Part shown: piece by piece, positions 1 to 64,000 of the stretch | Layout of the letters: the number at the start of each line of letters is the position of its first letter | Numbering within the stretch: the first letter of the stretch is position 1 | NCBI GenBank assembly: GCA_947090525.1 | Contig: CAMUON010000001.1 | Span: forward strand, 388,473 to 452,472 | Origin: an uncultured Atopobium sp. | GTDB taxonomy: Bacteria; Actinomycetota; Coriobacteriia; Coriobacteriales; Atopobiaceae | DNA: 64,000 nucleotides | Direction of reading: 5' to 3' | Notes under the pieces: model-generated | Told to the model about the DNA's origin: nothing | The model's database searches: none | Seen by the model: the letters and a program-made list of their open reading frames with translations, nothing else | Made by a program: the position numbers and the translations under genes

Positions 1-370
1 CGAAAAGCAAATTTCCCAGGTGCTCATCGTCGCTCAACAAAGTGCCGATAAGCTTTTGGCCGATGCTCATGCCAATGCCGACGCCGTGCGTACCGAGGCA
101 GATCAAAAGGCGCGCGAAGTCATTCGTCAAGCCCTTGCTGAGAAGCAAAATGAGCTCGACGAAATCGACCGTCTCAAGCAATCGCAAGAGAATTTCCGCA
201 GCGCGTACAAAAAGATGTTGCAGCACTTTATGGATGACGCTGATTCTGTGCTTCCGCGCAAAGGTGCAAACGGTTCTAGCGATATTTCGCTTGCAAGTGC
301 CGAAAAAGAGCCTCAAAGCTCGGTAAGTGCAAGCGCACCCACGCTTGGAGATTTTTCTGATCTCGACTAA
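1..370 (+). CDS. DivIVA-like cell division protein, 5'-truncated at window edge (reading frame continues upstream of position 1)
   Basis: Frame is open from base 2. Coiled-coil sequence rich in A/E/Q/K/R (ADAHANADAVRTEADQKAREVIRQALAEKQNELDEIDRLK) typical of a DivIVA C-terminal region. Stop at 368-370. Confidence 0.5.
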   Translation, partial: EKQISQVLIVAQQSADKLLADAHANADAVRTEADQKAREVIRQALAEKQNELDEIDRLKQSQENFRSAYKKMLQHFMDDADSVLPRKGANGSSDISLASAEKEPQSSVSASAPTLGDFSDLD

Positions 371-527
371 GTACGGGCTTTGCGTACTACGCGTGGCTTT
401 GCTCAGTTGTGTCGCTTGAGTTTTGCTAATCCTCTTACAAGATTGACAGCTCACATGTTGGTAATCCTATGCCGCCTGCATAGCTTTATGCCGGCGGTAT
501 TTTATGCACATTAGTTTGGAGTAATGC

Positions 528-2180
528 ATGAATAGTTGGAATTCTTTGTATTCGCATCACAATGAGACGAAGGGAGACGGCGTGTGCGCGCAGCTTCGGT
601 TCTCTCGTCTGCCTAAATTGCTCATTCAGACGGCGCTTGTGAGCTCGTGTTTTGCCTTTGGCATGCAGCTAGCGCCTGCATCCGCAGAAACGCTTGTAGC
701 ACCTGCGGCTGCAAGCGTTACTCTTAAGTCTTCGTCTGCGCAGGACGCGCGTATATCTTCGCAAGATGTGCGCAAGCAGAGCGCAGCAGCTGCAAACTCG
801 GCAGCAGCGACATCCACGCCCACGTCCGCAAAACAGAGCGTGCCTGAGCACGTTCTTGTAAAAGCTACGGAAAAGAGCGCAGACGATGCAGCTGTTACTA
901 CCGCATCGTTCAATACTCCTGGCTGGGTGCAAAATAGCGACGGCAGCTTCTCCATCCGCTGTGCTGACGGCTCTTGGACTACGAGCTCATGGACAAAAGA
1001 CGCAGATGGTTGGCACTATTTCGACGAAACGGGCCGTGCGGTTAATGGCTGGTACAAAACTCCCAATGGCAAGTGGTTCTTCTTTGAAGCAAACGGTTTT
1101 CATCCTACGCTTAAGCTGGGCGTTTGTATGTCAAATGGCTATCCGTATTGGATCGATGAAAGCCAAGGCCTTCTCTACGACGGCTGGATCCAAAATCCGG
1201 ATGGTAGCTGGATGCATACCGATCAATGGGGCATCCTCGTAAGTGGTTGGTACCAGACCCCTAATGGCAAATGGTGGTATTTCTCTCCAAACGATCACAA
1301 ATTGGTGACAGGCGATTGCTTTGTCAACGGCTACCACTACTGGATCGATGTTGACCGTGGCCTCTATTACAGCGGCTGGATTCACAACCTGGACGGTAGC
1401 TGGATGCGCACCGATCAGTGGGGTATCCTTGCGAGTGGTTGGTACAGAACTCCCAACTATAAGTGGTTCTATTTCGATCCTCAGACGTTCAAAGCGGTTA
1501 TCGGCGCATGTGAAGTCGATGGCAAGACGTACTACATCGATGAATCCAAAGGTCTTGTGTACAACTGCACGGTGAACATCGATGGCCGCCGCGTGCATGT
1601 GAACGACCAGGGAATTATCACCGAAAATATTCAGCCGAGAAGCTACGTTAATCCCGCGCTTGATCCCAACGCGCAACAGCCAGCAAATCGACTTTTACGT
1701 GTCGCGACGGGCGAAATTGGTTACCGTGGCGACGATGATCCCGAGCCTGGTAGTAAGTATGGCCGTTGGATGGCAGATGTCACGGGCATCGATTGGTTAA
1801 GAGGTCCTTCTCGTGATATATGGTGGTGCGCAATCTTTGTATCCTGGTGCTTCGATCATGCGCAAGTGGATTGGAGTGCACTCCCAAGCTACAACTGCGA
1901 TCAGATTCTGAGCCGTGCACGTTCATACGGCGACGCAACCATTCTCGATAATCCTCACGACTGTCGCAAGGGTGATGTGGCGCTCTACGACTTCGATGGT
2001 AATGGATCGTGCGATCATATCGGTATTATTGAATCGAATAATGGGAACACGATCACAGCGATCGAAGGCAATACGCACCCAGATGACAACGGCTCTCAAA
2101 ACGCTGGTAATGGCGTGTGGAGAAGAGTCCGCGGATTTGATGTTATACGTGCGGTTATTCGCCCGAATTCGCTGAACTAG
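528..2180 (+). CDS. Secreted peptidoglycan hydrolase: N-terminal signal/TM, about 8 cell-wall-binding (choline/glucan-binding-type YG) repeats, C-terminal CHAP amidase/peptidase domain
   Basis: GGAG RBS upstream of the ATG. Repeated GWxxxxDGSW...WYKTPNGKWFYF motifs. C-terminal Cys...His CHAP-like block (WWCAIFVSWCF ... CDHIGII). Confidence 0.75.
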   Translation: MNSWNSLYSHHNETKGDGVCAQLRFSRLPKLLIQTALVSSCFAFGMQLAPASAETLVAPAAASVTLKSSSAQDARISSQDVRKQSAAAANSAAATSTPTSAKQSVPEHVLVKATEKSADDAAVTTASFNTPGWVQNSDGSFSIRCADGSWTTSSWTKDADGWHYFDETGRAVNGWYKTPNGKWFFFEANGFHPTLKLGVCMSNGYPYWIDESQGLLYDGWIQNPDGSWMHTDQWGILVSGWYQTPNGKWWYFSPNDHKLVTGDCFVNGYHYWIDVDRGLYYSGWIHNLDGSWMRTDQWGILASGWYRTPNYKWFYFDPQTFKAVIGACEVDGKTYYIDESKGLVYNCTVNIDGRRVHVNDQGIITENIQPRSYVNPALDPNAQQPANRLLRVATGEIGYRGDDDPEPGSKYGRWMADVTGIDWLRGPSRDIWWCAIFVSWCFDHAQVDWSALPSYNCDQILSRARSYGDATILDNPHDCRKGDVALYDFDGNGSCDHIGIIESNNGNTITAIEGNTHPDDNGSQNAGNGVWRRVRGFDVIRAVIRPNSLN

Positions 2181-2392
2181 CGCGTACGCGTGTAGCTTTT
2201 TGGTTTTGGCGCGCACGATAACTCAAGCGCTTTTGAATGGAATAGTGGAGCGCGGATGCGAAAGCGTCCGCGTTTTTTCGCTTCGCCTGAACGATTATTT
2301 GCAGGAAGAATTTGCGAAAGCTGATACGGGGAGTTTACGCGGAGAGAGTATCGAAAAGCGCACACGAAGCAGCCAAAAATGCTTGCACAAGA

Positions 2393-2752
2393 TTATGCAA
2401 AGCGAGCCTATAAGCCGGGTTCTGTCGTGGGCGACAATTTATCTAGGGCATATATTGCTATATGTCTCAAGCACGCTACCCGAGTGCAGATCGGGCCAAT
2501 CCTCAGCACTCCTATTTGCGCTTGCTCCAAATGGGGCTTGCCAAGCCACTCCATTGCTGGGGTGCTGGTAGTCTCTTACACTACCGTTTCAGCTTTTCTC
2601 TTACCGCGCATGCGGCAGCGGGAGTCTTCTTTTCTGCGGCGCTTTCCGTCGGGTTTCCCCGCCTGGCTGTTAGCCAGCATTTTGCCCTGTGGAGCCCGGA
2701 CTTTCCTCATGTCTTATAAAAGACCCGTAGCCGCCCGGCTCGCTTTGCAAGC
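2393..2752 (-). ncRNA. rnpB: RNase P RNA (bacterial type A)
   Basis: Minus strand contains GGAAAGTCCGGGCTCCACAGGGCA (P4 region) and the 3' P4 partner ACAGAACCCGGCTTAT. P1 helix GCAAAGCGAGCC / GGCTCGCTTTGC closes the molecule. Two plus-strand ORFs (2379-2816, 2462-2719) overlap it and are spurious. Confidence 0.85.
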
Positions 2753-2880
2753 ATTCATTGTAGCATTGAGCGCATACGTGTTTTGCTTTCGCGCGCACGC
2801 TCTCATAAAAAACTAGAAACGCATATTGTGCTATCCTCAAAAGTACATGTGGAAATACACGAAGATATCAAGGAGTAGCT

Positions 2881-3114
2881 ATGGCACGTTCGGACAACGC
2901 GCAGGTGAGCGCGTCTCAGGTGGATTCGTCTTTGGAGGAGCAAAAGGAGACATCTACTTCAAAGGCTCCCGCGCCTGACACTACTCATGATGATTCAAGT
3001 AGAATTTTTCGTATCAATATGATCGCATACGTTCTCCTCATGGTGGTCTTCTATGGCATTTTCATTGTATATGCTGTAATACCAGGTATTTCTTCTTGGC
3101 TTGCTACGCGCTAG
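2881..3114 (+). CDS. Small hypothetical protein with C-terminal transmembrane helix
   Basis: AGGAG RBS 7 nt upstream of the ATG. 77 aa, hydrophobic C-terminus (MIAYVLLMVVFYGIFIVYAVIPGI). Confidence 0.35.
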   Translation: MARSDNAQVSASQVDSSLEEQKETSTSKAPAPDTTHDDSSRIFRINMIAYVLLMVVFYGIFIVYAVIPGISSWLATR

Positions 3115-4093
3115 CGCACCCATATCCGCGCTTGTGAGCCCTCAATGTTCAACACGATACGAAAGTCACACTATGACAGATACCAGCTCATCATCACATA
3201 CACGTATGCAAGATTTTGCATCACATGCTGACCTACCCGTTGGCGCAGATATCCGTCTTGTGTTAAGCGATATCGATGGCACGCTCGTGGGCGCTGACCA
3301 TCATCCCATTCCCGCTTCAAAGCCCTATATTCATGAGCTTATGGAATACATGCCGCTTTGTCTGGTTTCTGCGCGCTCGCCCGAGGGTATCTTTTCGGTG
3401 CAAAAACCCCTGGATATCCATGGTGCTTATGCAGCATATTCTGGAGCCTATGTTGTAGATGCGTCTGGGCGCGAGCTATATAGCACAACGATTCCCTTGT
3501 CCGCAGCTCTGGCTATCAAAGAGTACCTGACGCGCGCGTTGCCAAACATTGCTGTGGGTACCTATGCCTTTAACACCTGGATTGTAGACGATGCACACAA
3601 CATCTATGTTGAGCGCGAAGCTCATTTTGTGCAGACTTCGCCTGCTGTATGCCGTGATCTCTCGAGCGCCTTTGATGAGCGCGGTATTCACAAGTTTTTG
3701 CTGATGGGGGAGCCAACAGATATTGCTCAAGCCGAGCAGACACTTGCTCTTCGCTATCCGGAGCTCTTCGTCGTTCGTTCAAACGATATCTTATGTGAAA
3801 TTATGAATAAGAACGCAAGCAAGAAAAAGGCCGCCGAATTATTATGCAAAGCTCATGGCGTGCTGCCCGAAAACGCTGCCGCTTTTGGTGATGGTCCCAA
3901 CGATCTTGATATGCTCGACGCTGTTTCGTATAGTTTTGCGATGAAAAATGCTGAGGACCAGGTGAAAGCTCGCGCTCACTTCCTTTGTCCCTGGACAAAC
4001 GAAGAATGCGGGGTTCCTCGTACGATTCTTGCGATTCATGCGTCCAACGCAGGTCATAACCCAGGTCATAACCCAGGCCAATGCAGCTCATAA
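3101..4093 (+). CDS. HAD-superfamily hydrolase, Cof-like (subfamily IIB); alternative start at 3173
   Basis: Motif I LSDIDGTLV and motif IV GDGPND...DML. C-terminus ends in an HNPGHNPG tandem repeat. Confidence 0.7.
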   Translation: MLRASAPISALVSPQCSTRYESHTMTDTSSSSHTRMQDFASHADLPVGADIRLVLSDIDGTLVGADHHPIPASKPYIHELMEYMPLCLVSARSPEGIFSVQKPLDIHGAYAAYSGAYVVDASGRELYSTTIPLSAALAIKEYLTRALPNIAVGTYAFNTWIVDDAHNIYVEREAHFVQTSPAVCRDLSSAFDERGIHKFLLMGEPTDIAQAEQTLALRYPELFVVRSNDILCEIMNKNASKKKAAELLCKAHGVLPENAAAFGDGPNDLDMLDAVSYSFAMKNAEDQVKARAHFLCPWTNEECGVPRTILAIHASNAGHNPGHNPGQCSS

Positions 4094-4339
4094 CGCAGGC
4101 CATACCACAGCTCATAGATGATTCGTGTGCGCGCGCAGATGCAGTAGCATTTTGTTTCCGGATGCCGTATCATGGTGATCAGAGTTTGATATGAGCCGTG
4201 CGTATACATACATCTGCGATGCATACACGTGCTCATACATGGGTTGAGTGTTAAAAGCGCTCCCTCATTCGTACTGAGCTATAGCTCAGCGCACCAACAT
4301 AGAGCTTGAATTTTGATATTTCTTGTTGAAGGAGAGGTT

Positions 4340-7300
4340 ATGGCAAGAAAATTCAAGTCGATGGATGGTAATGAGGCTTGCGCGTACGTTTCCTATGCAT
4401 ATACAGAAGTAGCTGGTATTTATCCCATTACCCCATCGAGCCCCATGGCCGATCATGTAGATATTTGGTCATCTCAGGGCAAGAAAAATATGTTTGGCAC
4501 GCGTGTACGTGTCATCGAGATGGAGTCTGAAGCAGGCGCTGCCGGCACCATTCACGGTGCTCTTGGCACGGGCGCCTTAGCTACAACGTATACCGCTTCG
4601 CAAGGCCTGTTGCTCATGATTCCCAACATGTACAAGATTGCGGCCGAGCAGCTCCCGTGTGTCTTTCATGTAGCTGCGCGTTCTATCGCTACGCACGCTC
4701 TCAGCATTTTTGGCGACCACTCCGATGTCATGGCCTGTAGGCAAACGGGTTTTGCTATGCTCGCCGAGACCAATCCGCAGGAAGTCATGGATCTCGCTCC
4801 TGTTGCGCACATGGCCGCGCTTGAGGGGAAGGTACCGTTCATCAATTTCTTTGATGGATTTAGGACCTCTCACGAAGTGCAAAAAGTCGCAGTCTGGGAC
4901 TACGCAGATCTCAAAGACATGTACGATTTCCAGGCGCTTCAGCGTTTTCGCTCCTCCGCGCTCAATCCGGAGCATCCGCACATGAGGGGATCCCACCAAA
5001 ATCCGGACATTTATTTCCAAAACCGAGAAGCCATAAATCCCGTATACAACGACCTCACGTCCACGATCGAGAGTTGCATGGCGCGCGTCAATGCAAAACT
5101 GCACACCAATTACGGTTTTTTCAATTACTACGGCGCCGCTGATGCGACACGCGTAATTGTGTGCATGGGGTCGTTTTGCGACACGATCGAAGAAGTCATC
5201 GACTACCTCAGAGCTCAAGGCGAAAAAGTTGGACTGATAAAAGTGCGTGTATATCGGCCGTTTTCGGTTGAACATTTTATGCGCATCTTGCCACGCACGT
5301 GCACAAAACTAGCTGTTCTCGATCGCACAAAAGAGCCCGGTGCCATCGGCGAGCCGCTTTATCAAGATGTGCTTGCAGCGCTTGTTGAAGGTGGGCGCGC
5401 GGGCGCGCAAGATATTCGCGTAATTGGCGGACGCTATGGTCTTGGCTCCAAAGACACGCCTCCTTCTTCGGCGTTTGCCGTATTTGAAGAGCTCAAAAAA
5501 GACGCGCCCAAGCGTGAATTTACCATAGGGATCGAAGATGACCTCACGCATCTATCGCTTGCAGAAGACGCTCACGCCCCCAATACCTCGGCTCCTTCTA
5601 CGATAGAATGCAAATTTTGGGGACTCGGCGGCGACGGTACGGTGGGCGCGAACAAAAATTCCATCAAGATTATCGGCGATCATAGCGACATGTTCGTCCA
5701 GGCCTATTTCCAGTACGACTCCAAAAAAACGGGCGGCGTAACTGTGTCGCACCTGCGCTTTGGCGCGCATCCCATAAAAAGTTCCTATTACGTGACCAAG
5801 GCGGATTTTGTGGCGTGCCACAATCCTTCCTACATCATTCAGGGCTTTAAGATGGTGCGCGATTGCAAGCCCAATGCAACCTTTTTGGTAAATTGCCAGT
5901 GGGACGAAGAAGAGTTTTCTAGGCATCTAAACGCCGAGGCAAAGCGCTATATTTATGCCAATCATATCAAGGTCTATCTCATCAACGCGATTGATATTGC
6001 GCGCGAGGTAGGTATGGGCAAGCGTACAAACACCGTGCTACAATCAGCCTTTTTCGCTCTTTCGCATGTGTTGCCTAAGGATGCGGCCATGCGCTATATG
6101 AAAGAATATGCGACCGCGAGCTACAGCAAAAAGGGCGAAGATATTGTGCGCGCAAATCACTTGGCAATTGATCGCGGCGCACACGCATTTACCCAGGTAC
6201 ATGTGCCTGAATCCTGGAAAGATGCGAAAGATACCCCGCATCATACAACCCTTAAGGGTCGCGCAGAAATCGTCTCGCAGGTACAAAAGCTCCTGCGGCC
6301 CATTAATCTCATGCAAGGCGATAGTATCCGCGTTTCGGCATTTAAAGACCATGCAAACGGAGAATTCGAGCTGGGGACCGCAGCATACGAAAAGCGCGGC
6401 GTGGCTACCATGGTGCCTCATTGGGACGAAAGCAAGTGCATACAATGCAACAACTGTGCCTACGTGTGCCCGCATGCAACCATACGCCCCGTTGCGCTGA
6501 CGCCGGAAGAAACGCTCGCAGCTCCTGAAAACATGCGCATGATCGATGCGGTGGGGAAGGGTGCAAAAGGCCTCAAGTTTTCGATTTCCGTATCGCCTCT
6601 GGATTGCATGGGATGCGCAAACTGCGTGTATGTGTGCCCCAAGGATTGCTTGACTATGGTTCCTTTAGAGCAAGAATTGCCTCAGCAAAAGGTATGGGAT
6701 TGGGCGTGCGATTTCGACAACGTTTCCGAAAAGCCCGAGCTAGAGAGCTTAAGCGTGAAAGGCTCTCAGTTCAAAAATCCCTATCTCGAGTTTTCGGGCG
6801 CGTGTGCAGGATGCGCAGAAACGGGATATGCCCGCGTTGTCACGCAGCTCTTTGGCGATCGACTCTTCATTTCAAACGCGACGGGCTGCTCATCCATCTG
6901 GGGAAACCCAAGTACCTGTTCGCCGTTTAGCTGCGATCGCAAAGGGCACGGCCCCGCGTGGAACAATTCGCTCTTTGAGGATAACGCCGAGCACGGACTT
7001 GGCATGGAGCTTGGCTACATGTCACAACAAGAGCGCCTGGTAGAAGAGACAAATGCACTTCTGGCGATGCCGGGGCTTGAGCCAAAGCTTAAGGACGCTG
7101 CGGAGGCTTGGCTTGATGCCCGTATGCGTCCTGGAGATTCCGAGGCATGTGCCCGCACCTACCTCGCGCTCCTCAAGGATGTAGATCTGCCTCAAGCTAG
7201 AGAAATCTTGCGCAATCGCGAGTTTTTGACGAAAAAGTCGTTTTGGATTTTTGGCGGTGACGGTTGGGCGTACGACATCGGTTTTGGCGGGCTTGATCAC

Positions 7301-7888
7301 GTGCTTGCCACGGGTGCAGACGTCAACGTCTTTGTGTTTGATACCGAAATGTATTCAAATACGGGCGGACAAGCCTCAAAGGCATCGAATCTAGGTCAGG
7401 TCGCGCAATTTTCGGCATCGGGCAAAGCTCAAGGAAAGAAGCCGCTTGCCGAGATTGCGATGAACTACGGAAATGTGTACGTCGCCCAGGTAGCGATGGG
7501 TGCAAATCCTGCGCAAACGCTTAAGGCCGTTGCTGAGGCTGAGGCCTATCCAGGTCCTTCTCTCATTATTGGATATTCGCCGTGCGAGATGCATGCGATC
7601 AAAGGCGGGATGGCAAACTGCCAAAACGAGATGAAACGCGCTGTTGATTGTGGGTATTGGAATCTGTTCCGTTTTAATCCTGCGTCTCCTAAGGGCAAAA
7701 AATTCCATCTCGATTCGCGCGAGCCCAAGGGAGGATATCGCGACTTTCTCATGAATGAGGCACGCTATTCACGCTTGGTGCGCGAGCATCCCGAGCATGC
7801 AGATGAGCTGCTCGAGAAGAATGAAGAGGCAGCACTTGCGCGCTATGAGTATCTGACAAAGCTTAAGACCCTGTATGCCGACGTGTAG
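4340..7888 (+). CDS. nifJ: Pyruvate:ferredoxin (flavodoxin) oxidoreductase
   Basis: About 1180 aa. Two 4Fe-4S ferredoxin motifs (CIQCNNCAYVCPHA, CMGCANCVYVCP), TPP-binding GDGW motif, GAGG RBS. The ORF begins at 4313 but the ATG at 4340 has the RBS. Confidence 0.9.
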   Translation: MARKFKSMDGNEACAYVSYAYTEVAGIYPITPSSPMADHVDIWSSQGKKNMFGTRVRVIEMESEAGAAGTIHGALGTGALATTYTASQGLLLMIPNMYKIAAEQLPCVFHVAARSIATHALSIFGDHSDVMACRQTGFAMLAETNPQEVMDLAPVAHMAALEGKVPFINFFDGFRTSHEVQKVAVWDYADLKDMYDFQALQRFRSSALNPEHPHMRGSHQNPDIYFQNREAINPVYNDLTSTIESCMARVNAKLHTNYGFFNYYGAADATRVIVCMGSFCDTIEEVIDYLRAQGEKVGLIKVRVYRPFSVEHFMRILPRTCTKLAVLDRTKEPGAIGEPLYQDVLAALVEGGRAGAQDIRVIGGRYGLGSKDTPPSSAFAVFEELKKDAPKREFTIGIEDDLTHLSLAEDAHAPNTSAPSTIECKFWGLGGDGTVGANKNSIKIIGDHSDMFVQAYFQYDSKKTGGVTVSHLRFGAHPIKSSYYVTKADFVACHNPSYIIQGFKMVRDCKPNATFLVNCQWDEEEFSRHLNAEAKRYIYANHIKVYLINAIDIAREVGMGKRTNTVLQSAFFALSHVLPKDAAMRYMKEYATASYSKKGEDIVRANHLAIDRGAHAFTQVHVPESWKDAKDTPHHTTLKGRAEIVSQVQKLLRPINLMQGDSIRVSAFKDHANGEFELGTAAYEKRGVATMVPHWDESKCIQCNNCAYVCPHATIRPVALTPEETLAAPENMRMIDAVGKGAKGLKFSISVSPLDCMGCANCVYVCPKDCLTMVPLEQELPQQKVWDWACDFDNVSEKPELESLSVKGSQFKNPYLEFSGACAGCAETGYARVVTQLFGDRLFISNATGCSSIWGNPSTCSPFSCDRKGHGPAWNNSLFEDNAEHGLGMELGYMSQQERLVEETNALLAMPGLEPKLKDAAEAWLDARMRPGDSEACARTYLALLKDVDLPQAREILRNREFLTKKSFWIFGGDGWAYDIGFGGLDHVLATGADVNVFVFDTEMYSNTGGQASKASNLGQVAQFSASGKAQGKKPLAEIAMNYGNVYVAQVAMGANPAQTLKAVAEAEAYPGPSLIIGYSPCEMHAIKGGMANCQNEMKRAVDCGYWNLFRFNPASPKGKKFHLDSREPKGGYRDFLMNEARYSRLVREHPEHADELLEKNEEAALARYEYLTKLKTLYADV

Positions 7889-7996
7889 ACGCACGCGGGC
7901 GGGCATGCTGATGCGCGGGGATGCGTTCTTTTCTTCGAGTGCGCGCCCGCACTTTCGAGCTGCTGCGTTTTCTAGCCGCGTTTGAGCACGTGCTTC

Positions 7997-10315
7997 CTAG
8001 GCTCGACTGATCGTTTTTCTATATGCGTCCAAGAGCTTTGAGAACGCTCCTTGCGACACGATGTCTACGTTTTGCGTTGCGCGCGAAATCGCCGTATAGA
8101 GCTCGCGCCTCGAGAGCGCTTCTGCCTGGGGATTGCTGGGGTATGAAGCTTCAGACGCGTCCGCCACGAGCACGCGATCAAATTCGAGCCCTTTTGCATG
8201 CTTAAGCGTGAGAATTACGATGCCCTCATGGGGAAGAATCTGATGTTTGTCAATGAGCTGAGGGGCGCGTGTACACCCGTGCTCGTTGCAATAGGAAATA
8301 AGCTGCTTTACCAGCCATTTTGCCAAGGGTTCATGATGACAGATGATTGCAGAAAGTCCCTCTTTTGTTTGCATATCGTATACCCAGCGCCCAATCGTAT
8401 TCACATACGCTGAGCTATCATCCTCGTCTACTTTCGTAAATCGGGGAAGCTCGCCTGCACGCTGCACTGAATGCAGAGCTGTATGACTCACATCTTCTTG
8501 ATCCTGAAAGAGGCTCCAAAACGTTTGCGTAATTTCTGGCGTCGAGCGATAACTTGTTTGCAAACGCGCCCGCCACACCTTCTTTCCTGCCTGCGTAAAC
8601 AGCTGCTCCATCTCGTTAAAATTGGTGGAGCCAGCGCGTATGGCCTGATGATCGTCTCCGAGTATCAGAAAATGTGCATGTTGAAAACACGCAATCAAGC
8701 ATTCAAGCTGTGCTGCCGTGAAGTCTTGTGCCTCATCAATCGCAAGATACAAGAAGGGTTTGGGCTCGTAGGAGCTCATGAGCGTATGCAGGTACAAAAT
8801 TTCTACCGAGCTTGGATTATCTTTTTGAAGCAGGCGTTTCGTGATTGCAGGATAGTTGCACCAGCGTTCATCTTCGATATCCTGGTGTGCGCTTCCAAAG
8901 AGTGCTTGAGCAAATTTTTTTGCGGCGCGCAGGATTTCTTCGTCATTTTTGGGGGCAATGACCTCGCCAAACACTTCCATTTGCTCTTCTACATCAAGCT
9001 CCATCATCTTGTCTTGGAGCCATTCTGCACGGGCAAGTTGCGCGATACGCGCGGAGAGCCGGGTGTGCAGCTCGTCTTTCATAAGTGCTATGAGTTTGGG
9101 CCCCACGGGGATGTCTTTGAACTTCTGGAGCGCGTTCTCGATTGCGGAAACTTTGACAAGTAGCTGGTCACCTTTTGCTATTGCACAAAGATCTGCAGGT
9201 AAAAGGCTTATTTTTGGCATATGCGCACGTATTGATGCAAGATCTTCTCGCGAGGTCTCGCGTCCCTCGCCCGCGCTCAAAAGCCCCTCCTCCGCGATAA
9301 AACTCTTCCAGGTGAAGGTCTTGGGGTTTTGCTCGCCGAGGCTGGGGAGCACCATATTGATGTAATGTTCAAAAATCGTATTCGGCGCAAAAAGTCCTAT
9401 CTGATCTGCACGTAAGCTTCCGCGCATGTCGCTTCGCTTTTGGTAGAGCAAATAAGCGATGCGCTGCAGCATTACCGACGTTTTTCCAGAACCCGCGATA
9501 CCTTCCACGAGCATCGCGTCCACATCTTCATGCCGGATGACCTCGTTTTGTTCGCGTTGTATTGTTGCGGTGATCGCCTTGAGCTTTTCGGTGTGGGTCT
9601 TGGACAGCACGTGCAAAAGCAGTGAATCTTCTATTGCGATGTCGGAATCAAAATAGCTCTTGAGCGTCTGTTCTTGTATGTCGAATTGGCGCCTGAGCAA
9701 AAGCTCGACTTCTCGTGTTTTGCCATCGACCATGTAACTTGTTTTTCCCATGCCCTGGTCGTAGTAGGTGCTCGCAACGGGGCTTCGCCAGTCGATGATG
9801 AGAGGCGCGCGCTTTTGGTCGGTGATGCCTACGCTTCCGATGTAGACCTCGCGCGGAGGTCTGTTCGGGCGCATCTGGAGGACAACTTTTGCGAAGTAGG
9901 GCTGCAAAAGGAGGGTGTCGATACGTTTTTGGCGTTCAGCATCGAAGTCGTGCTTTTGGTTGTACGAGTCGATGAGCTGGTTAAGGCCTTCGATTGCGGC
10001 GTAGCTTTCCATCTCCTCGTCGTCTGAACCGAGATTTGTGCGGACCTCGCTCGAAAGCGCAGCAAGGTCTTTTTTTGCCTGCTCGTGATCATGAGTCATG
10101 CGTTTGGCAAGAACATCGCGCTCGTCGAGAAGTTCCTGGTAGACCTTGGTGAGATGTGCCTGTTCCTGGGTAAAAACGGGGTCTTTTTGGGCGAGGGAGC
10201 TGGGATTGGGATTTGAGTTGGAGCTGGAGCAGGAGCTAGATTCGGGCTGCTCAGGCACTTGGCTTTGATTCTTGTTTTGCTCGTGTTCGCGCGCGTTTGG
10301 CGTGGCGTTAGTCAT
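7997..10315 (-). CDS. UvrD/HelD-like ATP-dependent DNA helicase (helicase IV family)
   Basis: Walker A GIAGSGKTSV, UvrD-like C-terminal domain (ILGDDHQAI ... GLEFDRVLV). Low-complexity S/N/P-rich N-terminus. Confidence 0.7.
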   Translation of the reverse strand: MTNATPNAREHEQNKNQSQVPEQPESSSCSSSNSNPNPSSLAQKDPVFTQEQAHLTKVYQELLDERDVLAKRMTHDHEQAKKDLAALSSEVRTNLGSDDEEMESYAAIEGLNQLIDSYNQKHDFDAERQKRIDTLLLQPYFAKVVLQMRPNRPPREVYIGSVGITDQKRAPLIIDWRSPVASTYYDQGMGKTSYMVDGKTREVELLLRRQFDIQEQTLKSYFDSDIAIEDSLLLHVLSKTHTEKLKAITATIQREQNEVIRHEDVDAMLVEGIAGSGKTSVMLQRIAYLLYQKRSDMRGSLRADQIGLFAPNTIFEHYINMVLPSLGEQNPKTFTWKSFIAEEGLLSAGEGRETSREDLASIRAHMPKISLLPADLCAIAKGDQLLVKVSAIENALQKFKDIPVGPKLIALMKDELHTRLSARIAQLARAEWLQDKMMELDVEEQMEVFGEVIAPKNDEEILRAAKKFAQALFGSAHQDIEDERWCNYPAITKRLLQKDNPSSVEILYLHTLMSSYEPKPFLYLAIDEAQDFTAAQLECLIACFQHAHFLILGDDHQAIRAGSTNFNEMEQLFTQAGKKVWRARLQTSYRSTPEITQTFWSLFQDQEDVSHTALHSVQRAGELPRFTKVDEDDSSAYVNTIGRWVYDMQTKEGLSAIICHHEPLAKWLVKQLISYCNEHGCTRAPQLIDKHQILPHEGIVILTLKHAKGLEFDRVLVADASEASYPSNPQAEALSRRELYTAISRATQNVDIVSQGAFSKLLDAYRKTISRA

Positions 10316-10898
10316 GATATACCTCGTGTTCTATCTTGCGTTTGAGTTCTTGGATGCCTTCTTTAGTCTCGCTCGAGGTAATGATCATCTGCTGCGGGGA
10401 GAGGCCAAAGGCTTGCGCGAGTTGCGCGCGTGCGCGCGTGCGCTTCGAGTGGGGGAGTTTGTCTGCTTTGGTGAGCGCTATGACAAAGGGAAGTTCTTCG
10501 TCTTTGACGAAATTGATCATGTCAATGTCGAGTTTCTGCGCGGGGATGCGTATATCAACGAGGCAAATGACCAGATTAAAGCTCCGATTTTGATCAAAAT
10601 AGCCGCTGATAAGATCGGCCCAGCGCTCGCGCTCAGCTTTTGAGACTTTTGCAAAACCGTATCCGGGAAGATCGACAAAGCGTACGCCGTCTGCGGTAAA
10701 GAAATTGATATTGGCCGTTTTACCTGGTTGACTACTGGTGCGTGCGAGCGCTTTGCGGGAGAAAAGGGCATTGATGAGGGACGATTTACCCACGTTTGAG
10801 CGCCCGCAAAAGACGATTTCGGGAGTTGTGGAGGGGGGAAGTTGCTCGGGCGTGCCATATGCTGCTTCAAATGCGACCTGTTCGTAGTGAAGGGCCAT
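10308..10898 (-). CDS. engB: Ribosome biogenesis GTP-binding protein YihA/YsxC
   Basis: G1 motif GRSNVGKSSLINAL, DLPGYG. About 196 aa. Overlaps the helicase start by 8 nt. Confidence 0.85.
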   Translation of the reverse strand: MALHYEQVAFEAAYGTPEQLPPSTTPEIVFCGRSNVGKSSLINALFSRKALARTSSQPGKTANINFFTADGVRFVDLPGYGFAKVSKAERERWADLISGYFDQNRSFNLVICLVDIRIPAQKLDIDMINFVKDEELPFVIALTKADKLPHSKRTRARAQLAQAFGLSPQQMIITSSETKEGIQELKRKIEHEVYHD

Positions 10899-11445
10899 GT
10901 CCTACTCCTTTGTGTAGAAATCGTGAATATTTCGGGTGTACGCGTGGGCCCTGCGTGTGCGGGCTCGTGTGCGGGTGCGCGCGGTTGCACATCCGCCGAG
11001 GCAAAAACGCATCATATAAGCTTACCACGCGTTATGCGCCGTCCACATTTTTTGGATAATCGAAGGGCGTATGAGTGACGTCGATAGTATGAGATTTGAA
11101 GAATGAAGGCAAAGCGGAATCGTGTGCGCGACGAAGAAACTGGGGTGACTGTATCAATTTTCGTGTTTCATACGCTGTGCGCGGGTGCTTATGTGGTCAA
11201 TTTGGCGATTTGTATGCGAGGTGTGAGTCCAGGTACTAATCAAATAGTTTGCACGCTTTATCAGCATCCGCGTGCTCATGCCGTGTGCGCGTCAAGGCGC
11301 CACAAAACACACCCGCGGGGTTTATGATTCTTTTTGGCATCGCTTCACAATTGTTGACACAGCTGCGTCTTCCTGTAAAAATAGACAAGGTAGCGAGCAC
11401 GGGGATTTGCACCGTCAAATTCGCCTGCGCGTCGTTTGCGGCAAT

Positions 11446-11521
11446 GGGGATGTAGCTCAGTTGGGAGAGCGCTGCCTCCGCAAGGCAGAGGCCGAGGGTT
11501 CGACTCCCTTCATCTCCACCA
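11446..11521 (+). tRNA. tRNA-Ala (anticodon CGC as parsed)
   Basis: Cloverleaf GGGGATG/CATCTCC acceptor with G3:U70 (Ala identity pair). Anticodon stem CTGCC/GGCAG, loop TCCGCAA, encoded CCA. Loop position 33 reads C, which is unusual and should be checked with tRNAscan-SE. Confidence 0.75.
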
Positions 11522-11650
11522 TTCTTTTTCTTATTAAATACCTCACTTTACCTGCACAAACCTAAATCAGCATGCATAAAAATATTTTCTTATTCGGTCA
11601 TAAATATTACGTGCGTTGTACATGTCTAGTCTGCCGTTTTGCGCCATGCG
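11495..11650 (+). repeat. Direct repeat, copy 1 (tRNA-Ala 3' end plus about 130 bp downstream); attL-like
   Basis: About 80% identical to 13245-13395, including a second copy of the tRNA T-arm/acceptor 3' half (GGTTCGGATCTCTTCATCCCCACCA). Confidence 0.6.
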
Positions 11651-11670
11651 CGGCGAGCGTATGAGCGTTT

Positions 11671-11886
11671 ACAAAACCCACACGCTCATATTAGAAAAAT
11701 ACCCCACTTTGTCACGTGTTCGGGCGCTGCACACGCGCGGGGCGGCCGAAACCGTTTTGCGTTTGCCCAGGTAATTTTCTTTTAGCATGTTGGTGCGGCT
11801 CTCAAAAGTGCCTACGAGGGCGATTTTCGGCTCCAGAACCCGTGACAAAGTGGGGTAAAGTTCTAATATCACTCATCACGTTTTGT
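11671..11886 (+). mobile_element. MITE-like 216-bp element, copy 1 (imperfect terminal inverted repeats of about 45 bp)
   Basis: Termini ACAAAAC...CATATTAGAAAAATACCCCACTTTGTCACGTG and CACGTGACAAAGTGGGGTAAAGTTCTAATATCACTCA..ACGTTTTGT are inverted copies of each other. A second, same-length copy is at 40513-40728. Confidence 0.55.
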
Positions 11887-12288
11887 TAGAGGCTAGCGCG
11901 CACATGTTTTGCGCCACATTTTAGTCTGCGCCCGCATCAGAGCCCGCCCGCACCCGTACTCGCGCTCCCGTCTGCACCCGCCCCCGCGCCCGTCTGCGTA
12001 CCCCCAGTCCTGCGCTCGCGTTCCTGCCAAACCTAGCGAATACGGAGAAGCAGGTAAATACGTAGATTTTACCGATAAGGATGGAGAACAAGCCACTGTA
12101 TTATCAATCGTATAGCACAAAGTGTCGGGGGGCGTCGCTTTTTTGGGTTTGCCCTGTGATACACTTTGAAGTAGCTCGCACCAAGCACAAGCGGTTGAAA
12201 TAGCGAAGAAGAACGAGGACTTGGCGTATAAAGTGAACTGGATGAGTTGTATCTTGTGAGCAGTATATCAACATAAGGAGAAACCCAC

Positions 12289-13134
12289 ATGAGTAACGTG
12301 AAAAAAGACACGCTCGATGCGAAAGGTTTTGCTATTCAAATTTATACTGAAGATTTTAAAAACGACTATATAAGTCTTACGGATATCGCAAGATATAAAA
12401 ATGTACATGAGCCTAAAGATGTTGTTAAAAACTGGTTAAGGATACGAGATACAATTGAATTCCTTGGTCTCTGGGAGACTATCCATAATCCAAATTTTAA
12501 AGGGGTCGAATTCGACTCCTTTAAAAAAGAGTCAGGAACTAATGCGTTTACCCTATCTCCCCAAAGATGGATTGAGAATACAAATGCGATTGGTATTGTT
12601 TCTAAGTCTGGTAGAGGAGGGGGAACGTTCGCCCATCATGATATAGCAATGGAATTTGCTTCATGGATTTCTGCTGAATTTAAGATGTATGTCATTCAGG
12701 ACTACAAAAGACTTAAGTCAGACGAGAACTCCAAGCTGTCATTAGGCTGGAATCTCAATCGTGAAATTTCTAAGATCAACTATAAAATTCATACAGCTGC
12801 AATCAAAGAGTATCTCTTAAAGGATCTTACCAACGAACAGCTATCTTATAAGTACTCAAGTTAAGCCGACATACTAAATGTGGCCCTGTTTAATAAAAGA
12901 GCAAAACAATGGCGTGAAGAAAACCCGCATCTAAAAGGCAATATGAGAGACTACGCAACCCTAAATGAATTACTGGTGCTTGCAAATATGGAAAGCTATA
13001 ATGCAATTCTTATCGGAAAAGGCATGAAGCAAAAAGAGCGAATGATAGAGCTTAGAAAGCTTGCGAGAACTCAGTTGTTGTCACTTGAAAAGCTAAACAA
13101 TGCAGGTATTAAGAGGCTAGAGACTAAGTCATAG
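12289..13134 (+). pseudogene. KilA-N domain (Bro-N-like) protein interrupted by an in-frame TAA at 12862-12864; AT-rich foreign DNA
   Basis: ORFs 12289-12864 and 12880-13134 are in the same frame, separated by one TAA. KilA-N-like N-terminus (GFAIQIY...ISLTDIARYKN). Local GC is far below the flanking DNA. Confidence 0.55.
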
Positions 13135-13244
13135 AAATAGAGAATGATGAAAACTAGGGAACAGAAATGGGAGACTTACTGATAGGTTGTTTGTCGTTTC
13201 TGCTGCTCGTAGGCCTATAATGCTGTTTTTAAGAAGCTCAATCT

Positions 13245-13395
13245 GTGGGTTCGGATCTCTTCATCCCCACCATTTTTCTGTATTAAATACCTTCTTTTAC
13301 CTGCGCAAACCTAAATCAGTATGCATAAAAATATTGCCTGCTTGGGGTATAAGTCCTACGCGCAGTGTGTACTTCTATCCTGCCGTTTTGCGTTG
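13245..13395 (+). repeat. Direct repeat, copy 2 (attR-like), containing a tRNA-Ala 3'-end fragment
   Basis: See 11495-11650. Confidence 0.6.
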
Positions 13396-13450
13396 TGCAT
13401 CCGCACCCGCCGTCCGCACCCGCCGCAGCGCCGACATACGTCTCGCATAA

Positions 13451-13472
13451 CTTTACCTAAATTTTACCTAAT
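13451..13472 (+). promoter_or_regulatory. Candidate Pho box: two 11-nt direct repeat units (cTTTACCTAAA tTTTACCTAAT) about 150 bp upstream of pstS
   Basis: An 11-nt direct-repeat periodicity is the binding geometry of PhoB/PhoP (OmpR-family) regulators. Located in the pstS promoter region. Confidence 0.3.
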
Positions 13473-13618
13473 GAATTCTTGCACTTTACATGTGCTTAGT
13501 AGCATGAAATTAAGCCCGCGCAACTCACACACGCGCCTTCTCGCCCACGCAATGGTGCGCGCTCGCGCTGCGCGGTGCTCTTTGCACCTCACAGCCGAAA
13601 CACGAAAAAGGAGAACGA

Positions 13619-14557
13619 ATGACACCATACATTACTCGTCGACATGCATGTCATCTGGGAGTCGGCCTACTCGCTAGTGCTGCTAGTTTGATAGTAGCAA
13701 GCTGCGCAAAGACGGATCAGGACAGCACGGGATCCTCTAGCTCGGATTCGCAAAATGCGCAAGATCCGCAAAACCTACAGGGAAAGATTTCCCTTGCCGG
13801 CAGCACCTCGATGGAAAAGATGTGCGAAGCGCTCAGCGAAGGCTTTATGAACGCATACCCCAACGTGCATGTTTCGGTGGAATACACAGGTTCAAGTGCC
13901 GGGATTGAATCGCTTCAACAAAACTTGTGTGACATTGCGAATAGCTCTCGTGAGCTTTCTGAAGCAGAAAAATCATCGGGTATTGTGGGCAATGTGGTCG
14001 CGCTCGACGGTATCGCCATTATCGTTAACAAGGAAAATAACTGCAAAAACCTTACAACAGACCAGCTCAAACAAATTTTTACACGATCGATAAGCTCTTG
14101 GAGTGATGTAGGTGGATCAAACGCTGCGATTGTGGTCATCGGTCGTGAAAACGCCTCGGGCACCCGCAGCGCGTTCGAGGAGCTTGTTGGCGTTAAAAAT
14201 GCTTGCGCATATGCACAGGAGCTTGACTCAACAGGAGCTGTGCTCGCAAAAGTTGCTTCAACGCCCGGCGCAATCGGATATATTTCGTTCGACGCCATTT
14301 CGGATGCGGTGCACGCGCTCGCACTTGACGGCGTAGACATAACAGAAGATGCAATAGCCTCACAGAAGTATCCGCTTGTACGCCCATTTATTATGGCTAC
14401 GAAAGGGGAAGTGTCTGCACAATCGTCGCTGGTACAGGCGTGGTTCTCGTATATAGCCTCAGACGAAGGCATACAGACTATAAAAAGTGCTGGTGTTTTG
14501 CCTGCGAGTGCAGCCCCGTCTGCTAAGTCATCCGCGGCGGCACAGCCAGCACAGTAG
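13619..14557 (+). CDS. pstS: Phosphate ABC transporter substrate-binding lipoprotein
   Basis: Lipobox (LIVASC). PBP-fold phosphate-binding motifs (GSTSMEK, SGTRSAFEE). GGAG RBS. Confidence 0.85.
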   Translation: MTPYITRRHACHLGVGLLASAASLIVASCAKTDQDSTGSSSSDSQNAQDPQNLQGKISLAGSTSMEKMCEALSEGFMNAYPNVHVSVEYTGSSAGIESLQQNLCDIANSSRELSEAEKSSGIVGNVVALDGIAIIVNKENNCKNLTTDQLKQIFTRSISSWSDVGGSNAAIVVIGRENASGTRSAFEELVGVKNACAYAQELDSTGAVLAKVASTPGAIGYISFDAISDAVHALALDGVDITEDAIASQKYPLVRPFIMATKGEVSAQSSLVQAWFSYIASDEGIQTIKSAGVLPASAAPSAKSSAAAQPAQ

Positions 14558-14567
14558 AAGGTGTCAC

Positions 14568-15479
14568 ATGCTTCTTCACAAACAACAAAGCGTGCAAGAA
14601 CGTATCGCACAAACGGTATGCGCCGCCGCAGCCTGTATTGCGGTACTCGCGGTGGCGTCCATGAGTATATACATTATATCAAGCGGCTTACCAGCGCTTA
14701 TGCAAATTGGCATTGGGAATATGATCTGTGGCACCCAGTGGAGCCCAACAACACATCCTCCCGTATTCGGCATCGGCTACATCATTCTTTCGTCCATTAT
14801 CGCAACAGTGGTAAGCGTTTGTATTGGATTACCTTTGAGTATATTCATGTCGATGTATATAACGGAGCTTGCTCCCAAGCGCGTGGCATCGATTGTAAGC
14901 AGCTTTATTGAGCTCTTGGCGGGCATCCCTTCTGTGATTTACGGTCTTGTGGGCATGGTGGTCTTGTGCCCGCTTTTGTATCGCATTGAGCTATTCGTAT
15001 ACAACGGCGATCCGTCGCATCAATACTCTGGCGGTTCCAATATGTGCGCCTGCGTATGCGTGCTTGCAATTATGGTGCTTCCCACCATGATAGGGATGAG
15101 CGTATCTGCGCTTCGCGCGGTGCCTTTGTCCCTTCGCGCTTCGTCGTATGCACTAGGAGCTACGCGCGTACAAACAATCATAAAAGTTGTTATCCCTGCA
15201 GCTAAATCGGGTATTTTCGCTGCAGTTGTGTTGGGTGTTGGTCGCGCTTTGGGAGAAGCTATGGCAATTAGCATGGTAGCTGGTGGGGGAGTGAATCTAC
15301 CGCTTCCGTTTGCATCGGTGCGCCTGCTTACAACCCAGCTCGTAAGCGAAATGAGCTATGCGCAAGGCCTTCATAAAGAAGCGCTGTTTGCGGTGGGGGT
15401 CGTTCTGTATGTATTTATTATCTGCATAAATAGTCTCGTGTTATTCACAAAACGAAAGAAGCGCTGCTATGGAAAATAA
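14568..15479 (+). CDS. pstC: Phosphate ABC transporter permease
   Basis: Multi-TM permease immediately after pstS. ATG at 14568 preceded by GAAGGTG. The longer ORF from 14487 overlaps pstS. Confidence 0.85.
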   Translation: MLLHKQQSVQERIAQTVCAAAACIAVLAVASMSIYIISSGLPALMQIGIGNMICGTQWSPTTHPPVFGIGYIILSSIIATVVSVCIGLPLSIFMSMYITELAPKRVASIVSSFIELLAGIPSVIYGLVGMVVLCPLLYRIELFVYNGDPSHQYSGGSNMCACVCVLAIMVLPTMIGMSVSALRAVPLSLRASSYALGATRVQTIIKVVIPAAKSGIFAAVVLGVGRALGEAMAISMVAGGGVNLPLPFASVRLLTTQLVSEMSYAQGLHKEALFAVGVVLYVFIICINSLVLFTKRKKRCYGK

Positions 15480-16482
15480 CGCTGCCTCTGCTGTTTCTGC
15501 TGCCTCTGCTGCCGCCGCAGCACCCGCACCTGCCCCCGCGCCTGCACGCGCATCCGGACCCCGCGCGCCGCACCCGCTCCGTGCAGCCGCTACAGCATCC
15601 GTGCCTCGCCTCAGTCACGACCTTTCGCGCGCGCTTGCAGATTTCTCAATATACACACTTGTGTATATATCTGCAGCATGTATCGTGCTTTTGCTGGTGG
15701 GCATTATTGCGTACGTGTGTGCAAAAGGATGGCCGGCTCTTAACCTCGAATTTTTCACCTGTAGCACCTCGCTTCGTAAAGGCACAATAGGCGTTGCGGG
15801 AAATATCATCAATACGCTCATCATCGTCGTAGTCACACTCGCAATCGCCATACCGATTGGCGTTGGCAGTGCCATTTACCTGCAAGAATACGCGCAGAAC
15901 AAACGACTTGTGCACGTGATAGATTTTGCAACCGATGTGCTTGCAGGCATTCCATCCATCATTTTTGGGCTCTTTGGGATGCTCTTTTTTGGGCATATGC
16001 TAAAACTTGGATACAGTCTTTTGTGCGGCGCGCTTACGCTTGCGCTCATGGTGCTTCCGCTCATTATTCGCAACACTCAAGAAGCACTTTCATGTGTGCC
16101 CCAAGGCTACAAGCTTGGCGCTTTTGGCTTAGGTGCAGGTACTTGGCATACCATCCGCACCATTTTGTTACCTGTAGCGGCGCCTTCTATCGTGACGGGT
16201 GTAATTTTGGCGCTTGGCCGTATCGTTGCCGAATCGGCAGCGCTTCTCTTTACCGCAGGAAGCGCGAAAGTGCTGCCGCATAGCATCGGTGCTTTGTTCT
16301 CAAAATTATTTACATCGGGCGGTACGCTTACGGTTCAGCTCTATCTTAGCGCTACGAGTCAGGGCGATTTTACTACTGCGTTTGGGATTGCATGCATACT
16401 TCTTGCATTTACCTTGCTCATAAACGGTGCAACTCATGCACTTATTGCGCTTACCAGCTCAAGAACGCTGCAACACGCATAG
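15469..16482 (+). CDS. pstA: Phosphate ABC transporter permease
   Basis: Multi-TM permease with an A/P-rich N-terminal extension. Overlaps the pstC stop. Confidence 0.85.
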   Translation: MENNAASAVSAASAAAAAPAPAPAPARASGPRAPHPLRAAATASVPRLSHDLSRALADFSIYTLVYISAACIVLLLVGIIAYVCAKGWPALNLEFFTCSTSLRKGTIGVAGNIINTLIIVVVTLAIAIPIGVGSAIYLQEYAQNKRLVHVIDFATDVLAGIPSIIFGLFGMLFFGHMLKLGYSLLCGALTLALMVLPLIIRNTQEALSCVPQGYKLGAFGLGAGTWHTIRTILLPVAAPSIVTGVILALGRIVAESAALLFTAGSAKVLPHSIGALFSKLFTSGGTLTVQLYLSATSQGDFTTAFGIACILLAFTLLINGATHALIALTSSRTLQHA

Positions 16483-16530
16483 TGATCGCAAGCTATAAGC
16501 CATCTACCTGCAAAAGAAAGGCAAACTCAT

Positions 16531-17412
16531 ATGACGTTAGTAAGAGAAGAAAACGCGCAAGCCGCGCAACCGAGCTCACAGCACGAACCCGCAGCCGTTA
16601 CGCCCGCGGCAGCGCCCGCACCCAAGACAGCGCCCACACCCGCAGCCCCCGCGCCTGCGTCCACCAAAATGCACATCTCGCACTTGAATGTATTCTACGG
16701 CAACACACAGGCCCTGGAAGATATTACGCTTGATATCTATGAACACAGTGTGCTTGCGCTGATTGGACCTTCGGGCTGCGGTAAGAGTACCTTTTTGCGC
16801 TGCCTCAACAGAATGAACGACACGCTCTCAACAGTACGTATCAGCGGAAACGTCCTTCTTGATGGCGAAGACATCTATGCTCCAACTAGTAATGTGATGC
16901 AGCTACGCAAGCGCGTCGGCATGGTGTTTCAGCAGCCAAACCCGTTTCCTATGAGCATTTATGATAATGTTGCGTATGGTCCGCGCGTGCACGGTATCAC
17001 AAAAAAGAGTAGCCTAGATGCGATTGTTACGCGTAGCTTACAAAGCGCCGCCATATATGACGAGGTCAAAGACCATCTACACGAGTCTGCGCTCAGTTTA
17101 TCGGGTGGCCAGCAACAGCGCTTATGCATTGCGCGCGCGTTAGCTGTTGAGCCAGAAGTTTTGCTTATGGATGAGCCGACGAGTGCGCTCGATCCTATTT
17201 CAACTGCTAAAATTGAAGAGCTTATCGTGCGTCTTAAACAGCACTATACTGTTGTTATTGTTACGCACAATATGCAGCAAGCCGCGCGCGTGTCCGATTA
17301 TACGGCGTTTTTCCTTTTGGGTGAGATGGTCGAAATCAATGCCACGTACCAGCTATTTCATGAGCCTCACGATGAGCGCTGCGCTGATTATGTCATGGGG
17401 CGCTTTGGTTAG
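16531..17412 (+). CDS. pstB: Phosphate ABC transporter ATP-binding protein
   Basis: Walker [13 protein letters not shown] signature LSGGQQQR, Walker [12 protein letters not shown]. Confidence 0.9.
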
Positions 17413-17537
17413 ACTGAAGGGATATACGATTAAGCGATTATCGCCCGCGCGAAAGGGCGAAGCAATAACTGCAAAGTTTTATCGCCCGCGCGTGTGAAGA
17501 CGCGATAACTACAAAGCGATAACGAGCATGGAGTGTA

Positions 17538-18245
17538 TTGATGGAGTGCATCTATGTTGTTGAAGACGATGTAAGTATTCAAGAAATCGAACTTATTGCG
17601 CTTAAAAATAGCAACTACGATGTAGAAGCGTTCTCGTGTGCTGCCGATTTTTTCGCCGCGCTCAAAACGCGCACCCCGCAGCTTATTTTGCTTGACATCA
17701 TGTTGCCCGATGCCGATGGCAACGACATTACCCGCACGCTTAGATCTCATGCCCAATGGTCGCATATCCCCATTATCATGCTCACGGCGAAAACTACCGA
17801 AATTGATATGATACGTGGGCTAGATAACGGGGCAGATGATTATATCCGAAAGCCGTTTTCTGTTATGGAGCTGCTCTCCCGTGTACGTGCGCTGTTGCGT
17901 AGGGCCCAAGCGCCCGCGCAGGTGCCTGTGAATAAGTATTCGCTCTGTCGTGTAGGCGCGATTACCCTCGATCCTGCCCGTCATTTTGTATGTGTGCACG
18001 ACAGTGCTATCAATCTCACGCACAAAGAGTACGATTTGCTCCACTATCTTATGCTGCACGAGGGGCTTGTATTTACACGCGATGTGCTTATGCAGGCAGT
18101 TTGGGGTTTTGATTTCGAAGGCGAAAGCAGAACGGTTGATATGCACATCAAGACCTTGCGACAAAAACTAGGGGACGCAGCGTGCTACATACAAACGATA
18201 CGCGGTGTAGGATATTGCATTAAATCAGATCAATCAACGGCGTAG
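17538..18245 (+). CDS. OmpR/PhoB-family two-component response regulator
   Basis: Receiver domain (VVEDD ... LLDIMLPDADG ... K) plus a winged-helix C-terminal domain. Adjacent to pst and a histidine kinase. Confidence 0.8.
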   Translation: MMECIYVVEDDVSIQEIELIALKNSNYDVEAFSCAADFFAALKTRTPQLILLDIMLPDADGNDITRTLRSHAQWSHIPIIMLTAKTTEIDMIRGLDNGADDYIRKPFSVMELLSRVRALLRRAQAPAQVPVNKYSLCRVGAITLDPARHFVCVHDSAINLTHKEYDLLHYLMLHEGLVFTRDVLMQAVWGFDFEGESRTVDMHIKTLRQKLGDAACYIQTIRGVGYCIKSDQSTA

Positions 18246-18254
18246 GGCAGTCTC

Positions 18255-19586
18255 ATGAAAAAGAAAATCAGCCTGCATTTGGCTATTATTTCTTGTTTAG
18301 CGCTCGTGCTTTGTTCGTGCGCGTTAACGGCTGTGTTCTATCGCATCTTTTTTGAACAAATCAAGCATGATATTCGAGTGAACGCCCAGATCATATGCAC
18401 CAACGAAGCGCTTGCGCGCACGCACGATCTCTCATCGATCGCGCGCGTGTATGGCTCGCTTGATACAAATAATTTGCGTATGACATGGATAGGTGCGGAT
18501 GGTCGCGTACTTTTTGATAATGATGTCGATGAGCGCTTAATGCCGAATCATCTGAATCGCCCCGAAATTCAGGACGCGCTTCGCAAAGGCCAAGGTGAAA
18601 GCACGCGTCACTCTGCAACTTCGCATCTTGATACGTACTATTATGCAGTGTTGCTGGATAATGGCACTATCGTCCGACTTTCCATGCACGTAAAAACCGT
18701 TGCCGATATATTTTTTGTCACGCTGCCTATAGTTGGTGCTATCGTCGTCGTGGTGTTTCTTATTTGCGTGGTCGTGGGAAGGTATCTTACAAAAGACCTG
18801 CTCAAACACCTAGATCTGCTTGCGAAAAATTATGACTCGCCTTCAAACACGCCGGTATACAAAGAACTCGAGCCCTTTATTCGCACGATGCGTGAGCAGC
18901 ACGAAAAAATTCTGCTTGCTGCAAAAAGCCGCCAAGATTTTACGGCAAATGTAACGCATGAGCTAAAAACGCCCATTACAGCTATCAGTGGCTATGCTGA
19001 ATTGATAGAGAATAAAATGGTTGATGCGGACGAAGCTGTGCATGTGGCTGCGCAAATTAGGGAAAATTCTCACCGTCTGCTCTCGCTTGTCTGCGACATT
19101 ATTCGCCTGTCGGAGCTCGATCATCCCGAGTTTCCGCGTACATTTGAAGAAGTTGACTTGCTTATGTTGGCGCGTAAAACTACGCAAGCATTGCAGCCGA
19201 TCGCAAACCAGCGGGGCTTAAGCCTCACCTGTAGCGGGGTTTCGGTGCGCGTGCAGGGGAATTATGCGCTTTTGCGCGAAATGCTCGAAAATTTGATCCA
19301 AAATGCCCTTACGTACAACAAAGAAGCTGGTAGCGTGCATGTGCGCGTGTTAATTGAGCATGCGCGGCCAACTATCGTGGTGCAAGATAGCGGCATTGGC
19401 ATTCCAGACGCTGAGCAGTCGCGCATCTTTGAGCGTTTTTATCGTGTTGACAAGTCGCACGCGCGTCAAACGGGAGGCACCGGCTTGGGGCTTGCGATTG
19501 TAAAACATATCGCCGATATCCATTCGGCAACAATTACGGTAAAGAGCGAGCTTGGTGTGGGTACAGAAATGCGGTTTGTGTTTTAG
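18255..19586 (+). CDS. Sensor histidine kinase (partner of 17538-18245)
   Basis: Two TM helices, HisKA H-box (NVTHELKTP) and HATPase_c N/G boxes (NALTYN, GTGLGLAIV). Confidence 0.8.
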   Translation: MKKKISLHLAIISCLALVLCSCALTAVFYRIFFEQIKHDIRVNAQIICTNEALARTHDLSSIARVYGSLDTNNLRMTWIGADGRVLFDNDVDERLMPNHLNRPEIQDALRKGQGESTRHSATSHLDTYYYAVLLDNGTIVRLSMHVKTVADIFFVTLPIVGAIVVVVFLICVVVGRYLTKDLLKHLDLLAKNYDSPSNTPVYKELEPFIRTMREQHEKILLAAKSRQDFTANVTHELKTPITAISGYAELIENKMVDADEAVHVAAQIRENSHRLLSLVCDIIRLSELDHPEFPRTFEEVDLLMLARKTTQALQPIANQRGLSLTCSGVSVRVQGNYALLREMLENLIQNALTYNKEAGSVHVRVLIEHARPTIVVQDSGIGIPDAEQSRIFERFYRVDKSHARQTGGTGLGLAIVKHIADIHSATITVKSELGVGTEMRFVF

Positions 19587-19726
19587 CGTCTGGTTTGTAC
19601 CGTCTGGTTTGTGCAGCTGCTCTGTGCTATGACTCTTGCGGCGGCGTGGTTATACTATTCATGAGGTCTGTTGCGTTGGATAAAACACGCAGGCTCTTGC
19701 ACAACTTGGATAGAAAGTGATTTTGT

Positions 19727-20548
19727 ATGACACATCGCGTCTGTATGTCTTCGGCGTTAGCGCCCGCGTCCGCGCCTGCATCCGCCCACGCTCCCGCGTC
19801 CGCCGCGCCAAAACCCACACCCGACCAGATCAAAGCAGTTATCTTCGACATGGATGGCCTCATGTTCGACACCGAACGCCTGGTCTACAAGATCTATCTC
19901 GAAGCGGCTCAGAAGTTTGGATTTTCTTTCACACCAGAGATTTTTTACTATTTAGCAGGCCGTAGCTCAGAATCGATCATTCAGGTTCTGCAGAACATGT
20001 ACGGCCCTACTCATAACGCCCGTAGCTGGAGAGAGTGGGTAATCGCGCGGCGTGTCGAAAAACTTACCCAGATCGACTACCGCGTGGACATAAAACCAGG
20101 CTTGAGAGATCTCATCTCTGCACTACAGCGACATCAGATCCCGTATTGTATAGCAAGCTCTTCTCGGCGTGAGGCTATCGAGCGCTATCTGAAGGCTACA
20201 GATCTAGCAGATGATTTTACGCGTATTATCTCGGTAGATGATGTTTCGCATGCAAAGCCCAACCCCGAGATTTTTCTCAAGGCGGCGGAGTGCTTACACG
20301 CAGAGCCTTCGTCTGTGCTCGTGCTCGAAGACAGTATGAATGGTCTTCGCGCAGCTCAGGCAGGTGGCTTGATCGCGGGTTTTGTCTACGATGATTTGAG
20401 CGATTTGCCGTCTTGCGAGCAAGGTTTTCCTGCAGATACAAGCTGTCTTTCGCTTGGCTATCCCAGCTTATGGGATTATTCCCGCGCGCTTGCCGACATC
20501 TCTTTTACGTCGCTCGCAGAGGTTGCGCGCTATCTTTGCGCTCGTTAA
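19727..20548 (+). CDS. HAD-IA family hydrolase (beta-phosphoglucomutase/phosphatase-like)
   Basis: Motif I IFDMDGLMFDTE. A/P-rich N-terminal extension. Confidence 0.7.
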   Translation: MTHRVCMSSALAPASAPASAHAPASAAPKPTPDQIKAVIFDMDGLMFDTERLVYKIYLEAAQKFGFSFTPEIFYYLAGRSSESIIQVLQNMYGPTHNARSWREWVIARRVEKLTQIDYRVDIKPGLRDLISALQRHQIPYCIASSSRREAIERYLKATDLADDFTRIISVDDVSHAKPNPEIFLKAAECLHAEPSSVLVLEDSMNGLRAAQAGGLIAGFVYDDLSDLPSCEQGFPADTSCLSLGYPSLWDYSRALADISFTSLAEVARYLCAR

Positions 20549-20720
20549 GTGCTTGTTTGGCTTCATTGCGCGCTTGCTTGTGCTTGCTCGCGCTTGCGTG
20601 TTGCCATTGCGCGCTTGGTTCTTTATGGCTCATACTCCGTGATAATGCAGTGGTTTTTGCGCCAGCTACGCCTGTGCTCACGCTTTTATTGCTAGAGTAA
20701 AGAGGCCTTTGCTTGGATGA

Positions 20721-21854
20721 GTGCTCGCGCGTATGTTTGTGCCCACGCATATCAAGCGGGCAGTTAGAGTTGTTTTGATGTGCAGGCTCTCGCGCCCGCG
20801 CTTACGCTTGCGAGGAAGTATGACCTTAGCTACCGTATCAGATGCCACGCGTAAAAGGACAGCGCCCGTGTGCGCCTCGGCAGCGCTTTCGTCTTCAGCA
20901 CATCAAACATACGCTTCCTACGAATCGTGCGAACTGTGCCCGCGCCGCTGCCACGCCAAAAGAAACACAGGTCGCGCCGGCTTTTGCGGCGCATCCAACA
21001 AACTCTACATCGCCCGCGCTGCCCTTCATTTTTGGGAAGAGCCGCCGATTTCTGGCACGGCCGGGTCAGGCGCAATTTTTTTCACGGGATGCCCGTTGCG
21101 CTGCGCGTTTTGCCAAAATTTTCGCATTTCTCAAGAGGGATTTGGCAAACAAATCACCGTTTCGCGCCTTGCGGAAATCATGCTTGAGCTGCAGGAACAA
21201 GGTGCACTCAATATCAATCTTGTCACGCCTTTGCACTATACACCGCAAGTGATTCAGGCGGTTGAAATGGCAAAAGCAGCAGGCTTGCAGCTGCCAATCG
21301 TGTGCAACACAAGCGGGTATGAGCGCCCGGAGACAATCGCGCGCGTTTCTGAGATTGTTGATATTTGGCTTCCCGATTTTAAATTTGCGTCCTCAAAACT
21401 TGCTAAAATGCTCACAGGTGCTGCCGATTATCCACACTTTGCGCTTGAAGCGCTCGCTCAGATGCTTGAGAGCTTGCGCGCTCGTGGGGGTCGCAAGGTT
21501 GAGGAGGACACGGGCCGTATGCTGCAAGGCATCATTGTCCGTCATCTCGTTATGCCTGGTCACACCGACGATTCATGCAAAGTCCTCGATAGGCTCTGGA
21601 AACTGTGTCACAATGAGATCGATATTTCGGTTATGAATCAGTATACGCCGAACCGAGTATGCAAAAAAGCGGGTGGAAATTTGAGCCATGGGCTTTCGAA
21701 CGAGGAGTACGAAATCGTTCTTGACCATGCTGACGACCTGGGATTTGATCGCATGTGGTGGCAGCAAGGCGGCACCGTTTCGGAGAGTTTTATTCCTGAG
21801 TTTGATGCAACAGGTGTTGAGGGGCCGGAGCTACATTTTAGTTTGCACAGCTAG
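20721..21854 (+). CDS. Radical SAM protein, PflX-like (COG1313, activase-like); start uncertain (alternative near 20819)
   Basis: N-terminal Cys cluster CELCPRRCHAKRNTGRAGFCG followed by ALHFWEEPPISG and the radical-SAM CxxxCxxC (GCPLRCAFCQN). Confidence 0.55.
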   Translation: MLARMFVPTHIKRAVRVVLMCRLSRPRLRLRGSMTLATVSDATRKRTAPVCASAALSSSAHQTYASYESCELCPRRCHAKRNTGRAGFCGASNKLYIARAALHFWEEPPISGTAGSGAIFFTGCPLRCAFCQNFRISQEGFGKQITVSRLAEIMLELQEQGALNINLVTPLHYTPQVIQAVEMAKAAGLQLPIVCNTSGYERPETIARVSEIVDIWLPDFKFASSKLAKMLTGAADYPHFALEALAQMLESLRARGGRKVEEDTGRMLQGIIVRHLVMPGHTDDSCKVLDRLWKLCHNEIDISVMNQYTPNRVCKKAGGNLSHGLSNEEYEIVLDHADDLGFDRMWWQQGGTVSESFIPEFDATGVEGPELHFSLHS

Positions 21855-21957
21855 GCTGAGCTCCTAGGCCCGCGGGATCAAAGGCCGCTCTCACAAGTGC
21901 TGTGCTTAGACAGTATGCACGAATAGGAATAGATAAGACGAGTACAAACACTAGGAA

Positions 21958-22260
21958 GTGAACGCAATGGATACAGTAAACGACCAGCAAAACAGCAGTT
22001 TAAGCGACGCTGAAAAGCAGGAACTTCTCGCCCTTCGCGCAGAAAAAGCTGCAGCCGAAGCCCACGCGCGCAAGCTTAAAGAAAAAAAGGAGCTCTTAGA
22101 ACTCAGAAAAGAAGCGCGTATCAAGGAACTGAAAGAAAAAAACGCCCAGGTCATGATGCCAGATGATGATCTGCACATGCCACTTGGTCAAAAGATCGTG
22201 CTTTTGGTGCTTGCTGTGTTTGTCGTTGCGGTTGTTTTGATTATGCGATTGAGTGCATAA
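21958..22260 (+). CDS. Small hypothetical protein, charged coiled-coil with C-terminal TM anchor
   Basis: 100 aa, K/E-rich helix, then LVLAVFVVAVVLIM. Confidence 0.4.
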   Translation: MNAMDTVNDQQNSSLSDAEKQELLALRAEKAAAEAHARKLKEKKELLELRKEARIKELKEKNAQVMMPDDDLHMPLGQKIVLLVLAVFVVAVVLIMRLSA

Positions 22261-22460
22261 GCGATCGGCCCGCATCTGCAGCTCGTGTCCTGCCTACAGT
22301 CCGTAGCGACTGCACGCGTGCCCGCACCCGCCTCAGCAGCTCATCCCAGCAGCCCAGCTCGCATTCGCAGCAAATCAATAATCTCAGCCTTGCGCCCTCG
22401 CTAACGTGCTACAGTGGAATAAGTATATAAATTTTTCTCCACCCATCAAAAGAGGTCATC

Positions 22461-23966
22461 ATGGCTCTGACAGACTCTACGCACCCAGGCGACGTCTCAC
22501 TCAATACCGATCTTTATGAGCTCACCATGGCTCAAGGTTTTTGGGATTCAGGACTTGCTGAGGCCCAAGGTTGCTTTACCGTGTTTTTTCGCTCTTATCC
22601 ATTTTCAGGCGGATATGCAATAGCATGCGGCATGGGGCAGATTGCAGATCTTGTTGAAAACTTTGCGTTCAGTCAAGAACACATTGATTACCTCGCGCAA
22701 CTCAAAGCTCCTGGTGGGGGAGCAATGTTCAAACAAGGCTTTTTGGACTATCTTAAGCACTTCAAAATGAATGTCGACATTTGGGCTCTTCCCGAAGGCG
22801 AGCTCGTCTTTTCGCGTGAGCCCATGGTAAGAGTCGAAGGTCCTTTGATTGATTGCCAACTTCTTGAAACAGCGCTGCTCAACACAGTTAATTTCCAAAC
22901 GCTTCTTGCGACTAAAACTGCCCGCGTTGTTTCCGCAGCTCAAGGCCATCCCATTTTTGAATTCGGACTGCGCCGCGCGCAAGGACCCGATGGGGGACTT
23001 ACTGCTGCGCGCGCAAGTTTTGTGGGCGGCGCCGCTGCAACTTCAAACCTTTTAGCAGGCAAAATATACGATATTCCCGTTTTTGGCACCCACGCGCATT
23101 CCTGGGTTATGTCGTTTGACACGCAGCTTGAAGCCTTCCGCGCGTTTGCGCATTCCATGCCCAACAACTGCGTGTTGTTGCTCGACACTTACGATGTCAC
23201 GCTCGGCGTTCAAGATGCGATTACCGTGGCCAAGGAGATGGAGGCACGAGGACAGCATCTCGCAGGTATACGCTTAGATTCGGGCGATTTGGCGAAGCTT
23301 TCCAAGATGGTGCGCAAAGCCTTCGACGATGAAGGACTTTCGTACGTAAAAATTTCTGCCTCAAATGACCTCGACGAATACACGATTCAGTCTTTGTATG
23401 CGCAAGGCGCGCCCATCGATTCCTTTGGTGTGGGTACTAAGCTTTCTACCTGCGATCCTCAGCCGGCGCTGGGCGGGGTATACAAGCTTTCCGCCATGCG
23501 CAAAAACAAAGACATGCCGTGGGAACCCACGATTAAAGTTTCCGAGATGGCGTATAAGAGAACGATTCCTGGTATTCAGCAGATTCTTCGTTTTTACAAT
23601 GCAAGTGGATCACCTGTAGGCGATATGATTTACGACGTAAACGAGGGTATTTCTTCGCGCACGACCATGCAAGATGTCCTCGACAATCTGGTGAGCTACG
23701 ATCTTTCGCAAGCCACAGGCAAAGAGATGCTTGAGCAAATCGTGCGTGATGGTCACTGCATCAAAGAGCCCGATTCGCTCGAAGTCTGCCGCACACGCGC
23801 AAAAGACGCGCTGGCAAAGCTCGATCCAGCGATCACACGCTTCCTCAATCCAGAGTTCTATCCTGTGGGTCTTGAGCTTCGACTTTCCGAGCTTCGCAGC
23901 CGCTTGACCACGCAAGAGCTCGAGCGTAATACGCATATCTGCAGTCACTCACCTGCACGACGATGA
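22461..23966 (+). CDS. pncB: Nicotinate phosphoribosyltransferase
   Basis: About 500 aa, NAPRTase family layout (LYELTMAQ..., GTHAHSW). Confidence 0.8.
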   Translation: MALTDSTHPGDVSLNTDLYELTMAQGFWDSGLAEAQGCFTVFFRSYPFSGGYAIACGMGQIADLVENFAFSQEHIDYLAQLKAPGGGAMFKQGFLDYLKHFKMNVDIWALPEGELVFSREPMVRVEGPLIDCQLLETALLNTVNFQTLLATKTARVVSAAQGHPIFEFGLRRAQGPDGGLTAARASFVGGAAATSNLLAGKIYDIPVFGTHAHSWVMSFDTQLEAFRAFAHSMPNNCVLLLDTYDVTLGVQDAITVAKEMEARGQHLAGIRLDSGDLAKLSKMVRKAFDDEGLSYVKISASNDLDEYTIQSLYAQGAPIDSFGVGTKLSTCDPQPALGGVYKLSAMRKNKDMPWEPTIKVSEMAYKRTIPGIQQILRFYNASGSPVGDMIYDVNEGISSRTTMQDVLDNLVSYDLSQATGKEMLEQIVRDGHCIKEPDSLEVCRTRAKDALAKLDPAITRFLNPEFYPVGLELRLSELRSRLTTQELERNTHICSHSPARR

Positions 23967-24110
23967 CGGCAGCTGTTGATCGGTAATGTCGGCAGCTGTT
24001 GATCAGTAGCCGGTGACGCCCGTAACGTCAGTAGCCGGTGACACCCGTAACGTCAGTAGCTGTTGACACCCGTAACATCCGTAGCTGTTGACAACGTCGA
24101 CATTGGCGAC
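23955..24110 (+). repeat. Tandem direct repeats of about 25-27 bp (5-6 units of CAGTAGCCGGTGACACCCGTAACGT-like) between pncB and argS
   Basis: Seen directly: GGCAGCTGTTGATC.., CAGTAGCCGGTGACGCCCGTAACGT, CAGTAGCCGGTGACACCCGTAACGT, CAGTAGCTGTTGACACCCGTAACATC, CGTAGCTGTTGACAACGTCGACATT. Confidence 0.7.
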
Positions 24111-24306
24111 ATAGGTATGCGCATTTTTTAGTACAATTATGTCTAGATGAACGTATACGCACCTGAGCTCACACTCAAGTAAACGTATACTCAAGTGCAC
24201 TCAAGAATGAGCGTCAAAGCATTAGAACCAGAATCAAAGAAGCAAAACTAAGCACACAACGCACCAGCATCTTCGCAGTTGTCTGCGTTAGCAAAAAGGA
24301 GAGCAC

Positions 24307-26154
24307 ATGCAAGAAACACTCGAACAACTCGTACTCGCTGCCATCAAAGAAGCGCAAGCAGCTCAGGAGCTTGCAGATTTTGAGGTCACCGACCTCGGTC
24401 TTGAGCGTCCTCAGGACACGACAAATGGCGATTGGTCCTCGACAATAGCCCTTCGATCCGCCCGCGCGTGCCGGATGGCCCCTGCAAAAATTGCTCAGAT
24501 CATTGTTTCTCACTTGCCGCAAACTTCTGCTGTATCCAAAGTCGAAATTGCTGGTCCTGGCTTCATCAATTTCTATTTGAGCACGGGTGCTTCGAATGAA
24601 GTGATCCAATCTGTGCGTAAAGCTGGTGCCGCTTGGGGTTCTTCCGATTTTGGCAAAGGCAAAAAGATCAATTACGAATTTATTTCCGCAAATCCTACCG
24701 GCCCTTTGCATGTAGGACATGGTCGTTGGGCAGCGCTTGGCGATTCTACCTGCAATGTTATGGAATTTTGTGGATATAAGGTCTTTCGTGAGTACTACAT
24801 CAACGATCACGGTTCGCAGATGGACGTATTTGGTGGTTCTGTTGCGACGCGCTATATGCAGCTTGCTGACGTTGCAGTCGCGCGCGGAATTTCTGCCGAA
24901 GAAGCAGCTCAAGTTCTTCTCGACGATCGTGAAGCTTATATCGAAGATGAAGAGGACGCTCACCCCGAAGCGCACCCGTATATGGACAAGTTTAACGAAA
25001 TCCTCGGCGGCAATTCCTATGGTGGCGACTACATTATCGATATCGCACGCGAGTTTTATGAGGCTGATGGAGACAAGTGGGTGAGTGTTTCTGCAGAAGA
25101 GCGTGCAGCTGCATTTCGTGAGCGTGCCTACCAGGCGATGCTTGCTCGTATTAAGAACACGTGTCATAGCGTACGTTGCGACTTCGACTTGTGGTTTTCT
25201 GAGCGTTCGCTCTATGAAAAGGATGAATCGGGCACGTCTAAGGTCGATCGTGCGTTTGCGCGCCTGGAAAAGATGGGGTATCTCTACAAAACAGACGATG
25301 GAGCGCTGTGGTTTAAGTCGACTGAGTTCGGCGATGACAAAGACCGCGTGCTCATCAAATCCAATGGTGAATACACCTATTTCGCTTCCGATGTAGCGTA
25401 TCACTGGGATAAATTCGACCGTGGTTGCGAAGTGTCCATCGACCTTTGGGGTGCTGATCACCACGGATACATTGCCCGTGTAACGAATGTCTGCGACGCG
25501 CTGGGCTACAAAGGACGTTTCATTGTAGACCTCGGTCAGTTTGTCAACCTGCTCAGAAAAGGTGAGCCTGTGAGGATGTCCAAGCGTCGCGGTACCATGG
25601 TATCGTTTGACGAGCTCATCGATGAAGTAGGGGTTGATGCCACGCGCTACACGCTTTTGAGCAAATCGTCTAATCAAACGATCGATTTTGATATCGAAGC
25701 GGTTAAGGAAAAATCGAACGCGAACCCCGTATTCTACGTGCAGTATGCGCACGCGCGTATCTGCTCGATCCTGCGGAATGCATGTCATGTAAGCGAGGCT
25801 GAAGCGAAAGAGCTCGGTATGGATTGCGTTGCTGCGCGCGCGATTGGAGATGCGGTAGATCTGTCGCTTCTCACGCATCCTCAGGAGCTTGCACTCACGC
25901 GTAAGTTGTCGGAGTTCCCGGAGCTTTGCGAGAGCTGCGCGCGTGACCGTGCGCCGTTCCGTCTGACGCACTTTGCTGAGGAGCTCGCGGGTGCATTCCA
26001 CGGCTTTTATGCTAACTGCCAGGTGCTTTCAAGCGCTGGTCGCGAAATCGATCCTGAACTTTCGCGCGCGCGTCTGGCGGCTTGTGATGCAGTGCGTATT
26101 AATCTGGAAGTCGTTTTGAAGCTTATCGGCGTGAGTGCGCCTGAGGTGATGTAG
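24307..26154 (+). CDS. argS: Arginine--tRNA ligase
   Basis: Class I HIGH motif (PTGPLHVGHGR), KMSKS (RMSKRRG), about 615 aa. AGGAG RBS. Confidence 0.9.
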   Translation: MQETLEQLVLAAIKEAQAAQELADFEVTDLGLERPQDTTNGDWSSTIALRSARACRMAPAKIAQIIVSHLPQTSAVSKVEIAGPGFINFYLSTGASNEVIQSVRKAGAAWGSSDFGKGKKINYEFISANPTGPLHVGHGRWAALGDSTCNVMEFCGYKVFREYYINDHGSQMDVFGGSVATRYMQLADVAVARGISAEEAAQVLLDDREAYIEDEEDAHPEAHPYMDKFNEILGGNSYGGDYIIDIAREFYEADGDKWVSVSAEERAAAFRERAYQAMLARIKNTCHSVRCDFDLWFSERSLYEKDESGTSKVDRAFARLEKMGYLYKTDDGALWFKSTEFGDDKDRVLIKSNGEYTYFASDVAYHWDKFDRGCEVSIDLWGADHHGYIARVTNVCDALGYKGRFIVDLGQFVNLLRKGEPVRMSKRRGTMVSFDELIDEVGVDATRYTLLSKSSNQTIDFDIEAVKEKSNANPVFYVQYAHARICSILRNACHVSEAEAKELGMDCVAARAIGDAVDLSLLTHPQELALTRKLSEFPELCESCARDRAPFRLTHFAEELAGAFHGFYANCQVLSSAGREIDPELSRARLAACDAVRINLEVVLKLIGVSAPEVM

Positions 26155-26709
26155 GCGTTTTTGCTTTTGAGGGCGCGTGTATGAACTTTTGGTTCTCGTG
26201 CGTGTCTGATCGCGCGTTTTTGATCGCGCGTGAGCAGCGGTTTTTATTGTTTTGAACGTAAGGGCGTGCGTGTGTGCGCCCTTTTTTGTAAACGAAATCT
26301 TTTTTGTAAGCGAGTCATCGTTCTTGAGGGCAATTCTTTTTTCGCCTTGCGTCTACGCGTGATTTCGGTGCATTTTTGATGTTTGCGCCTTTCGAAGCGC
26401 AACTTATTCACTAAAAGCTGGACAAGTTAGGCTTTATCACAAGTGCAAGTTTTTTTCGCGAAAAACAAAAAACGATAGAAAAAAGAAGCTTATAAAACCC
26501 ACTAAAAGCAGCGCAAACGCGCAAAATCGCGCAATAAAAATTACGAAAACTTTGTTTATCGCTCATAAAACCAATATAAAGGCTGAAATTTATTTAGTTT
26601 TTTTTGAGTATATTGTCGCGTCTGTGTACTACAATTTTTGTAAGTATTTTTTGTAAGCACGTTCCTTAAAACATCTGCGCAGCTCTCGCGCCTTTCTTCG
26701 TAGAATAGG

Positions 26710-27396
26710 GTGTGTTTCATGGATTTACGCGAATTTATTACGATACGAAAAAGCTTCAACCTTGCGCATCACAAGTCGGATCTTTCTGTGCGCTTGCCGT
26801 TTTCCGACGTGGCAATTCTTGCGCTTTTGCATGCAAATCCAGATGGTATCTGTACCTCTGAGCTTTCGGATTATCAACATTCGCTCCGTCCTACCACGAC
26901 ACACCGCACAAAGCGTCTGGAAAACATGGGCCTTATCACACGAGGCTCTCGTCCGGGGGATAAGCGCTGCATTTTGTGTTCAAAGACGGCGCTGGGTGAG
27001 CGCGTGTATCAGGAAACGCTGCACTTTAGCTGCAAATATTTCGCAATGGGGAAGCCGCTTGCGCATATTGTTCCTGCGCGTCTGCATTTTTACGTCGTCG
27101 CGATGGCGTCGTTTGAGCTGAGCTCTGCTGATCTCGTACTCCTTTCGCTGTATATGCGCGAGCAAGAGCAAATGACTATCACCGATATTGTGAGCATGGT
27201 AGGGCTTTTGCAGCCTACGGTGTCGATGTGCGTCGTTAACCTCGAGAAAGAGGGCCTTGTCCTGCGCGATCATACGCCGTACGCAACCGATTTTCGTTTG
27301 ACCGAAGAGGGACGCGCACGCGTCGATACGCTTAAAAATAATATTGAAGCCATGGTCGTGCGGAGAAAAGATCATCCTAAGAGGTCGCGCATCTAA
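26710..27396 (+). CDS. MarR-family transcriptional regulator with two tandem winged-helix domains
   Basis: Two MarR-like wHTH units. Preceded by a 550-bp AT-rich intergenic region. Confidence 0.6.
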   Translation: MCFMDLREFITIRKSFNLAHHKSDLSVRLPFSDVAILALLHANPDGICTSELSDYQHSLRPTTTHRTKRLENMGLITRGSRPGDKRCILCSKTALGERVYQETLHFSCKYFAMGKPLAHIVPARLHFYVVAMASFELSSADLVLLSLYMREQEQMTITDIVSMVGLLQPTVSMCVVNLEKEGLVLRDHTPYATDFRLTEEGRARVDTLKNNIEAMVVRRKDHPKRSRI

Positions 27397-27703
27397 GCTG
27401 GGGCGGTTGCATATGCTTTTGCGCGCGTTTCCTTTCCAGTAGATATGCATGTTTCATTCATCTGATGTTAGTGGTTGCGGGTATGGATGGTGCCCGCGCC
27501 ATTTTTTATGCAAAATGCTTGTGTAGTGCGTTCTCTTATGCTATTCTCTAATTATTCGGGTGCTTCGCCCACAATCATCAATTTTTTGGTATGTTGAGCT
27601 GCTTCTTCCTACGTTTTTTGTGTTTCTCATACCTATTAAAATTCTGTAGAGAACAATCCATGCGCTCATCGTTATTACTGTGTTAGAAAGGCATGCATAA
27701 ACT

Positions 27704-30043
27704 ATGACAAAAGTTGCTGAACCTTCTCTTCCTTTGTTTTCGAAAGGCGAGGGGGATGTGCCTTCGCAAAGCTTTGTCGATATGGCGCCAAGTGTGAGCG
27801 CCGCGGCCTCTGTAGCTGGGGGTACTTCGGCGGCTGCATCTGTAACAGCTGCGCCTCAGGCTGCAGCGCCTGTACCAGCGCCTGCTGCGCGTCCAGCGCG
27901 CCGTCGTGGCCGTCCACGGAAACATCCGCTCGTTGAGGCTGAAGCTACTGCTACGGCTGCTTCAACTCCTGCGCCTGCGTCAGCTTCTCATGCGAAACAA
28001 GCTTCGCAAAAAACGGGTGGCCAAGCCCTTGATGCATCACTTGATCATGAAACGTTGATTAAAGAAATCGAAGCAGGAACCTTGAGCTTAAGTGCAATGC
28101 CTAAGCGCCGTCGTGGTCGTCCGCGCAAAGCCGATGTAGAGGCGCGCGAAGCTGCTATCGCTGCAGCTCTTGAAGCCCAACGCCAATCTATGGCTGCGCA
28201 TGAGGAGTCGCGCGCAACTTCCACGCCCGCACCTGTGTCTGCACCCGCAGCTCCTGCAGCTGTGCCCGCACCTGTGTCTGTGCCTGCAGCTCCTGCAGCT
28301 GTAGCTTCTGCTTCTGTATCCGAGTCAGCTTCTGTACCCGCTTTTTCATCCTCACTGTCTCAAAACGATGCCTCTTCTGAACAGCAAACATCTTTGGTTG
28401 CTCGTGAAAGTCAAGCACTTACGCGCTTCGATCGCAAAATTCCGCGTGCTGAACGTGCTGAACGTGCCGAACGCACTGAGCGCCTTGAGCGCACAGAGCA
28501 TACCGAACGTGCTCAAAGAACGCCTGTTCAAGAGGTCCATGTATCTTTTTCTCACGATGCTCAAAAAGGGGAGTCTCAGCTTCTGACCACGCGTGCGCGT
28601 AGGCGTCACAATAGCGCGCAAAAAGCGCCCGCTGCTCCTTCCCGTGAGCAAGCTAATACGCATAAACAGCAAGAAGTTGCAAGCCAGCAGCGCTTTGTCA
28701 AGCAGCCAAGAAATCAGCGCCGCCGCAAGCAGGATCTCGCTCAAAATGCCGAGCCCACTCTTTCTCTCGAAGATTTGTCCTCGATGAAAGTTGCCGAGCT
28801 TCGTCTCAAGGCAGCTGAGCTCGGAGTTGAGTCTGCGCATGTGCGCAAGAAGGAGCTTGTGGAGGCTATTTACAAGGCGGCTGCTGCGTCTGAGGGCTTT
28901 TCCACTGTGTCCGGTGTTCTTGATATCCAACAAGAGGGGTATGCCTTCATTCGTACCGGCAATTATATGGGCGGCGATGATGATGCATTCGTGCATCAGC
29001 AGCTTATCCGCCAGTATCATCTGCGCCCGGGCGACTGGATCGAGGGTCGTGTGGCTCCCGGTCGATCAGGCAATAAGTTTCCTCCGCTGCACAAAATCAC
29101 AAGTATCAATGGCCGTCTTCCTGAGGAGCTCAAAAACCGTCCACGTTTCCGTGATTTGACGCCTATTTTCCCAGATGAACGCCTTGTTCAAGAAAATGGT
29201 CAGCAATCTATCACCGGTCGCGCGATCGATTTGGTAGCACCGATCGGCAAAGGGCAGCGTGGATTGATCGTGTCTCCTCCAAAGGCAGGAAAGACGACGA
29301 TTCTCAAGAAAATTTGTCAATCTATCACGGCAAATAATCCCGAAGTGCACCTGTTTTGCCTGCTTGTAGACGAGCGTCCCGAAGAGGTTACCGATATGCA
29401 GCGCTCCATCAAGGGCGTGGTTGTTGCCTCGACCTTTGATATGCCAGCAGAAAATCACACAGCAGTGTCGGAGCTTGTGATAGAGCATGCAAAACGCCTG
29501 GTAGAACTAGGCGAAGATGTTGTTGTGGTGCTCGATTCCATCACGCGCCTTGCCCGTGCGTACAACCTTGCGCAGCCGGCAAGCGGGCGTATTCTCTCGG
29601 GTGGTGTGGATTCTGCTGCGCTGTATCCCCCGAAGAAGTTCTTGGGTGCTGCGAGAAATATCGAGGGCGGAGGATCGCTCACTATTTTGGCGTCTGCGCT
29701 CATTGATACGGGATCCAAGATGGACGAGGTTATTTTTGAAGAGTTCAAGGGCACGGGCAATATGGAGCTTAAGCTTGATCGTGATCTTGCTGATCGTCGT
29801 ATTTTCCCTGCTATCGATCCTGTTGCTTCGGGCACGCGTAATGAGGACTTGCTTATCGACAAGGAACTGCAGCCCTTTATCTGGGGACTTCGTCGTGTTC
29901 TTGCGAATATGAATAATACTGAGCGCGCAGCGTCTGCGCTGGTTAAAGGCTTAAAAGAGACGACGGACAATAGGGACTTTTTGATTCGCTCGGCGCGCAA
30001 AGCTCAAGCGATTGATTACGTCGATTCGCCTTCTAAACTCTAG
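27704..30043 (+). CDS. rho: Transcription termination factor Rho with a long low-complexity N-terminal insertion
   Basis: C-terminal RecA-like ATPase (Walker A PPKAGKTT) and an OB-fold RNA-binding domain. Roughly 350 aa of A/P/S/E/R-rich N-terminal extension containing (A/T)ER repeats, as in actinobacterial Rho. Confidence 0.9.
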   Translation: MTKVAEPSLPLFSKGEGDVPSQSFVDMAPSVSAAASVAGGTSAAASVTAAPQAAAPVPAPAARPARRRGRPRKHPLVEAEATATAASTPAPASASHAKQASQKTGGQALDASLDHETLIKEIEAGTLSLSAMPKRRRGRPRKADVEAREAAIAAALEAQRQSMAAHEESRATSTPAPVSAPAAPAAVPAPVSVPAAPAAVASASVSESASVPAFSSSLSQNDASSEQQTSLVARESQALTRFDRKIPRAERAERAERTERLERTEHTERAQRTPVQEVHVSFSHDAQKGESQLLTTRARRRHNSAQKAPAAPSREQANTHKQQEVASQQRFVKQPRNQRRRKQDLAQNAEPTLSLEDLSSMKVAELRLKAAELGVESAHVRKKELVEAIYKAAAASEGFSTVSGVLDIQQEGYAFIRTGNYMGGDDDAFVHQQLIRQYHLRPGDWIEGRVAPGRSGNKFPPLHKITSINGRLPEELKNRPRFRDLTPIFPDERLVQENGQQSITGRAIDLVAPIGKGQRGLIVSPPKAGKTTILKKICQSITANNPEVHLFCLLVDERPEEVTDMQRSIKGVVVASTFDMPAENHTAVSELVIEHAKRLVELGEDVVVVLDSITRLARAYNLAQPASGRILSGGVDSAALYPPKKFLGAARNIEGGGSLTILASALIDTGSKMDEVIFEEFKGTGNMELKLDRDLADRRIFPAIDPVASGTRNEDLLIDKELQPFIWGLRRVLANMNNTERAASALVKGLKETTDNRDFLIRSARKAQAIDYVDSPSKL

Positions 30044-30114
30044 AATATTGGCCGCACCTACGCGCGCGGAAGCTGAAAACCTTTCCCTATGTAAATTCTC
30101 TTACGCTCACTACC

Positions 30115-30165
30115 GGATGTTTTGTGGATAGACCGAAGACATAACGGTCTACCACAAAACATCCT
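30115..30165 (+). repeat. Perfect 21-bp-stem / 9-nt-loop hairpin element, copy 1
   Basis: GGATGTTTTGTGGATAGACCG aagacataa CGGTCTACCACAAAACATCC. Recurs with about 75 bp of conserved flank at 63675-63725. Confidence 0.7.
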
Positions 30166-30572
30166 CCTCGTTCGCGTAAAAGTCCTACCAGGGTTTTCAT
30201 CTCGCGCGCGTAGCAGCAAGCCCGCGCGTGGGGAAACGGGTTTTAGCAGGAAAAGGCTTGCACGGGGCACTCACCAGCTTAAGCGCACATCCTGCGTGGG
30301 CATCTACCTGGGATTTCGGCTGACGTGCGCGTAGCAGCAAGCCCGCGCGTAAGGAAAGAGCTTAAACATGCAAAGGCTGGCGCAGATGCGTACCCAGCTT
30401 AAGCAAGCTCGTGCGCGCGCAAAAAGCCCCCGCGTGGGGGGCCTGGCTTAACATGAAAAATCTGGTGCAAACGCGCGCCCGCAGGCGATGAAAAGCCTGG
30501 TAGCAGACGTAAAGGAATTAGAAGTATTTTGTTGATGCAGGCGCGCCCCGGCTGAAGCTCACATGCAGGTAT

Positions 30573-31241
30573 TTAGAGTGCGTACGCCTGTTCTTTGAGC
30601 GCTTCTTCTGCATCCTCTGGATGAGCTTCAAGATAATCAGGATTTGCACTCAAAAATTCTGCGCGCGCGGGATCGGTCAACTTGCACGCTGCCAAAATCG
30701 CAGCTAGAGCGGTATCTATATCGTCGTGATTGTACTCAGCGCCCAGCGTCATCTGCTCACGTCCGCATCCTGCCGCAAACTTTTTGTTCTTAAACTTTTT
30801 CTTCAAACTCTTAAATTCAAGATCCTGCGGAGAATGAGAGGGTCTCAGGCGCGCACAGGCATCAATGAGCCCGCTCGTTTCGTCGCACATAAATAGGACG
30901 CACTCCATCTTGTGCTCTGGTTTTGGCAAATCGGGATTGAAGTCACTATTGTGCGTCTGAATGGCATGAATCAAACGCTCGCTCGCGCCCGCTTCTCTAA
31001 GCAATCTACCAGCGCAAATGGTGTGATCCTGGTCTCCATCGCAAACTTCCCAGTCAAGGTCGTGGAGCAGCCCCACTTGTCCCCAAAATTCAACGTGCTC
31101 AGCATCAAAATGCTCCGCAAAAAAGCGCATCAGCCGCTCGAGCGTTTGACCGTGGATGATATGAAATTCCTCTTGGTTGTAGCGCGTAAGGATCTCGAAC
31201 GCCTGCTCACGTGTAAGGTTTGTCGTCAGTTCGTCGCTCAT
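30573..31241 (-). CDS. HD-domain phosphohydrolase-family protein
   Basis: H...HD motif (LLHDLDWEV). AAAGGAG RBS. Confidence 0.55.
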   Translation of the reverse strand: MSDELTTNLTREQAFEILTRYNQEEFHIIHGQTLERLMRFFAEHFDAEHVEFWGQVGLLHDLDWEVCDGDQDHTICAGRLLREAGASERLIHAIQTHNSDFNPDLPKPEHKMECVLFMCDETSGLIDACARLRPSHSPQDLEFKSLKKKFKNKKFAAGCGREQMTLGAEYNHDDIDTALAAILAACKLTDPARAEFLSANPDYLEAHPEDAEEALKEQAYAL

Positions 31242-31373
31242 AGCTGCTCCTTTATCGCATGTTTTGCTATCACATATCGTATAGTCTTAACAATTTGGGT
31301 CAAGTCATAAAATTTGAAACATAGCTGCGCACGTATCTGCACGCAGGAGTGTTTGTCTCAAGAAAGCGCGCGA

Positions 31374-32486
31374 CTAGGTAATATCTCCACCGAGCTTTAC
31401 GTATCCTTGAATGACGCGTGTTCTGCGCTTGCTACCAGGGGGGCACGTTTTGTCAAACAACGGCATGATTCCGCGGAAAATTAAATCGGTTTTTGCGCTC
31501 CTAAATTGTCCCCGGAAGCTGTGCTGCGCGTGCTCGAGGCGCGCTTCCAATTCCTCCAAAAGCGCACTTCTATTGGCATATTCCCAAAAGTATACGCCAA
31601 AGTCGCAGTTCGGGTGATCCCAAGGGCGATCGTCTGGGCCGGCATAGTGAATGACGCCCGGATTTTTGCGCGCTTCTTCATACTTCTGGCGAATTTCGAG
31701 CGGGGCCTGCGCGATGATATGATCCCTTCTCAGCCCCTTCCAGTCCATCAGCGTGTTCCAGCGCATAGGCAAGCGCACATAGGACCCATCGGCGAGCATA
31801 TTGAGAATGTCCTGGTCAAGCCAGCGCCAAGTGCGTACGCAGGAAAGTTTTAGCATGTCTTCGATAGTAAAAATATGGCGGAATGCTTCGAGATTCATCA
31901 AAAGCACGCCCGCTTGGAAATAGCTATATGGATCGGAGAGGTTCAAATCCTGCAAAAGATAGGGGCCAACGGTGTTATCGTAGCCTTCAAGCTGGCCAAT
32001 TGTATCGGCGTCGGGCGTAGCCGCGAGAAGATAGCCGTCAACTGCTGTGTCGAAAAGCTTCGACAAATCATCGAGCACAACAAGATCGCTGTCCAAATAA
32101 ATTGCCTTTTTGCATTCGGGCAGGATCCAGGGGGCTAATAAGCGGAAATAGGTTTCGGGGCGAAAATGTCCGTGGTAGGGAAGAACGACCCCCGCAAGCG
32201 CGCTCGTAACATCCAAAAAGCCCAGGTGAACCTGGGGATGACGTGTGTTTTCTACAATTTGATTGATTGTTTGCTGCTTGATATCGCGCGTGAGCACAAT
32301 AATGTCGAAATGCCTATCACTCGTAATGTTTTCAACAATCGAGCGCACAGCGACAGCCATGTAAGGGGCGAAAAATTCGTTGCTTGCCAGCAGAATGACC
32401 ACATCGGAAAAATCCATGCCCAGCCCGCGCGCGTCTTGCGCAAGGCGCGTGGTAGTCGTAACTCCTGTGGGGGATGGTGTCGTCAT
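31374..32486 (-). CDS. Glycosyltransferase family 8 (LPS galactosyl/glucosyltransferase-like)
   Basis: GT8 DxD region (YLDSDLVVLDD). ATG at 32486 has an AAGGAG RBS. The ORF extends to 32528. Confidence 0.65.
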   Translation of the reverse strand: MTTPSPTGVTTTTRLAQDARGLGMDFSDVVILLASNEFFAPYMAVAVRSIVENITSDRHFDIIVLTRDIKQQTINQIVENTRHPQVHLGFLDVTSALAGVVLPYHGHFRPETYFRLLAPWILPECKKAIYLDSDLVVLDDLSKLFDTAVDGYLLAATPDADTIGQLEGYDNTVGPYLLQDLNLSDPYSYFQAGVLLMNLEAFRHIFTIEDMLKLSCVRTWRWLDQDILNMLADGSYVRLPMRWNTLMDWKGLRRDHIIAQAPLEIRQKYEEARKNPGVIHYAGPDDRPWDHPNCDFGVYFWEYANRSALLEELEARLEHAQHSFRGQFRSAKTDLIFRGIMPLFDKTCPPGSKRRTRVIQGYVKLGGDIT

Positions 32487-32550
32487 GAGTGTCTCCTTAT
32501 GAGCTTGGACGTACGCCCGCGCTCTCATGTGTTTTGGGTTTAAGCTTACG

Positions 32551-32659
32551 CTGAACCTTAAACGTTAACCTTAAAGCTAATGTTTACGTTAACTTTAATG
32601 TTTACCTTGATGTTAACGTTAAGGTTAACGTTAACATTAACGCTAACGCTAACGTTAAA
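32551..32659 (+). repeat. Hexanucleotide tandem repeat (GTTAAC/GTTAAG/GCTAAC variants, about 18 units)
   Basis: Seen directly. Lies between the maf stop and the GT8 start on the minus strand, that is, in the GT8 upstream region. Confidence 0.8.
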
Positions 32660-32734
32660 GTGAAGCTTAGTTCACGCTTTTGTTCTGGCACTATTGTATC
32701 AAAGCGCCTGCGCGTATGCCGCGCCCGCACGCGT

Positions 32735-33496
32735 CTATTTTGGGCAATTTCCCTCTTGCCAAAGCTTACGTATTGCGCGCACCGTGTGCGCGAGAGGAAG
32801 TCCCACAACGTTTTCATAATTGCCCGAAATTTTTTCAACAAAAAGCGCGGCCCCGCCTTGAATCCCGTAGGCGCCCGCCTTGTCCATGGGGTCTTTGCTT
32901 AGCACATAGGCTTCTATTTCTTGCGCTGAGAGGGGATAGAACCACACATCGGTTGTCTCGATGAGGCTGCGTGAAATGCCCTGGTAGCGCATGTATACAG
33001 CGGTAGAGACATGGTGCTTCGCATCCGAAAGGAGCGATAGCTTGCGCTTCGCATCTGCCGCATCTTTGGGCTTTCCGAGCACCTGGCCCGCTTCTGTCCA
33101 CACGATGGTGTCGGCAGCTAGGAAGAAATTCTTGTCCGGATTTGAAGAAAGCTGCGCGCGCAGAGCTGTTTCGGTTTCTGTTTGTTCGTTTGCTGCCAAG
33201 AGGGCGGAAAAATGGTCGTACACATAGAGAAGCTTTTCGCGAGCCAGGCGTTCTACCAGTGCTTTTGGCGACTCCTGCACATGCTTCGTCTCGTTTATAT
33301 GAGATGGAATGCAGTAGGTCGAAATACCCGCGCGCAGAAGCAGCTCCTTTCGCCTCGGTGACTGCGATGCGAGAACGATGAGAGAGGGTAGCTCGGTTTG
33401 AGATGGGGGAAGGGTATTGATTGTGGTTGCTTGAGGTATTTGAGGTGCTTGAGCTGCTTGAGCTGCTTGAGTTTCTGGGTTCATAACTTTACTCAC
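32735..33496 (-). CDS. maf: Maf-like nucleoside triphosphate pyrophosphatase / septum-formation protein
   Basis: LVLASQSPRRKELL and DTIV motifs. N-terminus has a QAA-repeat extension, so the start is uncertain. Confidence 0.8.
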   Translation of the reverse strand: MSKVMNPETQAAQAAQAPQIPQATTINTLPPSQTELPSLIVLASQSPRRKELLLRAGISTYCIPSHINETKHVQESPKALVERLAREKLLYVYDHFSALLAANEQTETETALRAQLSSNPDKNFFLAADTIVWTEAGQVLGKPKDAADAKRKLSLLSDAKHHVSTAVYMRYQGISRSLIETTDVWFYPLSAQEIEAYVLSKDPMDKAGAYGIQGGAALFVEKISGNYENVVGLPLAHTVRAIRKLWQEGNCPK

Positions 33497-33846
33497 TTTC
33501 AGATAAGCATGTCTGCTTGTACGTTGAAGCTGCGTTGTTCGGGCCGCTCATTCCGACTGCCGCACATGGGTGTTGGCTCATGCCGTTGCCCAGCACACGC
33601 CCGGCCACACGCCCGGCCACACTGCCCACGCATTCTTAGTTTTTTCTCTTGAATTTTTTATCAAATATCGTAGTATTATTGAGTATATATCATATGTTAT
33701 CGGGCAAACGGTAAACGCAGACTAAACAAACCACGCCGCCTGCCGCCGTCGCAGCGCTTCGCCGCTGCGACCAGCATTTATGTACTGCACTAAGCGGCTT
33801 TGAGCTTTTGTTTATATGCGCTTTACTATCTTGGAAGGGTGCAAGG

Positions 33847-35469
33847 ATGAAAGGCTCAATAAGCTCGCATGCAGTTGTTTGTGGTCTTGTGTGCGCTAGC
33901 ACAGTTGTATTTCCTCCCTTGGCGTGTGCACAGGCGCCCGCGCAAGGCAATCCCTCCCTTCTTTTGAGCGAAGCATACATGAATTTTGGCCTGGGCTTTT
34001 TGGCCGGCGTTGGCATAAGTGGCCTTATTACAACCATTGGTATCATGATTTACGCGCATAGGCTCGAAGTGCGTGCGGCGGAAGATATCGAGTTCGAGAC
34101 CTGCGTATTTACGCCCTCGCGCGCGACTTCGGCTGCGTCTGCGGATGTTTCTACAAATGGATATGCGTCCGCGCCTACGTCTAAAAATGCGTTCGTAGCT
34201 GCGACTAGCCCCGCGGCTACGACTAGCTCCGCGGCTGCATCTGCATCTACATCTACTCCCGCATCGGCTCCAGCGCCCTCAGGGCCAGAGTCTTGCGGTG
34301 TTCTTTCACAGGCGTCTTCTTCCGCCAATTCTCTACGCGCGCGCCTTTCTCAGATTCCCCAGGTAGATGCCCCAATAGCTTCGCACCCAGATACGCCAAA
34401 AGCTTCGCAAAAAGCTTCACAAAAATCAGAGCAACAAGCTTCGCAAAAAGCTTCACATCTCACCAATAGTCTTGAGGATTTTGCCGAGCATTATGCGCAG
34501 CATGAGAGTTTCAAAGAGCGCATGATGACGCGCGCGCAAGGTGTGAGAGAGATCCTTTCGAGTCGTTTGTCGAAAAATCGATATAGCGATATTCCGGTTA
34601 TCGAGCGCGCAGATGGTTCCGTAGGCGATGTGGGCGAGACCTGGTGGAGCGCTTGCGTCGACGAAGAATTGCAAAAAACTGGCAAACTAGCAGGATCGCA
34701 AGTGGCTCAAGTTACGGGGAGTGTGTCTGCTGTCGCAGCCTCCGCACCCGCGCCTGCAGCTTCAGTGCCCGCACCCGCGCCTCAAGCACTCGCGTCCGCG
34801 CCTGCAGCTGCCGCTCCAGCTTCTAAAAAACCTGCAGCGTATCCTCAGCTTTCGCAGGGTCAACGCATTGCGCGATCAATTGCCGAGGTAGACGAGGGTA
34901 TATATCCCATGCGTCGTGAGGTTGAGGATCTTGAGAAGAAGGATCTCTTCGAGGAAGCGCTTCGTGCGATGGGCGATGCTATGCCCGCTGATCAGGCAAA
35001 AGCTCCTATTTTTGCTGATTCCATAGGTGGAAGTTCAACTATCGATGAGGTTGACGATATCGAGGCTGCAACTGCGTTTATACCCTTTAAGGTGCCGCCC
35101 GCGCATCCAGAGATTCATGACACGAAGAGCTACATCGATTACCTGGTAGAAGACGAGTTTAGGCGGAGCAAGCAGCAAAAGCATCGCGCTCACACGCGCT
35201 CGAATGCGCCTGCGCCCCATGCTCCTATGCTTCGCGTGATTGAGGGCGGTAGCCAAGCGCTGCCTAAATTAGCTACTGGCGTCTGGAGTATGAGTGCATC
35301 TAATGGTCGGAAAAACCCGAGCTCAGATGTGCGGTCTCATACGCCTAAACATATGAGGCTAGAAAGCGAGAATGCGCCAGCCTCTGCGTCCTCGCTCATG
35401 CCCGCAGCTTCGCGTACAGTCTCTCACGCGCCCAAGCATTTTACTCTTTCTCCTGTCAAGGAAGCGTAA
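33847..35469 (+). CDS. Hypothetical secreted/membrane-anchored low-complexity (A/S/P-rich) protein
   Basis: Signal peptide ending AQA, one TM helix, long A/S/P/Q-rich tracts. ORF begins 33808; ATG 33847 chosen. Confidence 0.4.
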   Translation: MKGSISSHAVVCGLVCASTVVFPPLACAQAPAQGNPSLLLSEAYMNFGLGFLAGVGISGLITTIGIMIYAHRLEVRAAEDIEFETCVFTPSRATSAASADVSTNGYASAPTSKNAFVAATSPAATTSSAAASASTSTPASAPAPSGPESCGVLSQASSSANSLRARLSQIPQVDAPIASHPDTPKASQKASQKSEQQASQKASHLTNSLEDFAEHYAQHESFKERMMTRAQGVREILSSRLSKNRYSDIPVIERADGSVGDVGETWWSACVDEELQKTGKLAGSQVAQVTGSVSAVAASAPAPAASVPAPAPQALASAPAAAAPASKKPAAYPQLSQGQRIARSIAEVDEGIYPMRREVEDLEKKDLFEEALRAMGDAMPADQAKAPIFADSIGGSSTIDEVDDIEAATAFIPFKVPPAHPEIHDTKSYIDYLVEDEFRRSKQQKHRAHTRSNAPAPHAPMLRVIEGGSQALPKLATGVWSMSASNGRKNPSSDVRSHTPKHMRLESENAPASASSLMPAASRTVSHAPKHFTLSPVKEA

Positions 35470-35755
35470 ATCCTGCGCCTTAAGTAATTGGCATACAATC
35501 CGCACCTTCTGCGCAGGAATATATATTGTATGCAATAGAGGGTTTATGTATGACGTTCGTATAATCGTACATAAGCCCTCTAATCATCTCTATACCTATG
35601 TGATAGCTGGCAACACCCAATATACCAAGAGCTATAGCCCTATACCAACGTAAAACTTTCTAGACTTATCGGCAAACTTATGTGATACTTAAAATACTGT
35701 ACACAATATACAACCACCATCATATCGTGGCGCGCTGTAACTGATAGGAGTAGGT

Positions 35756-38056
35756 ATGAAACAGGTATCGCATGGCACAGGCGTACGGCATTCGCTTACT
35801 AAGATAGCCGTCGCATCCGTTCTCTCGACTACACTTGGAGTGGGGGGGGGGGTAGCTCTTTCTACGACCTCATATGCGCAGTCGCAAAGCGTAGATCAAT
35901 CTACTGATACTGAGCGGACATGGACTGAACACACTGCACAGTGGAGCGATGCATACGGACAACACCAGCCTTTTTCAAAGATTAATACACAAGGCAACTT
36001 AGAGGGCGTTTTTTGTAATCGTTCTGAAAGTTCGGGTGGTCAAACCAAAGTTTGGACTTCAGCAAAATACACCTTTTATCGAAGCGACCATGATGGGTAC
36101 AAAAAAGGCGACCTCGTTATCGAACCTATTAATGCCTCTGGCGTGATTAAAGCTGGTCCATCTAATAATGATTACAGGGTATGGCTAGAAGATAAAGAAA
36201 TTTATAAGAACGTAAAGCGTATTATCTTTAAGCAAGCGACGATCGCAGGCAACAAGGTTGGGTGCACCCTAAAACTAAACCAATGGAGTTATTCTCAGTT
36301 GTTTAATGGCATGCCTGCTGTCGAGCTCATAGATTTTCGGGGACTTACGTTCCAAACCGAAGCGGGTTCTTATCCAATTGCCTGGCGTATGTTTGAGAGC
36401 TCCCCTAAGCTCAGAACGATACTTTTTAATGCAAATATTAAAAAGCAATTTAGTGATATAGCATATTTTAACTATATGTTTGCAAAGTGTTACAATTTGA
36501 GACACATTCTGGCAAAAAGCCCAGATGAAGTGGTTGATGAAAGCACGTTACCTGCTTGTGATCTAAGCGGCCTTAGTGTCTTTGATACACAAAATGCAAA
36601 ATCCATGAAAGCCATGTTTGAATTTTGCCGTTCGATGACTGATTTTAAGTTTAAGGATTACACCAATTTTAAGACGAGCAAAGTTCAAGATTTTTCTTAT
36701 ATGTTTTCTGGCCTCCCTACGACATCCGCGCAGGATAAGCTTGAGAATGACTGGGAACCGGACACGTTTACCGTAGCAGAGGGCGAGTTCAAGGATATGA
36801 AGGGCATGTTTGAGCTAAAAAAGCTCGATCTGTCTTCGTTCGATACATCTTCCGCAAAGACCATGTACCGCATGCTGATTGGGCAAGAAGGCCTCACCGA
36901 GCTTGATCTTTCGGGTTCGTTTAAGATGTCGGAAAATACTTCTACAAACGAGATGCTACGGGGCGTGCATGCGCTGCAAAAGTTGAAGGTCAACAAGAAC
37001 ATAGTCTTTACGAACAGCATGATGCTAAATGAACCGAATGACAACATTTATAAAGAATATATCCGACCAACGTTTGATAGAAAGAACACAAAAACTTATT
37101 CGGGCAAATGGATACAAGAAGGTAAAGTTGACACAGCATATACTACAAAAGACTTTTGGTATACAAGCAAGATTAGTGAGCTCAAGAAACCCCTGGCAGA
37201 CAATGGTTCTCTTACGTTTGTTTGGCAAGAGAAAGATTCATCTGTGCCCTCTACGAACCAGCAAAACAAGCAAATTACGATCGTAACTAATGAAGGTTTG
37301 TTTGACAATAACGCTTTTGTAAAGTCTCTTACAACAGACAATAACGGCAAATTGAACGCTACTGACCTCCCAACAAAAACGAAGGAAGGTAGAAAGATTA
37401 CTGGCTGGTACAAATTAGGCGATCCCGCGAAAACGCCCGTTTCGCTGGATACCACAGAATTTAAAGAGAATACTACGCTTGTAGCACTCTTGGAAGCAGC
37501 TACACCGGGTGGCGCTGGTGATCAGGGCGGATCTGGCTCTGGCACGGGCAGTGGCGCTGGCACGGGTAGTGGCTCTGGTAGCGGTGTCGGCGGTTCATTA
37601 GGATTTGTGCCTCAGACTGGGGATACAGGCGCCGCGAGTGAACTTGTTGCGATGTATCGTCTGTATAATTCTTGGACAGGAGAGCATCTCTTTACGATTG
37701 ATAAGAGCGAGTATGATACCCTTGTTTCTGCAGGTTGGAAGGGTGAAGGCAGGATCAATAGTGTCGCCACGAAGGAAGGGGAGAGTGTATACCGCCTGTA
37801 TAATCCCTGGACGCATGAACACCACTATACAACCGATAAAGACGAGCTCGCTTCGTGCGTAGCCGCTGGTTGGAAGAACGAAGGCGTGCAGTTCCACAGT
37901 GTAAAGAATGGCGCGGTAGCTGTGTACAGCATGTATAATCCGTATGAAACGTCGTTCTACCACCACTACACGTCCGACCTCAATGAGATTAGCCGGATGG
38001 AGAAAGACGGTTGGATAAAAGAGGGCATCAAGTGGTACGCCGCGGCTAATTATTAG
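35756..38056 (+). CDS. Surface protein: signal peptide, DUF285-like (BspA/Mycoplasma-type 26-residue) repeats, G/S/T linker, three C-terminal YRLYNPxTxEHxYT...GWKxEG repeats; contains G11 tract at 35842-35852 (in frame, ON)
   Basis: N-terminal signal sequence. Motifs DLSxFDTSxAKxMxxMF. GSGSGTGSGAGTGSGSG linker. Three tandem repeats of about 45 aa. Confidence 0.65.
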   Translation: MKQVSHGTGVRHSLTKIAVASVLSTTLGVGGGVALSTTSYAQSQSVDQSTDTERTWTEHTAQWSDAYGQHQPFSKINTQGNLEGVFCNRSESSGGQTKVWTSAKYTFYRSDHDGYKKGDLVIEPINASGVIKAGPSNNDYRVWLEDKEIYKNVKRIIFKQATIAGNKVGCTLKLNQWSYSQLFNGMPAVELIDFRGLTFQTEAGSYPIAWRMFESSPKLRTILFNANIKKQFSDIAYFNYMFAKCYNLRHILAKSPDEVVDESTLPACDLSGLSVFDTQNAKSMKAMFEFCRSMTDFKFKDYTNFKTSKVQDFSYMFSGLPTTSAQDKLENDWEPDTFTVAEGEFKDMKGMFELKKLDLSSFDTSSAKTMYRMLIGQEGLTELDLSGSFKMSENTSTNEMLRGVHALQKLKVNKNIVFTNSMMLNEPNDNIYKEYIRPTFDRKNTKTYSGKWIQEGKVDTAYTTKDFWYTSKISELKKPLADNGSLTFVWQEKDSSVPSTNQQNKQITIVTNEGLFDNNAFVKSLTTDNNGKLNATDLPTKTKEGRKITGWYKLGDPAKTPVSLDTTEFKENTTLVALLEAATPGGAGDQGGSGSGTGSGAGTGSGSGSGVGGSLGFVPQTGDTGAASELVAMYRLYNSWTGEHLFTIDKSEYDTLVSAGWKGEGRINSVATKEGESVYRLYNPWTHEHHYTTDKDELASCVAAGWKNEGVQFHSVKNGAVAVYSMYNPYETSFYHHYTSDLNEISRMEKDGWIKEGIKWYAAANY
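35842..35852 (+). other. Homopolymeric G11 tract inside the signal-peptide region of surface protein 35756-38056
   Basis: Counted directly (encodes VGGGV). A change of one G would shift the frame. Confidence 0.8.
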
Positions 38057-38207
38057 ACTATAAGATGCGTTTATAAGCGCTTTATAAGCGCTGATGTTTA
38101 AACGCGCTGGTCTATAACAGCCGGTAGCTGTTGTTCTGCTTAAACGAAGCGCGGCACGAGCAAAAGCTTGTGTCGCGCTTGTGCTTACCCTAATTTAAAG
38201 CGTGCGT

Positions 38208-40205
38208 TTAGTCGATCATCTCATTGATATCCCAGGTAAACGGTGCTGCTTTGCCATTGTATGCCTCATATGCAGCTTTCACTGCTCCTGTGAGCTTGGC
38301 GTCTTTCGGATTGTTCATCCACTTGACATACGCGTCAACATAGGCGTTGTAGTTTTTCTTTACTTCTTCTTTTGCATCTGCCTTGGGCGCTTCAGAGCCA
38401 AGAACACTACTCTGCAATCTGATAAGAAGCCCATAGCGCACATACTCGGGATCGGATGTGTAAGAAACGCGATTCATGCCCGCATACTCTCTATGTGGAT
38501 TTATCAGATATGCAGCTGCTTCGATAGCGTCTTTACGTGCTTTGAGCTTTGCTTCATCAGTTTTCGCAGTACTGTATTCAAGCTCTGCTTTCTTGAGCTT
38601 ATATATACACAGCTGTACATCGGGGTTCTTCGCGGGCACATCTGCTTCTTGTTTGAATGCCTTCCACTGTTCATTAAGCGCTTTTTTGGTCGCTTGAGTA
38701 TAGCCTTCAGTTTCCACGAACTCGCGGGTGACTTGGGTTGTGCGATAGGACGGCAGCTTCAGATAGGGTGATTGCGCGCGCGTATCTTTTGTAATTGCTG
38801 CAATCTTTTTATCCAAGTCGCCTACTTTGTCTGTTGTTGTTGCGTGATAGGCACTTGTATCTTTCGCGCAGAGCGTCATGTTCAGCTCTGGCAAGCCGCT
38901 TGGAGCATGTTCATCCTTCGCAAGCGCTGGTACCTGGTAGTTGTGGGCCTTGGGAGTGGCGTCAGCATCATCATATGCTGTAAATGTAACGTCGTAGGCT
39001 TTGGTTTCTGCATTATAGCGTACACGGCGAAGCTGGAGTTTGTCTCCACTTTGCACTTTATGTGTATCGTTAACCACGTCCAAAACTGCAGCTGCTTCTG
39101 TATAGCGAGCGCTTGCGGTTTTTGTTACTGCCTCTTCGCTTTTGCCATACATTTGCGATGCAATGCATTTGTATACGGTGACCTGCGTGTCTTTAAGTGT
39201 TGTGGTGCCTTTCGGGTCGTTGGTAAAGTGGAGCGTATAAGTAACGGGAACCACTTTCTTTTCGTCGGTTTCTACGGCTGTTTTTGCTTCATTAAAGGCT
39301 TTTTTAGCGGTATCATCATTTGGTTTCTTGTCCAGCTCAGCCTTTTTCTGTGCAAGCTCATTTAGGTTTTTCGCATACTCTGCGTCAAATTCTTTTTCTT
39401 TTTGAATAAGGGCAGCTGTAGCAGCTTGAGCTTTTACTTCCTCGCTGGCACTGGCCTCTTTTGCTTTCTTTGCGAGGTCTTCTGCTTTAGTTTTAGCAGC
39501 AGTAGCGCGCGTGGTTAGCTCTGTAACGGCCTCTGCACCTGTAAGTGTTTTACCAACAGCAGTTGTAACAGTTGTTGCGGCTTTACGTGTTGCGTCAACA
39601 AGGTCCTTAACAGACTCTTTTGCCTTGTTGAGAACAGCTTTCTGCTCTTTGCTTAACTCTTTGCTTAAGCTAGGCGTAGATGATTCGCTTGAGCTCGAAG
39701 GGTTGGAGCCGGTGCCGGTGCCCACACCGATAATAACATCGCTTGTGCCTGCTGCAGGAGCTTCCGCAGGAGTTTCTGCGGGCTTTCCAGGTACGAACCA
39801 TTGTTCATGCTCGTCTTTCCAGCCGCGAGCTACGCTATCGCTCACTTCAGACGGATTTGTAGTAAAGAAGTGTGTATGTTCTTGTTCGTAGGGATTAAAG
39901 AGACGATATACCGGCTGATTTGCAACCTCAGATTTTGCTGCAAAACCATATGCCTCAAATTTGTCGTCGAGTTTCATACCACGTGCAAGACACTCGTCTT
40001 TTTCTTGAGCATTTGTGGTATAGAGGTGATCGTCTCCCCAAGGATTATAGAGACGATAAATAGTTTCGACACCTTGTGTGCCTTTTACAGGGCTGTACCA
40101 GCCAATTCCTTCTTCATTCCAACCAACTGCACGAAGGCTTGCAGCTTCTTCTTCGCTTGGTGTATAGAGATGTTCATACGTATACGGATTATAGAAGCGA
40201 AGCAT
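38208..40205 (-). CDS. Secreted repeat protein (body): N-terminal YRLYNP-type repeats (3 or more), A/K/E-rich helical region, C-terminal domain; currently separated from its signal peptide by a frameshift at a C9/G9 tract
   Basis: Same repeat family as the C-terminus of 35756-38056. Upstream ORF 40226-40423 (minus strand) encodes the signal peptide in the -1 frame. Confidence 0.65.
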   Translation of the reverse strand: MLRFYNPYTYEHLYTPSEEEAASLRAVGWNEEGIGWYSPVKGTQGVETIYRLYNPWGDDHLYTTNAQEKDECLARGMKLDDKFEAYGFAAKSEVANQPVYRLFNPYEQEHTHFFTTNPSEVSDSVARGWKDEHEQWFVPGKPAETPAEAPAAGTSDVIIGVGTGTGSNPSSSSESSTPSLSKELSKEQKAVLNKAKESVKDLVDATRKAATTVTTAVGKTLTGAEAVTELTTRATAAKTKAEDLAKKAKEASASEEVKAQAATAALIQKEKEFDAEYAKNLNELAQKKAELDKKPNDDTAKKAFNEAKTAVETDEKKVVPVTYTLHFTNDPKGTTTLKDTQVTVYKCIASQMYGKSEEAVTKTASARYTEAAAVLDVVNDTHKVQSGDKLQLRRVRYNAETKAYDVTFTAYDDADATPKAHNYQVPALAKDEHAPSGLPELNMTLCAKDTSAYHATTTDKVGDLDKKIAAITKDTRAQSPYLKLPSYRTTQVTREFVETEGYTQATKKALNEQWKAFKQEADVPAKNPDVQLCIYKLKKAELEYSTAKTDEAKLKARKDAIEAAAYLINPHREYAGMNRVSYTSDPEYVRYGLLIRLQSSVLGSEAPKADAKEEVKKNYNAYVDAYVKWMNNPKDAKLTGAVKAAYEAYNGKAAPFTWDINEMID

Positions 40206-40225
40206 CTTTTGGCATGTAACGCCAT

Positions 40226-40423
40226 TTACCGTTTCTGTTGGGGGGGGGTGACTTCAGCAGCTTCAGCTTTAACACCCATGCCAAGGGTGCATACAAGTGC
40301 TGCTGTCATGCTGGCAAGTCCCAGCGCTTTTTTAGTAGACAACATACCCAAATCCTTTCTATTGGATGGTATACGAACAGACAACACATAAATACGCCTC
40401 AAGTATAAGCCTCTATAATGCAT
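40226..40423 (-). CDS. Signal-peptide-encoding 5' fragment of surface protein 38208-40205 (out of frame with the body at the current G9 tract)
   Basis: MLSTKKALGLASMTAALVCTLGMGVKAEAA is a classic signal peptide. Inserting one G into the G9 tract (40240-40248) fuses it in frame to the MLRFYNPYTYEH body. Confidence 0.55.
   Translation of the reverse strand: MHYRGLYLRRIYVLSVRIPSNRKDLGMLSTKKALGLASMTAALVCTLGMGVKAEAAEVTPPQQKR
40240..40248 (-). other. Homopolymeric G9 (C9 on the coding strand) tract; candidate slipped-strand phase-variation switch
   Basis: Counted directly. Frame analysis shows 10 G gives the full-length secreted protein; 9 G gives the signal peptide and body in different frames. 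Confidence 0.7.
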
Positions 40424-40512
40424 GATTCAAGCTAGAATGCTGTCGTCTGAGGTTACTTTTTATCCATTCGTATACAAAGCTATAGCGCATGCGGCTCAGC
40501 AGACATGCGTTT

Positions 40513-40728
40513 ACAAAACGCAGGCGCTCATATTAGAAAAATACCCCACTTTGTCACGTGTTGGAATGGCGACTGCTCGCAGGGCGAAGAAAGCTGTTTT
40601 GTGTTTCTCCAGGTAGTTTCGTTGCAGCTTGTTGATTGTGCTCTAAAAACTAGCCCGACGGACAATATTCGGCTCCCAAACACGTGACAAAGTGGGGTAA
40701 AGTTCTAATATCACTCAATACGTTTTGT
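40513..40728 (+). mobile_element. MITE-like 216-bp element, copy 2
   Basis: Same termini and same length as 11671-11886. The internal segment is diverged but collinear. Confidence 0.55.
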
Positions 40729-41179
40729 GAGAGGTGGAGCGCACAGGTGTTTGACCAGGTGCTTGACCCAGCACGCGCCCGCATTAGTCTGACGTGTAAG
40801 GCCCTCGCGCCCGCGTCATAAGCTACGCGTAATATTCAATAGCCAAGCTGCTGATATATCCAACGCACCCTTATTATCCTGCACTTTGTATAAATCTCCC
40901 AAAATCGCGCGCGAGAGAAATGTATAAAACACCCGAAATCGCTCAAAAATATAATATAAAACGCGCAAAAACAGCCTGACTGATTAGTTTTCTTTGGTTA
41001 ACACGTACGCAACAAAATGATTAAAAATAGGGGAATAAGCCCCAAGTTTGAATAGAAACGTTAACATTTGATGTCCAAATGAGAAAGTAGCCGCGCCTTT
41101 GGAGCTTTTTGGCTATTGTCTTGTGTAACAAAAAGAGCAAGTACGCGCTCTTCCGTATTCGATTTTTAAGGAGGATAAG

Positions 41180-42385
41180 ATGAAGACCAATCTCACCAGA
41201 CGAGACTTCGTCTCATTAGGTGCCGTTTCTGTTGCTACTATGGGAGGTTTGTCTATTATTGCAGGCTGTAATAATAACGCTCAATCCTCCGCTGCTTCTT
41301 CGACACTCAAGGTTGGCCTGATGGGCCCCTACACGGGACAGGTTGCTCAGTACGGTCTTGCAATCCGCAACGGTGCTGAACTCTACACCAAGCAGTTCAA
41401 CGAAAAGGGCGGCGCTAACGGCAAGACCATCGAGCTTATGATCGAGGACGAAAAGGGCGACTCGACCGAAGCAAAGAACGTCTACGAAAAGATGCTCGAT
41501 GCTGGTTGTGTTGCCATTCTTGGTGACGTTACCTCTACGCCTTCCGTTGCGGTTGCTCAGATCTCCGCAAACGACAACATGCCGCTCGTAAGTGCGTCCG
41601 CGACCGTTCCGAGCTTTACCACCTACGGCAAAAACGCCTTCCGCGCGACCATGACCGACGAGTTCCAGGCAAAGGTTATGGCTAAGTTTACACAGAAGCA
41701 AGGCTACAAAACAGTCGCTACCATTTACAACTCAGGTGGAGACTATGAAGCCGGCGTCAACAAAATGTATGTTGCTGAGTGCAAACAGCTCGGCGTTAAT
41801 GTTGCTACTGAGCAGGCGTTTGCTGAAGGCGACGTAGACTTTAACGCCCAGCTCACCTCCATCATGGGTACCAATCCAGACGCCGTATTCTGCCCCAACT
41901 ACTACCAGGACGCTGGTAAGATCCTCGCGCAGGCGCGCCAGCTCGGGTGCAAGGTTCCGTTCCTCGGAGGAGACGGTTGGGCCAACATGATCGACGGCGA
42001 AGATAAGTATGCATCCAATGAGGATCTTGAAGGTTGCTTCTACAATGCCCCCTTCATTGTTGAAAACACAAACGATGAGGTCAAAGCATTCGTCGACGCA
42101 TATAAGGCTGAGTATGGCAAAGTTCCTACGAACTTCTGCGCACTCGGTTACGACGCAGCGATGCTTCTCTTTACCGCTCTTGCACAAGTTGAGTCGTCCA
42201 ATCCTCCTAAGGCAGGAAGCGACGAATACCGTCAAGCCGTTATCGACGCTATTGCAAGCGGCAAGGTAGACGGCGTTACGGGCGAGATTTCCTTCAAGGG
42301 CACAGGCGATCCTGTGAAATCTACGCTTATCGTTACCTTCGAAAAAGGTGCTCAAAAGGTATTTGAAGTCGTTAAGCCCGACTAA
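41180..42385 (+). CDS. Branched-chain amino acid ABC transporter substrate-binding lipoprotein (LivK/LivJ family)
   Basis: Lipobox (IIAGCNNN), type I periplasmic-binding-protein fold. AAGGAGG RBS. Confidence 0.8.
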   Translation: MKTNLTRRDFVSLGAVSVATMGGLSIIAGCNNNAQSSAASSTLKVGLMGPYTGQVAQYGLAIRNGAELYTKQFNEKGGANGKTIELMIEDEKGDSTEAKNVYEKMLDAGCVAILGDVTSTPSVAVAQISANDNMPLVSASATVPSFTTYGKNAFRATMTDEFQAKVMAKFTQKQGYKTVATIYNSGGDYEAGVNKMYVAECKQLGVNVATEQAFAEGDVDFNAQLTSIMGTNPDAVFCPNYYQDAGKILAQARQLGCKVPFLGGDGWANMIDGEDKYASNEDLEGCFYNAPFIVENTNDEVKAFVDAYKAEYGKVPTNFCALGYDAAMLLFTALAQVESSNPPKAGSDEYRQAVIDAIASGKVDGVTGEISFKGTGDPVKSTLIVTFEKGAQKVFEVVKPD

Positions 42386-42646
42386 TCTTTGTATGCAATA
42401 AGCCTCTTACGCGGGTGGTGGAAATTTCGCGATGCCGCCATGCGCAAGAGGCTTTTTCTATGCATCGTGTGCGTATGAGCTCGCGCGTATTTTTGCGGGC
42501 GCGTTTTTGAACTGCGTTTATATGCGTTCGTGAACTGCGCGTATGCACTGGTGTGCTCTTCGCATCCGTTTTTGCGTATGCACGTTGTTAGCAATTTTTA
42601 GCCTTTTACTCAGGTTTTTGTGTATTTGAAAGGAGAGTGCTTGGCT

Positions 42647-43519
42647 ATGATCGGTATGCAGATACTCAATGGCTTGCAAGTGGGAAGCATTTACGCCCTT
42701 GTTGCCCTGGGTTATACCATGGTGTACGGCATCATTTTGCTTCTGAATTTTGCCCATGGCGACATTATTATGGTAGGTGCTTATATTTCTTGGGTCGTTA
42801 TGGTTCAACTTGGTCTTCACCCCGTTGTCGCAGTACTCGCGACGGTCGTGGGATGCGCCTGCCTTGGTGTCCTTATCGATAAAATAGCGTATGCACCTCT
42901 TCGTCAAGCTCCGCGTTTGTCGATTCTGATTACTGCAATCGGTGTGTCCTACTTTTTGGAAAACACGTTTCAGCTGGTATATGGTGCTGATGCAAAGGTT
43001 CTTCCGAATTTTATTACGGTCAACACGGTTGATATCGCAGGCGTTCCCGTTTCTTGCGTCGCACTGATTACAGTTGTTGTTACGGCTATTTCTTGCGCGC
43101 TTCTGACCTTGCTTGTCCAAAAAACCAAGCTAGGAGCTGCGATGCGTGCTGTATCCGAAGACATGTCGGCCGCGCGCCTCATGGGCATCAACGTGAACAC
43201 CGTCATTTCGTTTACCTTCGCGAGCGGTTGTGTTTTGGCTGGTATTGGATCTGTTCTTTACAGTATGGCCTATGCGCAAGCAAGTCCAACGATGGGTATT
43301 ATGCTGGGCACCAAGGCTTTTGTAGCTGCGGTTTTGGGCGGCATTGGTTCCATTCCCGGTGCTGTGATCGGTGGCTTGTTGGTTGGTTTTGCCGAAGTTT
43401 TGGTGTCGGCGATTGGTCTTTCTGTCTGGAAAGACGCGGTCGTGTTCCTGCTGCTCATTGTGGTACTTGTAGTTAAACCTACCGGTATTTTGGGCAAGCC
43501 CATCAATGAGAAAGTGTAG
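42647..43519 (+). CDS. Branched-chain amino acid ABC transporter permease (LivH-like)
   Basis: Multi-TM permease. ATG 42647 with AAAGGAGAG RBS (the ORF track begins at a GTG at 42620). Confidence 0.8.
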   Translation: MIGMQILNGLQVGSIYALVALGYTMVYGIILLLNFAHGDIIMVGAYISWVVMVQLGLHPVVAVLATVVGCACLGVLIDKIAYAPLRQAPRLSILITAIGVSYFLENTFQLVYGADAKVLPNFITVNTVDIAGVPVSCVALITVVVTAISCALLTLLVQKTKLGAAMRAVSEDMSAARLMGINVNTVISFTFASGCVLAGIGSVLYSMAYAQASPTMGIMLGTKAFVAAVLGGIGSIPGAVIGGLLVGFAEVLVSAIGLSVWKDAVVFLLLIVVLVVKPTGILGKPINEKV

Positions 43520-43527
43520 GATATAGT

Positions 43528-44667
43528 ATGAAATCACAAACTGAAACACATACAGATTCGCGTATAGAATCCAACGCATCCAATGCATCTGCGTCCACAT
43601 CGAAAAACGCGTCCACATCGCGTAAGGCGTTTCACTTTAGTACCCTTCAGGCATACGCCCTCAATACGGTGCTTATCTTGGTCGCGCTCTTTGTTGGTCA
43701 AGCGCTCATCAGCGCATCACTAATTTCTCGCTATCAAATTTCTGTACTCGAACAGATCGGCATCTATATTATTTTGGCCGTATCTCTTAACCTTGTTACC
43801 GGTAATTTGGGCCAGCTGCCTTTGGGACATGCAGGCTTTATGTCTGTTGGTGGCTACTCGGGTGCTATTTTTATTATGCACATGGCTACGGCTTTGCACT
43901 TATCGGGGCGCGCATTTGTGACGGGTCAGCCGCTGGCTGTCCTCGTATTTTTGGGAGGCCTTGTGGTAGGGGCTATAGCTGCGGGATTATGTGGTCTTAT
44001 CATCGGTATTCCAGCTCTTAGGCTCAAGGGCGACTATCTTGCCATCATTACGCTCGGTTTTGCGGAAATCATCCGCGTGGTCATGCTCAATATTGATACC
44101 ACGTTTAATATCACACTCACCGGCGGTGCTAAAGGTTTGAGCGGCATACCTGCATTTACAAACTATCTCAATACGTTTTGCGTGGTCGTCTTTACGCTTT
44201 TCGTCATTCACACGATGATGAAATCGCGTTGGGGGCGTGCGATTTATGCCATCCGCGACAACGAAATCGCTGCTGAGGCATCAGGTGTGCATATCACACG
44301 CTACAAGACGGTTGCTTTTGTCCTTTCTGCCGCATTTGCCGGCGTAGCTGGTGTTTTGTATGCAGGGTGTATTGGTGTTATGGCGCCTGCAAAGTTCGGT
44401 TTTATGAAGTCGGTCGAGATTCTCGTTATGGTTGTTTTGGGCGGCATGGGTTCTATGCTGGGATCTGTGATTTCTGCTACCACCTTGACCGTTCTACCCG
44501 AGGTTTTGAGAAGCTTTGCTGATCTTCGTATGATTGCGTACTCGGTCGTTCTTGTTCTCGTGATGATCTTTAGACCAAAGGGCCTGCTTGGTTCCTATGA
44601 TTTCTCGCTCACACGTTCGCTTGAGTCGCTCATCAACCGCATTTTTGGCGCGAAAGAGGTGAAATAA
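43528..44667 (+). CDS. Branched-chain amino acid ABC transporter permease (LivM-like)
   Basis: Multi-TM permease with S/N/A-rich N-terminal extension. Same operon as LivH. Confidence 0.8.
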   Translation: MKSQTETHTDSRIESNASNASASTSKNASTSRKAFHFSTLQAYALNTVLILVALFVGQALISASLISRYQISVLEQIGIYIILAVSLNLVTGNLGQLPLGHAGFMSVGGYSGAIFIMHMATALHLSGRAFVTGQPLAVLVFLGGLVVGAIAAGLCGLIIGIPALRLKGDYLAIITLGFAEIIRVVMLNIDTTFNITLTGGAKGLSGIPAFTNYLNTFCVVVFTLFVIHTMMKSRWGRAIYAIRDNEIAAEASGVHITRYKTVAFVLSAAFAGVAGVLYAGCIGVMAPAKFGFMKSVEILVMVVLGGMGSMLGSVISATTLTVLPEVLRSFADLRMIAYSVVLVLVMIFRPKGLLGSYDFSLTRSLESLINRIFGAKEVK

Positions 44668-44668
44668 G

Positions 44669-45769
44669 ATGTCGTTGAAACAAGAATCGCAAGTAGAAAC
44701 ATCTACGAACACTACTACTCCCGCTCCTGCTTCTGAACCCGCTTCTTGCGCGTTTGCGCCTGCGTCTGCATCTGAAGCTGACAAGGCTGCAGCTTCTGCA
44801 GCAGCTGAAGCATCCACAGCGCCCGCATCCGAAGCACCTGCGCCTGATGCATCAGCATCTGAAGCATCAGCACCTGCGCCAGCGTCTAAGGAAGAAAAGC
44901 ATCACCAAAAGCCGCTCTTTGACTTTTCAAAGCGCATTCGCTCTGTCCTCGTCCCTATTCAATCGCCTAACCTGCTTCCTGAGCGCGATTTGGGCAGCAT
45001 GCCTGTTCTTGAGGCCAAGCACCTCGGCATCGATTTTGGCGGTTTGACTGCGGTAGATGACTTTAATATCGCACTCGGTAAAACAGAAATTTCCGGTTTG
45101 ATCGGCCCTAATGGTGCAGGTAAAACCACCATTTTCAACCTCCTTACCAGTGTATACCAGCCTACGCGCGGAACTGTTCTTGTGGACGGCTACGATATTG
45201 CGGGAAAAACGATTACCCAGGTAAACGAGATGGGAGTCGCCCGTACCTTCCAAAACATCAGGCTCTTTAATGAGCTTACTGTGTTGGAAAACGTGCTGGT
45301 TGGTTTTACCAGTTCCATGAAAACAGGCTTTCTCGCCGATGTGTTTCGCCTGCCTTCTCACTGGAAGCAAGAGAAGGAGTTTAAGGAAAAAGCCTTCGAT
45401 TTGCTGAAGATTTTTGATATGGAGCACGTCGCGTATCAGAAGGCAGGAAATCTTGCCTATGGTCAGCAGCGCTGTCTCGAAATCTTGCGTGCCCTTGCCA
45501 CCCAGCCCAAGGTACTTCTTCTCGATGAGCCGGCAGCCGGTATGAATCCTTCCGAAACTGCGCAGCTCACCGAGGATATTCAGCGCATCCGCGATACGTT
45601 CAAGATCGCTATTTTGCTCATTGAGCACGACATGAACCTGGTTTGCGGTGTGTGCGAGTGCGTGGGTGTTCTGGATTATGGACGCATCATTGCAAAAGGT
45701 ACTGCAAGCGAAATCCAAAATGACCCCCGCGTTATCGAGGCGTATTTGGGCAAGCAGGAGGCGATATAA
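44669..45769 (+). CDS. ABC transporter ATP-binding protein (LivG-like) with A/P/S-rich N-terminal extension
   Basis: Walker A GPNGAGKTT, signature YGQQRCLEI, Walker B LLLDEPAAG. Confidence 0.85.
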   Translation: MSLKQESQVETSTNTTTPAPASEPASCAFAPASASEADKAAASAAAEASTAPASEAPAPDASASEASAPAPASKEEKHHQKPLFDFSKRIRSVLVPIQSPNLLPERDLGSMPVLEAKHLGIDFGGLTAVDDFNIALGKTEISGLIGPNGAGKTTIFNLLTSVYQPTRGTVLVDGYDIAGKTITQVNEMGVARTFQNIRLFNELTVLENVLVGFTSSMKTGFLADVFRLPSHWKQEKEFKEKAFDLLKIFDMEHVAYQKAGNLAYGQQRCLEILRALATQPKVLLLDEPAAGMNPSETAQLTEDIQRIRDTFKIAILLIEHDMNLVCGVCECVGVLDYGRIIAKGTASEIQNDPRVIEAYLGKQEAI

Positions 45770-45770
45770 G

Positions 45771-46493
45771 ATGAGCCAAACTCTGTTGAAGGTCAATGAC
45801 CTCTATGTTAATTACGGCATGATCAAGGCTGTTCGAGGCATATCATTTGAGATTCATGAGGGCGAGATTGTTACCCTCATCGGCGCTAACGGTGCTGGTA
45901 AATCTACTACGCTTAATACGCTTGCTGGACTATTGAAGCCGAGAAAAGGTACGATCGAATTTCTTGGCGCCTCGCTTGTTGATAAAAAACCGCATCAGAT
46001 CGTGCGCGAAGGTCTTGCGCTCTGCCCTGAAGGCCGTCATGTGTTTACCGGTATGACTGTTGCCGAGAATTTGGCTATGGGCGGCTTTACGCAAAAGGAG
46101 AGTTCATGTGCGGAAACGCTGAAAAAAATCTATCAGCATTTCCCGCGCCTTCAAGAACGCATCAACCAATCTGCTGGTACCATGAGCGGCGGCGAGCAGC
46201 AGATGCTTGCTATGGGCCGCGCGCTCATGAGTAGGCCTAAGCTCCTCATGCTTGATGAGCCATCGATGGGTCTCGCTCCTATTTTGGTGAAGGAAATCTT
46301 TGCGATTATCAAGGAACTCAATGCATTAGGCACCACGGTTCTTCTCGTTGAGCAGAATGCTTCGATGGCGCTTTCCATCGCTGATCGTGGCTATGTTCTC
46401 GAGACCGGAACGATTACCAAAACGGGCTCCGGTAAAGACCTGCTTAATGATGGTGACGTTGCGCGTGCATATCTGGGTGGATCTAAGTCGTAG
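45771..46493 (+). CDS. ABC transporter ATP-binding protein (LivF-like)
   Basis: Walker A GANGAGKST, signature SGGEQQMLA. ATG 45771 right after the LivG stop (ORF track starts at 45648 inside LivG). Confidence 0.85.
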   Translation: MSQTLLKVNDLYVNYGMIKAVRGISFEIHEGEIVTLIGANGAGKSTTLNTLAGLLKPRKGTIEFLGASLVDKKPHQIVREGLALCPEGRHVFTGMTVAENLAMGGFTQKESSCAETLKKIYQHFPRLQERINQSAGTMSGGEQQMLAMGRALMSRPKLLMLDEPSMGLAPILVKEIFAIIKELNALGTTVLLVEQNASMALSIADRGYVLETGTITKTGSGKDLLNDGDVARAYLGGSKS

Positions 46494-46581
46494 AGCGCGC
46501 CCGCGCAGGGCATGCTTGGTTTGTGTACTACGGTTGGTATGCGCTTGTGTGTCTTGCCTGCATTATGTTTGTCGCTTAAAA

Positions 46582-46611
46582 GGGATGAGCGCTTGAGCTC
46601 ATCCCTTTTTA
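46582..46611. terminator. Rho-independent terminator hairpin (GGGATGAGC...GCTCATCCC then TTTTT), potentially bidirectional between convergent genes
   Basis: 9-bp GC-rich stem followed by a T5 run, between the liv operon end and the minus-strand adhesin gene end. Confidence 0.6.
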
Positions 46612-46655
46612 TGTGCTCGGGCTCCAGATGCGCCTTCGTTAGAGGCGGCCTTTTG

Positions 46656-49600
46656 CTAGAGACGCTTTTTTCTGCGGTAGCTGCGTTCTACAAAGCGCTT
46701 ACGTTTGATATAGCCAAAGGCTATGCTCATAATGCCTGCTCCCAAAGCCGATGCGCATCCCACAGAAAGGGGAGAGTGGAGGAAGAGATCTGCTGTTTGC
46801 GCAAGGCGAGATGATCCTTCGTGTTGAGAGTGCTCCTCCTCGCTTGGGTTGTTCGTATGCTCATCGTTAGTTGCGCGCCCGTGTGCATCGTCTTCATCAG
46901 TGTCTGCTGTATCGTCTCCGCGCTGCTTATCGATGACATTTTCGTCGTCACGTCCTTCTTTGATGCCTTTTTTATTTGCATCCTTTTTGTCGTCTTCTAC
47001 CTCGGTATCCTCATCGTCTTGTGAAGTCTTGTCATTACGCGCGTGTTTTGACTTCTTTGACGTTCCTTTGTTCTTCTTGCGCGCATGTTTCGTGTCCGCG
47101 CTTGCTTGTTCATTGTCTTCGAGCTCGTCGCTCTCGTCGTTGTTGTCGAGCGCTCCCTTCTTTTCGCCTGTTTCGCTCTTCTGATCAAGCTCATTGGACG
47201 AATTGTGCCTACGTGTTCTATGCGCATTTCGCTTTGCTTCAAGGTCTTCGAGTGCTTTTGCGAGTGCGCGTGAAAGGGAAGCATCAAAGCCAGCGTTTGT
47301 GTTTTGTTCCTGCGGTTTTAGCTGGCTGGGATCGTTTTTGCCTTCGTTTGGTTTTTGCGCGGGCGTGTTTTCTGCTCCTGAGGGCGTTTGAGTTTGATCG
47401 TTTCCTTTCGGTTTAGATGGATCCGTTGTTGTATCCGGCTTTTTCTGCGAAGGATCCGCTTGAGAACTGTGCGTGTTGTCGCCTTTAGTAGATGCTGGAT
47501 CTGCAGGGTATGCATGCTTTTTGTCGTCGGTTTCAAAGAACATTTTGAGCGCTTTTTGCACGCGCGCAAGAAATACGCTTGCGTCCTGCCAAATCGTGGG
47601 CTTATCGTTCGTATGGGGTTTGGGCTCTTCCTTGGATTCGGGTTGAGTCTCTATCGTGCCCGATGGGTTGGTGTTTGGCGTGGTATGAGGATCCTTTTTG
47701 TCGGAGGAACCAGGTGTTGCACCAGGGATTACGCTGGGATCAGTCTTACCACCCGTTCCAGGTTTCTCACCCGGTGTCGAATCTGGCTTTGTACCAGGGG
47801 CTACGCTGGGATCAGCCTTGCCGCCTGTACCAGGAGTCGTGCCGGTACCTGTACCGGGAGTTGTGCCGGTACCTGTACCTGGAACTGTGCCGGTACCCGG
47901 GGTTGTCTCGGGTTTTTTACCAGGATTTGAACCCGGATCAGTCTTGCCACCGGCTCCAGGTGTTGCACCAGGGGTTACGCTGGGATCAGTCTTCCCGCCG
48001 GCTCCAGGTTTCTCACCTGGGGTTGTGCTTGAGTCGGGAGTTGTACCAGTACCCGTACTTGCGCCCGTGCCAGGAGTTGTGCCTGTACCAGCGCCAGTAC
48101 CTGGAGTTGTGCCAGGGGTCGTACCAGTGCCGGGAGTTGTGCCCGTGCCGGGAGTTGTGCCCGTGCTCGTACCTGCGCCGCTTCCGCCATCATTTGGCTT
48201 TGTTTGCTGCGTATCCACGAAGTCCCGATGTACTTTCAATGCGTCTACAGCTTCCGTTACCCCTTCGCGTGTGATTTCAAATTTGTACGAAACGGCCTTT
48301 GCTTTTTTATGTTCAATATTGATTTCCGTGAGCTTATATTTACCAAAAACCAGAGCTCCTTTAGCATCGTCTGCGCGCGTTTGCGTATCGCGGCCGCTAA
48401 ACCAGCATCCGAAGGGCTTTTGCGATGCATCCATCCGTGGAATTTGTGCCTGATTGAGCAGATAGTCAAGTGTATTCGTCGATTCAGAGTGCGCAACTAT
48501 GTTCGAAGAAGTATCGATAATCCCAGCTTCTGAGGACATGACCACATGACTTTCGTGCGTTTTTTCGTCTTGCAAGACAAACGTCTTCTTGCTAAGCACG
48601 CCTTTGCCTTCAAGGTCCAAAAGCCGCGCGCGGAAATCGCCGCGTATCACTTCGCAGCGCGGAATTGCGTGCTCCGGGAGCTCATAGCTAATATCGTCTT
48701 TGTTAACCACTACACTATAGTTCCATTTCTTGAGCGCATCGCTCATTTTGTAGCCCGTACCTACTGAGTGAAGTGAAAGCGTGTATTTCCCCTTGGGAAG
48801 CAGGTGCTTAGAAGTTTGTGCGCGCCCTTCAGCATTTGTTTTGATTGTCGTGATGAGTTCGCCTTTTTTATAGCTTTTGCCGCTTTTGCCGCCTATGGTA
48901 ATTGCATCTTCTCCAGCATTTTTTATCTCAAATTCAGCGCCTGCAAGACTTGCCGCGCCAAGTGGGTTTTCATTGCCCTCTTTATCGAGGATGCGTGCGC
49001 AAATTTGTGCTCCTTTGAATTGTTCCGGCTTTCGCTGCGTGCCGGCGTTTGGATTGACCACAACCAGCGCATTTGAACCCGTGATGGTGAAGTCTTGTGC
49101 ATAGAGAACGCGGGCTTTTTCGTCCTTCGCATAGCTGAGTTCTAGCGTATAGGAACCTATAGGCAACGTTCTTCCTGTTGTTTGCGCAGCTAAACCGTCT
49201 TTTGCATCACTTGCGCCCACGACATGTGGATGCACCACCAAGCATGCCTCATCCTTTTTGTGCGTTCTACCTTCGACGACGACGTCTTGGGTATTCTTAG
49301 ACCGAATGGTGTAGTTGACATCGTCCATCTGCGCTTCTTGGGGAATGCCCAGCTCATTGAGGTCATGTTTGTTGCTCACGACACGGATATCTCCGCTTAT
49401 GACAGAAAGTGCAATAGTGTTCTTGGGTATATCGTTGCCGCCCGAACTTGCGGGTTTTTCGCTTAGTGTATGCGTGCTTTCAAAGTTTTGGCTGCTATAG
49501 CCTTTGGAGCTTTGTTTATGGCTGATTTTTATGCTGCCAAGGGGGAGTGCAGCTGCCCCGTCCAAACTTGGAAAAAGAAGCTTACTATCATTCGTATCTT

Positions 49601-51596
49601 TGAGATGTGCAGCGTCCAGGCTTACATGCCCGTTCGCGTCAGTTATGAGCATGTAGCTGCGGTCGGCTTTTGCTTCTTTATTCTCTGCTCCCTTGGTATC
49701 TGTGAAAAAGTCGAGCTGAATTTCGTTATGCTCAAGCGTCGCACTGCCTTGCGCCTTGTTTGTTTTGAGGCCTGAGTCCATGTATTCTATGATGTCTTTT
49801 GTGCGATAGTACTGCGGCGTTTTGATGAGGGAAAGCTCTGCAGTCTTGTCCTTTTCGATGCTGACTTCATATATGGTTTTGTCTGCCACGTAGCCTTTTG
49901 AGCGTTTGAGCTCTTTTACGAAGTAGTGCCCGCGCTTGAGGCTTACCGCATCGATGCTTCCGTCTGGCCGACTCGTGAGTTCACAGACTTTGTAGGTGCA
50001 TTCTTTATCGGTATATACGCCGTGCGTGCTTTCTGCAAAGCTGTAATTGGGATTTTTGTCGCTTAGGGCCGGTACTTTTGAGACCATTTTTGCTGCGAGC
50101 GCGCCTTTTTCAAGATTGATGGCGTCATATTTGATGGTGCCCGTGGTATTTGAAAGTACCTCAAAGCCTGATTTGTCGCAGGAACCTACCCACACTTTAT
50201 ATATATTTTTATCTTGTTTAGCGCTATCCGCTTCCTTCACTTCTGGGAATTGTTTGAGGTAGTAATACCTATTTCCATGGAGATATTCACTTTGGCAGCG
50301 ACCATTTTTATCTGTTGTAATATCTTTTGCCGCGACATAGTTCTTGTTGTATGCAGATGCTTGTTTGGTGCATTCCTCATCCGAATAGATTCGATACGTG
50401 GTATTTGCATGCATGGTGCCCAAAGCTTCCGTATTCAGAATGAGGTATCCGCGCGGACGCAGGTAGTAGTAGGGGCCCATGCGATGTCTATTGAGTATGC
50501 CGCGGTAGGCGATGATATCTTTTGGTAATTCTTTACTGATGATTTGTCTGAATACGCTTGTGTCGCAACGTGTATCGCCTTCGTTACATATTCCGATAAT
50601 ATTTCTACCCATCCAGTCGTGTACGATACCCTTCATGCCGAGGCGGTTGGCATTATCTGTTCCGTAGTAATCCTTTGACGCGTGTTCTGCGATCATCAGA
50701 TAGGTGCACACATAGTAGACATCATCGGTAAGGGGCTCGCCATTCCAGTCGGTTTTTGGCCACATACTCTTGTCGAAACCAGGGCCACCGAATCCGTAAT
50801 ACATGATTTTGAATGGAATATCGTAATCGGGATAGCGGCGGTCCATATCGTTGTCTCGGTCGCAAAGACACACCGCAAGACCAGGTTCTGGATCTTCCGA
50901 GGCAGTCCAGCCATAATATGCAACATCATCACCAACATAGTATTTAGGGGTAGAAGCGCGCGGGCGATCAGAGGAAAATTTATATGGTTTGCGCTCAATA
51001 CGAAGGCCCGAAAAATCGATAATGCTTGATGGGCTATAGCGGACATACTGGTTGGCACCGACAAAATCCTCAGCGAGTGTGTAGAGCGGCGAGAGAACGT
51101 AAGATGATGTCATGGCAGCAATTACAACAAGAGCGAGGCTACACCTGACTGCGCGTGAATACACGAGGTCAAAGAGCGTATGTGGCGTATTCAATGCGTA
51201 CTTTTTTGAAGGTCTCCAGATGCGTGCCTGCATTTTTTTGTGCACGAGCGTGCGCATGCTTTGGAGTATGGGTTTTTTTATGTGATTGTGTATCTTTTTT
51301 TGTAGCTGTTTATGTACCTGCTTGCTTATCTGTTGCATGCGTTTTCTCATGCGCCGCGCACAGGTATGAATGCCTATGCGTAAGGAGCTCATCGGAAAGT
51401 GCTGGCGATACCGTCTCATGGCTAACTCCTTGTGTGTACTCGACGATCCTGGGATAGCGCGGGCAAGCGTGTGAGCGCTGGCGACGTATGGGCTGTTGTG
51501 TGTCCGCCCATGCAATTCCACGTGTTTGCGCGTGGTTAGGATCCATTTGTCTCCTAAAATTCGTTTCCCAAAATCTGATGGAAAGGTGGCACACAT
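46656..51596 (-). CDS. Very large cell-surface adhesin (up to 1646 aa; probable true start near 51257): N-terminal globular domain, multiple Cna-B/SpaA-type beta-sandwich repeats, P/T/G-rich stalk, K/E/D-rich region, C-terminal sorting-signal-like LAQTA plus hydrophobic segment plus KRKR
   Basis: Signal-peptide-like segment at MRTLVHKK...ALVVIAAMT. Repeated GxYxxxEL...GY...Y.V motifs. Stalk encoded by TPGTG repeats. Hydrophobic anchor with basic tail at the C-terminus. Confidence 0.6.
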   Translation of the reverse strand: MCATFPSDFGKRILGDKWILTTRKHVELHGRTHNSPYVASAHTLARAIPGSSSTHKELAMRRYRQHFPMSSLRIGIHTCARRMRKRMQQISKQVHKQLQKKIHNHIKKPILQSMRTLVHKKMQARIWRPSKKYALNTPHTLFDLVYSRAVRCSLALVVIAAMTSSYVLSPLYTLAEDFVGANQYVRYSPSSIIDFSGLRIERKPYKFSSDRPRASTPKYYVGDDVAYYGWTASEDPEPGLAVCLCDRDNDMDRRYPDYDIPFKIMYYGFGGPGFDKSMWPKTDWNGEPLTDDVYYVCTYLMIAEHASKDYYGTDNANRLGMKGIVHDWMGRNIIGICNEGDTRCDTSVFRQIISKELPKDIIAYRGILNRHRMGPYYYLRPRGYLILNTEALGTMHANTTYRIYSDEECTKQASAYNKNYVAAKDITTDKNGRCQSEYLHGNRYYYLKQFPEVKEADSAKQDKNIYKVWVGSCDKSGFEVLSNTTGTIKYDAINLEKGALAAKMVSKVPALSDKNPNYSFAESTHGVYTDKECTYKVCELTSRPDGSIDAVSLKRGHYFVKELKRSKGYVADKTIYEVSIEKDKTAELSLIKTPQYYRTKDIIEYMDSGLKTNKAQGSATLEHNEIQLDFFTDTKGAENKEAKADRSYMLITDANGHVSLDAAHLKDTNDSKLLFPSLDGAAALPLGSIKISHKQSSKGYSSQNFESTHTLSEKPASSGGNDIPKNTIALSVISGDIRVVSNKHDLNELGIPQEAQMDDVNYTIRSKNTQDVVVEGRTHKKDEACLVVHPHVVGASDAKDGLAAQTTGRTLPIGSYTLELSYAKDEKARVLYAQDFTITGSNALVVVNPNAGTQRKPEQFKGAQICARILDKEGNENPLGAASLAGAEFEIKNAGEDAITIGGKSGKSYKKGELITTIKTNAEGRAQTSKHLLPKGKYTLSLHSVGTGYKMSDALKKWNYSVVVNKDDISYELPEHAIPRCEVIRGDFRARLLDLEGKGVLSKKTFVLQDEKTHESHVVMSSEAGIIDTSSNIVAHSESTNTLDYLLNQAQIPRMDASQKPFGCWFSGRDTQTRADDAKGALVFGKYKLTEINIEHKKAKAVSYKFEITREGVTEAVDALKVHRDFVDTQQTKPNDGGSGAGTSTGTTPGTGTTPGTGTTPGTTPGTGAGTGTTPGTGASTGTGTTPDSSTTPGEKPGAGGKTDPSVTPGATPGAGGKTDPGSNPGKKPETTPGTGTVPGTGTGTTPGTGTGTTPGTGGKADPSVAPGTKPDSTPGEKPGTGGKTDPSVIPGATPGSSDKKDPHTTPNTNPSGTIETQPESKEEPKPHTNDKPTIWQDASVFLARVQKALKMFFETDDKKHAYPADPASTKGDNTHSSQADPSQKKPDTTTDPSKPKGNDQTQTPSGAENTPAQKPNEGKNDPSQLKPQEQNTNAGFDASLSRALAKALEDLEAKRNAHRTRRHNSSNELDQKSETGEKKGALDNNDESDELEDNEQASADTKHARKKNKGTSKKSKHARNDKTSQDDEDTEVEDDKKDANKKGIKEGRDDENVIDKQRGDDTADTDEDDAHGRATNDEHTNNPSEEEHSQHEGSSRLAQTADLFLHSPLSVGCASALGAGIMSIAFGYIKRKRFVERSYRRKKRL

Positions 51597-52207
51597 TATG
51601 GAGGGTGAAGCGTATTGGGAAACTGAGAATTTTGGAAAAATTAGGCATTTCGGCGAAAAAAATTAGGGCTTTGAGCTGCGCTTGCATAAAACTTGCAGTA
51701 AGCTAGCGGATAATGCCGGTTTGGCAAGTTTGTGCGCGATTCAGATTTTGATATGGCATGTGCGAGCGGGTGCTTGAGGCGTTTTGCGCGCGAAGTTTGT
51801 GGTGCTTTTGTGCGCGGAGTCGCTACGGCTTTGTGCGGATGCATATACCACGGCCTTGTAGCCTGTACTCTTTTAAGACGATAACTTTTTGCACACATAC
51901 GCTTCGCGTCGTACTGCAGCTTTCCGCACTACAGTTTCGCGACGCAGGTTCGTACTGCAGCTTTCCGCATTAGGGGAGAGATATTCATGTATATGTGGTT
52001 TTATGCGTGCCATTACGTGAAACGTTGGTGGAGCTTTTTTTATGTTTACAAGCGGTTTATACTTTTGAACTGCGATTTTCTAGGAGCTGTGCGCTAGTTG
52101 TGAGTAATTCAAAATTTTTTGAGATTTGGTCTTGCACTTTCACCCAAAATTAGTCATGATTATCAAGCACGTTATTTGCGCGGCCACACGCGGCCTTGCG
52201 CGCCTAT

Positions 52208-52284
52208 GGTGGGTGTAGCTCAGTTGGGAGAGCGCCGGACCGTGGCTCCGGAGGTCGAGGGTTCGAGACCCTCTACCCACCCCA
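52208..52284 (+). tRNA. tRNA-His (anticodon GTG) with encoded G-1 and C73
   Basis: G-1:C73 extra pair (His identity element). Anticodon stem CCGGA/TCCGG, loop CCGTGGC, encoded CCA. Position 33 reads C (unusual); verify with tRNAscan-SE. Confidence 0.75.
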
Positions 52285-52314
52285 TGTTGCTTGTCAATGC
52301 GTGCGTTTTGGAAT

Positions 52315-52390
52315 GGGTCGTTAGCTCAGTTGGTAGAGCAGGGGACTCTTAATCCCAAGGTCGAGGGTTCGACCCCCTCACGACCCACCA
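52315..52390 (+). tRNA. tRNA-Lys (anticodon CTT)
   Basis: First 27 nt match the textbook bacterial tRNA-Lys (GGGTCGTTAGCTCAGTTGGTAGAGCAG). Loop CTCTTAA, encoded CCA. Confidence 0.85.
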
Positions 52391-52435
52391 TTCTTTTTTG
52401 ATTCCAGTCACCATATGTACTACGCGTGAGAAAGC

Positions 52436-52680
52436 GCGCGTGCGCGCCTGCTTAAGCTGGGTATGCATTGGCGCCAGTCTTTTTACGTACAAACCTTTTC
52501 TCCACACGGGGGCTTTTTGCTGCGCATGCGGGCTGGAAACCCCTAGTAGACTGTCCACGCGAACAATTCTTTACGACGTGCCGCACGAGCGAGGAAGCTG
52601 TTTTGTGGGAACGCGTTGCGGGTTTCCGCGTTCGCCGCAAAACCGTTAGCGAGCGCAGATGATTATGGAGCTTGTGGCCT
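52436..52680 (+). repeat. Island-flanking direct repeat, left copy (about 75% identical to 63228-63430)
   Basis: GCGCGCCTGCTTAAGCTGG...GGGGCTTTTTGCTGCGC...GCGCAGATGATT shared with the right copy. Confidence 0.55.
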
Positions 52681-52681
52681 T

Positions 52682-52878
52682 CCGCGCGAGCGTAGAAAAA
52701 AACGGGTTTTTATCTACCGTTTTGACCCGATTTTGACCAAAATCGAGCTCCTCCCGCACCGCCCAAAAAATCCCCGACGCGTTTACCTGCGTATATAAGA
52801 ATTTTAACTAATAAAAATAGTTGAATTATTGATATTTTGGTAGATAACAACCTGATTTTTTCTACGCTCTCCCGCGCG
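52682..52878 (+). mobile_element. 190-bp TIR element B, copy 1 (termini CCGCGCGAGCGTAGAAAAAAACGGG / GATTTTTTCTACGCTCTCCCGCGCGG)
   Basis: Terminal inverted repeats. Its AT-rich interior is the reverse complement of the interior of the copy at 63434-63626. Confidence 0.5.
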
Positions 52879-53112
52879 GTATATACCCCGATATATATGG
52901 AAACGCTGTGGTGTGGTCAGAGCTACATCACAGCGATTCCTATCCCTATACAACAGAATAACTCATTTACACGCTTTTGGTTCTATAGCCCTAATATCCC
53001 AATTTTTCCTTAAAAATCGCCGTTGGCCGAAATGCCGATGAGTTTCAAAATAACAGAAGTATACTTCCCTTATACTATTTGAGCTTTTGTAAAGAGATAT
53101 GGTATTCGAGAT

Positions 53113-53252
53113 AGACAAAAGCCCCTCAGATGAGGGGCTTGCATATTGCAAGATTGGTACCTACGTACCGCCATACAAAACGTAATGGCTTTTAAGGTTA
53201 AACCTTTATTTTGACTTGCAGTGTCACTTTGACTGGAATCAAAGCAAGGCCA
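53113..53252 (-). ncRNA. Predicted tracrRNA (antisense, upstream of cas9)
   Basis: The plus strand at 53207-53250 carries a degenerate repeat-like sequence (TTTTGACTTGCAGTGTCACTTTGACTGG-AATCAAAGC versus repeat TTTTGGAGCAGTGTCATTTTGACTGGTAATCAAAC), so a minus-strand transcript carries an anti-repeat. Minus-strand terminator GCAAGCCCCTCATCTGAGGGGC plus TTTTGT at 53113-53140. Confidence 0.55.
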
Positions 53253-53281
53253 TTGTAATACATTTAGGAGCGTGTAACAAG

Positions 53282-56200
53282 ATGAATTTACGTAAAGCCT
53301 CTGATTATAGTGTAGGACTTGACCTCGGGACTGGTTCGGTAGGTTGGTGTGCTGTAGATAACAATGGCTATCTTTATTCATTTAAGCGCAAGCCTACTTG
53401 GGGAAGTAGGGTTTATGATAGCGCAGCACCCGCAGCCGATGCACGTCAGTTTCGCAGCCTGCGCAGACGTTATGACAGAAGACGTCAGAGGATAAATCTA
53501 TTACAAGGGCTGTTTTCAGAGGAAATGAAACATGTAGACCCTGATTTTTTCATCCGCTTGAATCAATCGCAATTACTCAAAGAAGACAGAGATGAGACTT
53601 GTAAGGAATATGCATGTCCACTTTTTAAAACTGTTGCGGATGAAAAAGAGTATTACAAAACGTATCCAACGATTTACCATCTTCGCGCAGCTCTTATGCA
53701 TGCAAACCAGAAAATGGATTTGCGGTTAGTTTATCTAGCACTGCATAACATTGTTAAATATCGCGGTAACTTTTTGTATCAGGAATACGCTCATCTATCT
53801 GCAAAAGACGCAGGCTTATCCGAGCAATCTAGCAACTTTCTTACGAGTATTGAACATTTTGAAGACGATCGTTGTATAAGTTTTACTTATGATACCGCAG
53901 AAATTATTCATTTCCTGAATAATTTAAAGCCAACACGAGCACAAAATCGTGATGAATGGCAAAAGCTGTTTGTGTGTGAGGCAAGCGACGACATTCCTGG
54001 AAAACAGGCAAAAGACATCACTAAATGCATTGCTCAAGCAATATTCGGATATCAAGCTGATTTCTCAGCGCTATTTGGAACTGAAAAAGAAAAATCAAAG
54101 TTTACGTTATCTCAAGATGAAAAGGTTATGGCGTTCGAAGAGCTATGCCCCACAGAATTTCTGCCCTTATTTAACGCGCTTAAAGCAATGTATTCTGCAT
54201 ATCTTCTAACAACCATCATAAGAGGCTCCAATGGCGGCACAATTTCAAACGCAAAAATTGCTCAATATAATGCATATCACGATGACCTCGCAAAGCTTAA
54301 GAAGCTTGTGAAACGCATACTAGGCAAGGATGAGTACGATACATTCTTTCAGGGTGTATATTACAAGAATACCAAGTTGTACAACAAGCAAAAAGCAGAA
54401 GGATACACCGCTTACAACTTGGGCAAACTAAGCTACGATGAGTTCAAAAAAGACCTTAAAAAGTTGATTGAAAAACTCGAAAAAAGCGGGGTTTTGAGCG
54501 CTGAAGATGATGCGTGGGTACAGCAGATTCCTACTCGTGTGGACAACGAAGAATTTCTAAGACGGCTGAGAACGAGTGATAACGGTAGTATTCCTTATCA
54601 GTTACATCTTGAGGAAATGGACGCGATCATTAAAAACCAAGGCAAATACTATCCGTTCTTACTCAAAGAAAAAGACAAAATTGAGTCGCTTATAACGTTT
54701 AGGATTCCTTACTATGTAGGACCTCTTACTCTAAAAAATGCTGCACGCGATGCTTATGGTAAGACTCGCTTTGCATGGATACAAAAGAAAGAGGGCGCCG
54801 AAAAAACACGGATACTACCATGGAACTGGGAGGATGTTGTCGATAAACATGCAACGGCCGAAGCGTTTATTAGAAGAATGACTGGTAAATGTACTTATTT
54901 GTATGCTGAAGATGTACTTCCAAAGTGTTCACTTTTATATCAGAAGTTTTGTGCATATAACGAGCTAAATGGTATGCGCTGGACAACAGATAATGACCAG
55001 TATAATCGCTTTAGTGCCGACTACAGAGAGGGTGTTTATAACGATCTTTTTGTTAGGAGTAACGGAAAAGTTACGTACAAAAAGATAGAACACTGGCTCG
55101 AACAGCAAGGTGAATTGCACCCTCATGTAAAAGGCGGTCAGGGAGAAAACGGGCTTGAAAGCAGGCTTTCATCGTACCATTTCTTTAAAGATTTGCTCGA
55201 GTTTGATGTTCTTACAGCTCGGCAAGAAAAAGAAATCGAAAAGATTATTTTATGGAGCACCATCTTTGAAGATCGAACCATTTTGAAAGAAAAGCTCAAG
55301 GCTCAGTCGTTTCAAACTGAATTTACATCTGCGTTTAGTCGTGTTTTAACCGCAGAACAGATACAAAAAATTTGTAAAAAACGATTTACCGGCTGGGGCA
55401 AGCTTTCTAAAAAGCTGCTTACTGGTTTGTCTGTAGATATAGATGGTGAACGTCTTAACATTCTCGATTTGCTGATACACGGTGATGTAACAGATGGTCG
55501 TGCTGGCCGCGCGCTTATTTTTCAAGAGATTGTGACCATGAAGCAATTTAAGGAAGCAATATCAAAAACAAACGAAGAAGCGCTTTCGAAATGCATAATT
55601 GATATAGACGACCTACCTTGCTCACCAGCAGATAAACGCACGGTCAACCAGGCACTTCGCGTGGTAGATGAAATTGCGTCTATTGCTAGTTGCGCGCCCT
55701 CACGAATTTTTATTGAGGTCACACGAGAGGAGGATACAAAAAATAAAGGCAAACGTACAGACAAGCGCACTTCAAAGCTCGAAATGGGGCTCAAAAAGCT
55801 TCGTGACAGCGAGGACACCAAGGCCATTCTCGCAGAACTTTCTGCTCATAAAAATCTAGATGAAAAACTCACGCTATACTTTGCACAAAATGGAAAATCA
55901 CTGTATTCGGGCACGCCACTAGATATTAACGAGCTTTCGCATTATCAGGTAGATCATATAATTCCACAATCATATATAAAAGACGACAGCATAGACAACA
56001 AGGCACTTGTACTTGCAAGCGAAAACCAGCGTAAGAGTGACAGCTTACTCCTAGATGATAGTATTCGCAGAAAGATGAGCAATACTTGGACCGCGCTATT
56101 TAAGGCGGGTCTTATGAGCGAAAAGAAATTCAATAATTTGAAGTGCTCAAGCATTACAGATCGTCGGCTAAAATCGTTCATCAATCGGCAGCTGGTAGAA

Positions 56201-57484
56201 ACGAGCCAAATTTGTAAGTATGCCATGCAACTATTTAAAGCAAAGTACCCACATTGCGAGGTTATACCAGTTAAGGCGGGCATATCTTCTGGTATTCGCC
56301 ATACATGGAACATTGCTAAGTGCCGTGAGGCAAATGATTACCACCATGCGCACGATGCATATTTAGCGTGTGAGGTAGGGCGTTTTATACAGCTTCATTA
56401 TCCAAAAATTTATAGCAACCCAACGGCATACAACAAAGAAGTGCGTGGTCTTATACAGTCAAATATTGTACACAGCGCTAGTGAGGGGAATGGCAGATAT
56501 AGACTGCCGGGTGACTCAGGGTGGCTTACCTATAGTTTTGCGCATAAAAAGACCTCTGCGTGGGATTGTGATGCTGAGCGAGATCGTCTGCTAAAGTATG
56601 TTGACTACCCTGACTGCCATATCACGCGCATGGCATATATAGAAACGGGTGCATTTTGGGATCAGACACTTTATTCGCCTCATGCTGGGAAAAAAGATCT
56701 TATACCTCTCAAGAAACATCTTGACACTCATAAGTACGGCGGGTATTCAAGTAAAAAATACGCACTATTTTTCGTATATTCTTTGCAGAAGAAAAAAGGC
56801 AACAAGGAATATTGTTTATCCGGCTTACCCATAGCTACACTTGCGGAAGCCACTCATAACACAACAGGTAAAATCGATATGGATCGACTCATTCAACTTG
56901 AAGAACAATCTATTCAACTTGAAAAGCAACTTATCACAACTCATCATGCGCCTATCCAGATAGTACAGCCAATCGTGTATAAAAATCAGCTTATCGAATT
57001 TAAAGGGAGACGAGAAATAATTACAGGTAAAAAGGAACGAAGAAATGCTCGGGAACTTGCATTTAAGCAGCAGCATATGCGTTTGCTCAAGATGTGGGAT
57101 GGTGATCTTAAAGGGAAGTATCGTGAGAAAAAAGAAGGCGTTGACGAAGATTGTCTACTCAACGAGATGTTCGATTTGATATTAGAAAAGACGTCTCACT
57201 ATGCACCTATGTTGCATAAAAGACTACTAGACATCGTAAATGCAAACGCGAATGACTATTCACGTATCGAAATGATCTTTGCTGCAATTAAAGATCAAAA
57301 TGATAAAAAAGCTGTCTTGTTTAACATCATTAGCAATGCAAATGCAAATAAAAACATGATTGACTTGACGGCTATTGGGGGAAGTGCAAATTTCGGAGCA
57401 ATTAAAGATCAGCCTAAACAATTTGACATTATTGAACAATCAGTAACAGGTATGTTTGAGAAAAGGATTCACATTGGGATTTAG
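53282..57484 (+). CDS. cas9: Type II-A CRISPR-associated endonuclease Cas9 (about 1400 aa)
   Basis: RuvC-I (YSVGLDLGTGSVGWCAV), Arg-rich bridge helix (RRRYDRRRQRI), HNH (YQVDHIIPQS...N...S). Local GC about 40% versus the higher-GC flanks. Confidence 0.9.
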   Translation: MNLRKASDYSVGLDLGTGSVGWCAVDNNGYLYSFKRKPTWGSRVYDSAAPAADARQFRSLRRRYDRRRQRINLLQGLFSEEMKHVDPDFFIRLNQSQLLKEDRDETCKEYACPLFKTVADEKEYYKTYPTIYHLRAALMHANQKMDLRLVYLALHNIVKYRGNFLYQEYAHLSAKDAGLSEQSSNFLTSIEHFEDDRCISFTYDTAEIIHFLNNLKPTRAQNRDEWQKLFVCEASDDIPGKQAKDITKCIAQAIFGYQADFSALFGTEKEKSKFTLSQDEKVMAFEELCPTEFLPLFNALKAMYSAYLLTTIIRGSNGGTISNAKIAQYNAYHDDLAKLKKLVKRILGKDEYDTFFQGVYYKNTKLYNKQKAEGYTAYNLGKLSYDEFKKDLKKLIEKLEKSGVLSAEDDAWVQQIPTRVDNEEFLRRLRTSDNGSIPYQLHLEEMDAIIKNQGKYYPFLLKEKDKIESLITFRIPYYVGPLTLKNAARDAYGKTRFAWIQKKEGAEKTRILPWNWEDVVDKHATAEAFIRRMTGKCTYLYAEDVLPKCSLLYQKFCAYNELNGMRWTTDNDQYNRFSADYREGVYNDLFVRSNGKVTYKKIEHWLEQQGELHPHVKGGQGENGLESRLSSYHFFKDLLEFDVLTARQEKEIEKIILWSTIFEDRTILKEKLKAQSFQTEFTSAFSRVLTAEQIQKICKKRFTGWGKLSKKLLTGLSVDIDGERLNILDLLIHGDVTDGRAGRALIFQEIVTMKQFKEAISKTNEEALSKCIIDIDDLPCSPADKRTVNQALRVVDEIASIASCAPSRIFIEVTREEDTKNKGKRTDKRTSKLEMGLKKLRDSEDTKAILAELSAHKNLDEKLTLYFAQNGKSLYSGTPLDINELSHYQVDHIIPQSYIKDDSIDNKALVLASENQRKSDSLLLDDSIRRKMSNTWTALFKAGLMSEKKFNNLKCSSITDRRLKSFINRQLVETSQICKYAMQLFKAKYPHCEVIPVKAGISSGIRHTWNIAKCREANDYHHAHDAYLACEVGRFIQLHYPKIYSNPTAYNKEVRGLIQSNIVHSASEGNGRYRLPGDSGWLTYSFAHKKTSAWDCDAERDRLLKYVDYPDCHITRMAYIETGAFWDQTLYSPHAGKKDLIPLKKHLDTHKYGGYSSKKYALFFVYSLQKKKGNKEYCLSGLPIATLAEATHNTTGKIDMDRLIQLEEQSIQLEKQLITTHHAPIQIVQPIVYKNQLIEFKGRREIITGKKERRNARELAFKQQHMRLLKMWDGDLKGKYREKKEGVDEDCLLNEMFDLILEKTSHYAPMLHKRLLDIVNANANDYSRIEMIFAAIKDQNDKKAVLFNIISNANANKNMIDLTAIGGSANFGAIKDQPKQFDIIEQSVTGMFEKRIHIGI

Positions 57485-58355
57485 AACTGTCATCCTCAAT
57501 ACTCCCTGTCGATGCACCTATCAAGGTGGGTACCTGGTTGTTCGTCAAGAGGACAAGCAGCCGCGGGTTCACCTTGGTGAGATTTCATCTATTATGCTTG
57601 GTACCGAGCAGATATTCCTAAGTGCGTATTTGCTTGCTGAGCTCGCAAAACTTAAAATTCCTGTAATTGTTACTGACGAAAAGCATAACCCCGTGGGTGA
57701 ATACTTACCCCTCTATGGCGCGCATAACTGCTCAAAATGTATGCTTGAGCAGCTCGCATGGGGCGAAGTGATAAAAAAACAAGTATGGCGCAGCATTGTT
57801 CAACACAAAATACTGCAACAGAGTTCCATGCTCGCTTATCTTGGCTACTCGGATGCAGCGAAAACATTGGAAGAATATGCCTCAAAAACAAAATCCGGCG
57901 ATACTACCAAAAGAGAAGCCGTGGCCGCTCGACTGTATTTCCTGACACTGTTTGGATCTGAGTTTACAAGAGATCAAAACACTCCTTTGAATGCCTGTTT
58001 GAACTATGGATATGCCATTCTATTGGCGCATGCAAACAGAGAAATTGTGTCTCACGGATATCTCACGCAACTCGGTATTTTTCACCGCAGCGAATTTAAT
58101 CACTTTAATTTGGCGTGTGACCTTATAGAGCCGTTCCGGCCGCTTATCGATAAAATTGTATGTGAACATTTTGCACAGAATTTCGATAATGATATACGAC
58201 ATGCGCTTTGTGGTTTCGTGGATTATCAGCTGTTCTATATGAACGGTAGATACAAAGCGGCGTCTGTAATTAAGTCGTACATATCAGACTGTTTAGCTGC
58301 ACTCAACAAAGAGAAACTTCCTGCCGAAATTAAGCCATTTGGGTTCATACTATGA
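57456..58355 (+). CDS. cas1: CRISPR-associated integrase Cas1 (type II); possible TTG start at about 57474 giving MGFRTV
   Basis: Collinear with streptococcal type II-A Cas1 (GFRTVILN...YLPLYG...LNYGYAILLA...IEPFRPLIDK). Confidence 0.85.
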   Translation: MRKGFTLGFRTVILNTPCRCTYQGGYLVVRQEDKQPRVHLGEISSIMLGTEQIFLSAYLLAELAKLKIPVIVTDEKHNPVGEYLPLYGAHNCSKCMLEQLAWGEVIKKQVWRSIVQHKILQQSSMLAYLGYSDAAKTLEEYASKTKSGDTTKREAVAARLYFLTLFGSEFTRDQNTPLNACLNYGYAILLAHANREIVSHGYLTQLGIFHRSEFNHFNLACDLIEPFRPLIDKIVCEHFAQNFDNDIRHALCGFVDYQLFYMNGRYKAASVIKSYISDCLAALNKEKLPAEIKPFGFIL

Positions 58356-58684
58356 ATACGACAAGGATACGGTTTATGAGGTTGATAGTATTTTTTGATC
58401 TACCCATGGAGACCCATGCTCAGAAAAAGTCTTACACGGATTTTAGGAGATTTTTATTGCATGATGGCTATCTCATGATGCAAAAGTCTGTTTATGTCAA
58501 GCTCATTATCAATGAGCAAAATGCTTCGGCAGTCATTGCGCGCTTAAAACTTCATAAGCCGCAGTATGGCTTGGTTCAGTTACTGAAGGTGACCGAAAAG
58601 CAATACGCCAACATAGAATATGTTTGCGGTAACTCTAGCTCACAAAATATGGTTGAAACTCTGGAAAGCTTACTTATATTATGA
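58352..58684 (+). CDS. cas2: CRISPR-associated endoribonuclease Cas2
   Basis: IRFMRLIVFFDLPMET...KSYTDFRRFLLHDGYLMMQKSVY matches the canonical Cas2 N-terminus. Overlaps the cas1 stop. Confidence 0.85.
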   Translation: MNTTRIRFMRLIVFFDLPMETHAQKKSYTDFRRFLLHDGYLMMQKSVYVKLIINEQNASAVIARLKLHKPQYGLVQLLKVTEKQYANIEYVCGNSSSQNMVETLESLLIL

Positions 58685-59364
58685 ACATACGTTTTAGTGG
58701 CTTATCGAAAATAATTGACCTGAAGAAAGGGCATCCATTTTTTGTCTGTGTTGAGAACCGCCATCTTTATGCCAGATTTATATATTCACTTTTATCTGCA
58801 GCAGGAGAAGAGTCGCCTGAGCCATATACCTTGTGGAACGATAATGATGAAAAGCTCCAGCCCAAAAATCACTTTCTGTGGGTGACCGATCCCTTTCATC
58901 TGCCTTTCGAAAACAAGCTTCTAATGGGTGAAGTACTCAACGGAATTGCAAGCAGCATTGATGATGGCTTTGAAACCCAGGAAGAGTTTAAAGATATAAC
59001 GAGACAGTTATACAAGCTTTTTCTGTTGGAAACGTATCAGTATAAAGGTAATTATGCTATTTCACCTGATGTTGACATTCACAAGATTCTCAAGCTCATG
59101 AGTTTTTCTCCAGACACGTCCCGGGACAATAATTTTCTAGATGAGCTAATCAACTTTATACATATTGCCAGAGACGCATCTCTGATTCAGCCAATCGTTT
59201 TTGTGGGAATTTGTTCTTTTTTGACTGTTAAAGAGATAGAATTATTGCTAGAAGAGATAAAAAATTCTTGTTTATGCGTGCTGTTTTTTGAAAATCGAAT
59301 TCCCTGTGATGCTGTTTATGAAGAAGAGCATATACTACTTGACCTGGATTTTCTTGAGAGTTAA
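58681..59364 (+). CDS. csn2: Csn2 (type II-A signature protein)
   Basis: 227 aa immediately after cas2 and before the array. Architecture like the short-form Csn2. Confidence 0.75.
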   Translation: MNIRFSGLSKIIDLKKGHPFFVCVENRHLYARFIYSLLSAAGEESPEPYTLWNDNDEKLQPKNHFLWVTDPFHLPFENKLLMGEVLNGIASSIDDGFETQEEFKDITRQLYKLFLLETYQYKGNYAISPDVDIHKILKLMSFSPDTSRDNNFLDELINFIHIARDASLIQPIVFVGICSFLTVKEIELLLEEIKNSCLCVLFFENRIPCDAVYEEEHILLDLDFLES

Positions 59365-59419
59365 GTAGGAAAAACCAGCTAAGATGGCCGTTCCCTCGCA
59401 GTGGGAAATTTGTTTCAAG

Positions 59420-60639
59420 GTTTTGGAGCAGTGTCATTTTGACTGGTAATCAAACTCTTGGGCTTACTATTACATTTAAGGCTGTGTTTTGGAGCAGTGT
59501 CATTTTGACTGGTAATCAAACGTGCTGCTTCTTTTTAAGCGAACTTATACCGTTTTGGAGCAGTGTCATTTTGACTGGTAATCAAACTATTGATTCTGAG
59601 GGTATGATTCATGTTGCGTTTTGGAGCAGTGTCATTTTGACTGGTAATCAAACTTAGTGTAAACTACGCCAGTGGTGTCGTTAGTTTTGGAGCAGTGTCA
59701 TTTTGACTGGTAATCAAACCAACGCTTATAGCGTAGTATGTAATGTGTGTTTTGGAGCAGTGTCATTTTGACTGGTAATCAAACAAGAAGCAGCACAACG
59801 ACACGAACGCGCTCGTTTTGGAGCAGTGTCATTTTGACTGGTAATCAAACATATTGCTACGAGGTATTATACGGTCGCGAGTTTTGGAGCAGTGTCATTT
59901 TGACTGGTAATCAAACCATCAACGCTATCTTTGGAGTGAACGTTACGTTTTGGAGCAGTGTCATTTTGACTGGTAATCAAACTGCGTTCGACGTGATCGA
60001 TTCGCTCGGGTTGTTTTGGAGCAGTGTCATTTTGACTGGTAATCAAACTATAAAGTGCATTATCAAGCCATTCACCTTGTTTTGGAGCAGTGTCATTTTG
60101 ACTGGTAATCAAACAGAATGTACCACGACGAGGAGAACGCGCAGTTTTGGAGCAGTGTCATTTTGACTGGTAATCAAACGCGAGGCCGTAGACCTTGAGG
60201 AAGCGACGGTTTTGGAGCAGTGTCATTTTGACTGGTAATCAAACCAGCGGACCTGATTTTATTCGGCTTATAGTGTTTTGGAGCAGTGTCATTTTGACTG
60301 GTAATCAAACCCGTCGGGTTGGCATACGATACCGAGTTCAGTTTTGGAGCAGTGTCATTTTGACTGGTAATCAAACGCGAGGCCGTAGACCTTGAGGAAG
60401 CGACGGTTTTGGAGCAGTGTCATTTTGACTGGTAATCAAACCAGCGGACCTGATTTTATTCGGCTTATAGTGTTTTGGAGCAGTGTCATTTTGACTGGTA
60501 ATCAAACCCGTCGGGTTGGCATACGATACCGAGTTCAGTTTTGGAGCAGTGTCATTTTGACTGGTAATCAAACTCTTGGTGCAAAATGTCTTTGAATGTG
60601 GTTGTTTTGGAGCAGTGTCATTTTGACTGGGGAATATCC
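59420..60639 (+). CRISPR. CRISPR array: 19 copies of the 36-bp repeat GTTTTGGAGCAGTGTCATTTTGACTGGTAATCAAAC, 18 spacers (29-31 bp), terminal repeat degenerate/truncated; leader 59365-59419
   Basis: Repeat starts at 59420, 59486, 59552, 59618, 59684, 59749, 59815, 59881, 59947, 60013, 60079, 60144, 60209, 60275, 60341, 60406, 60472, 60538 and 60604. Spacers 12-14 are exactly duplicated as 15-17. Confidence 0.95.
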
Positions 60640-60709
60640 ATTGACCTTATCATATATAACGAAGGTTATCATAATATATAACAACAACCTGAAACCAAAA
60701 GAGCCGGAT

Positions 60710-60796
60710 ATGGATCAGGTTGTTGTAATGTTTTTTATCAGCTTCTTATCAAATTTTTTAGCGGTAGTGTTAGCTGATGCAATCCGCAAGAAATAA
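60710..60796 (+). CDS. Small hydrophobic peptide (28 aa, MDQVVVMFFISFLSNFLAVVLADAIRKK); paralogue of 61527-61622
   Basis: Single predicted TM helix with C-terminal RKK. Same overall architecture as peptide B. Confidence 0.3.
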   Translation: MDQVVVMFFISFLSNFLAVVLADAIRKK

Positions 60797-60977
60797 AGAC
60801 AAGCTGATAGTATAGGTGAGGCGTGTTGACAGCGCGCCTTATTCTCATCCTACCAGATTAGGGGATGAGAATTGTAGAGCTCATAGGAATTTTGTTGGAC
60901 ACTCTCACGAGCTATAGAGCTTACCATTGGCAGGCTTGTTATGTATGGTTTTACCACAAAAGGAAGGAGCATGAGAC

Positions 60978-61166
60978 ATGGCGACAGAAGCAAGACTAAG
61001 AGCAAATAATAACTACGTTAAACACAACGTAAAGAAAGTATCAATAGCGTTTTATCCAAAAGACAAAGAAATGTATGCATGGGTCGCGCAACACCCTAGC
61101 AAGGCTGGTTATATTCGCGAGCTCATAGTAAAAGACATGCAGGCGAAAAGAGACAGCCAACATTAA
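60978..61166 (+). CDS. Ribbon-helix-helix (CopG/Arc/MetJ-like) small protein, paralogue 1 (62 aa)
   Basis: AAGGAAGGAG RBS. KKVSIAFYPKDKEMYAWV...YIRELIVKDM fits the RHH strand-helix-helix pattern. Paralogous to 61622-61819. Confidence 0.5.
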   Translation: MATEARLRANNNYVKHNVKKVSIAFYPKDKEMYAWVAQHPSKAGYIRELIVKDMQAKRDSQH

Positions 61167-61211
61167 AAAAGCTTGTATAAGCGTACAGCATGCATAACAA
61201 GTTTATAGAGA

Positions 61212-61246
61212 GGGCGGACGGTCATAATACGTTCGCCCTTTTTGTT
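61212..61246 (+). terminator. Rho-independent terminator (GGGCGGAC...GTTCGCCC plus T-run) after RHH paralogue 1
   Basis: GC stem followed by TTTTTGTTT. Confidence 0.55.
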
Positions 61247-61328
61247 TGTGTGTGCATTAACGTGCATACACTGGTACGATATAGAGTAGGTAGTATAATA
61301 ATAAGCAGCAAGAAAGGAGGTGGTTAAA

Positions 61329-61466
61329 TTGGACACCGAAGCACTCTTGCTGAACCTTTTATGCTCGGTTCTTGGTGGTTTGATTATTGAGCTACTGAAA
61401 TTGGGTATAAAAGAAGCTCCAAAGCTTAAGCTAGGGAAAGCAAAGAAAGCAAAGGAGCGAAAGTAA
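61329..61466 (+). CDS. Small peptide A (45 aa, TTG start): hydrophobic helix plus Lys-rich tail (…LGKAKKAKERK)
   Basis: Strong AAAGGAGG RBS 8 nt upstream of the TTG. Confidence 0.3.
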   Translation: MDTEALLLNLLCSVLGGLIIELLKLGIKEAPKLKLGKAKKAKERK

Positions 61467-61526
61467 CAAAGATGCTGGGGAGTTCGCTCCTCAGCGTCTT
61501 ACGTACAGTATAAAGGGGTGATTGCC

Positions 61527-61622
61527 ATGGAGCAATACATTTACATGATTATCACAAGCGCTTTGGGGTACCTTGTAGCGCACTATATCGTGAGGGTAAT
61601 AGAGGCTCTAAGAAAGAAGTAA
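61527..61622 (+). CDS. Small hydrophobic peptide B (31 aa, MEQYIYMIITSALGYLVAHYIVRVIEALRKK), translationally coupled (TAATG) to RHH paralogue 2
   Basis: AAAGGGG RBS. TM helix plus RKK tail. Its stop overlaps the next ATG. Confidence 0.35.
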   Translation: MEQYIYMIITSALGYLVAHYIVRVIEALRKK

Positions 61623-61819
61623 TGAAGATGGTTTCAGATGCACAGAAGCGCGCAAACGCTAACTATAAAAGGAGAAGCACTAAAACAAAGCAGATAGTGT
61701 TCTTTCCCGATGATATGGACTTGTTCGAGTGGGTAGGCACGCAGCCGAAACAAAATGCGTATCTAAAAGACCTCATCAGAAAGGATATGCAAGCTCACAA
61801 ACAAAATGAGCAGCAATGA
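61622..61819 (+). CDS. Ribbon-helix-helix small protein, paralogue 2 (65 aa)
   Basis: KQIVFFPDDMDLFEWV...YLKDLIRKDM. Paralogous to 60978-61166. Confidence 0.5.
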   Translation: MKMVSDAQKRANANYKRRSTKTKQIVFFPDDMDLFEWVGTQPKQNAYLKDLIRKDMQAHKQNEQQ

Positions 61820-61865
61820 GCAGCAATGAGCAAGAGTGAGCAGCTTTGAGCAGCAATGAGCAGCG
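61805..61865 (+). repeat. 10-bp tandem repeat (ATGAGCAGCA x6, with variants) at the 3' end of RHH paralogue 2
   Basis: Seen directly. The period is not a multiple of 3. Confidence 0.7.
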
Positions 61866-62037
61866 CTTATAGCGTAGTATGGAATTGTGAAGCCGTAGGG
61901 GAAACCTTGCGGCTTTTTAATAGGCGGGGGGTATCCTTTCTGAATACGCGCACCGCTCGACGCCATTCAAGAAAAGATGCTTGAGTGGTATTGCCTCGAG
62001 GATGCAAAAGAAGACGAACAGGACGACTTAATACGCG

Positions 62038-62904
62038 TTGACGCACGATCTTGGAGACGATGAATTCATGCGGCTCCTGGCGGAAGATGTAGGTTGCGAA
62101 GTCTATCACCATGCCAACCGTACAACAAAGCATAATGCCGCGAAAAACAGTGTCCGTTATGCGCGCGTGCCCTTTGGTAACTCATGTGCATTTTGCTTGA
62201 TGTTAAGTACCCGCGGCTTCGTGTACCTCTCAAGGACGTCAGCAGGTGAAGACAAGGGGCACTATCACGCACATTGCCATTGCAAAATCGTGGCAAGTAA
62301 GAAAGGTACCACGATCGACGGTTACGATCCTGAGGGGCTCGACTACCGCATACATCAAGTTGCTCAAGAGCTCGGCATTTCCGATTTTAATTGGCAGGAT
62401 TATATGCGCAATCCTGCTATGCAAGCTATGCTGCAAAAAGAAATACGTCTGCGTGACAAAGACTGGTTGCTTACAGGCATGCCGTCTGAGGTAGATTATG
62501 AAAATGAACTTGCTGAGAAGAACGCGCATGCCCATGAAATCGAGCAAGCTAAACGTTTGGCGCAGCACGGCATTAAGTGCACCTTTCAGGTTGATTATGA
62601 GGTTGATGAGAAGACAAAGGGCACAGCAAGACAGAAGACCATTGGCAAGACAGACCTCGCTAATGGTATTGAGCTTAAGAGCTTGGGACACACGACAAAC
62701 CTAAGAAAGAGGATAGAGAAAGAACTCAGGAACTCAAGAGATAAAAAGGGCTTTAAATCGTGTCATTTCGATGCATATGATACGGACTTTGATGAAATAG
62801 AAATATCAAAGGCTTTGAAGGACAAAATGAAACAAGTGCACATTAGGCGAAGTTCTTTTATAGACTCTGATGGGCAATATCACGTCGTTCAGGTAAATAA
62901 ATAA
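62038..62904 (+). CDS. Hypothetical protein with N-terminal Cys/His cluster (C-x2-C ... H-x-H-C-H-C), K/E-rich C-terminal half; AT-rich, probably of mobile-element origin
   Basis: GNSCAFC...GHYHAHCHC suggests a Zn-binding or HUH-like site. No confident family assignment. Confidence 0.4.
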   Translation: MTHDLGDDEFMRLLAEDVGCEVYHHANRTTKHNAAKNSVRYARVPFGNSCAFCLMLSTRGFVYLSRTSAGEDKGHYHAHCHCKIVASKKGTTIDGYDPEGLDYRIHQVAQELGISDFNWQDYMRNPAMQAMLQKEIRLRDKDWLLTGMPSEVDYENELAEKNAHAHEIEQAKRLAQHGIKCTFQVDYEVDEKTKGTARQKTIGKTDLANGIELKSLGHTTNLRKRIEKELRNSRDKKGFKSCHFDAYDTDFDEIEISKALKDKMKQVHIRRSSFIDSDGQYHVVQVNK

Positions 62905-63037
62905 AAAAGAGACTACGACAGGGTAACCCCCGAAGCAGCCTCTCTTATTACAGCCACTATACCACATCAACATCGTTAATCAAAGAGCCTGCATAGGCTC
63001 TTTTTTTATACATCCGCACGGATAGGAAGGACACATC

Positions 63038-63244
63038 ATGGCTAAAGATGATGTACAGCAAGTACAGGACGTCGAAGCGACAGACGCGCACGCAGAAGCT
63101 GCAGAAACCGATTGGAAAGCACAGGCGCGCAAATGGGAAAAACGCGCTAAAGAGAACAGCGCGGCAGCAGATGAGCTCGCCAAGCTTAAGGAGTCGCAGA
63201 TGACAGAGCTCGAACGCATTCAAGCGCGCATGCGCGCCTGCTGA
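63038..63244 (+). CDS. Small acidic/coiled-coil hypothetical protein (68 aa)
   Basis: ORF with an upstream GGAAGGA RBS-like sequence. Its 3' end runs into the right flanking repeat. Confidence 0.3.
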   Translation: MAKDDVQQVQDVEATDAHAEAAETDWKAQARKWEKRAKENSAAADELAKLKESQMTELERIQARMRAC

Positions 63245-63430
63245 AGCTGGTGAGTGCTCCGCATCAGCCTTTTCATGTACAAATTCGTTTCCTCACGCTG
63301 GGGCTTTTTGCTGCGCGTGAACAGAAAACCATGGTAGCAGGCGCAGATGATTTACAAGCATGCTGGTAGCTCGTGCAATAGACTTGCCATCAAGAATTTC
63401 TTGAGAACTTTCTTCTGCCGAGATTTTTAG
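63228..63430 (+). repeat. Island-flanking direct repeat, right copy
   Basis: See 52436-52680. Confidence 0.55.
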
Positions 63431-63433
63431 CCC

Positions 63434-63626
63434 CCGCGCGAGCGTAGAAAAAAACGGGTTTTTATCTACCAAAATATCAAAATTTCAACTAAATTCGATA
63501 GTTTAATTTCTTATATGCGCAGCTACGCGCTTTGGGCGATTTTTTGAGGTGCCGCGGGGGCCTCGAATTTGGCCAAAATCAGGCAAAAACGGTAGACAAA
63601 AAGGCCTTTTTTTCTACGCGCGAGAG
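63434..63626 (-). mobile_element. 190-bp TIR element B, copy 2 (inverted relative to copy 1)
   Basis: Same termini (CGCGCGAGCGTAGAAAAAAACGGGTTTTTATCTACC). The interior is the reverse complement of copy 1. Confidence 0.5.
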
Positions 63627-63674
63627 TGGGGGCAGAAAAGCCTGCCTTGTATATATTCATGTGCGCTCACTATC

Positions 63675-63725
63675 GGATGTTTTGTGGATAGACCGAAGAC
63701 CTAACGGTCTACCACAAAACATCCT
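63675..63725 (+). repeat. Perfect 21-bp-stem hairpin element, copy 2
   Basis: Identical stem to 30115-30165; loop aagacctaa. Conserved flanks GCTCACTA(C/T)C and ATCCTCCTCGTTCGC, plus about 60 bp of similar downstream sequence. Confidence 0.7.
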
Positions 63726-63854
63726 CCTCGTTCGCACGGATCTCCTACCAGGCTTTTCAGCGGCCGCGTGTGCGTAGCAAAAAACCAAGCGTGAGGAACG
63801 AGTGCAAGCTCGCTAACGCCTTCGCGGAAGCTTTTTCCTGCAGAAACCCTTCAC

Positions 63855-63921
63855 CCCACACAAAAGCCTCCAGCACCCACACAAAAGCCTCCCCGCACAC
63901 ACAAAAGCCACCCCGCACCCG
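63855..63921 (+). repeat. Three tandem 21-22-bp repeats (CACACAAAAGCCTCC(A/C)(G/C)CAC-like)
   Basis: Seen directly. Confidence 0.6.
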
Positions 63922-64000
63922 CGTGCCATCTACCTGCAGCGATACAAAACCCAAGCGTATCTGTGCAATTTCTCCACTCACGAAAAAAAATTCTTTTTTG

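What the first reader, a model, noticed from the sequence alone, without database searches (positions are those of the whole stretch)
59720..61885. CRISPR spacer 5 has an 18-nt exact (23/29) match to DNA 2.1 kb downstream in the same island
Spacer 5 (59720-59748, CAACGCTTATAGCGTAGTATGTAATGTGT) contains CGCTTATAGCGTAGTATG, which recurs exactly at 61864-61881, just after RHH paralogue 2 and the 10-bp tandem repeat. Chance expectation for an 18-mer in 64 kb is about 1e-6. The PAM-proximal 8 nt of the spacer are mostly mismatched to this site (3/8), so Cas9 cleavage is unlikely. The match is consistent with the spacer having come from a relative of the element that now forms the post-array cluster, whose surviving copy carries seed mismatches. 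That points to the downstream cluster being phage or plasmid-like DNA.
Basis: seen in the sequence. Interest (0 to 1): 0.7.

Follow-up and report, generated by a model that had tools for sequence, protein, structure and literature searches.

The report
CRISPR spacer matching a disarmed prophage remnant
One spacer of a Cas9 CRISPR array partly matches a decayed prophage remnant beside the array; only this strain carries the spacer, and only this strain has two mutations in the critical part of the target, a clear natural example of a bacterium avoiding CRISPR self-attack, which is a known phenomenon.

Summary
Spacer 5 (59720-59748) shares an exact 18-mer with 61864-61881 and matches 61861-61889 at 23/29. 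No other copy exists in the window and none is expected by chance.

The DNA after the array is a decayed prophage remnant. Intact relatives in metagenome contigs carry spacer 5's protospacer (28/29, full seed, GAAG flank) just after the same small gene. Seven of the 15 unique spacers hit this phage family, with an N-R-A-R flank.

The same remnant follows the array in every sister lineage recovered (Fannyhessea vaginae-like). None of them has spacer 5, and all keep an intact seed and PAM. Five of the seven sister remnant alleles match spacer 5 at 29/29.

Only the window strain carries T->G at -8 and a 1-nt deletion at -4, next to the canonical Cas9 cut site. Against the nearest phage, these are two of only three point differences in about 280 nt (P about 0.002).

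Best reading: a phage-family spacer cross-reacts with a resident homologous remnant, and seed mutations in the chromosomal target prevent autoimmunity. This is a well-resolved example of a known phenomenon, not a new mechanism.

The parts
53115..53250 (-). Candidate tracrRNA. The anti-repeat is complementary to the CRISPR repeat and is followed by a hairpin terminator (aagcccctcatctgaggggctttt).
   Evidence: Repeat-like sequence at 53218-53251, 88% identical to the array repeats; sequence read on the minus strand. Rfam has no match. Expression was not tested.
53282..57484 (+). cas9, 1400 aa from the ATG at 53282, uninterrupted.
   Evidence: Pfam Cas9-BH, Cas9_REC, HNH_4, Cas9_RuvC and Cas9_PI all hit. 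ORF.
57456..59364 (+). cas1 (57456-58355), cas2 (58352-58684) and csn2 (58681-59364). The csn2 gene makes this a type II-A adaptation module.
   Evidence: Pfam Cas_Cas1, CRISPR_Cas2 and Cas_Csn2.
59420..60639 (+). CRISPR array: 18 perfect 36-nt repeats, a degenerate trailer repeat and 18 spacers (15 unique). The leader is on the csn2 side.
   Evidence: Polarity rests on the degenerate last repeat and on sister arrays sharing only their trailer-end spacers.
59720..59748 (+). Spacer 5 (29 nt), fifth from the leader.
   Evidence: It matches phage contigs at 28/29 and sister-strain remnants at 29/29, each with a GAAG flank.
60978..61166 (+). Small ORF 'RHH paralogue 1' (62 aa), part of the remnant and conserved in sister lineages.
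   Evidence: 41% identical to ORF 61622-61819. Hits phrog_4223, function unknown; no Pfam hit. dN/dS 0.28-0.38. The RHH fold was not confirmed.
61329..61622 (+). Two small hydrophobic ORFs (61329-61466, 45 aa; 61527-61622, 31 aa), also present in the intact phages.
   Evidence: No family match.
61622..61819 (+). Small ORF 'RHH paralogue 2' (65 aa). In intact phages it lies just upstream of the packaging genes.
   Evidence: The identical protein is encoded in phage contigs L001-L005. Its DNA is 99-99.5% identical to the phages but only 91-94% to sister remnants. A single-sequence AlphaFold model has low confidence, pLDDT 66.
61797..61863 (+). 10-bp tandem repeat (GAGCAGCAAT-like units) with variable copy number between strains and phages.
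61861..61892 (+). Disarmed protospacer for spacer 5. It is the ancestral CAGCGCTTATAGCGTAGTATGTAATGTGT|GAAG with T->G at 61882 (-8 from the PAM) and loss of the G at -4 (between 61885 and 61886). GAAG remains at 61889-61892, but it is out of register with the 18-mer match.
61889..61921 (+). Intrinsic-terminator hairpin after ORF 61622-61819. Its 5' arm contains the AAG of the PAM.
   Evidence: RNA fold -27 kcal/mol, z = -4.1, with a 12-bp stem followed by a U-run.
61956..62037 (+). 82-nt relic of the 3' part of the large terminase gene.
   Evidence: 84% identical to L001 11856-11937, inside the 510-aa gene that precedes the portal gene.
62038..62904 (+). 5'-truncated VG15 / head-maturation (MuF-like) gene fragment, 288 aa against 414 aa in the intact phage.
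   Evidence: Pfam VG15 profile positions 109-206 of 212. phrog_13257 positions 114-378 of 405. Broken differently in sister strains, at 82/182/276 aa.
63038..63244 (+). N-terminal fragment (68 aa) of the head scaffolding gene. Phage homology ends at about 63229.
   Evidence: phrog_9857 head scaffolding protein. 92% identical to L001 14821-15086. Weak hit to a Gordonia phage scaffold gene.

Best explanation
Spacer 5 is a genuine immune memory of a family of temperate siphophages that infect this Fannyhessea vaginae-like bacterium. A decayed prophage of the same family is fixed between the trailer end of the type II-A array and the gap-pgk-tpi operon. It keeps about 680 bp that include the spacer-5 protospacer, so the spacer cross-reacts with the cell's own chromosome (self-targeting, or heterologous autoimmunity).

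In this strain, and only in this strain, the chromosomal copy carries two changes in the PAM-proximal seed. One is T->G at -8. The other is a 1-nt deletion at -4, which shifts the PAM out of register. In the register of the 18-mer match the flank is AAGC, which is not a PAM, and 5 of the 8 seed positions mismatch. In the register of the surviving GAAG PAM, only 3 nt pair before the frame slips. Cas9 loaded with crRNA-5 should therefore neither cleave nor stably bind the chromosome, while still recognising the phage.

Shown:
- the match itself;
- the phage origin of the cluster;
- the intact protospacer and PAM in the phages and in all sister remnants;
- that the two seed changes are unique to this strain and clustered;
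- a complete cas9-cas1-cas2-csn2-tracrRNA-array locus.

Inferred:
- that selection against self-cleavage fixed or filtered these changes;
- that Cas9 and crRNA-5 are expressed and active;
- the order of events, which could be acquisition then escape, a pre-existing mutation that permitted acquisition, or import of a phage escape allele by recombination.
For: - Exact 18-mer and a 23/29 match; 0 expected by chance.
- The identical 65-aa protein is encoded in intact phage contigs. The window retains only L001 8956-9631, 11856-11937, 13887-14070 and 14821-15086.
- Spacers 4, 5, 7, 9, 13, 14 and 18 match those phages at 25-29 of 29-30 positions. Their 3' flanks on the best-matching contigs are CAAG, GAAG, TAAG, CGAG, CAAG, TGAA and TGTG. 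Spacer 18's less similar matches on L001-L004 carry TGAG, which points to an N-R-A-R PAM.
- Spacer 5 is the only one of these whose protospacer falls inside a retained remnant segment.
- The recovered sister loci give seven other remnant alleles and five other array types. None carries spacer 5. All have an intact seed and GAAG, and five of the seven remnant alleles match spacer 5 at 29/29.
- The two seed changes are 2 of only 10 window-unique changes in 688 aligned nt. The binomial P for 2 or more in the 8-nt seed is 0.002-0.006.
- Against the nearest sequence (phage L002/L003), 61606-61896 differs by only one SNP, one tandem-unit indel and the two seed changes. P(2 or more of 3 in the seed) is about 0.002 (the arithmetic is mine).
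- Cas9 has all its domains, and a tracrRNA candidate is present.
- Four spacers are newer than spacer 5, and spacer 4 hits the same phage. This implies the system stayed active after spacer 5 was acquired.
- Literature: target, PAM or seed mutation is a recognised way to survive self-targeting (PMC6990116, PMC7708048).
Against: - No experiment shows that this Cas9 is active, that crRNA-5 is made, or that the mutated site escapes cleavage. A 1-nt RNA bulge plus one mismatch is probably, but not certainly, non-permissive.
- No very close relative of the window strain was recovered; the nearest share 92-95% DNA identity in the cas region. The co-occurrence of spacer and mutated target therefore rests on a single lineage.
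- The locus is a recombination mosaic. csn2 is 100% identical to L012 while cas2 is 90%, and ORF 61622-61819 is 99% phage-like. 'Window-unique' is therefore relative to a limited sample, and an unsampled phage or strain could carry the same allele for unrelated reasons.
- The rest of the source genome could not be checked for other copies, for anti-CRISPRs or for repair genes.
Confidence: 0.78

Rival explanations
1. Neutral coincidence or reversed order. The two seed changes arose by ordinary drift in a non-coding linker of a decaying remnant, before and independently of spacer 5. The strain could then acquire and keep a phage-derived spacer that would have been lethal in its sisters. Selection would act only as a filter on acquisition, not on the target.
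For: The remnant is decaying and diverges 8-12% between lineages. The changed bases lie in a non-coding linker between two hairpins. The data cannot order the events. Spacer 5 has A at position 3 where the window's own remnant has G, which fits an external phage source better than self-acquisition.
Against: Two lineage-unique changes inside one pre-specified 8-nt seed are unlikely at the local rate (P about 0.002-0.006). This 29-nt site is otherwise almost invariant across the nine other phage and remnant sequences that cover it.
Confidence: 0.15
2. Regulatory self-targeting. crRNA-5 uses its partial complementarity to direct Cas9 to bind without cutting, repressing transcription around the ORF 61622-61819 terminator. 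This would resemble scaRNA/tracrRNA-guided repression in Francisella or the long tracrRNA in S. pyogenes.
For: Partial complementarity of 18 contiguous nt lies next to a gene's 3' end. Binding without cleavage through partial matches is documented for Cas9 (PMC6990116, section 'Partially Complementary Spacers').
Against: Such binding needs a PAM and PAM-proximal pairing. Here the complementarity is PAM-distal. The flank in that register is AAGC, not N-R-A-R, and in the PAM register only 3 nt pair. If crRNA matures as in S. pyogenes, the first 9-10 nt of the match are trimmed off. The match is absent from the arrays of all sister strains.
Confidence: 0.02
3. Uninformative repeat or chance. The 18-mer belongs to a dispersed or tandem repeat family, or is a random coincidence.
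For: The site abuts a 10-bp tandem repeat, and a dispersed intergenic repeat occurs nearby.
Against: There are only two copies in the window, with 0 in 100 shuffles. Only 3 nt overlap the tandem repeat. The 18-mer is absent from species-representative genomes apart from 3 unrelated hits. The full protospacer with PAM is found at the homologous place in phages.
Confidence: 0.01

Closest known systems
Self-targeting spacers against prophages, tolerated through target or PAM mutation (Stern et al. 2010 as reviewed in PMC6990116; Nobrega et al. 2020, PMC7708048)
   Same: A spacer in an otherwise intact CRISPR-Cas locus matches prophage-derived DNA in the same chromosome. The match is imperfect where it matters for interference, and the array kept acquiring spacers afterwards.
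   Different: The match is 79% ungapped (87% gapped), below the >90% cutoff used in the survey, so such screens would miss it. The target is a fixed, ancient remnant directly beside the array, not an intact prophage. Sister lineages and free phages give the ancestral state, so the polarity of the change is known. The survey paper lists this as unknown for type II.
Heterologous autoimmunity (Chen, Mayer and Balasubramanian, bioRxiv 10.1101/2021.01.04.425308)
   Same: A spacer acquired from foreign DNA cross-reacts with a similar self sequence.
   Different: That work models chance cross-reactivity. Here the cross-reactivity arises from true homology between circulating phages and a resident remnant.
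Phage escape from Cas9 by seed or PAM point mutations (established knowledge for type II-A in Streptococcus thermophilus and S. pyogenes)
   Same: The changes are confined to the PAM-proximal 8 nt. A single-base deletion shifts the PAM register.
   Different: The mutated copy is in the host chromosome, not in a phage. It may nevertheless have been imported from a phage escape mutant by recombination, because the flanking roughly 280 bp are 99.6% identical to phage contigs.
Chromosomal targeting that remodels or deletes islands (Vercoe et al. 2013, PMC3630108)
   Same: CRISPR pressure on integrated mobile DNA. Every other phage-matching spacer hits a region that has been deleted from the remnant.
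   Different: There is no evidence that the deletions were CRISPR-driven. The same deletions occur in sister lineages that have different spacers.

Membership tests
Type II-A CRISPR-Cas system | cas9 with RuvC, HNH, REC and PI domains | tested here: met
   Pfam Cas9-BH, Cas9_REC, HNH_4, Cas9_RuvC and Cas9_PI on the ORF ending at 57484.
Type II-A CRISPR-Cas system | cas1, cas2 and the subtype marker csn2, followed by the array | tested here: met
   Pfam Cas_Cas1, CRISPR_Cas2 and Cas_Csn2. The array follows at 59420-60639 with 36-nt repeats and 29-30-nt spacers.
Type II-A CRISPR-Cas system | tracrRNA with an anti-repeat | tested here: inconclusive
   A repeat-complementary sequence and terminator lie on the minus strand upstream of cas9. 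There is no Rfam match and no expression data.
Self-targeting spacer in the strict sense (at least 90% identity to a non-array site in the same genome; PMC7708048) | More than 90% identity between the spacer and a chromosomal site | tested here: not met
   23/29 (79%) ungapped, or 26/30 with one gap. It is better described as a former or disarmed self-target. The ancestral allele, seen in sister strains, would be 28-29/29.
Self-targeting spacer in the strict sense | A functional PAM next to the self protospacer | tested here: not met
   The PAM inferred from 7 spacers is N-R-A-R. In the register of the match the flank is AAGC. GAAG is present but shifted by the 1-nt deletion.
Prophage remnant of a temperate siphophage (SPP1-type portal, VG15/MuF, scaffold) | Homology and synteny with intact phage genomes, with structural genes truncated or deleted | tested here: met
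   Four collinear pieces of L001 are retained at 70-92% identity. There are truncated VG15 and scaffold ORFs. No integrase or attachment site was found in the window.
Cas9 binding-only regulation through partial complementarity (scaRNA or long-tracrRNA type) | A PAM plus PAM-proximal complementarity of about 11-15 nt at the regulated site | tested here: not met
   The complementarity is PAM-distal. Only 3 nt pair in the PAM register.
   No Pfam hit at E<0.1. Only phrog_4223, of unknown function. The single-sequence model has pLDDT 66 and shows helices only. The two ORFs are paralogous, at 41% identity.

The most novel reading that the evidence does not exclude
The two seed changes could be a physical scar of a real Cas9 self-cleavage event. 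The deleted base (-4) lies immediately next to the canonical Cas9 cut (between -4 and -3). A roughly 280-bp tract that is 99.6% identical to circulating phages (61606 to about 61896) ends at this protospacer. One reading is that Cas9 cut the chromosomal remnant (or an incoming phage) at this site and the break was repaired by recombination between phage and remnant, with a small error at the cut. This would be a natural record of CRISPR-triggered gene conversion between a phage and its chromosomal relic. The breakpoint position is not significant on its own: it lies in 33 of only 78 nt available to the right before homology ends.
Probability: 0.15. Interest if true: 0.65.

Novelty: new member of a known kind. 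Interest (0 to 1): 0.4.

Why it matters
It gives a clean natural case in which the direction of change at a self-targeted site is known. The ancestral state is preserved in seven other remnant alleles and in free phages. The derived, seed-disrupting state is found only where the spacer exists. Large surveys of type II self-targeting could not say whether non-consensus PAMs or targets arose by mis-acquisition or by later mutation, and their >90% identity cutoff would miss this case.

It also yields practical leads for a clinically relevant, little-studied vaginal bacterium (Fannyhessea vaginae-like):
- a family of temperate phages that its CRISPR arrays target;
- an inferred Cas9 PAM (N-R-A-R);
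- a divergent lineage whose protospacer flanks suggest a different PAM (NNGCC).

None of this changes how CRISPR immunity is understood.

Tried and rejected
- INPHARED phages: the array gave no hits, and the remnant gave only a weak Gordonia phage scaffold hit.
- IMG/VR: no match to the 18-mer. 75 portal relatives were fetched, but the closest is only 73-77% identical in DNA and none carries a spacer match.
- GTDB representative genomes: only 3 chance hits to the 18-mer, and the source genome is not in the collection.
- JGI metagenomes: spacer 5 in its array context was not found. A looser pattern found one divergent sister locus, L027.
- Exact-protein look-ups meant to find closer relatives of the window strain found nothing. 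This covers RHH1, both VG15-fragment starts and both Cas9 starts. The scaffold fragment returned only a known contig and a short one.
- A recombination breakpoint at the protospacer was considered as evidence for Cas9-induced recombination. I rejected it as significant, because only 78 nt of homology remain to the right and the informative interval is 33 nt.
- The idea that dispersed repeats at 52432-52869 and 63222-63759 delimit a mobile CRISPR island was rejected, because a third copy lies at 30072-30420.
- Testing the RHH fold with a single-sequence AlphaFold model gave low confidence, and I did not pursue it.
Full report
**1. The observation**

The window carries a complete type II-A locus:
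- a candidate tracrRNA on the minus strand at about 53115-53250;
- cas9, 53282-57484, with all Pfam domains;
- cas1, cas2 and csn2;
- an array at 59420-60639 with 18 perfect 36-nt repeats, a degenerate trailer repeat and 18 spacers, 15 of them unique.

Spacer 5 is 59720-59748 (29 nt). Its internal 18-mer CGCTTATAGCGTAGTATG recurs exactly once, at 61864-61881, and none of 100 shuffles gave any match. Ungapped, 61861-61889 matches the spacer at 23/29, and 3 of the 8 PAM-proximal positions match. No other spacer has more than an 11-nt match elsewhere in the window.

The 18-mer is not part of the 10-bp tandem repeat; only the first 3 nt of the protospacer overlap the last unit. It is also not a widespread repeat. 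A scan of 185,579 representative genomes found 3 unrelated hits. The source genome is not in that collection, so copy number outside the window was not measured.

**2. What the downstream cluster is**

The 65-aa ORF at 61622-61819 is encoded, with an identical protein, in metagenomic contigs L001-L005. These have the gene order of a temperate siphophage: integrase, cI/Cro, Bro/ANT, RusA, YqaJ-RecT-SSB, this ORF, two small ORFs, a 510-aa large terminase, an SPP1-type portal, a 414-aa VG15 protein, scaffold, capsid and tail tube.

The window retains only four collinear pieces of that genome:

| Window | L001 | Identity | Content |
|---|---|---|---|
| 61258-61941 | 8956-9631 | 91% | small ORFs, tandem repeat, protospacer, terminator |
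| 61956-62037 | 11856-11937 | 84% | terminase relic |
| 62099-62283 | 13887-14070 | 70% | middle of VG15 |
| 62964-63229 | 14821-15086 | 92% | start of scaffold gene |

The 288-aa ORF matches only the C-terminal half of the VG15 and head-maturation profiles, and the 68-aa ORF is a scaffold N-terminus. The post-array cluster is therefore a decayed prophage remnant.

The same remnant lies between the array and gap-pgk-tpi in every sister locus recovered (L012-L027). This includes a lineage whose cas region is only 84% identical. The remnant is thus old and fixed. A cluster member is named Fannyhessea vaginae by its source.

**3. Where the spacer comes from**

Seven of the 15 unique spacers (4, 5, 7, 9, 13, 14 and 18) match the phage contigs at 25-29 of 29-30 positions. 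Their 3' flanks on the best-matching contigs are CAAG, GAAG, TAAG, CGAG, CAAG, TGAA and TGTG. Spacer 18's less similar matches on L001-L004 carry TGAG. This gives an N-R-A-R PAM.

For spacer 5, phages L001-L003 have CAGCGCTTATAGCGTAGTATGTAATGTGT|GAAG. That is a 28/29 match with a complete seed, at the position homologous to 61861. Arrays of sister strains also target this phage family. Spacer 5 is the only window spacer whose protospacer falls inside a segment the remnant has kept.

**4. The key comparison**

None of the five other array types contains spacer 5. Every other remnant allele has an intact seed and PAM. Five of the seven sister remnant alleles (those in L012-L014 and L017-L025) read CAACGCTTATAGCGTAGTATGTAATGTGT|GAAG, a perfect 29/29 match to the window's spacer 5. 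L026 and L027 differ only at PAM-distal positions.

Aligned, the window copy differs from all of them by T->G at 61882 (-8 from the PAM) and by loss of one G at -4. A single deletion of that G is the only one-step way to obtain the window sequence.

As a result, the 18-mer register has flank AAGC, which is not a PAM. The register of the surviving GAAG (61889-61892) pairs only 3 nt before the frame slips. The AAG of the PAM is part of the stem of a strong terminator hairpin. That may explain why the seed changed rather than the PAM; this point is inference.

**5. Is the clustering more than chance?**

In 688 aligned nt with 13 other sequences, the window has 10 unique changes. Three of them are in the tandem repeat and two in the 8-nt seed. 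The binomial P for 2 or more in the seed is 0.002-0.006.

Against the nearest sequence, phage L002/L003, the stretch 61606-61896 differs only by one SNP, one extra tandem unit and the two seed changes. The chance that 2 or more of 3 point differences fall in 8 of about 281 nt is about 0.002 (my arithmetic).

**6. Mechanism**

The best explanation is cross-reactive self-targeting. A spacer acquired from this phage family matches the resident homologous remnant, and seed mutations in the chromosomal copy prevent Cas9 attack while leaving phage targeting intact.

Four newer spacers sit upstream of spacer 5, and spacer 4 hits the same phage. The system therefore stayed active after spacer 5 was acquired (inference from array polarity).

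The order of events is unresolved. There are three possibilities:
- escape after acquisition;
- a pre-existing mutation that permitted acquisition;
- import of a phage escape allele.

The last is plausible because the locus is mosaic. ORF 61622-61819 is 99-99.5% identical to phages but 91-94% to sister remnants, and csn2 is 100% identical to L012 while cas2 is 90%.

The deleted base abuts the canonical Cas9 cut site, which invites a repair-scar reading. This is speculative, and the breakpoint position is not significant on its own.

**7. Comparison with what is known**

Self-targeting spacers against prophages, and their tolerance through target or PAM mutation, are well documented (PMC6990116; PMC7708048). 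Cross-reactive 'heterologous autoimmunity' has been modelled (bioRxiv 10.1101/2021.01.04.425308).

This case fails the strict >90% identity definition of a self-targeting spacer and is best called a disarmed self-target. A regulatory, binding-only role is excluded by the lack of PAM-proximal pairing.

**8. Verdict**

This is a new, unusually well-resolved member of a known kind. It has moderate interest for its known polarity of change, the newly linked phage family and the inferred PAM.

Noticed in passing
window 59522-59551 and 59785-59814: Spacers 2 and 6 overlap by 12 nt in reverse complement (GTGCTGCTTCTT / AAGAAGCAGCAC). They were therefore taken from opposite strands of one 48-nt stretch of the same invader, which is still unidentified.
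   Followed up: partly
window 60142-60535: An exact 197-nt tandem duplication of a three-spacer block, so spacers 12-14 equal spacers 15-17.
   Followed up: partly
L027 (JGI metagenome contig ODUA01000290.1): A divergent sister lineage (cas region 84% identical) targets the same phages, but its protospacer flanks are TTGCC, GCGCC, TCGCC and CTGCC (NNGCC) instead of N-R-A-R. This suggests a PAM switch between closely related Cas9 proteins.
   Followed up: partly
L017, L019, L020, L022-L024 (csn2): In these sister strains csn2 is truncated to 203 aa by a 1-nt indel, and their arrays are the shortest (5-7 spacers). Spacer acquisition may be impaired there.
   Followed up: no
window 30072-30420, 52432-52869, 63222-63759: A dispersed intergenic repeat of about 100-300 nt at 73-84% identity, partly inverted and with internal palindromes. 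Two copies bracket the cas-array-remnant region and a third lies elsewhere. It is also present in sister loci.
   Followed up: partly
window 60978-61819 and sister loci: The small ORFs of the remnant (two paralogous 62/65-aa proteins and two hydrophobic peptides) stay intact with dN/dS of 0.03-0.38 across lineages. The structural gene fragments, by contrast, break in different ways. These small genes may be maintained or repeatedly refreshed from phages, and their function is unknown.
   Followed up: partly
L001 7319-9576: Four of the seven phage-matching spacers (4, 5, 7 and 9) come from a 2.3-kb stretch just upstream of the packaging genes. This would fit preferential type II-A acquisition near a genome end, but the cos/pac site was not located.
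   Followed up: no
window 58352-59364 compared with L012: csn2 is 100% identical to the L012 lineage over 684 nt, while the adjacent cas2 is only 90% identical. This is a sharp recombination boundary inside the cas operon.
   Followed up: no
window 52209-52390: tRNA-His and tRNA-Lys genes lie about 0.9 kb upstream of cas9. No integrase or attachment site was seen in the window.
   Followed up: no

Follow-up and report, generated by a model that had tools for sequence, protein, structure and literature searches.

Candidate phage accessory cassettes of small membrane peptides and ribbon-helix-helix proteins beside an Atopobium CRISPR array

The cluster of very small genes that follows the CRISPR array in the 64,000-nucleotide stretch of Atopobium DNA analysed here (the window) consists of real, conserved phage leftovers. 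The balance of the evidence tips towards a reading in which the cluster comprises two tandem mobile phage accessory cassettes at the packaging-proximal end of a decayed Atopobiaceae prophage, which would encode autoregulated, translationally gated membrane peptides. It does not belong to the CRISPR-Cas machinery.

The small-gene cluster and its two modules

As an earlier note on this DNA had it, the cluster begins directly 3' of the terminal CRISPR repeat, which is the left boundary of the phage-derived segment, and the five genes listed there, three for peptides with one transmembrane (TM) helix and two for ribbon-helix-helix (RHH) proteins, are all present in the ORF list (pepA, RHH1, pepC, pepB and RHH2). 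The G+C content of the cluster is 43%, against about 50% for most of the window, and that of the whole cas locus is also about 40%. The description of the genes as unannotated stands for the peptides only, since the exact pepA, pepB and pepC sequences were not found in a collection of 15 billion proteins; both RHH proteins are present in public data, RHH1 as an exact sequence (sources NCBI and ENA), and a member of its 90%-identity cluster is labelled 'hypothetical protein' (Fannyhessea vaginae). Related loci are cited by number (L001 and so on), L039 being the orthologous array-plus-cluster locus. The terminal repeat and module 1 (60641-61245) contain the following features:

60604-60639, + strand: terminal CRISPR repeat, last 9 nt degenerate (repeat scan: 6 mismatches, confined to the 3' end)
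60641-60709, + strand: module 1 promoter and leader, with AT-rich -10 region, direct repeat and conserved leader ...ATATAACAACAACC
60673-60734, + strand: leader/coding-sequence helix of the pepA mRNA, arms 60673-60692 and 60715-60734 (inverted repeat I1, 20 nt, 85% complementary)
60710-60796, + strand: pepA, ORF for a 28-aa single-TM peptide (MDQ..., tail AIRKK), distal peptide of module 1
60816-60842 and 60843-60870, + strand: two adjacent GC-rich hairpins without a T tract (dG -29.1, z -4.4; inverted repeat I12)
60865-60999, + strand: degenerate proximal-peptide slot, a weakly hydrophobic 44-aa ORF whose ATG directly abuts GGGG
60978-61166, + strand: RHH1, 62 aa, N-terminal helix, then strand-helix-helix
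61212-61245, + strand: module 1 intrinsic terminator, GGGCGGACG...CGTTCGCCC then TTTTTGTTT (read from sequence; kept in L039)

The region 60641-60709 is homologous to the TTGCAT-N17-TATAAT and ATATAGCAACAACC region that lies 5' of distal peptides in prophages; it contains the direct repeat ATCATATATAAC / ATAATATATAAC at 60649-60682 (repeat family D7), and a consensus promoter scan picks out the weak site TTATCA-17-CATAAT. The predicted fold of the pepA leader helix (dG -20.0, z -3.8) places both the RBS and the ATG within a 22-nt loop. The inverted repeats proposed earlier as RHH binding sites are the two adjacent hairpins at 60816-60870 and the leader/coding-sequence repeat 60673-60692 x 60715-60734. 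The two modules do not have the same layout, as had been claimed: pepA stops 181 nt 5' of RHH1, a gap filled by the hairpins, and pepB abuts RHH2. In the proximal slot of module 1, the 44-aa ORF has an unusable RBS-to-start spacing, and 60840-60977 lacks homology to L039, which codes for an intact 34-aa TM peptide in this slot.

Module 2 (61249-61919) and its 3' flank comprise:

61249-61328, + strand: module 2 promoter and leader, TATAAT at 61294-61299, leader AAGCAGCAAGA, Shine-Dalgarno AAAGGAGG at 61313-61320
61329-61466, + strand: pepC, ORF for a 45-aa peptide with TTG start, hydrophobic helix and Lys-rich tail, distal peptide of module 2
61469-61500, + strand: GC hairpin GCTGGGGAG-ttcg-CTCCTCAGC in the pepC-pepB gap, without a T tract (dG -23.7, z -3.1)
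61527-61622, + strand: pepB, ORF for a 31-aa single-TM peptide (MEQ..., tail ALRKK), proximal peptide of module 2
61622-61819, + strand: RHH2, 65 aa from ATG 61622, more likely 63 aa from ATG 61628
61805-61864, + strand: six tandem 10-bp units (AATGAGCAGC), found with Tandem Repeats Finder (repeat family D1), beginning inside the RHH2 stop region
61861-61889, + strand: degenerate protospacer copy for array spacer 59720-59748, in the 3' flank of RHH2
61889-61919, + strand: module 2 terminator hairpin, AAGCCG...CGGCTT then TTTT (read from sequence; kept in L007, L040, L041 and L046)

The RBS and TTG start attributed to pepC held up, the TTG lying 8 nt past AAAGGAGG, and the module 2 leader pairs with pepC codons (CAGCAAGA / TCTTGCTG; predicted fold dG -21.8, z -2.1). 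A protein search with pepC returned called homologues that are 87-100% identical to it (P0172-P0176). The TAATG overlap said to couple pepB and RHH2 is present (61620-61624) and the genes are tightly coupled, but RHH2 more likely starts at ATG 61628, which lies 5 nt past the pepB stop and is favoured by the N-termini of the family and by a public 63-aa call (MVSDAQ...). Similar 10-bp arrays occur 3' of RHH2-type genes in L001, L007, L016, L018 and L021, and a related repeat array occupies the RHH-to-terminase gap of L086.

Recurrence of the cassette in Atopobiaceae prophages

Two phage structural genes follow the cluster:

61930-62904, + strand: VG15-type minor head protein gene, 5'-truncated and frameshifted, with an extra C-terminal domain (intact ORF 62038-62904)
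63038-63244, + strand: truncated phage head scaffolding protein gene, 68 aa (phrog_9857, E=9e-15, profile positions 8-76 of 165)

The first matches the Pfam VG15 profile at positions 109-206 of 212 (E=1e-31), and its truncated product is 68.9% identical to residues 106-388 of an intact 392-aa protein of prophage L021; the scaffold remnant corresponds to residues 1-57 of its counterpart in L034, a scaffold protein of 149 aa. The window holds a decayed prophage end, made up of the cassettes, the truncated VG15 gene and the truncated scaffold gene, that abuts the terminal repeat. At L039 the spacers are all different from those of the window and the junction is near-identical (two substitutions in the repeat).

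The usual place of the cassette when an Atopobiaceae prophage is intact is just 5' of the packaging genes, and L016, L018, L021, L084 and L086 have the order ArpU-like gene, peptide-peptide-RHH, repeats, HNH or TerS, TerL, portal, VG15 and scaffold, with pepC itself between the ArpU-like gene and the RHH gene in the intact phages L084 and L086. The cassette follows the lysin in some phages (L020, L022, L032). There are one or two copies per locus, with variable cargo such as DUF2513 or Abi_2, and the extra genes are sometimes placed 5' of the intrinsic terminator of the cassette. As in a moron, each unit has its own predicted promoter and terminator and lies between conserved phage modules at a variable position. 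In prophage remnants, the RHH genes and most peptide ORFs remain intact even where structural genes have been deleted or have acquired frameshifts.

The unit in related loci consists of a promoter, a distal single-TM peptide, a GC hairpin that lacks a T tract, a proximal single-TM peptide whose stop overlaps or abuts the RHH start, the RHH gene and a terminator. Because of this order, pepA is assigned as the distal peptide of module 1, pepC as that of module 2, and pepB as the proximal peptide of module 2; the placement of pepA 181 nt 5' of RHH1 matches that of distal peptides in other modules. Distal peptides are 28-45 aa and proximal ones 30-44 aa long, both single-pass, and the RHH protein is of about 62 aa. 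A proximal TM peptide accompanies 26 of 27 close RHH contexts, ending -32 to +10 nt from the RHH start, module 1 of the window being the sole exception, and a distal TM peptide accompanies 20 of the 27. The same order (44-aa TM peptide, 30-aa TM peptide, RHH about 38% identical) is found in a distant phage clade, L089-L091. Cassettes are swapped as a mosaic at fixed boundaries, for example at 60840-60977 of the window relative to L039.

The earlier note had made its case depend on conservation of the peptide ORFs in related genomes, and they are conserved: TM peptides recur, with pN/pS mostly 0.1-0.5 at pS 0.3-0.7 in related loci. For the peptides of the window itself, pN/pS is 0.13-0.37 (pepC, 0.35 against L043; pepB homologues in L039, L041, L007 and L043, 0.13-0.37). 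Between the window and L039, synonymous changes outnumber non-synonymous ones in pepA, pepB, pepC and RHH2 (pepA, two synonymous and one non-synonymous), and the regulatory elements are near-invariant. In all three peptides a hydrophobic stretch of 15-20 residues is followed by RKK or a Lys-rich tail (Kyte-Doolittle maxima over a 15-aa span, 1.7-2.5), and a juxtamembrane motif, [KT]AI[DE]...KK, is common by eye to peptides from distant modules. Individual peptides are dispensable: a 1-nt frameshift interrupts pepC in L039, and module 1 of the window has lost its proximal peptide.

Regulatory anatomy and the RHH family

A conserved, predicted promoter precedes the distal peptides in prophages. 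Of 19 candidate modules, 17 have a hairpin past the stop of the distal peptide (mean dG -21.5, mean z -3.3), and a leader/coding-sequence helix encloses the RBS and start codon of 12 of the 19 distal peptides, with codons ~3-11 pairing with the 5' end of the leader. This helix comes in two sequence versions, CAACAACC/GGTTGTTG and CAGCAAGA/TCTTGCTG. In an alignment anchored on the complementary motifs, so that counts lean towards structure, 84% of cells are paired, against 27-54% with the partner slid; six pairs change on both sides across modules, most of these compensatory counts deriving from one split between two module types.

The promoter scan gave 8 promoter-like sites against 4.6 +/- 2.0 expected, with minus-strand sites not above chance; a minus-strand promoter antisense into pepC (TTGCTC-N17-TATACT), picked out by eye, fell below the scan threshold. 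Searching 59300-64000 against Rfam (E up to 1) returned noise only. When sequences were read by eye for an RHH operator, neither the RHH allele nor the 10-bp repeat unit showed consistent co-variation with one; the window and L039 have a common promoter and different RHH1 alleles, and the promoter therefore does not co-vary with the allele. A solitary CRISPR repeat 3' of the phage RHH genes, considered as repeat mimicry or a recombination site, was absent from L001-L033 at up to 11 mismatches.

RHH1 and RHH2 are indeed paralogues (41% identity over 56 aa, E=2e-18), and the RHH fold that the earlier note assigned to these 62-65 aa proteins is also predicted, with a beta-strand, helix, helix core of about 45 residues. 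Both are full-length members of a family of 922 clusters at 50% identity, whose uniform length of about 60 aa rules out that they are fragments of a larger frameshifted gene. The proposed Pfam check of the two proteins yielded no RHH_1, RHH_3 or CopG match: RHH1 has no match in Pfam or NCBIfam (E up to 10), the sole match of RHH2 in the same search is YebO at E=0.46, which is noise, and 31 diverse family members match no RHH model (RHH_1, RHH_3, CopG and others; E up to 1). The only family-level matches are phrog_4223 and phrog_14312 in PHROGs, both of unknown function. A PDB sequence search with RHH1 alone returned nothing, and a first AF2 model from 14 close sequences (pLDDT 69.6) had no Foldseek match in the PDB. 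With a deeper alignment, the nearest structural neighbours of the model are the RHH antitoxins ParD, RelB, CopA/CcdA-like, TacA and MazE6; the model is of a monomer, and dimerisation through an antiparallel beta-ribbon with sequence-specific DNA binding would be expected of a member of the Arc/MetJ/CopG superfamily. The RHH proteins end in a short polar tail, lacking a C-terminal extension of the kind with which type II antitoxins bind their toxins, and some family members are fused to a Lar restriction-alleviation domain or to a C-5 DNA methylase. The RHH protein is not a dedicated partner of the peptides, because its family spans 922 clusters and a proximal TM peptide is present in only 3 of 39 more distant RHH contexts.

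Pfam, NCBIfam and PADLOC gave nothing meaningful for any of the five small proteins. Matches of the peptides in Pfam, NCBIfam and PHROGs at E up to 10 were noise (for example BcsF at 0.024), and no catalogued type I toxin, holin or exclusion family was among them; nor did Pfam or PADLOC find a toxin domain adjacent to the RHH genes. Deposited phage genomes gave one weak match (33% identity, unannotated) and plasmids none, and no relevant literature was found on Fannyhessea prophages and CRISPR, or on RHH proteins and small membrane proteins.

Proposed role, alternatives and known systems

In the reading that we prefer, each cassette would be a self-contained transcription unit with a predicted sigma-70-like promoter, to which an RHH dimer would bind, limiting transcription. 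The hairpin may attenuate read-through, which would put the distal peptide and the proximal-peptide/RHH pair at different expression levels, and the leader helix would hold translation of the distal peptide low. The peptides would act at the membrane, inserted so that the N terminus faces outwards and the Lys/Arg tail inwards. One possibility is that they are small toxins, the cassette being a toxin/regulator with transcriptional and translational control; another is that membrane proteins are their targets and that they serve as moron-type exclusion factors. We slightly favour the toxin-like reading over the exclusion-like one. It is possible, though short of probable, that the three-gene unit, which is found in at least two distant phage clades, represents an undescribed phage toxin/regulator class, in which a type I-like membrane toxin is controlled by both mRNA structure and a protein repressor in place of an antisense RNA and serves addiction or abortive infection. 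Such a role, if true, would account for the survival of the cassette beyond the rest of the prophage.

A non-toxic moron for superinfection exclusion or membrane modulation, whose peptides would bind host membrane proteins used by competing phages for DNA entry and whose RHH protein would set expression, is plausible and in our view doubtful. HK97 gp15 is a small inner-membrane exclusion protein encoded by a moron. Autonomous units in prophages, with their own predicted promoter and terminator, would fit such a role, remnants being kept for host protection, as would intact cassettes in decayed remnants beside Abi_2-type defence cargo and CRISPR-Cas, the predicted single-pass topology with a basic cytoplasmic tail, and the juxtamembrane motif common to distant modules. 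However, a start-enclosing leader helix and a hairpin attenuator are more typical of genes for harmful products, and there is no sequence relation to YebO or gp15, the lone YebO match of RHH2 being noise. That the cluster is functionless debris, its ORFs intact only through recent decay of the prophage, is very improbable. As debris would predict, the phage genes next to the cluster are truncated, module 1 of the window has only a degenerate proximal peptide and pepC is frameshifted in L039. Against this, the array junction is common to two strains without any common spacer, so that the split of the two arrays sets a minimum age for the remnant; the excess of synonymous change in pepA, pepB, pepC and RHH2 and the near-invariance of the regulatory elements between window and L039 also count against debris.

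The position beside the array had also suggested an anti-CRISPR or cas-regulator function. Nothing links the cluster functionally to CRISPR, a cas regulator is unlikely, and proximity to an array does not characterise the cassette, since most other loci examined have no CRISPR array in the fetched flanks and carry it in prophages. In an anti-CRISPR or anti-defence operon, the small genes would encode inhibitors made in an early burst from a strong promoter, with the RHH protein as an Aca-like autorepressor. This is unlikely in our judgement, even with an acr-aca-like logic (very small genes behind a strong promoter, closed by one for a small DNA-binding protein and by a terminator), the heavy targeting of the host phage family by type II-A spacers, the fusions of RHH family members to Lar and C-5 DNA methylase, the mosaic swapping and the placement after the lysin in L020, L022 and L032; Listeria prophages carry acr genes after the lysin. 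The products here are basic, hydrophobic single-TM peptides of 28-45 aa, whereas the anti-CRISPR proteins known to us are soluble, and no match came from Pfam, PHROGs annotations or PADLOC. The spacers of this type II-A array target the same phage family, and spacer 59720-59748 has its degenerate copy 3' of RHH2 in the window: the exact core is 18 nt (61864-61881), compared with 22/22 in L007-L012 by BLAST and 28 of 29 positions in L039 when read by eye, and a T>G change and a 1-nt deletion lie in the 3', PAM-proximal part of the window copy. L039 has no spacer against the RHH2 flank and keeps the site intact. A self-site mutated where the spacer is present and intact where it is not would be expected with Cas9 active, and is indirect evidence that the cassette did not keep Cas9 from interfering, hence against an anti-CRISPR role. 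It is quite unlikely that the RHH protein is a late-gene or packaging-site regulator binding the 10-bp tandem repeats by the terminase genes, with the peptides as incidental upstream ORFs. RHH proteins often bind tandem repeats (omega, ParG, ParR), the RHH2-type gene is the last before HNH/TerS-TerL in L016, L018, L021, L084 and L086, and four to six phased 10-bp repeats lie 3' of it. Yet RHH1-type and distant-clade copies lack such repeats, other phages place the cassette after the lysin or in an early operon, and the L086 repeats are apart from the RHH gene, inverted and by a G-rich segment, more like a terminase recognition or cos region. The peptides, moreover, are not incidental, because they are under purifying selection.

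If the peptides are RHH-controlled membrane toxins or exclusion factors, as in the reading that we prefer and its nearest alternative, the cassette would be a compact, recurrent phage unit whose genes are mostly skipped by gene callers. A large and so far uncharacterised RHH family, with 922 clusters and no model in Pfam or NCBIfam, would gain its first function, and the small prophage membrane toxins a protein-regulated, structure-gated variant. Adjacency to an array does not by itself make small genes CRISPR accessories; here such genes mark a phage fragment lodged at the array trailer, and the spacers of that array target the phage family in question.

Among known systems, acr-aca operons resemble the cassette in that very small genes under a strong promoter end with one for a small autoregulator that binds DNA, are exchanged between phages as a mosaic and lie in accessory regions, but the cassette products are membrane peptides and Cas9 was, on the indirect evidence above, apparently active beside them; most described Aca proteins are helix-turn-helix. 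The P22 immI region, with the RHH repressors Arc and Mnt near sieA, and the HK97 gp15 moron are likewise autonomous promoter-to-terminator units between conserved phage modules, with small RHH repressors, burst-then-shut-off expression and small inner-membrane products. The cassette proteins have no homology to theirs, and a fixed three-gene order, leader helix and inter-peptide hairpin are, to our knowledge, not features of those loci. Operons with type II RHH antitoxins (ParD, RelB, CopA/CcdA-like, TacA, MazE6) encode the nearest structural neighbours of the RHH model, and have in common with the cassette a small, predicted autoregulatory DNA-binding protein coupled to a partner gene and persistence in decaying mobile elements. 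The cassette, however, has the opposite gene order and a TM micropeptide as partner in place of a soluble enzyme toxin, and its RHH protein is without the toxin-binding extension and belongs to a family that is widespread without peptides. Type I toxin-antitoxin systems of Gram-positive prophages include Fst/RNAI-RNAII and, in Bacillus subtilis prophage remnants, TxpA/RatA, BsrG/SR4 and BsrE/SR5. Like the cassette peptides, their toxins have about 30-45 aa, a single TM helix and a tail that is charged and often rich in Lys, they reside in prophages or remnants in several copies per element, and mRNA structure limits access to the translation start, as predicted for the cassette. The cassette differs in that its peptides match no catalogued toxin family, that the promoter scan and Rfam predict no antisense RNA, and that each unit carries two peptides and a coupled RHH gene, predicted to be co-transcribed, whereas type I systems have no protein partner.

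Gene order of the cluster and the RHH family

Judged from its sequence and its relatives, the small genes 3' of the CRISPR array are genuine and conserved; they form a phage cassette that no catalogue lists and are not a CRISPR accessory. The window holds a type II-A CRISPR-Cas locus, and all five small ORFs of the earlier note were found where it had placed them:

53216-57484: Cas9-sized ORF (by size only; not named by a database source)
57456-58355: Cas1-sized ORF (by size only; not named by a database source)
58681-59364: csn2, the sole gene of these three named by a database source
59420-60639: CRISPR array, 19 repeats and 18 spacers, the last repeat 3'-degenerate (60604-60639)
60710-60796: pepA, ORF for a predicted single-TM peptide
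60978-61166: RHH1, ORF for a predicted ribbon-helix-helix (RHH) protein
61329-61466: pepC, ORF for a predicted single-TM peptide
61527-61622: pepB, ORF for a predicted single-TM peptide
61622-61819: RHH2, ORF for a predicted RHH protein

RHH1 homologues were mapped to their contigs and further loci were taken from genomes, IMG/VR and metagenomes; an HMM scan of the collected loci found 66 distinct RHH contexts, the 27 closest being Atopobiaceae-type and 39 more distant. A proximal single-TM peptide, 30-44 aa long and basic in its tail, is present in 26 of the 27 closest contexts, its stop lying -32 to +10 nt relative to the RHH start, and a second, distal TM peptide ends ~160-200 nt upstream in 20 of them. 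Only 3 of the 39 more distant contexts have a proximal TM peptide, and one distant clade (L089-L091, RHH ~38% identical) has the same order of 44-aa TM peptide, 30-aa TM peptide and RHH. Because the TM-peptide positions recur across the closest contexts, we read the unit as distal peptide, hairpin, proximal peptide and RHH, with pepA as the distal peptide of module 1 and pepC and pepB as the distal and proximal peptides of module 2. This two-peptide unit replaces the earlier parsing into peptide-RHH pairs with a separate third peptide. The only closest context without a proximal TM peptide is RHH1 of the window (1/27); the module 1 proximal slot (60865-60999) is degenerate there and encodes an intact 34-aa TM peptide in L039, a metagenomic locus with an orthologous array and cluster. 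Segment 60840-60977 has been exchanged between the window and L039 loci.

RHH1 and RHH2 are paralogous, as had been claimed (41% identity, E=2e-18). The HMM search that had been proposed for them was run, but gave no Pfam match: neither protein matches Pfam, NCBIfam or PADLOC, RHH1 has no PDB sequence match, and the only matches are PHROG families of unknown function. An exhaustive profile search (E<=1e-3) collected a family of 922 clusters, nearly all ~60 aa, with the consensus M..SEAQKRA.AKY.K..VKQ..V.FYP.D.DL.EWL..Q.NKAGYIK.LIR.DME. In two proteins from a representative search of this family, P0038 and P0066, the RHH domain is fused to a second one, a C-5 cytosine DNA methylase (Pfam E=1e-64) in one case and a Lar restriction-alleviation domain (E=5e-9) in the other, which is compatible with RHH acting as a general regulator of accessory or conflict genes. 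Several other members have uncharacterised C-terminal domains, some strongly acidic.

Peptide conservation and regulatory anatomy

Selection on the peptides was assessed by pairwise Nei-Gojobori pN/pS in 79 homologous pairs, and the ratio was mostly 0.1-0.5 at a pS of 0.3-0.7. Against L039 it was 0.14 for pepA and 0.13 for pepB; against other loci it was 0.29 (L007), 0.33 (L041) and 0.37 (L043) for pepB and 0.35 (L043) for pepC. These values, together with called homologues of pepC at 87-100% identity, speak against the possibility, raised in the earlier note, that the ORFs are not conserved. A juxtamembrane motif, ~V-H-[YL]-x3-A-I-[DE]-x3-5-K-K, is common to peptides of the window, L001, L015, L016 and L089 (pepB ...VAHYIVRVIEALRKK; L016 distal peptide ...IVHYATTAIDKHLADRQKK), and since it is found in distal and proximal peptides alike, both slots appear to draw on a single peptide superfamily.

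Each distal peptide is preceded by a conserved promoter (TTGCAT-N17-TATAAT in phage copies) and a leader whose 5' nucleotides are complementary to codons ~3-11 of the peptide, so that the RBS and start codon are enclosed; the arms of this helix at pepA are 60673-60692 and 60715-60734. It occurs in two sequence versions, CAACAACC/GGTTGTTG and CAGCAAGA/TCTTGCTG. In an alignment anchored on the motif, and so biased towards structure, 84% of cells are paired versus 27-54% with the partner slid, and 6 pairs have changes on both sides, these compensatory counts coming mostly from a single divide that separates two kinds of module. A GC hairpin with no T tract lies 3' of the distal stop in 17/19 candidate modules (mean dG -21.5, mean z -3.3), is represented by at least five unrelated sequences, and each unit ends in a canonical terminator.

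Phage origin of the cassettes

Intact prophages carry, in this order, RecT, SSB, RusA and an ArpU-like 171-aa gene, then one or two peptide-peptide-RHH cassettes, followed by 10-bp tandem repeats, HNH or TerS, TerL, portal, a VG15-type minor head protein, scaffold and capsid. Other phages carry the cassette 3' of the lysin or within an early operon, and it may bear attached cargo, for example DUF2513 or Abi_2. The window has, 3' of its cassettes, a VG15 gene that is 5'-truncated and frameshifted (68.9% identity to residues 106-388 of the intact L021 protein) and then a truncated scaffold gene, which identifies 60640-63250 as a decayed prophage end where everything from HNH to portal has been lost. 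L039 has the same terminal-repeat junction and zero spacers in common with the window; the remnant therefore goes back at least to the time when the two arrays diverged.

The window VG15 gene (61930-62904) keeps a ~190-aa C-terminal domain with no family match that may hold a putative D...ELK nuclease-like motif, read from sequence; it resembles head proteins of phages that carry a polymorphic-toxin tip as a fusion, and no immunity-like gene lies 3' of it. Chromosomal islands (L007 2850-9400; L008, L013-L015, L020) alternate peptide-RHH cassettes with differing VG15 C-terminal fragments, 74-aa and 90-aa immunity-like small genes and Abi_2, a layout that gives the impression of orphan toxin-tip and immunity cassettes set in a row. 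In L008-L012, Abi_2 is inserted after the RHH2 stop, and a relocated copy of the repeat/terminator segment lies on its other side. The 10-bp tandem repeats with AGCAGC (61805-61864 in the window) recur beside packaging genes in several phages, are inverted in L086 (~2040-2130), where they adjoin a G-rich segment, GGGGGGGGGTACCCCTCCC, and could serve for terminase recognition or as a cos region instead of as an RHH operator. The stretch 3' of the truncated scaffold gene (63250-64000) has long imperfect inverted repeats at ~63400-63760 and a 20-bp tandem repeat at 63857-63918, CACACAAAAGCCTCCCCGCA.

Function and relation to CRISPR

The gene order, the proximal peptide-RHH coupling and the phage origin are established from the sequence and from comparison across loci, as are conservation and the structures in RNA and DNA. 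In the mechanism we propose, RHH would autorepress the cassette promoter, the inter-peptide hairpin would attenuate read-through and the leader helix would gate translation, while the peptides would span the membrane, N terminus outside and C terminus inside, and exert their effect there. We lean towards a harmful, toxin-like peptide product because of the proposed translational gating and because the cassette is retained in decayed remnants; a non-toxic exclusion factor is nearly as probable.

At least 4 of the 18 window spacers (59720-59748, 59851-59880, 59983-60012 and 60574-60603) match the cassette-bearing phage family, the RecT gene being targeted by one of them (30/30 in L004), the ArpU-like gene by two and the RHH2 3' flank by one; the ArpU-like match of 59851-59880 is weak (14-nt exact match, E=0.026, plus a YCYEVLYGR translation in common). 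The 3' flanks of the four protospacers have a common G at position 4 (tgtG, cgaG, gaaG, taaG). Spacer 59720-59748 targets the RHH2 flank, and the PAM-proximal part of the window's own, degenerate copy (61861-61889) has a T>G change and has lost 1 nt, whereas L039, which lacks the spacer, keeps the protospacer intact (28/29). This pattern suggests that Cas9 interference was working next to the cassette and so counts against an anti-CRISPR role. Most other loci examined have no CRISPR array in the fetched flanks, so a role as cas regulator finds no support.

The window array contains a tandem duplication of a three-spacer block with its repeats (period 197 bp, 60180-60340 and 60377-60537; spacers beginning GCGAGGCC, CAGCGGACC, CCGTCGGG). 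Placeable protospacers (L001, L018) fall in the ~5 kb that precede the boundary between HNH and the packaging genes, a clustering that recalls the cos-end-biased spacer acquisition reportedly described by Modell et al. in 2017. A related type II-A locus has inserts between perfect CRISPR repeats, of 2156, 408 and 611 bp in L034 (4140-6295, 7772-8179, 8282-8892) and 599 bp in L036 (8929-9527). The longest holds a VG15 head protein (faint CdiA_C match) and a scaffold gene, and also the 5' portion of a probable capsid gene; in the 408-bp insert lies an RHH gene that passes at its 3' end directly into a repeat. The remaining insert ends match none of the current spacers. The 2156-bp insert, however, ends in 29 nt that match an ordinary spacer of that array with 2 mismatches, which suggests that phage DNA was captured via spacer-protospacer recombination, as Varble et al. 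are said to have described in 2019.
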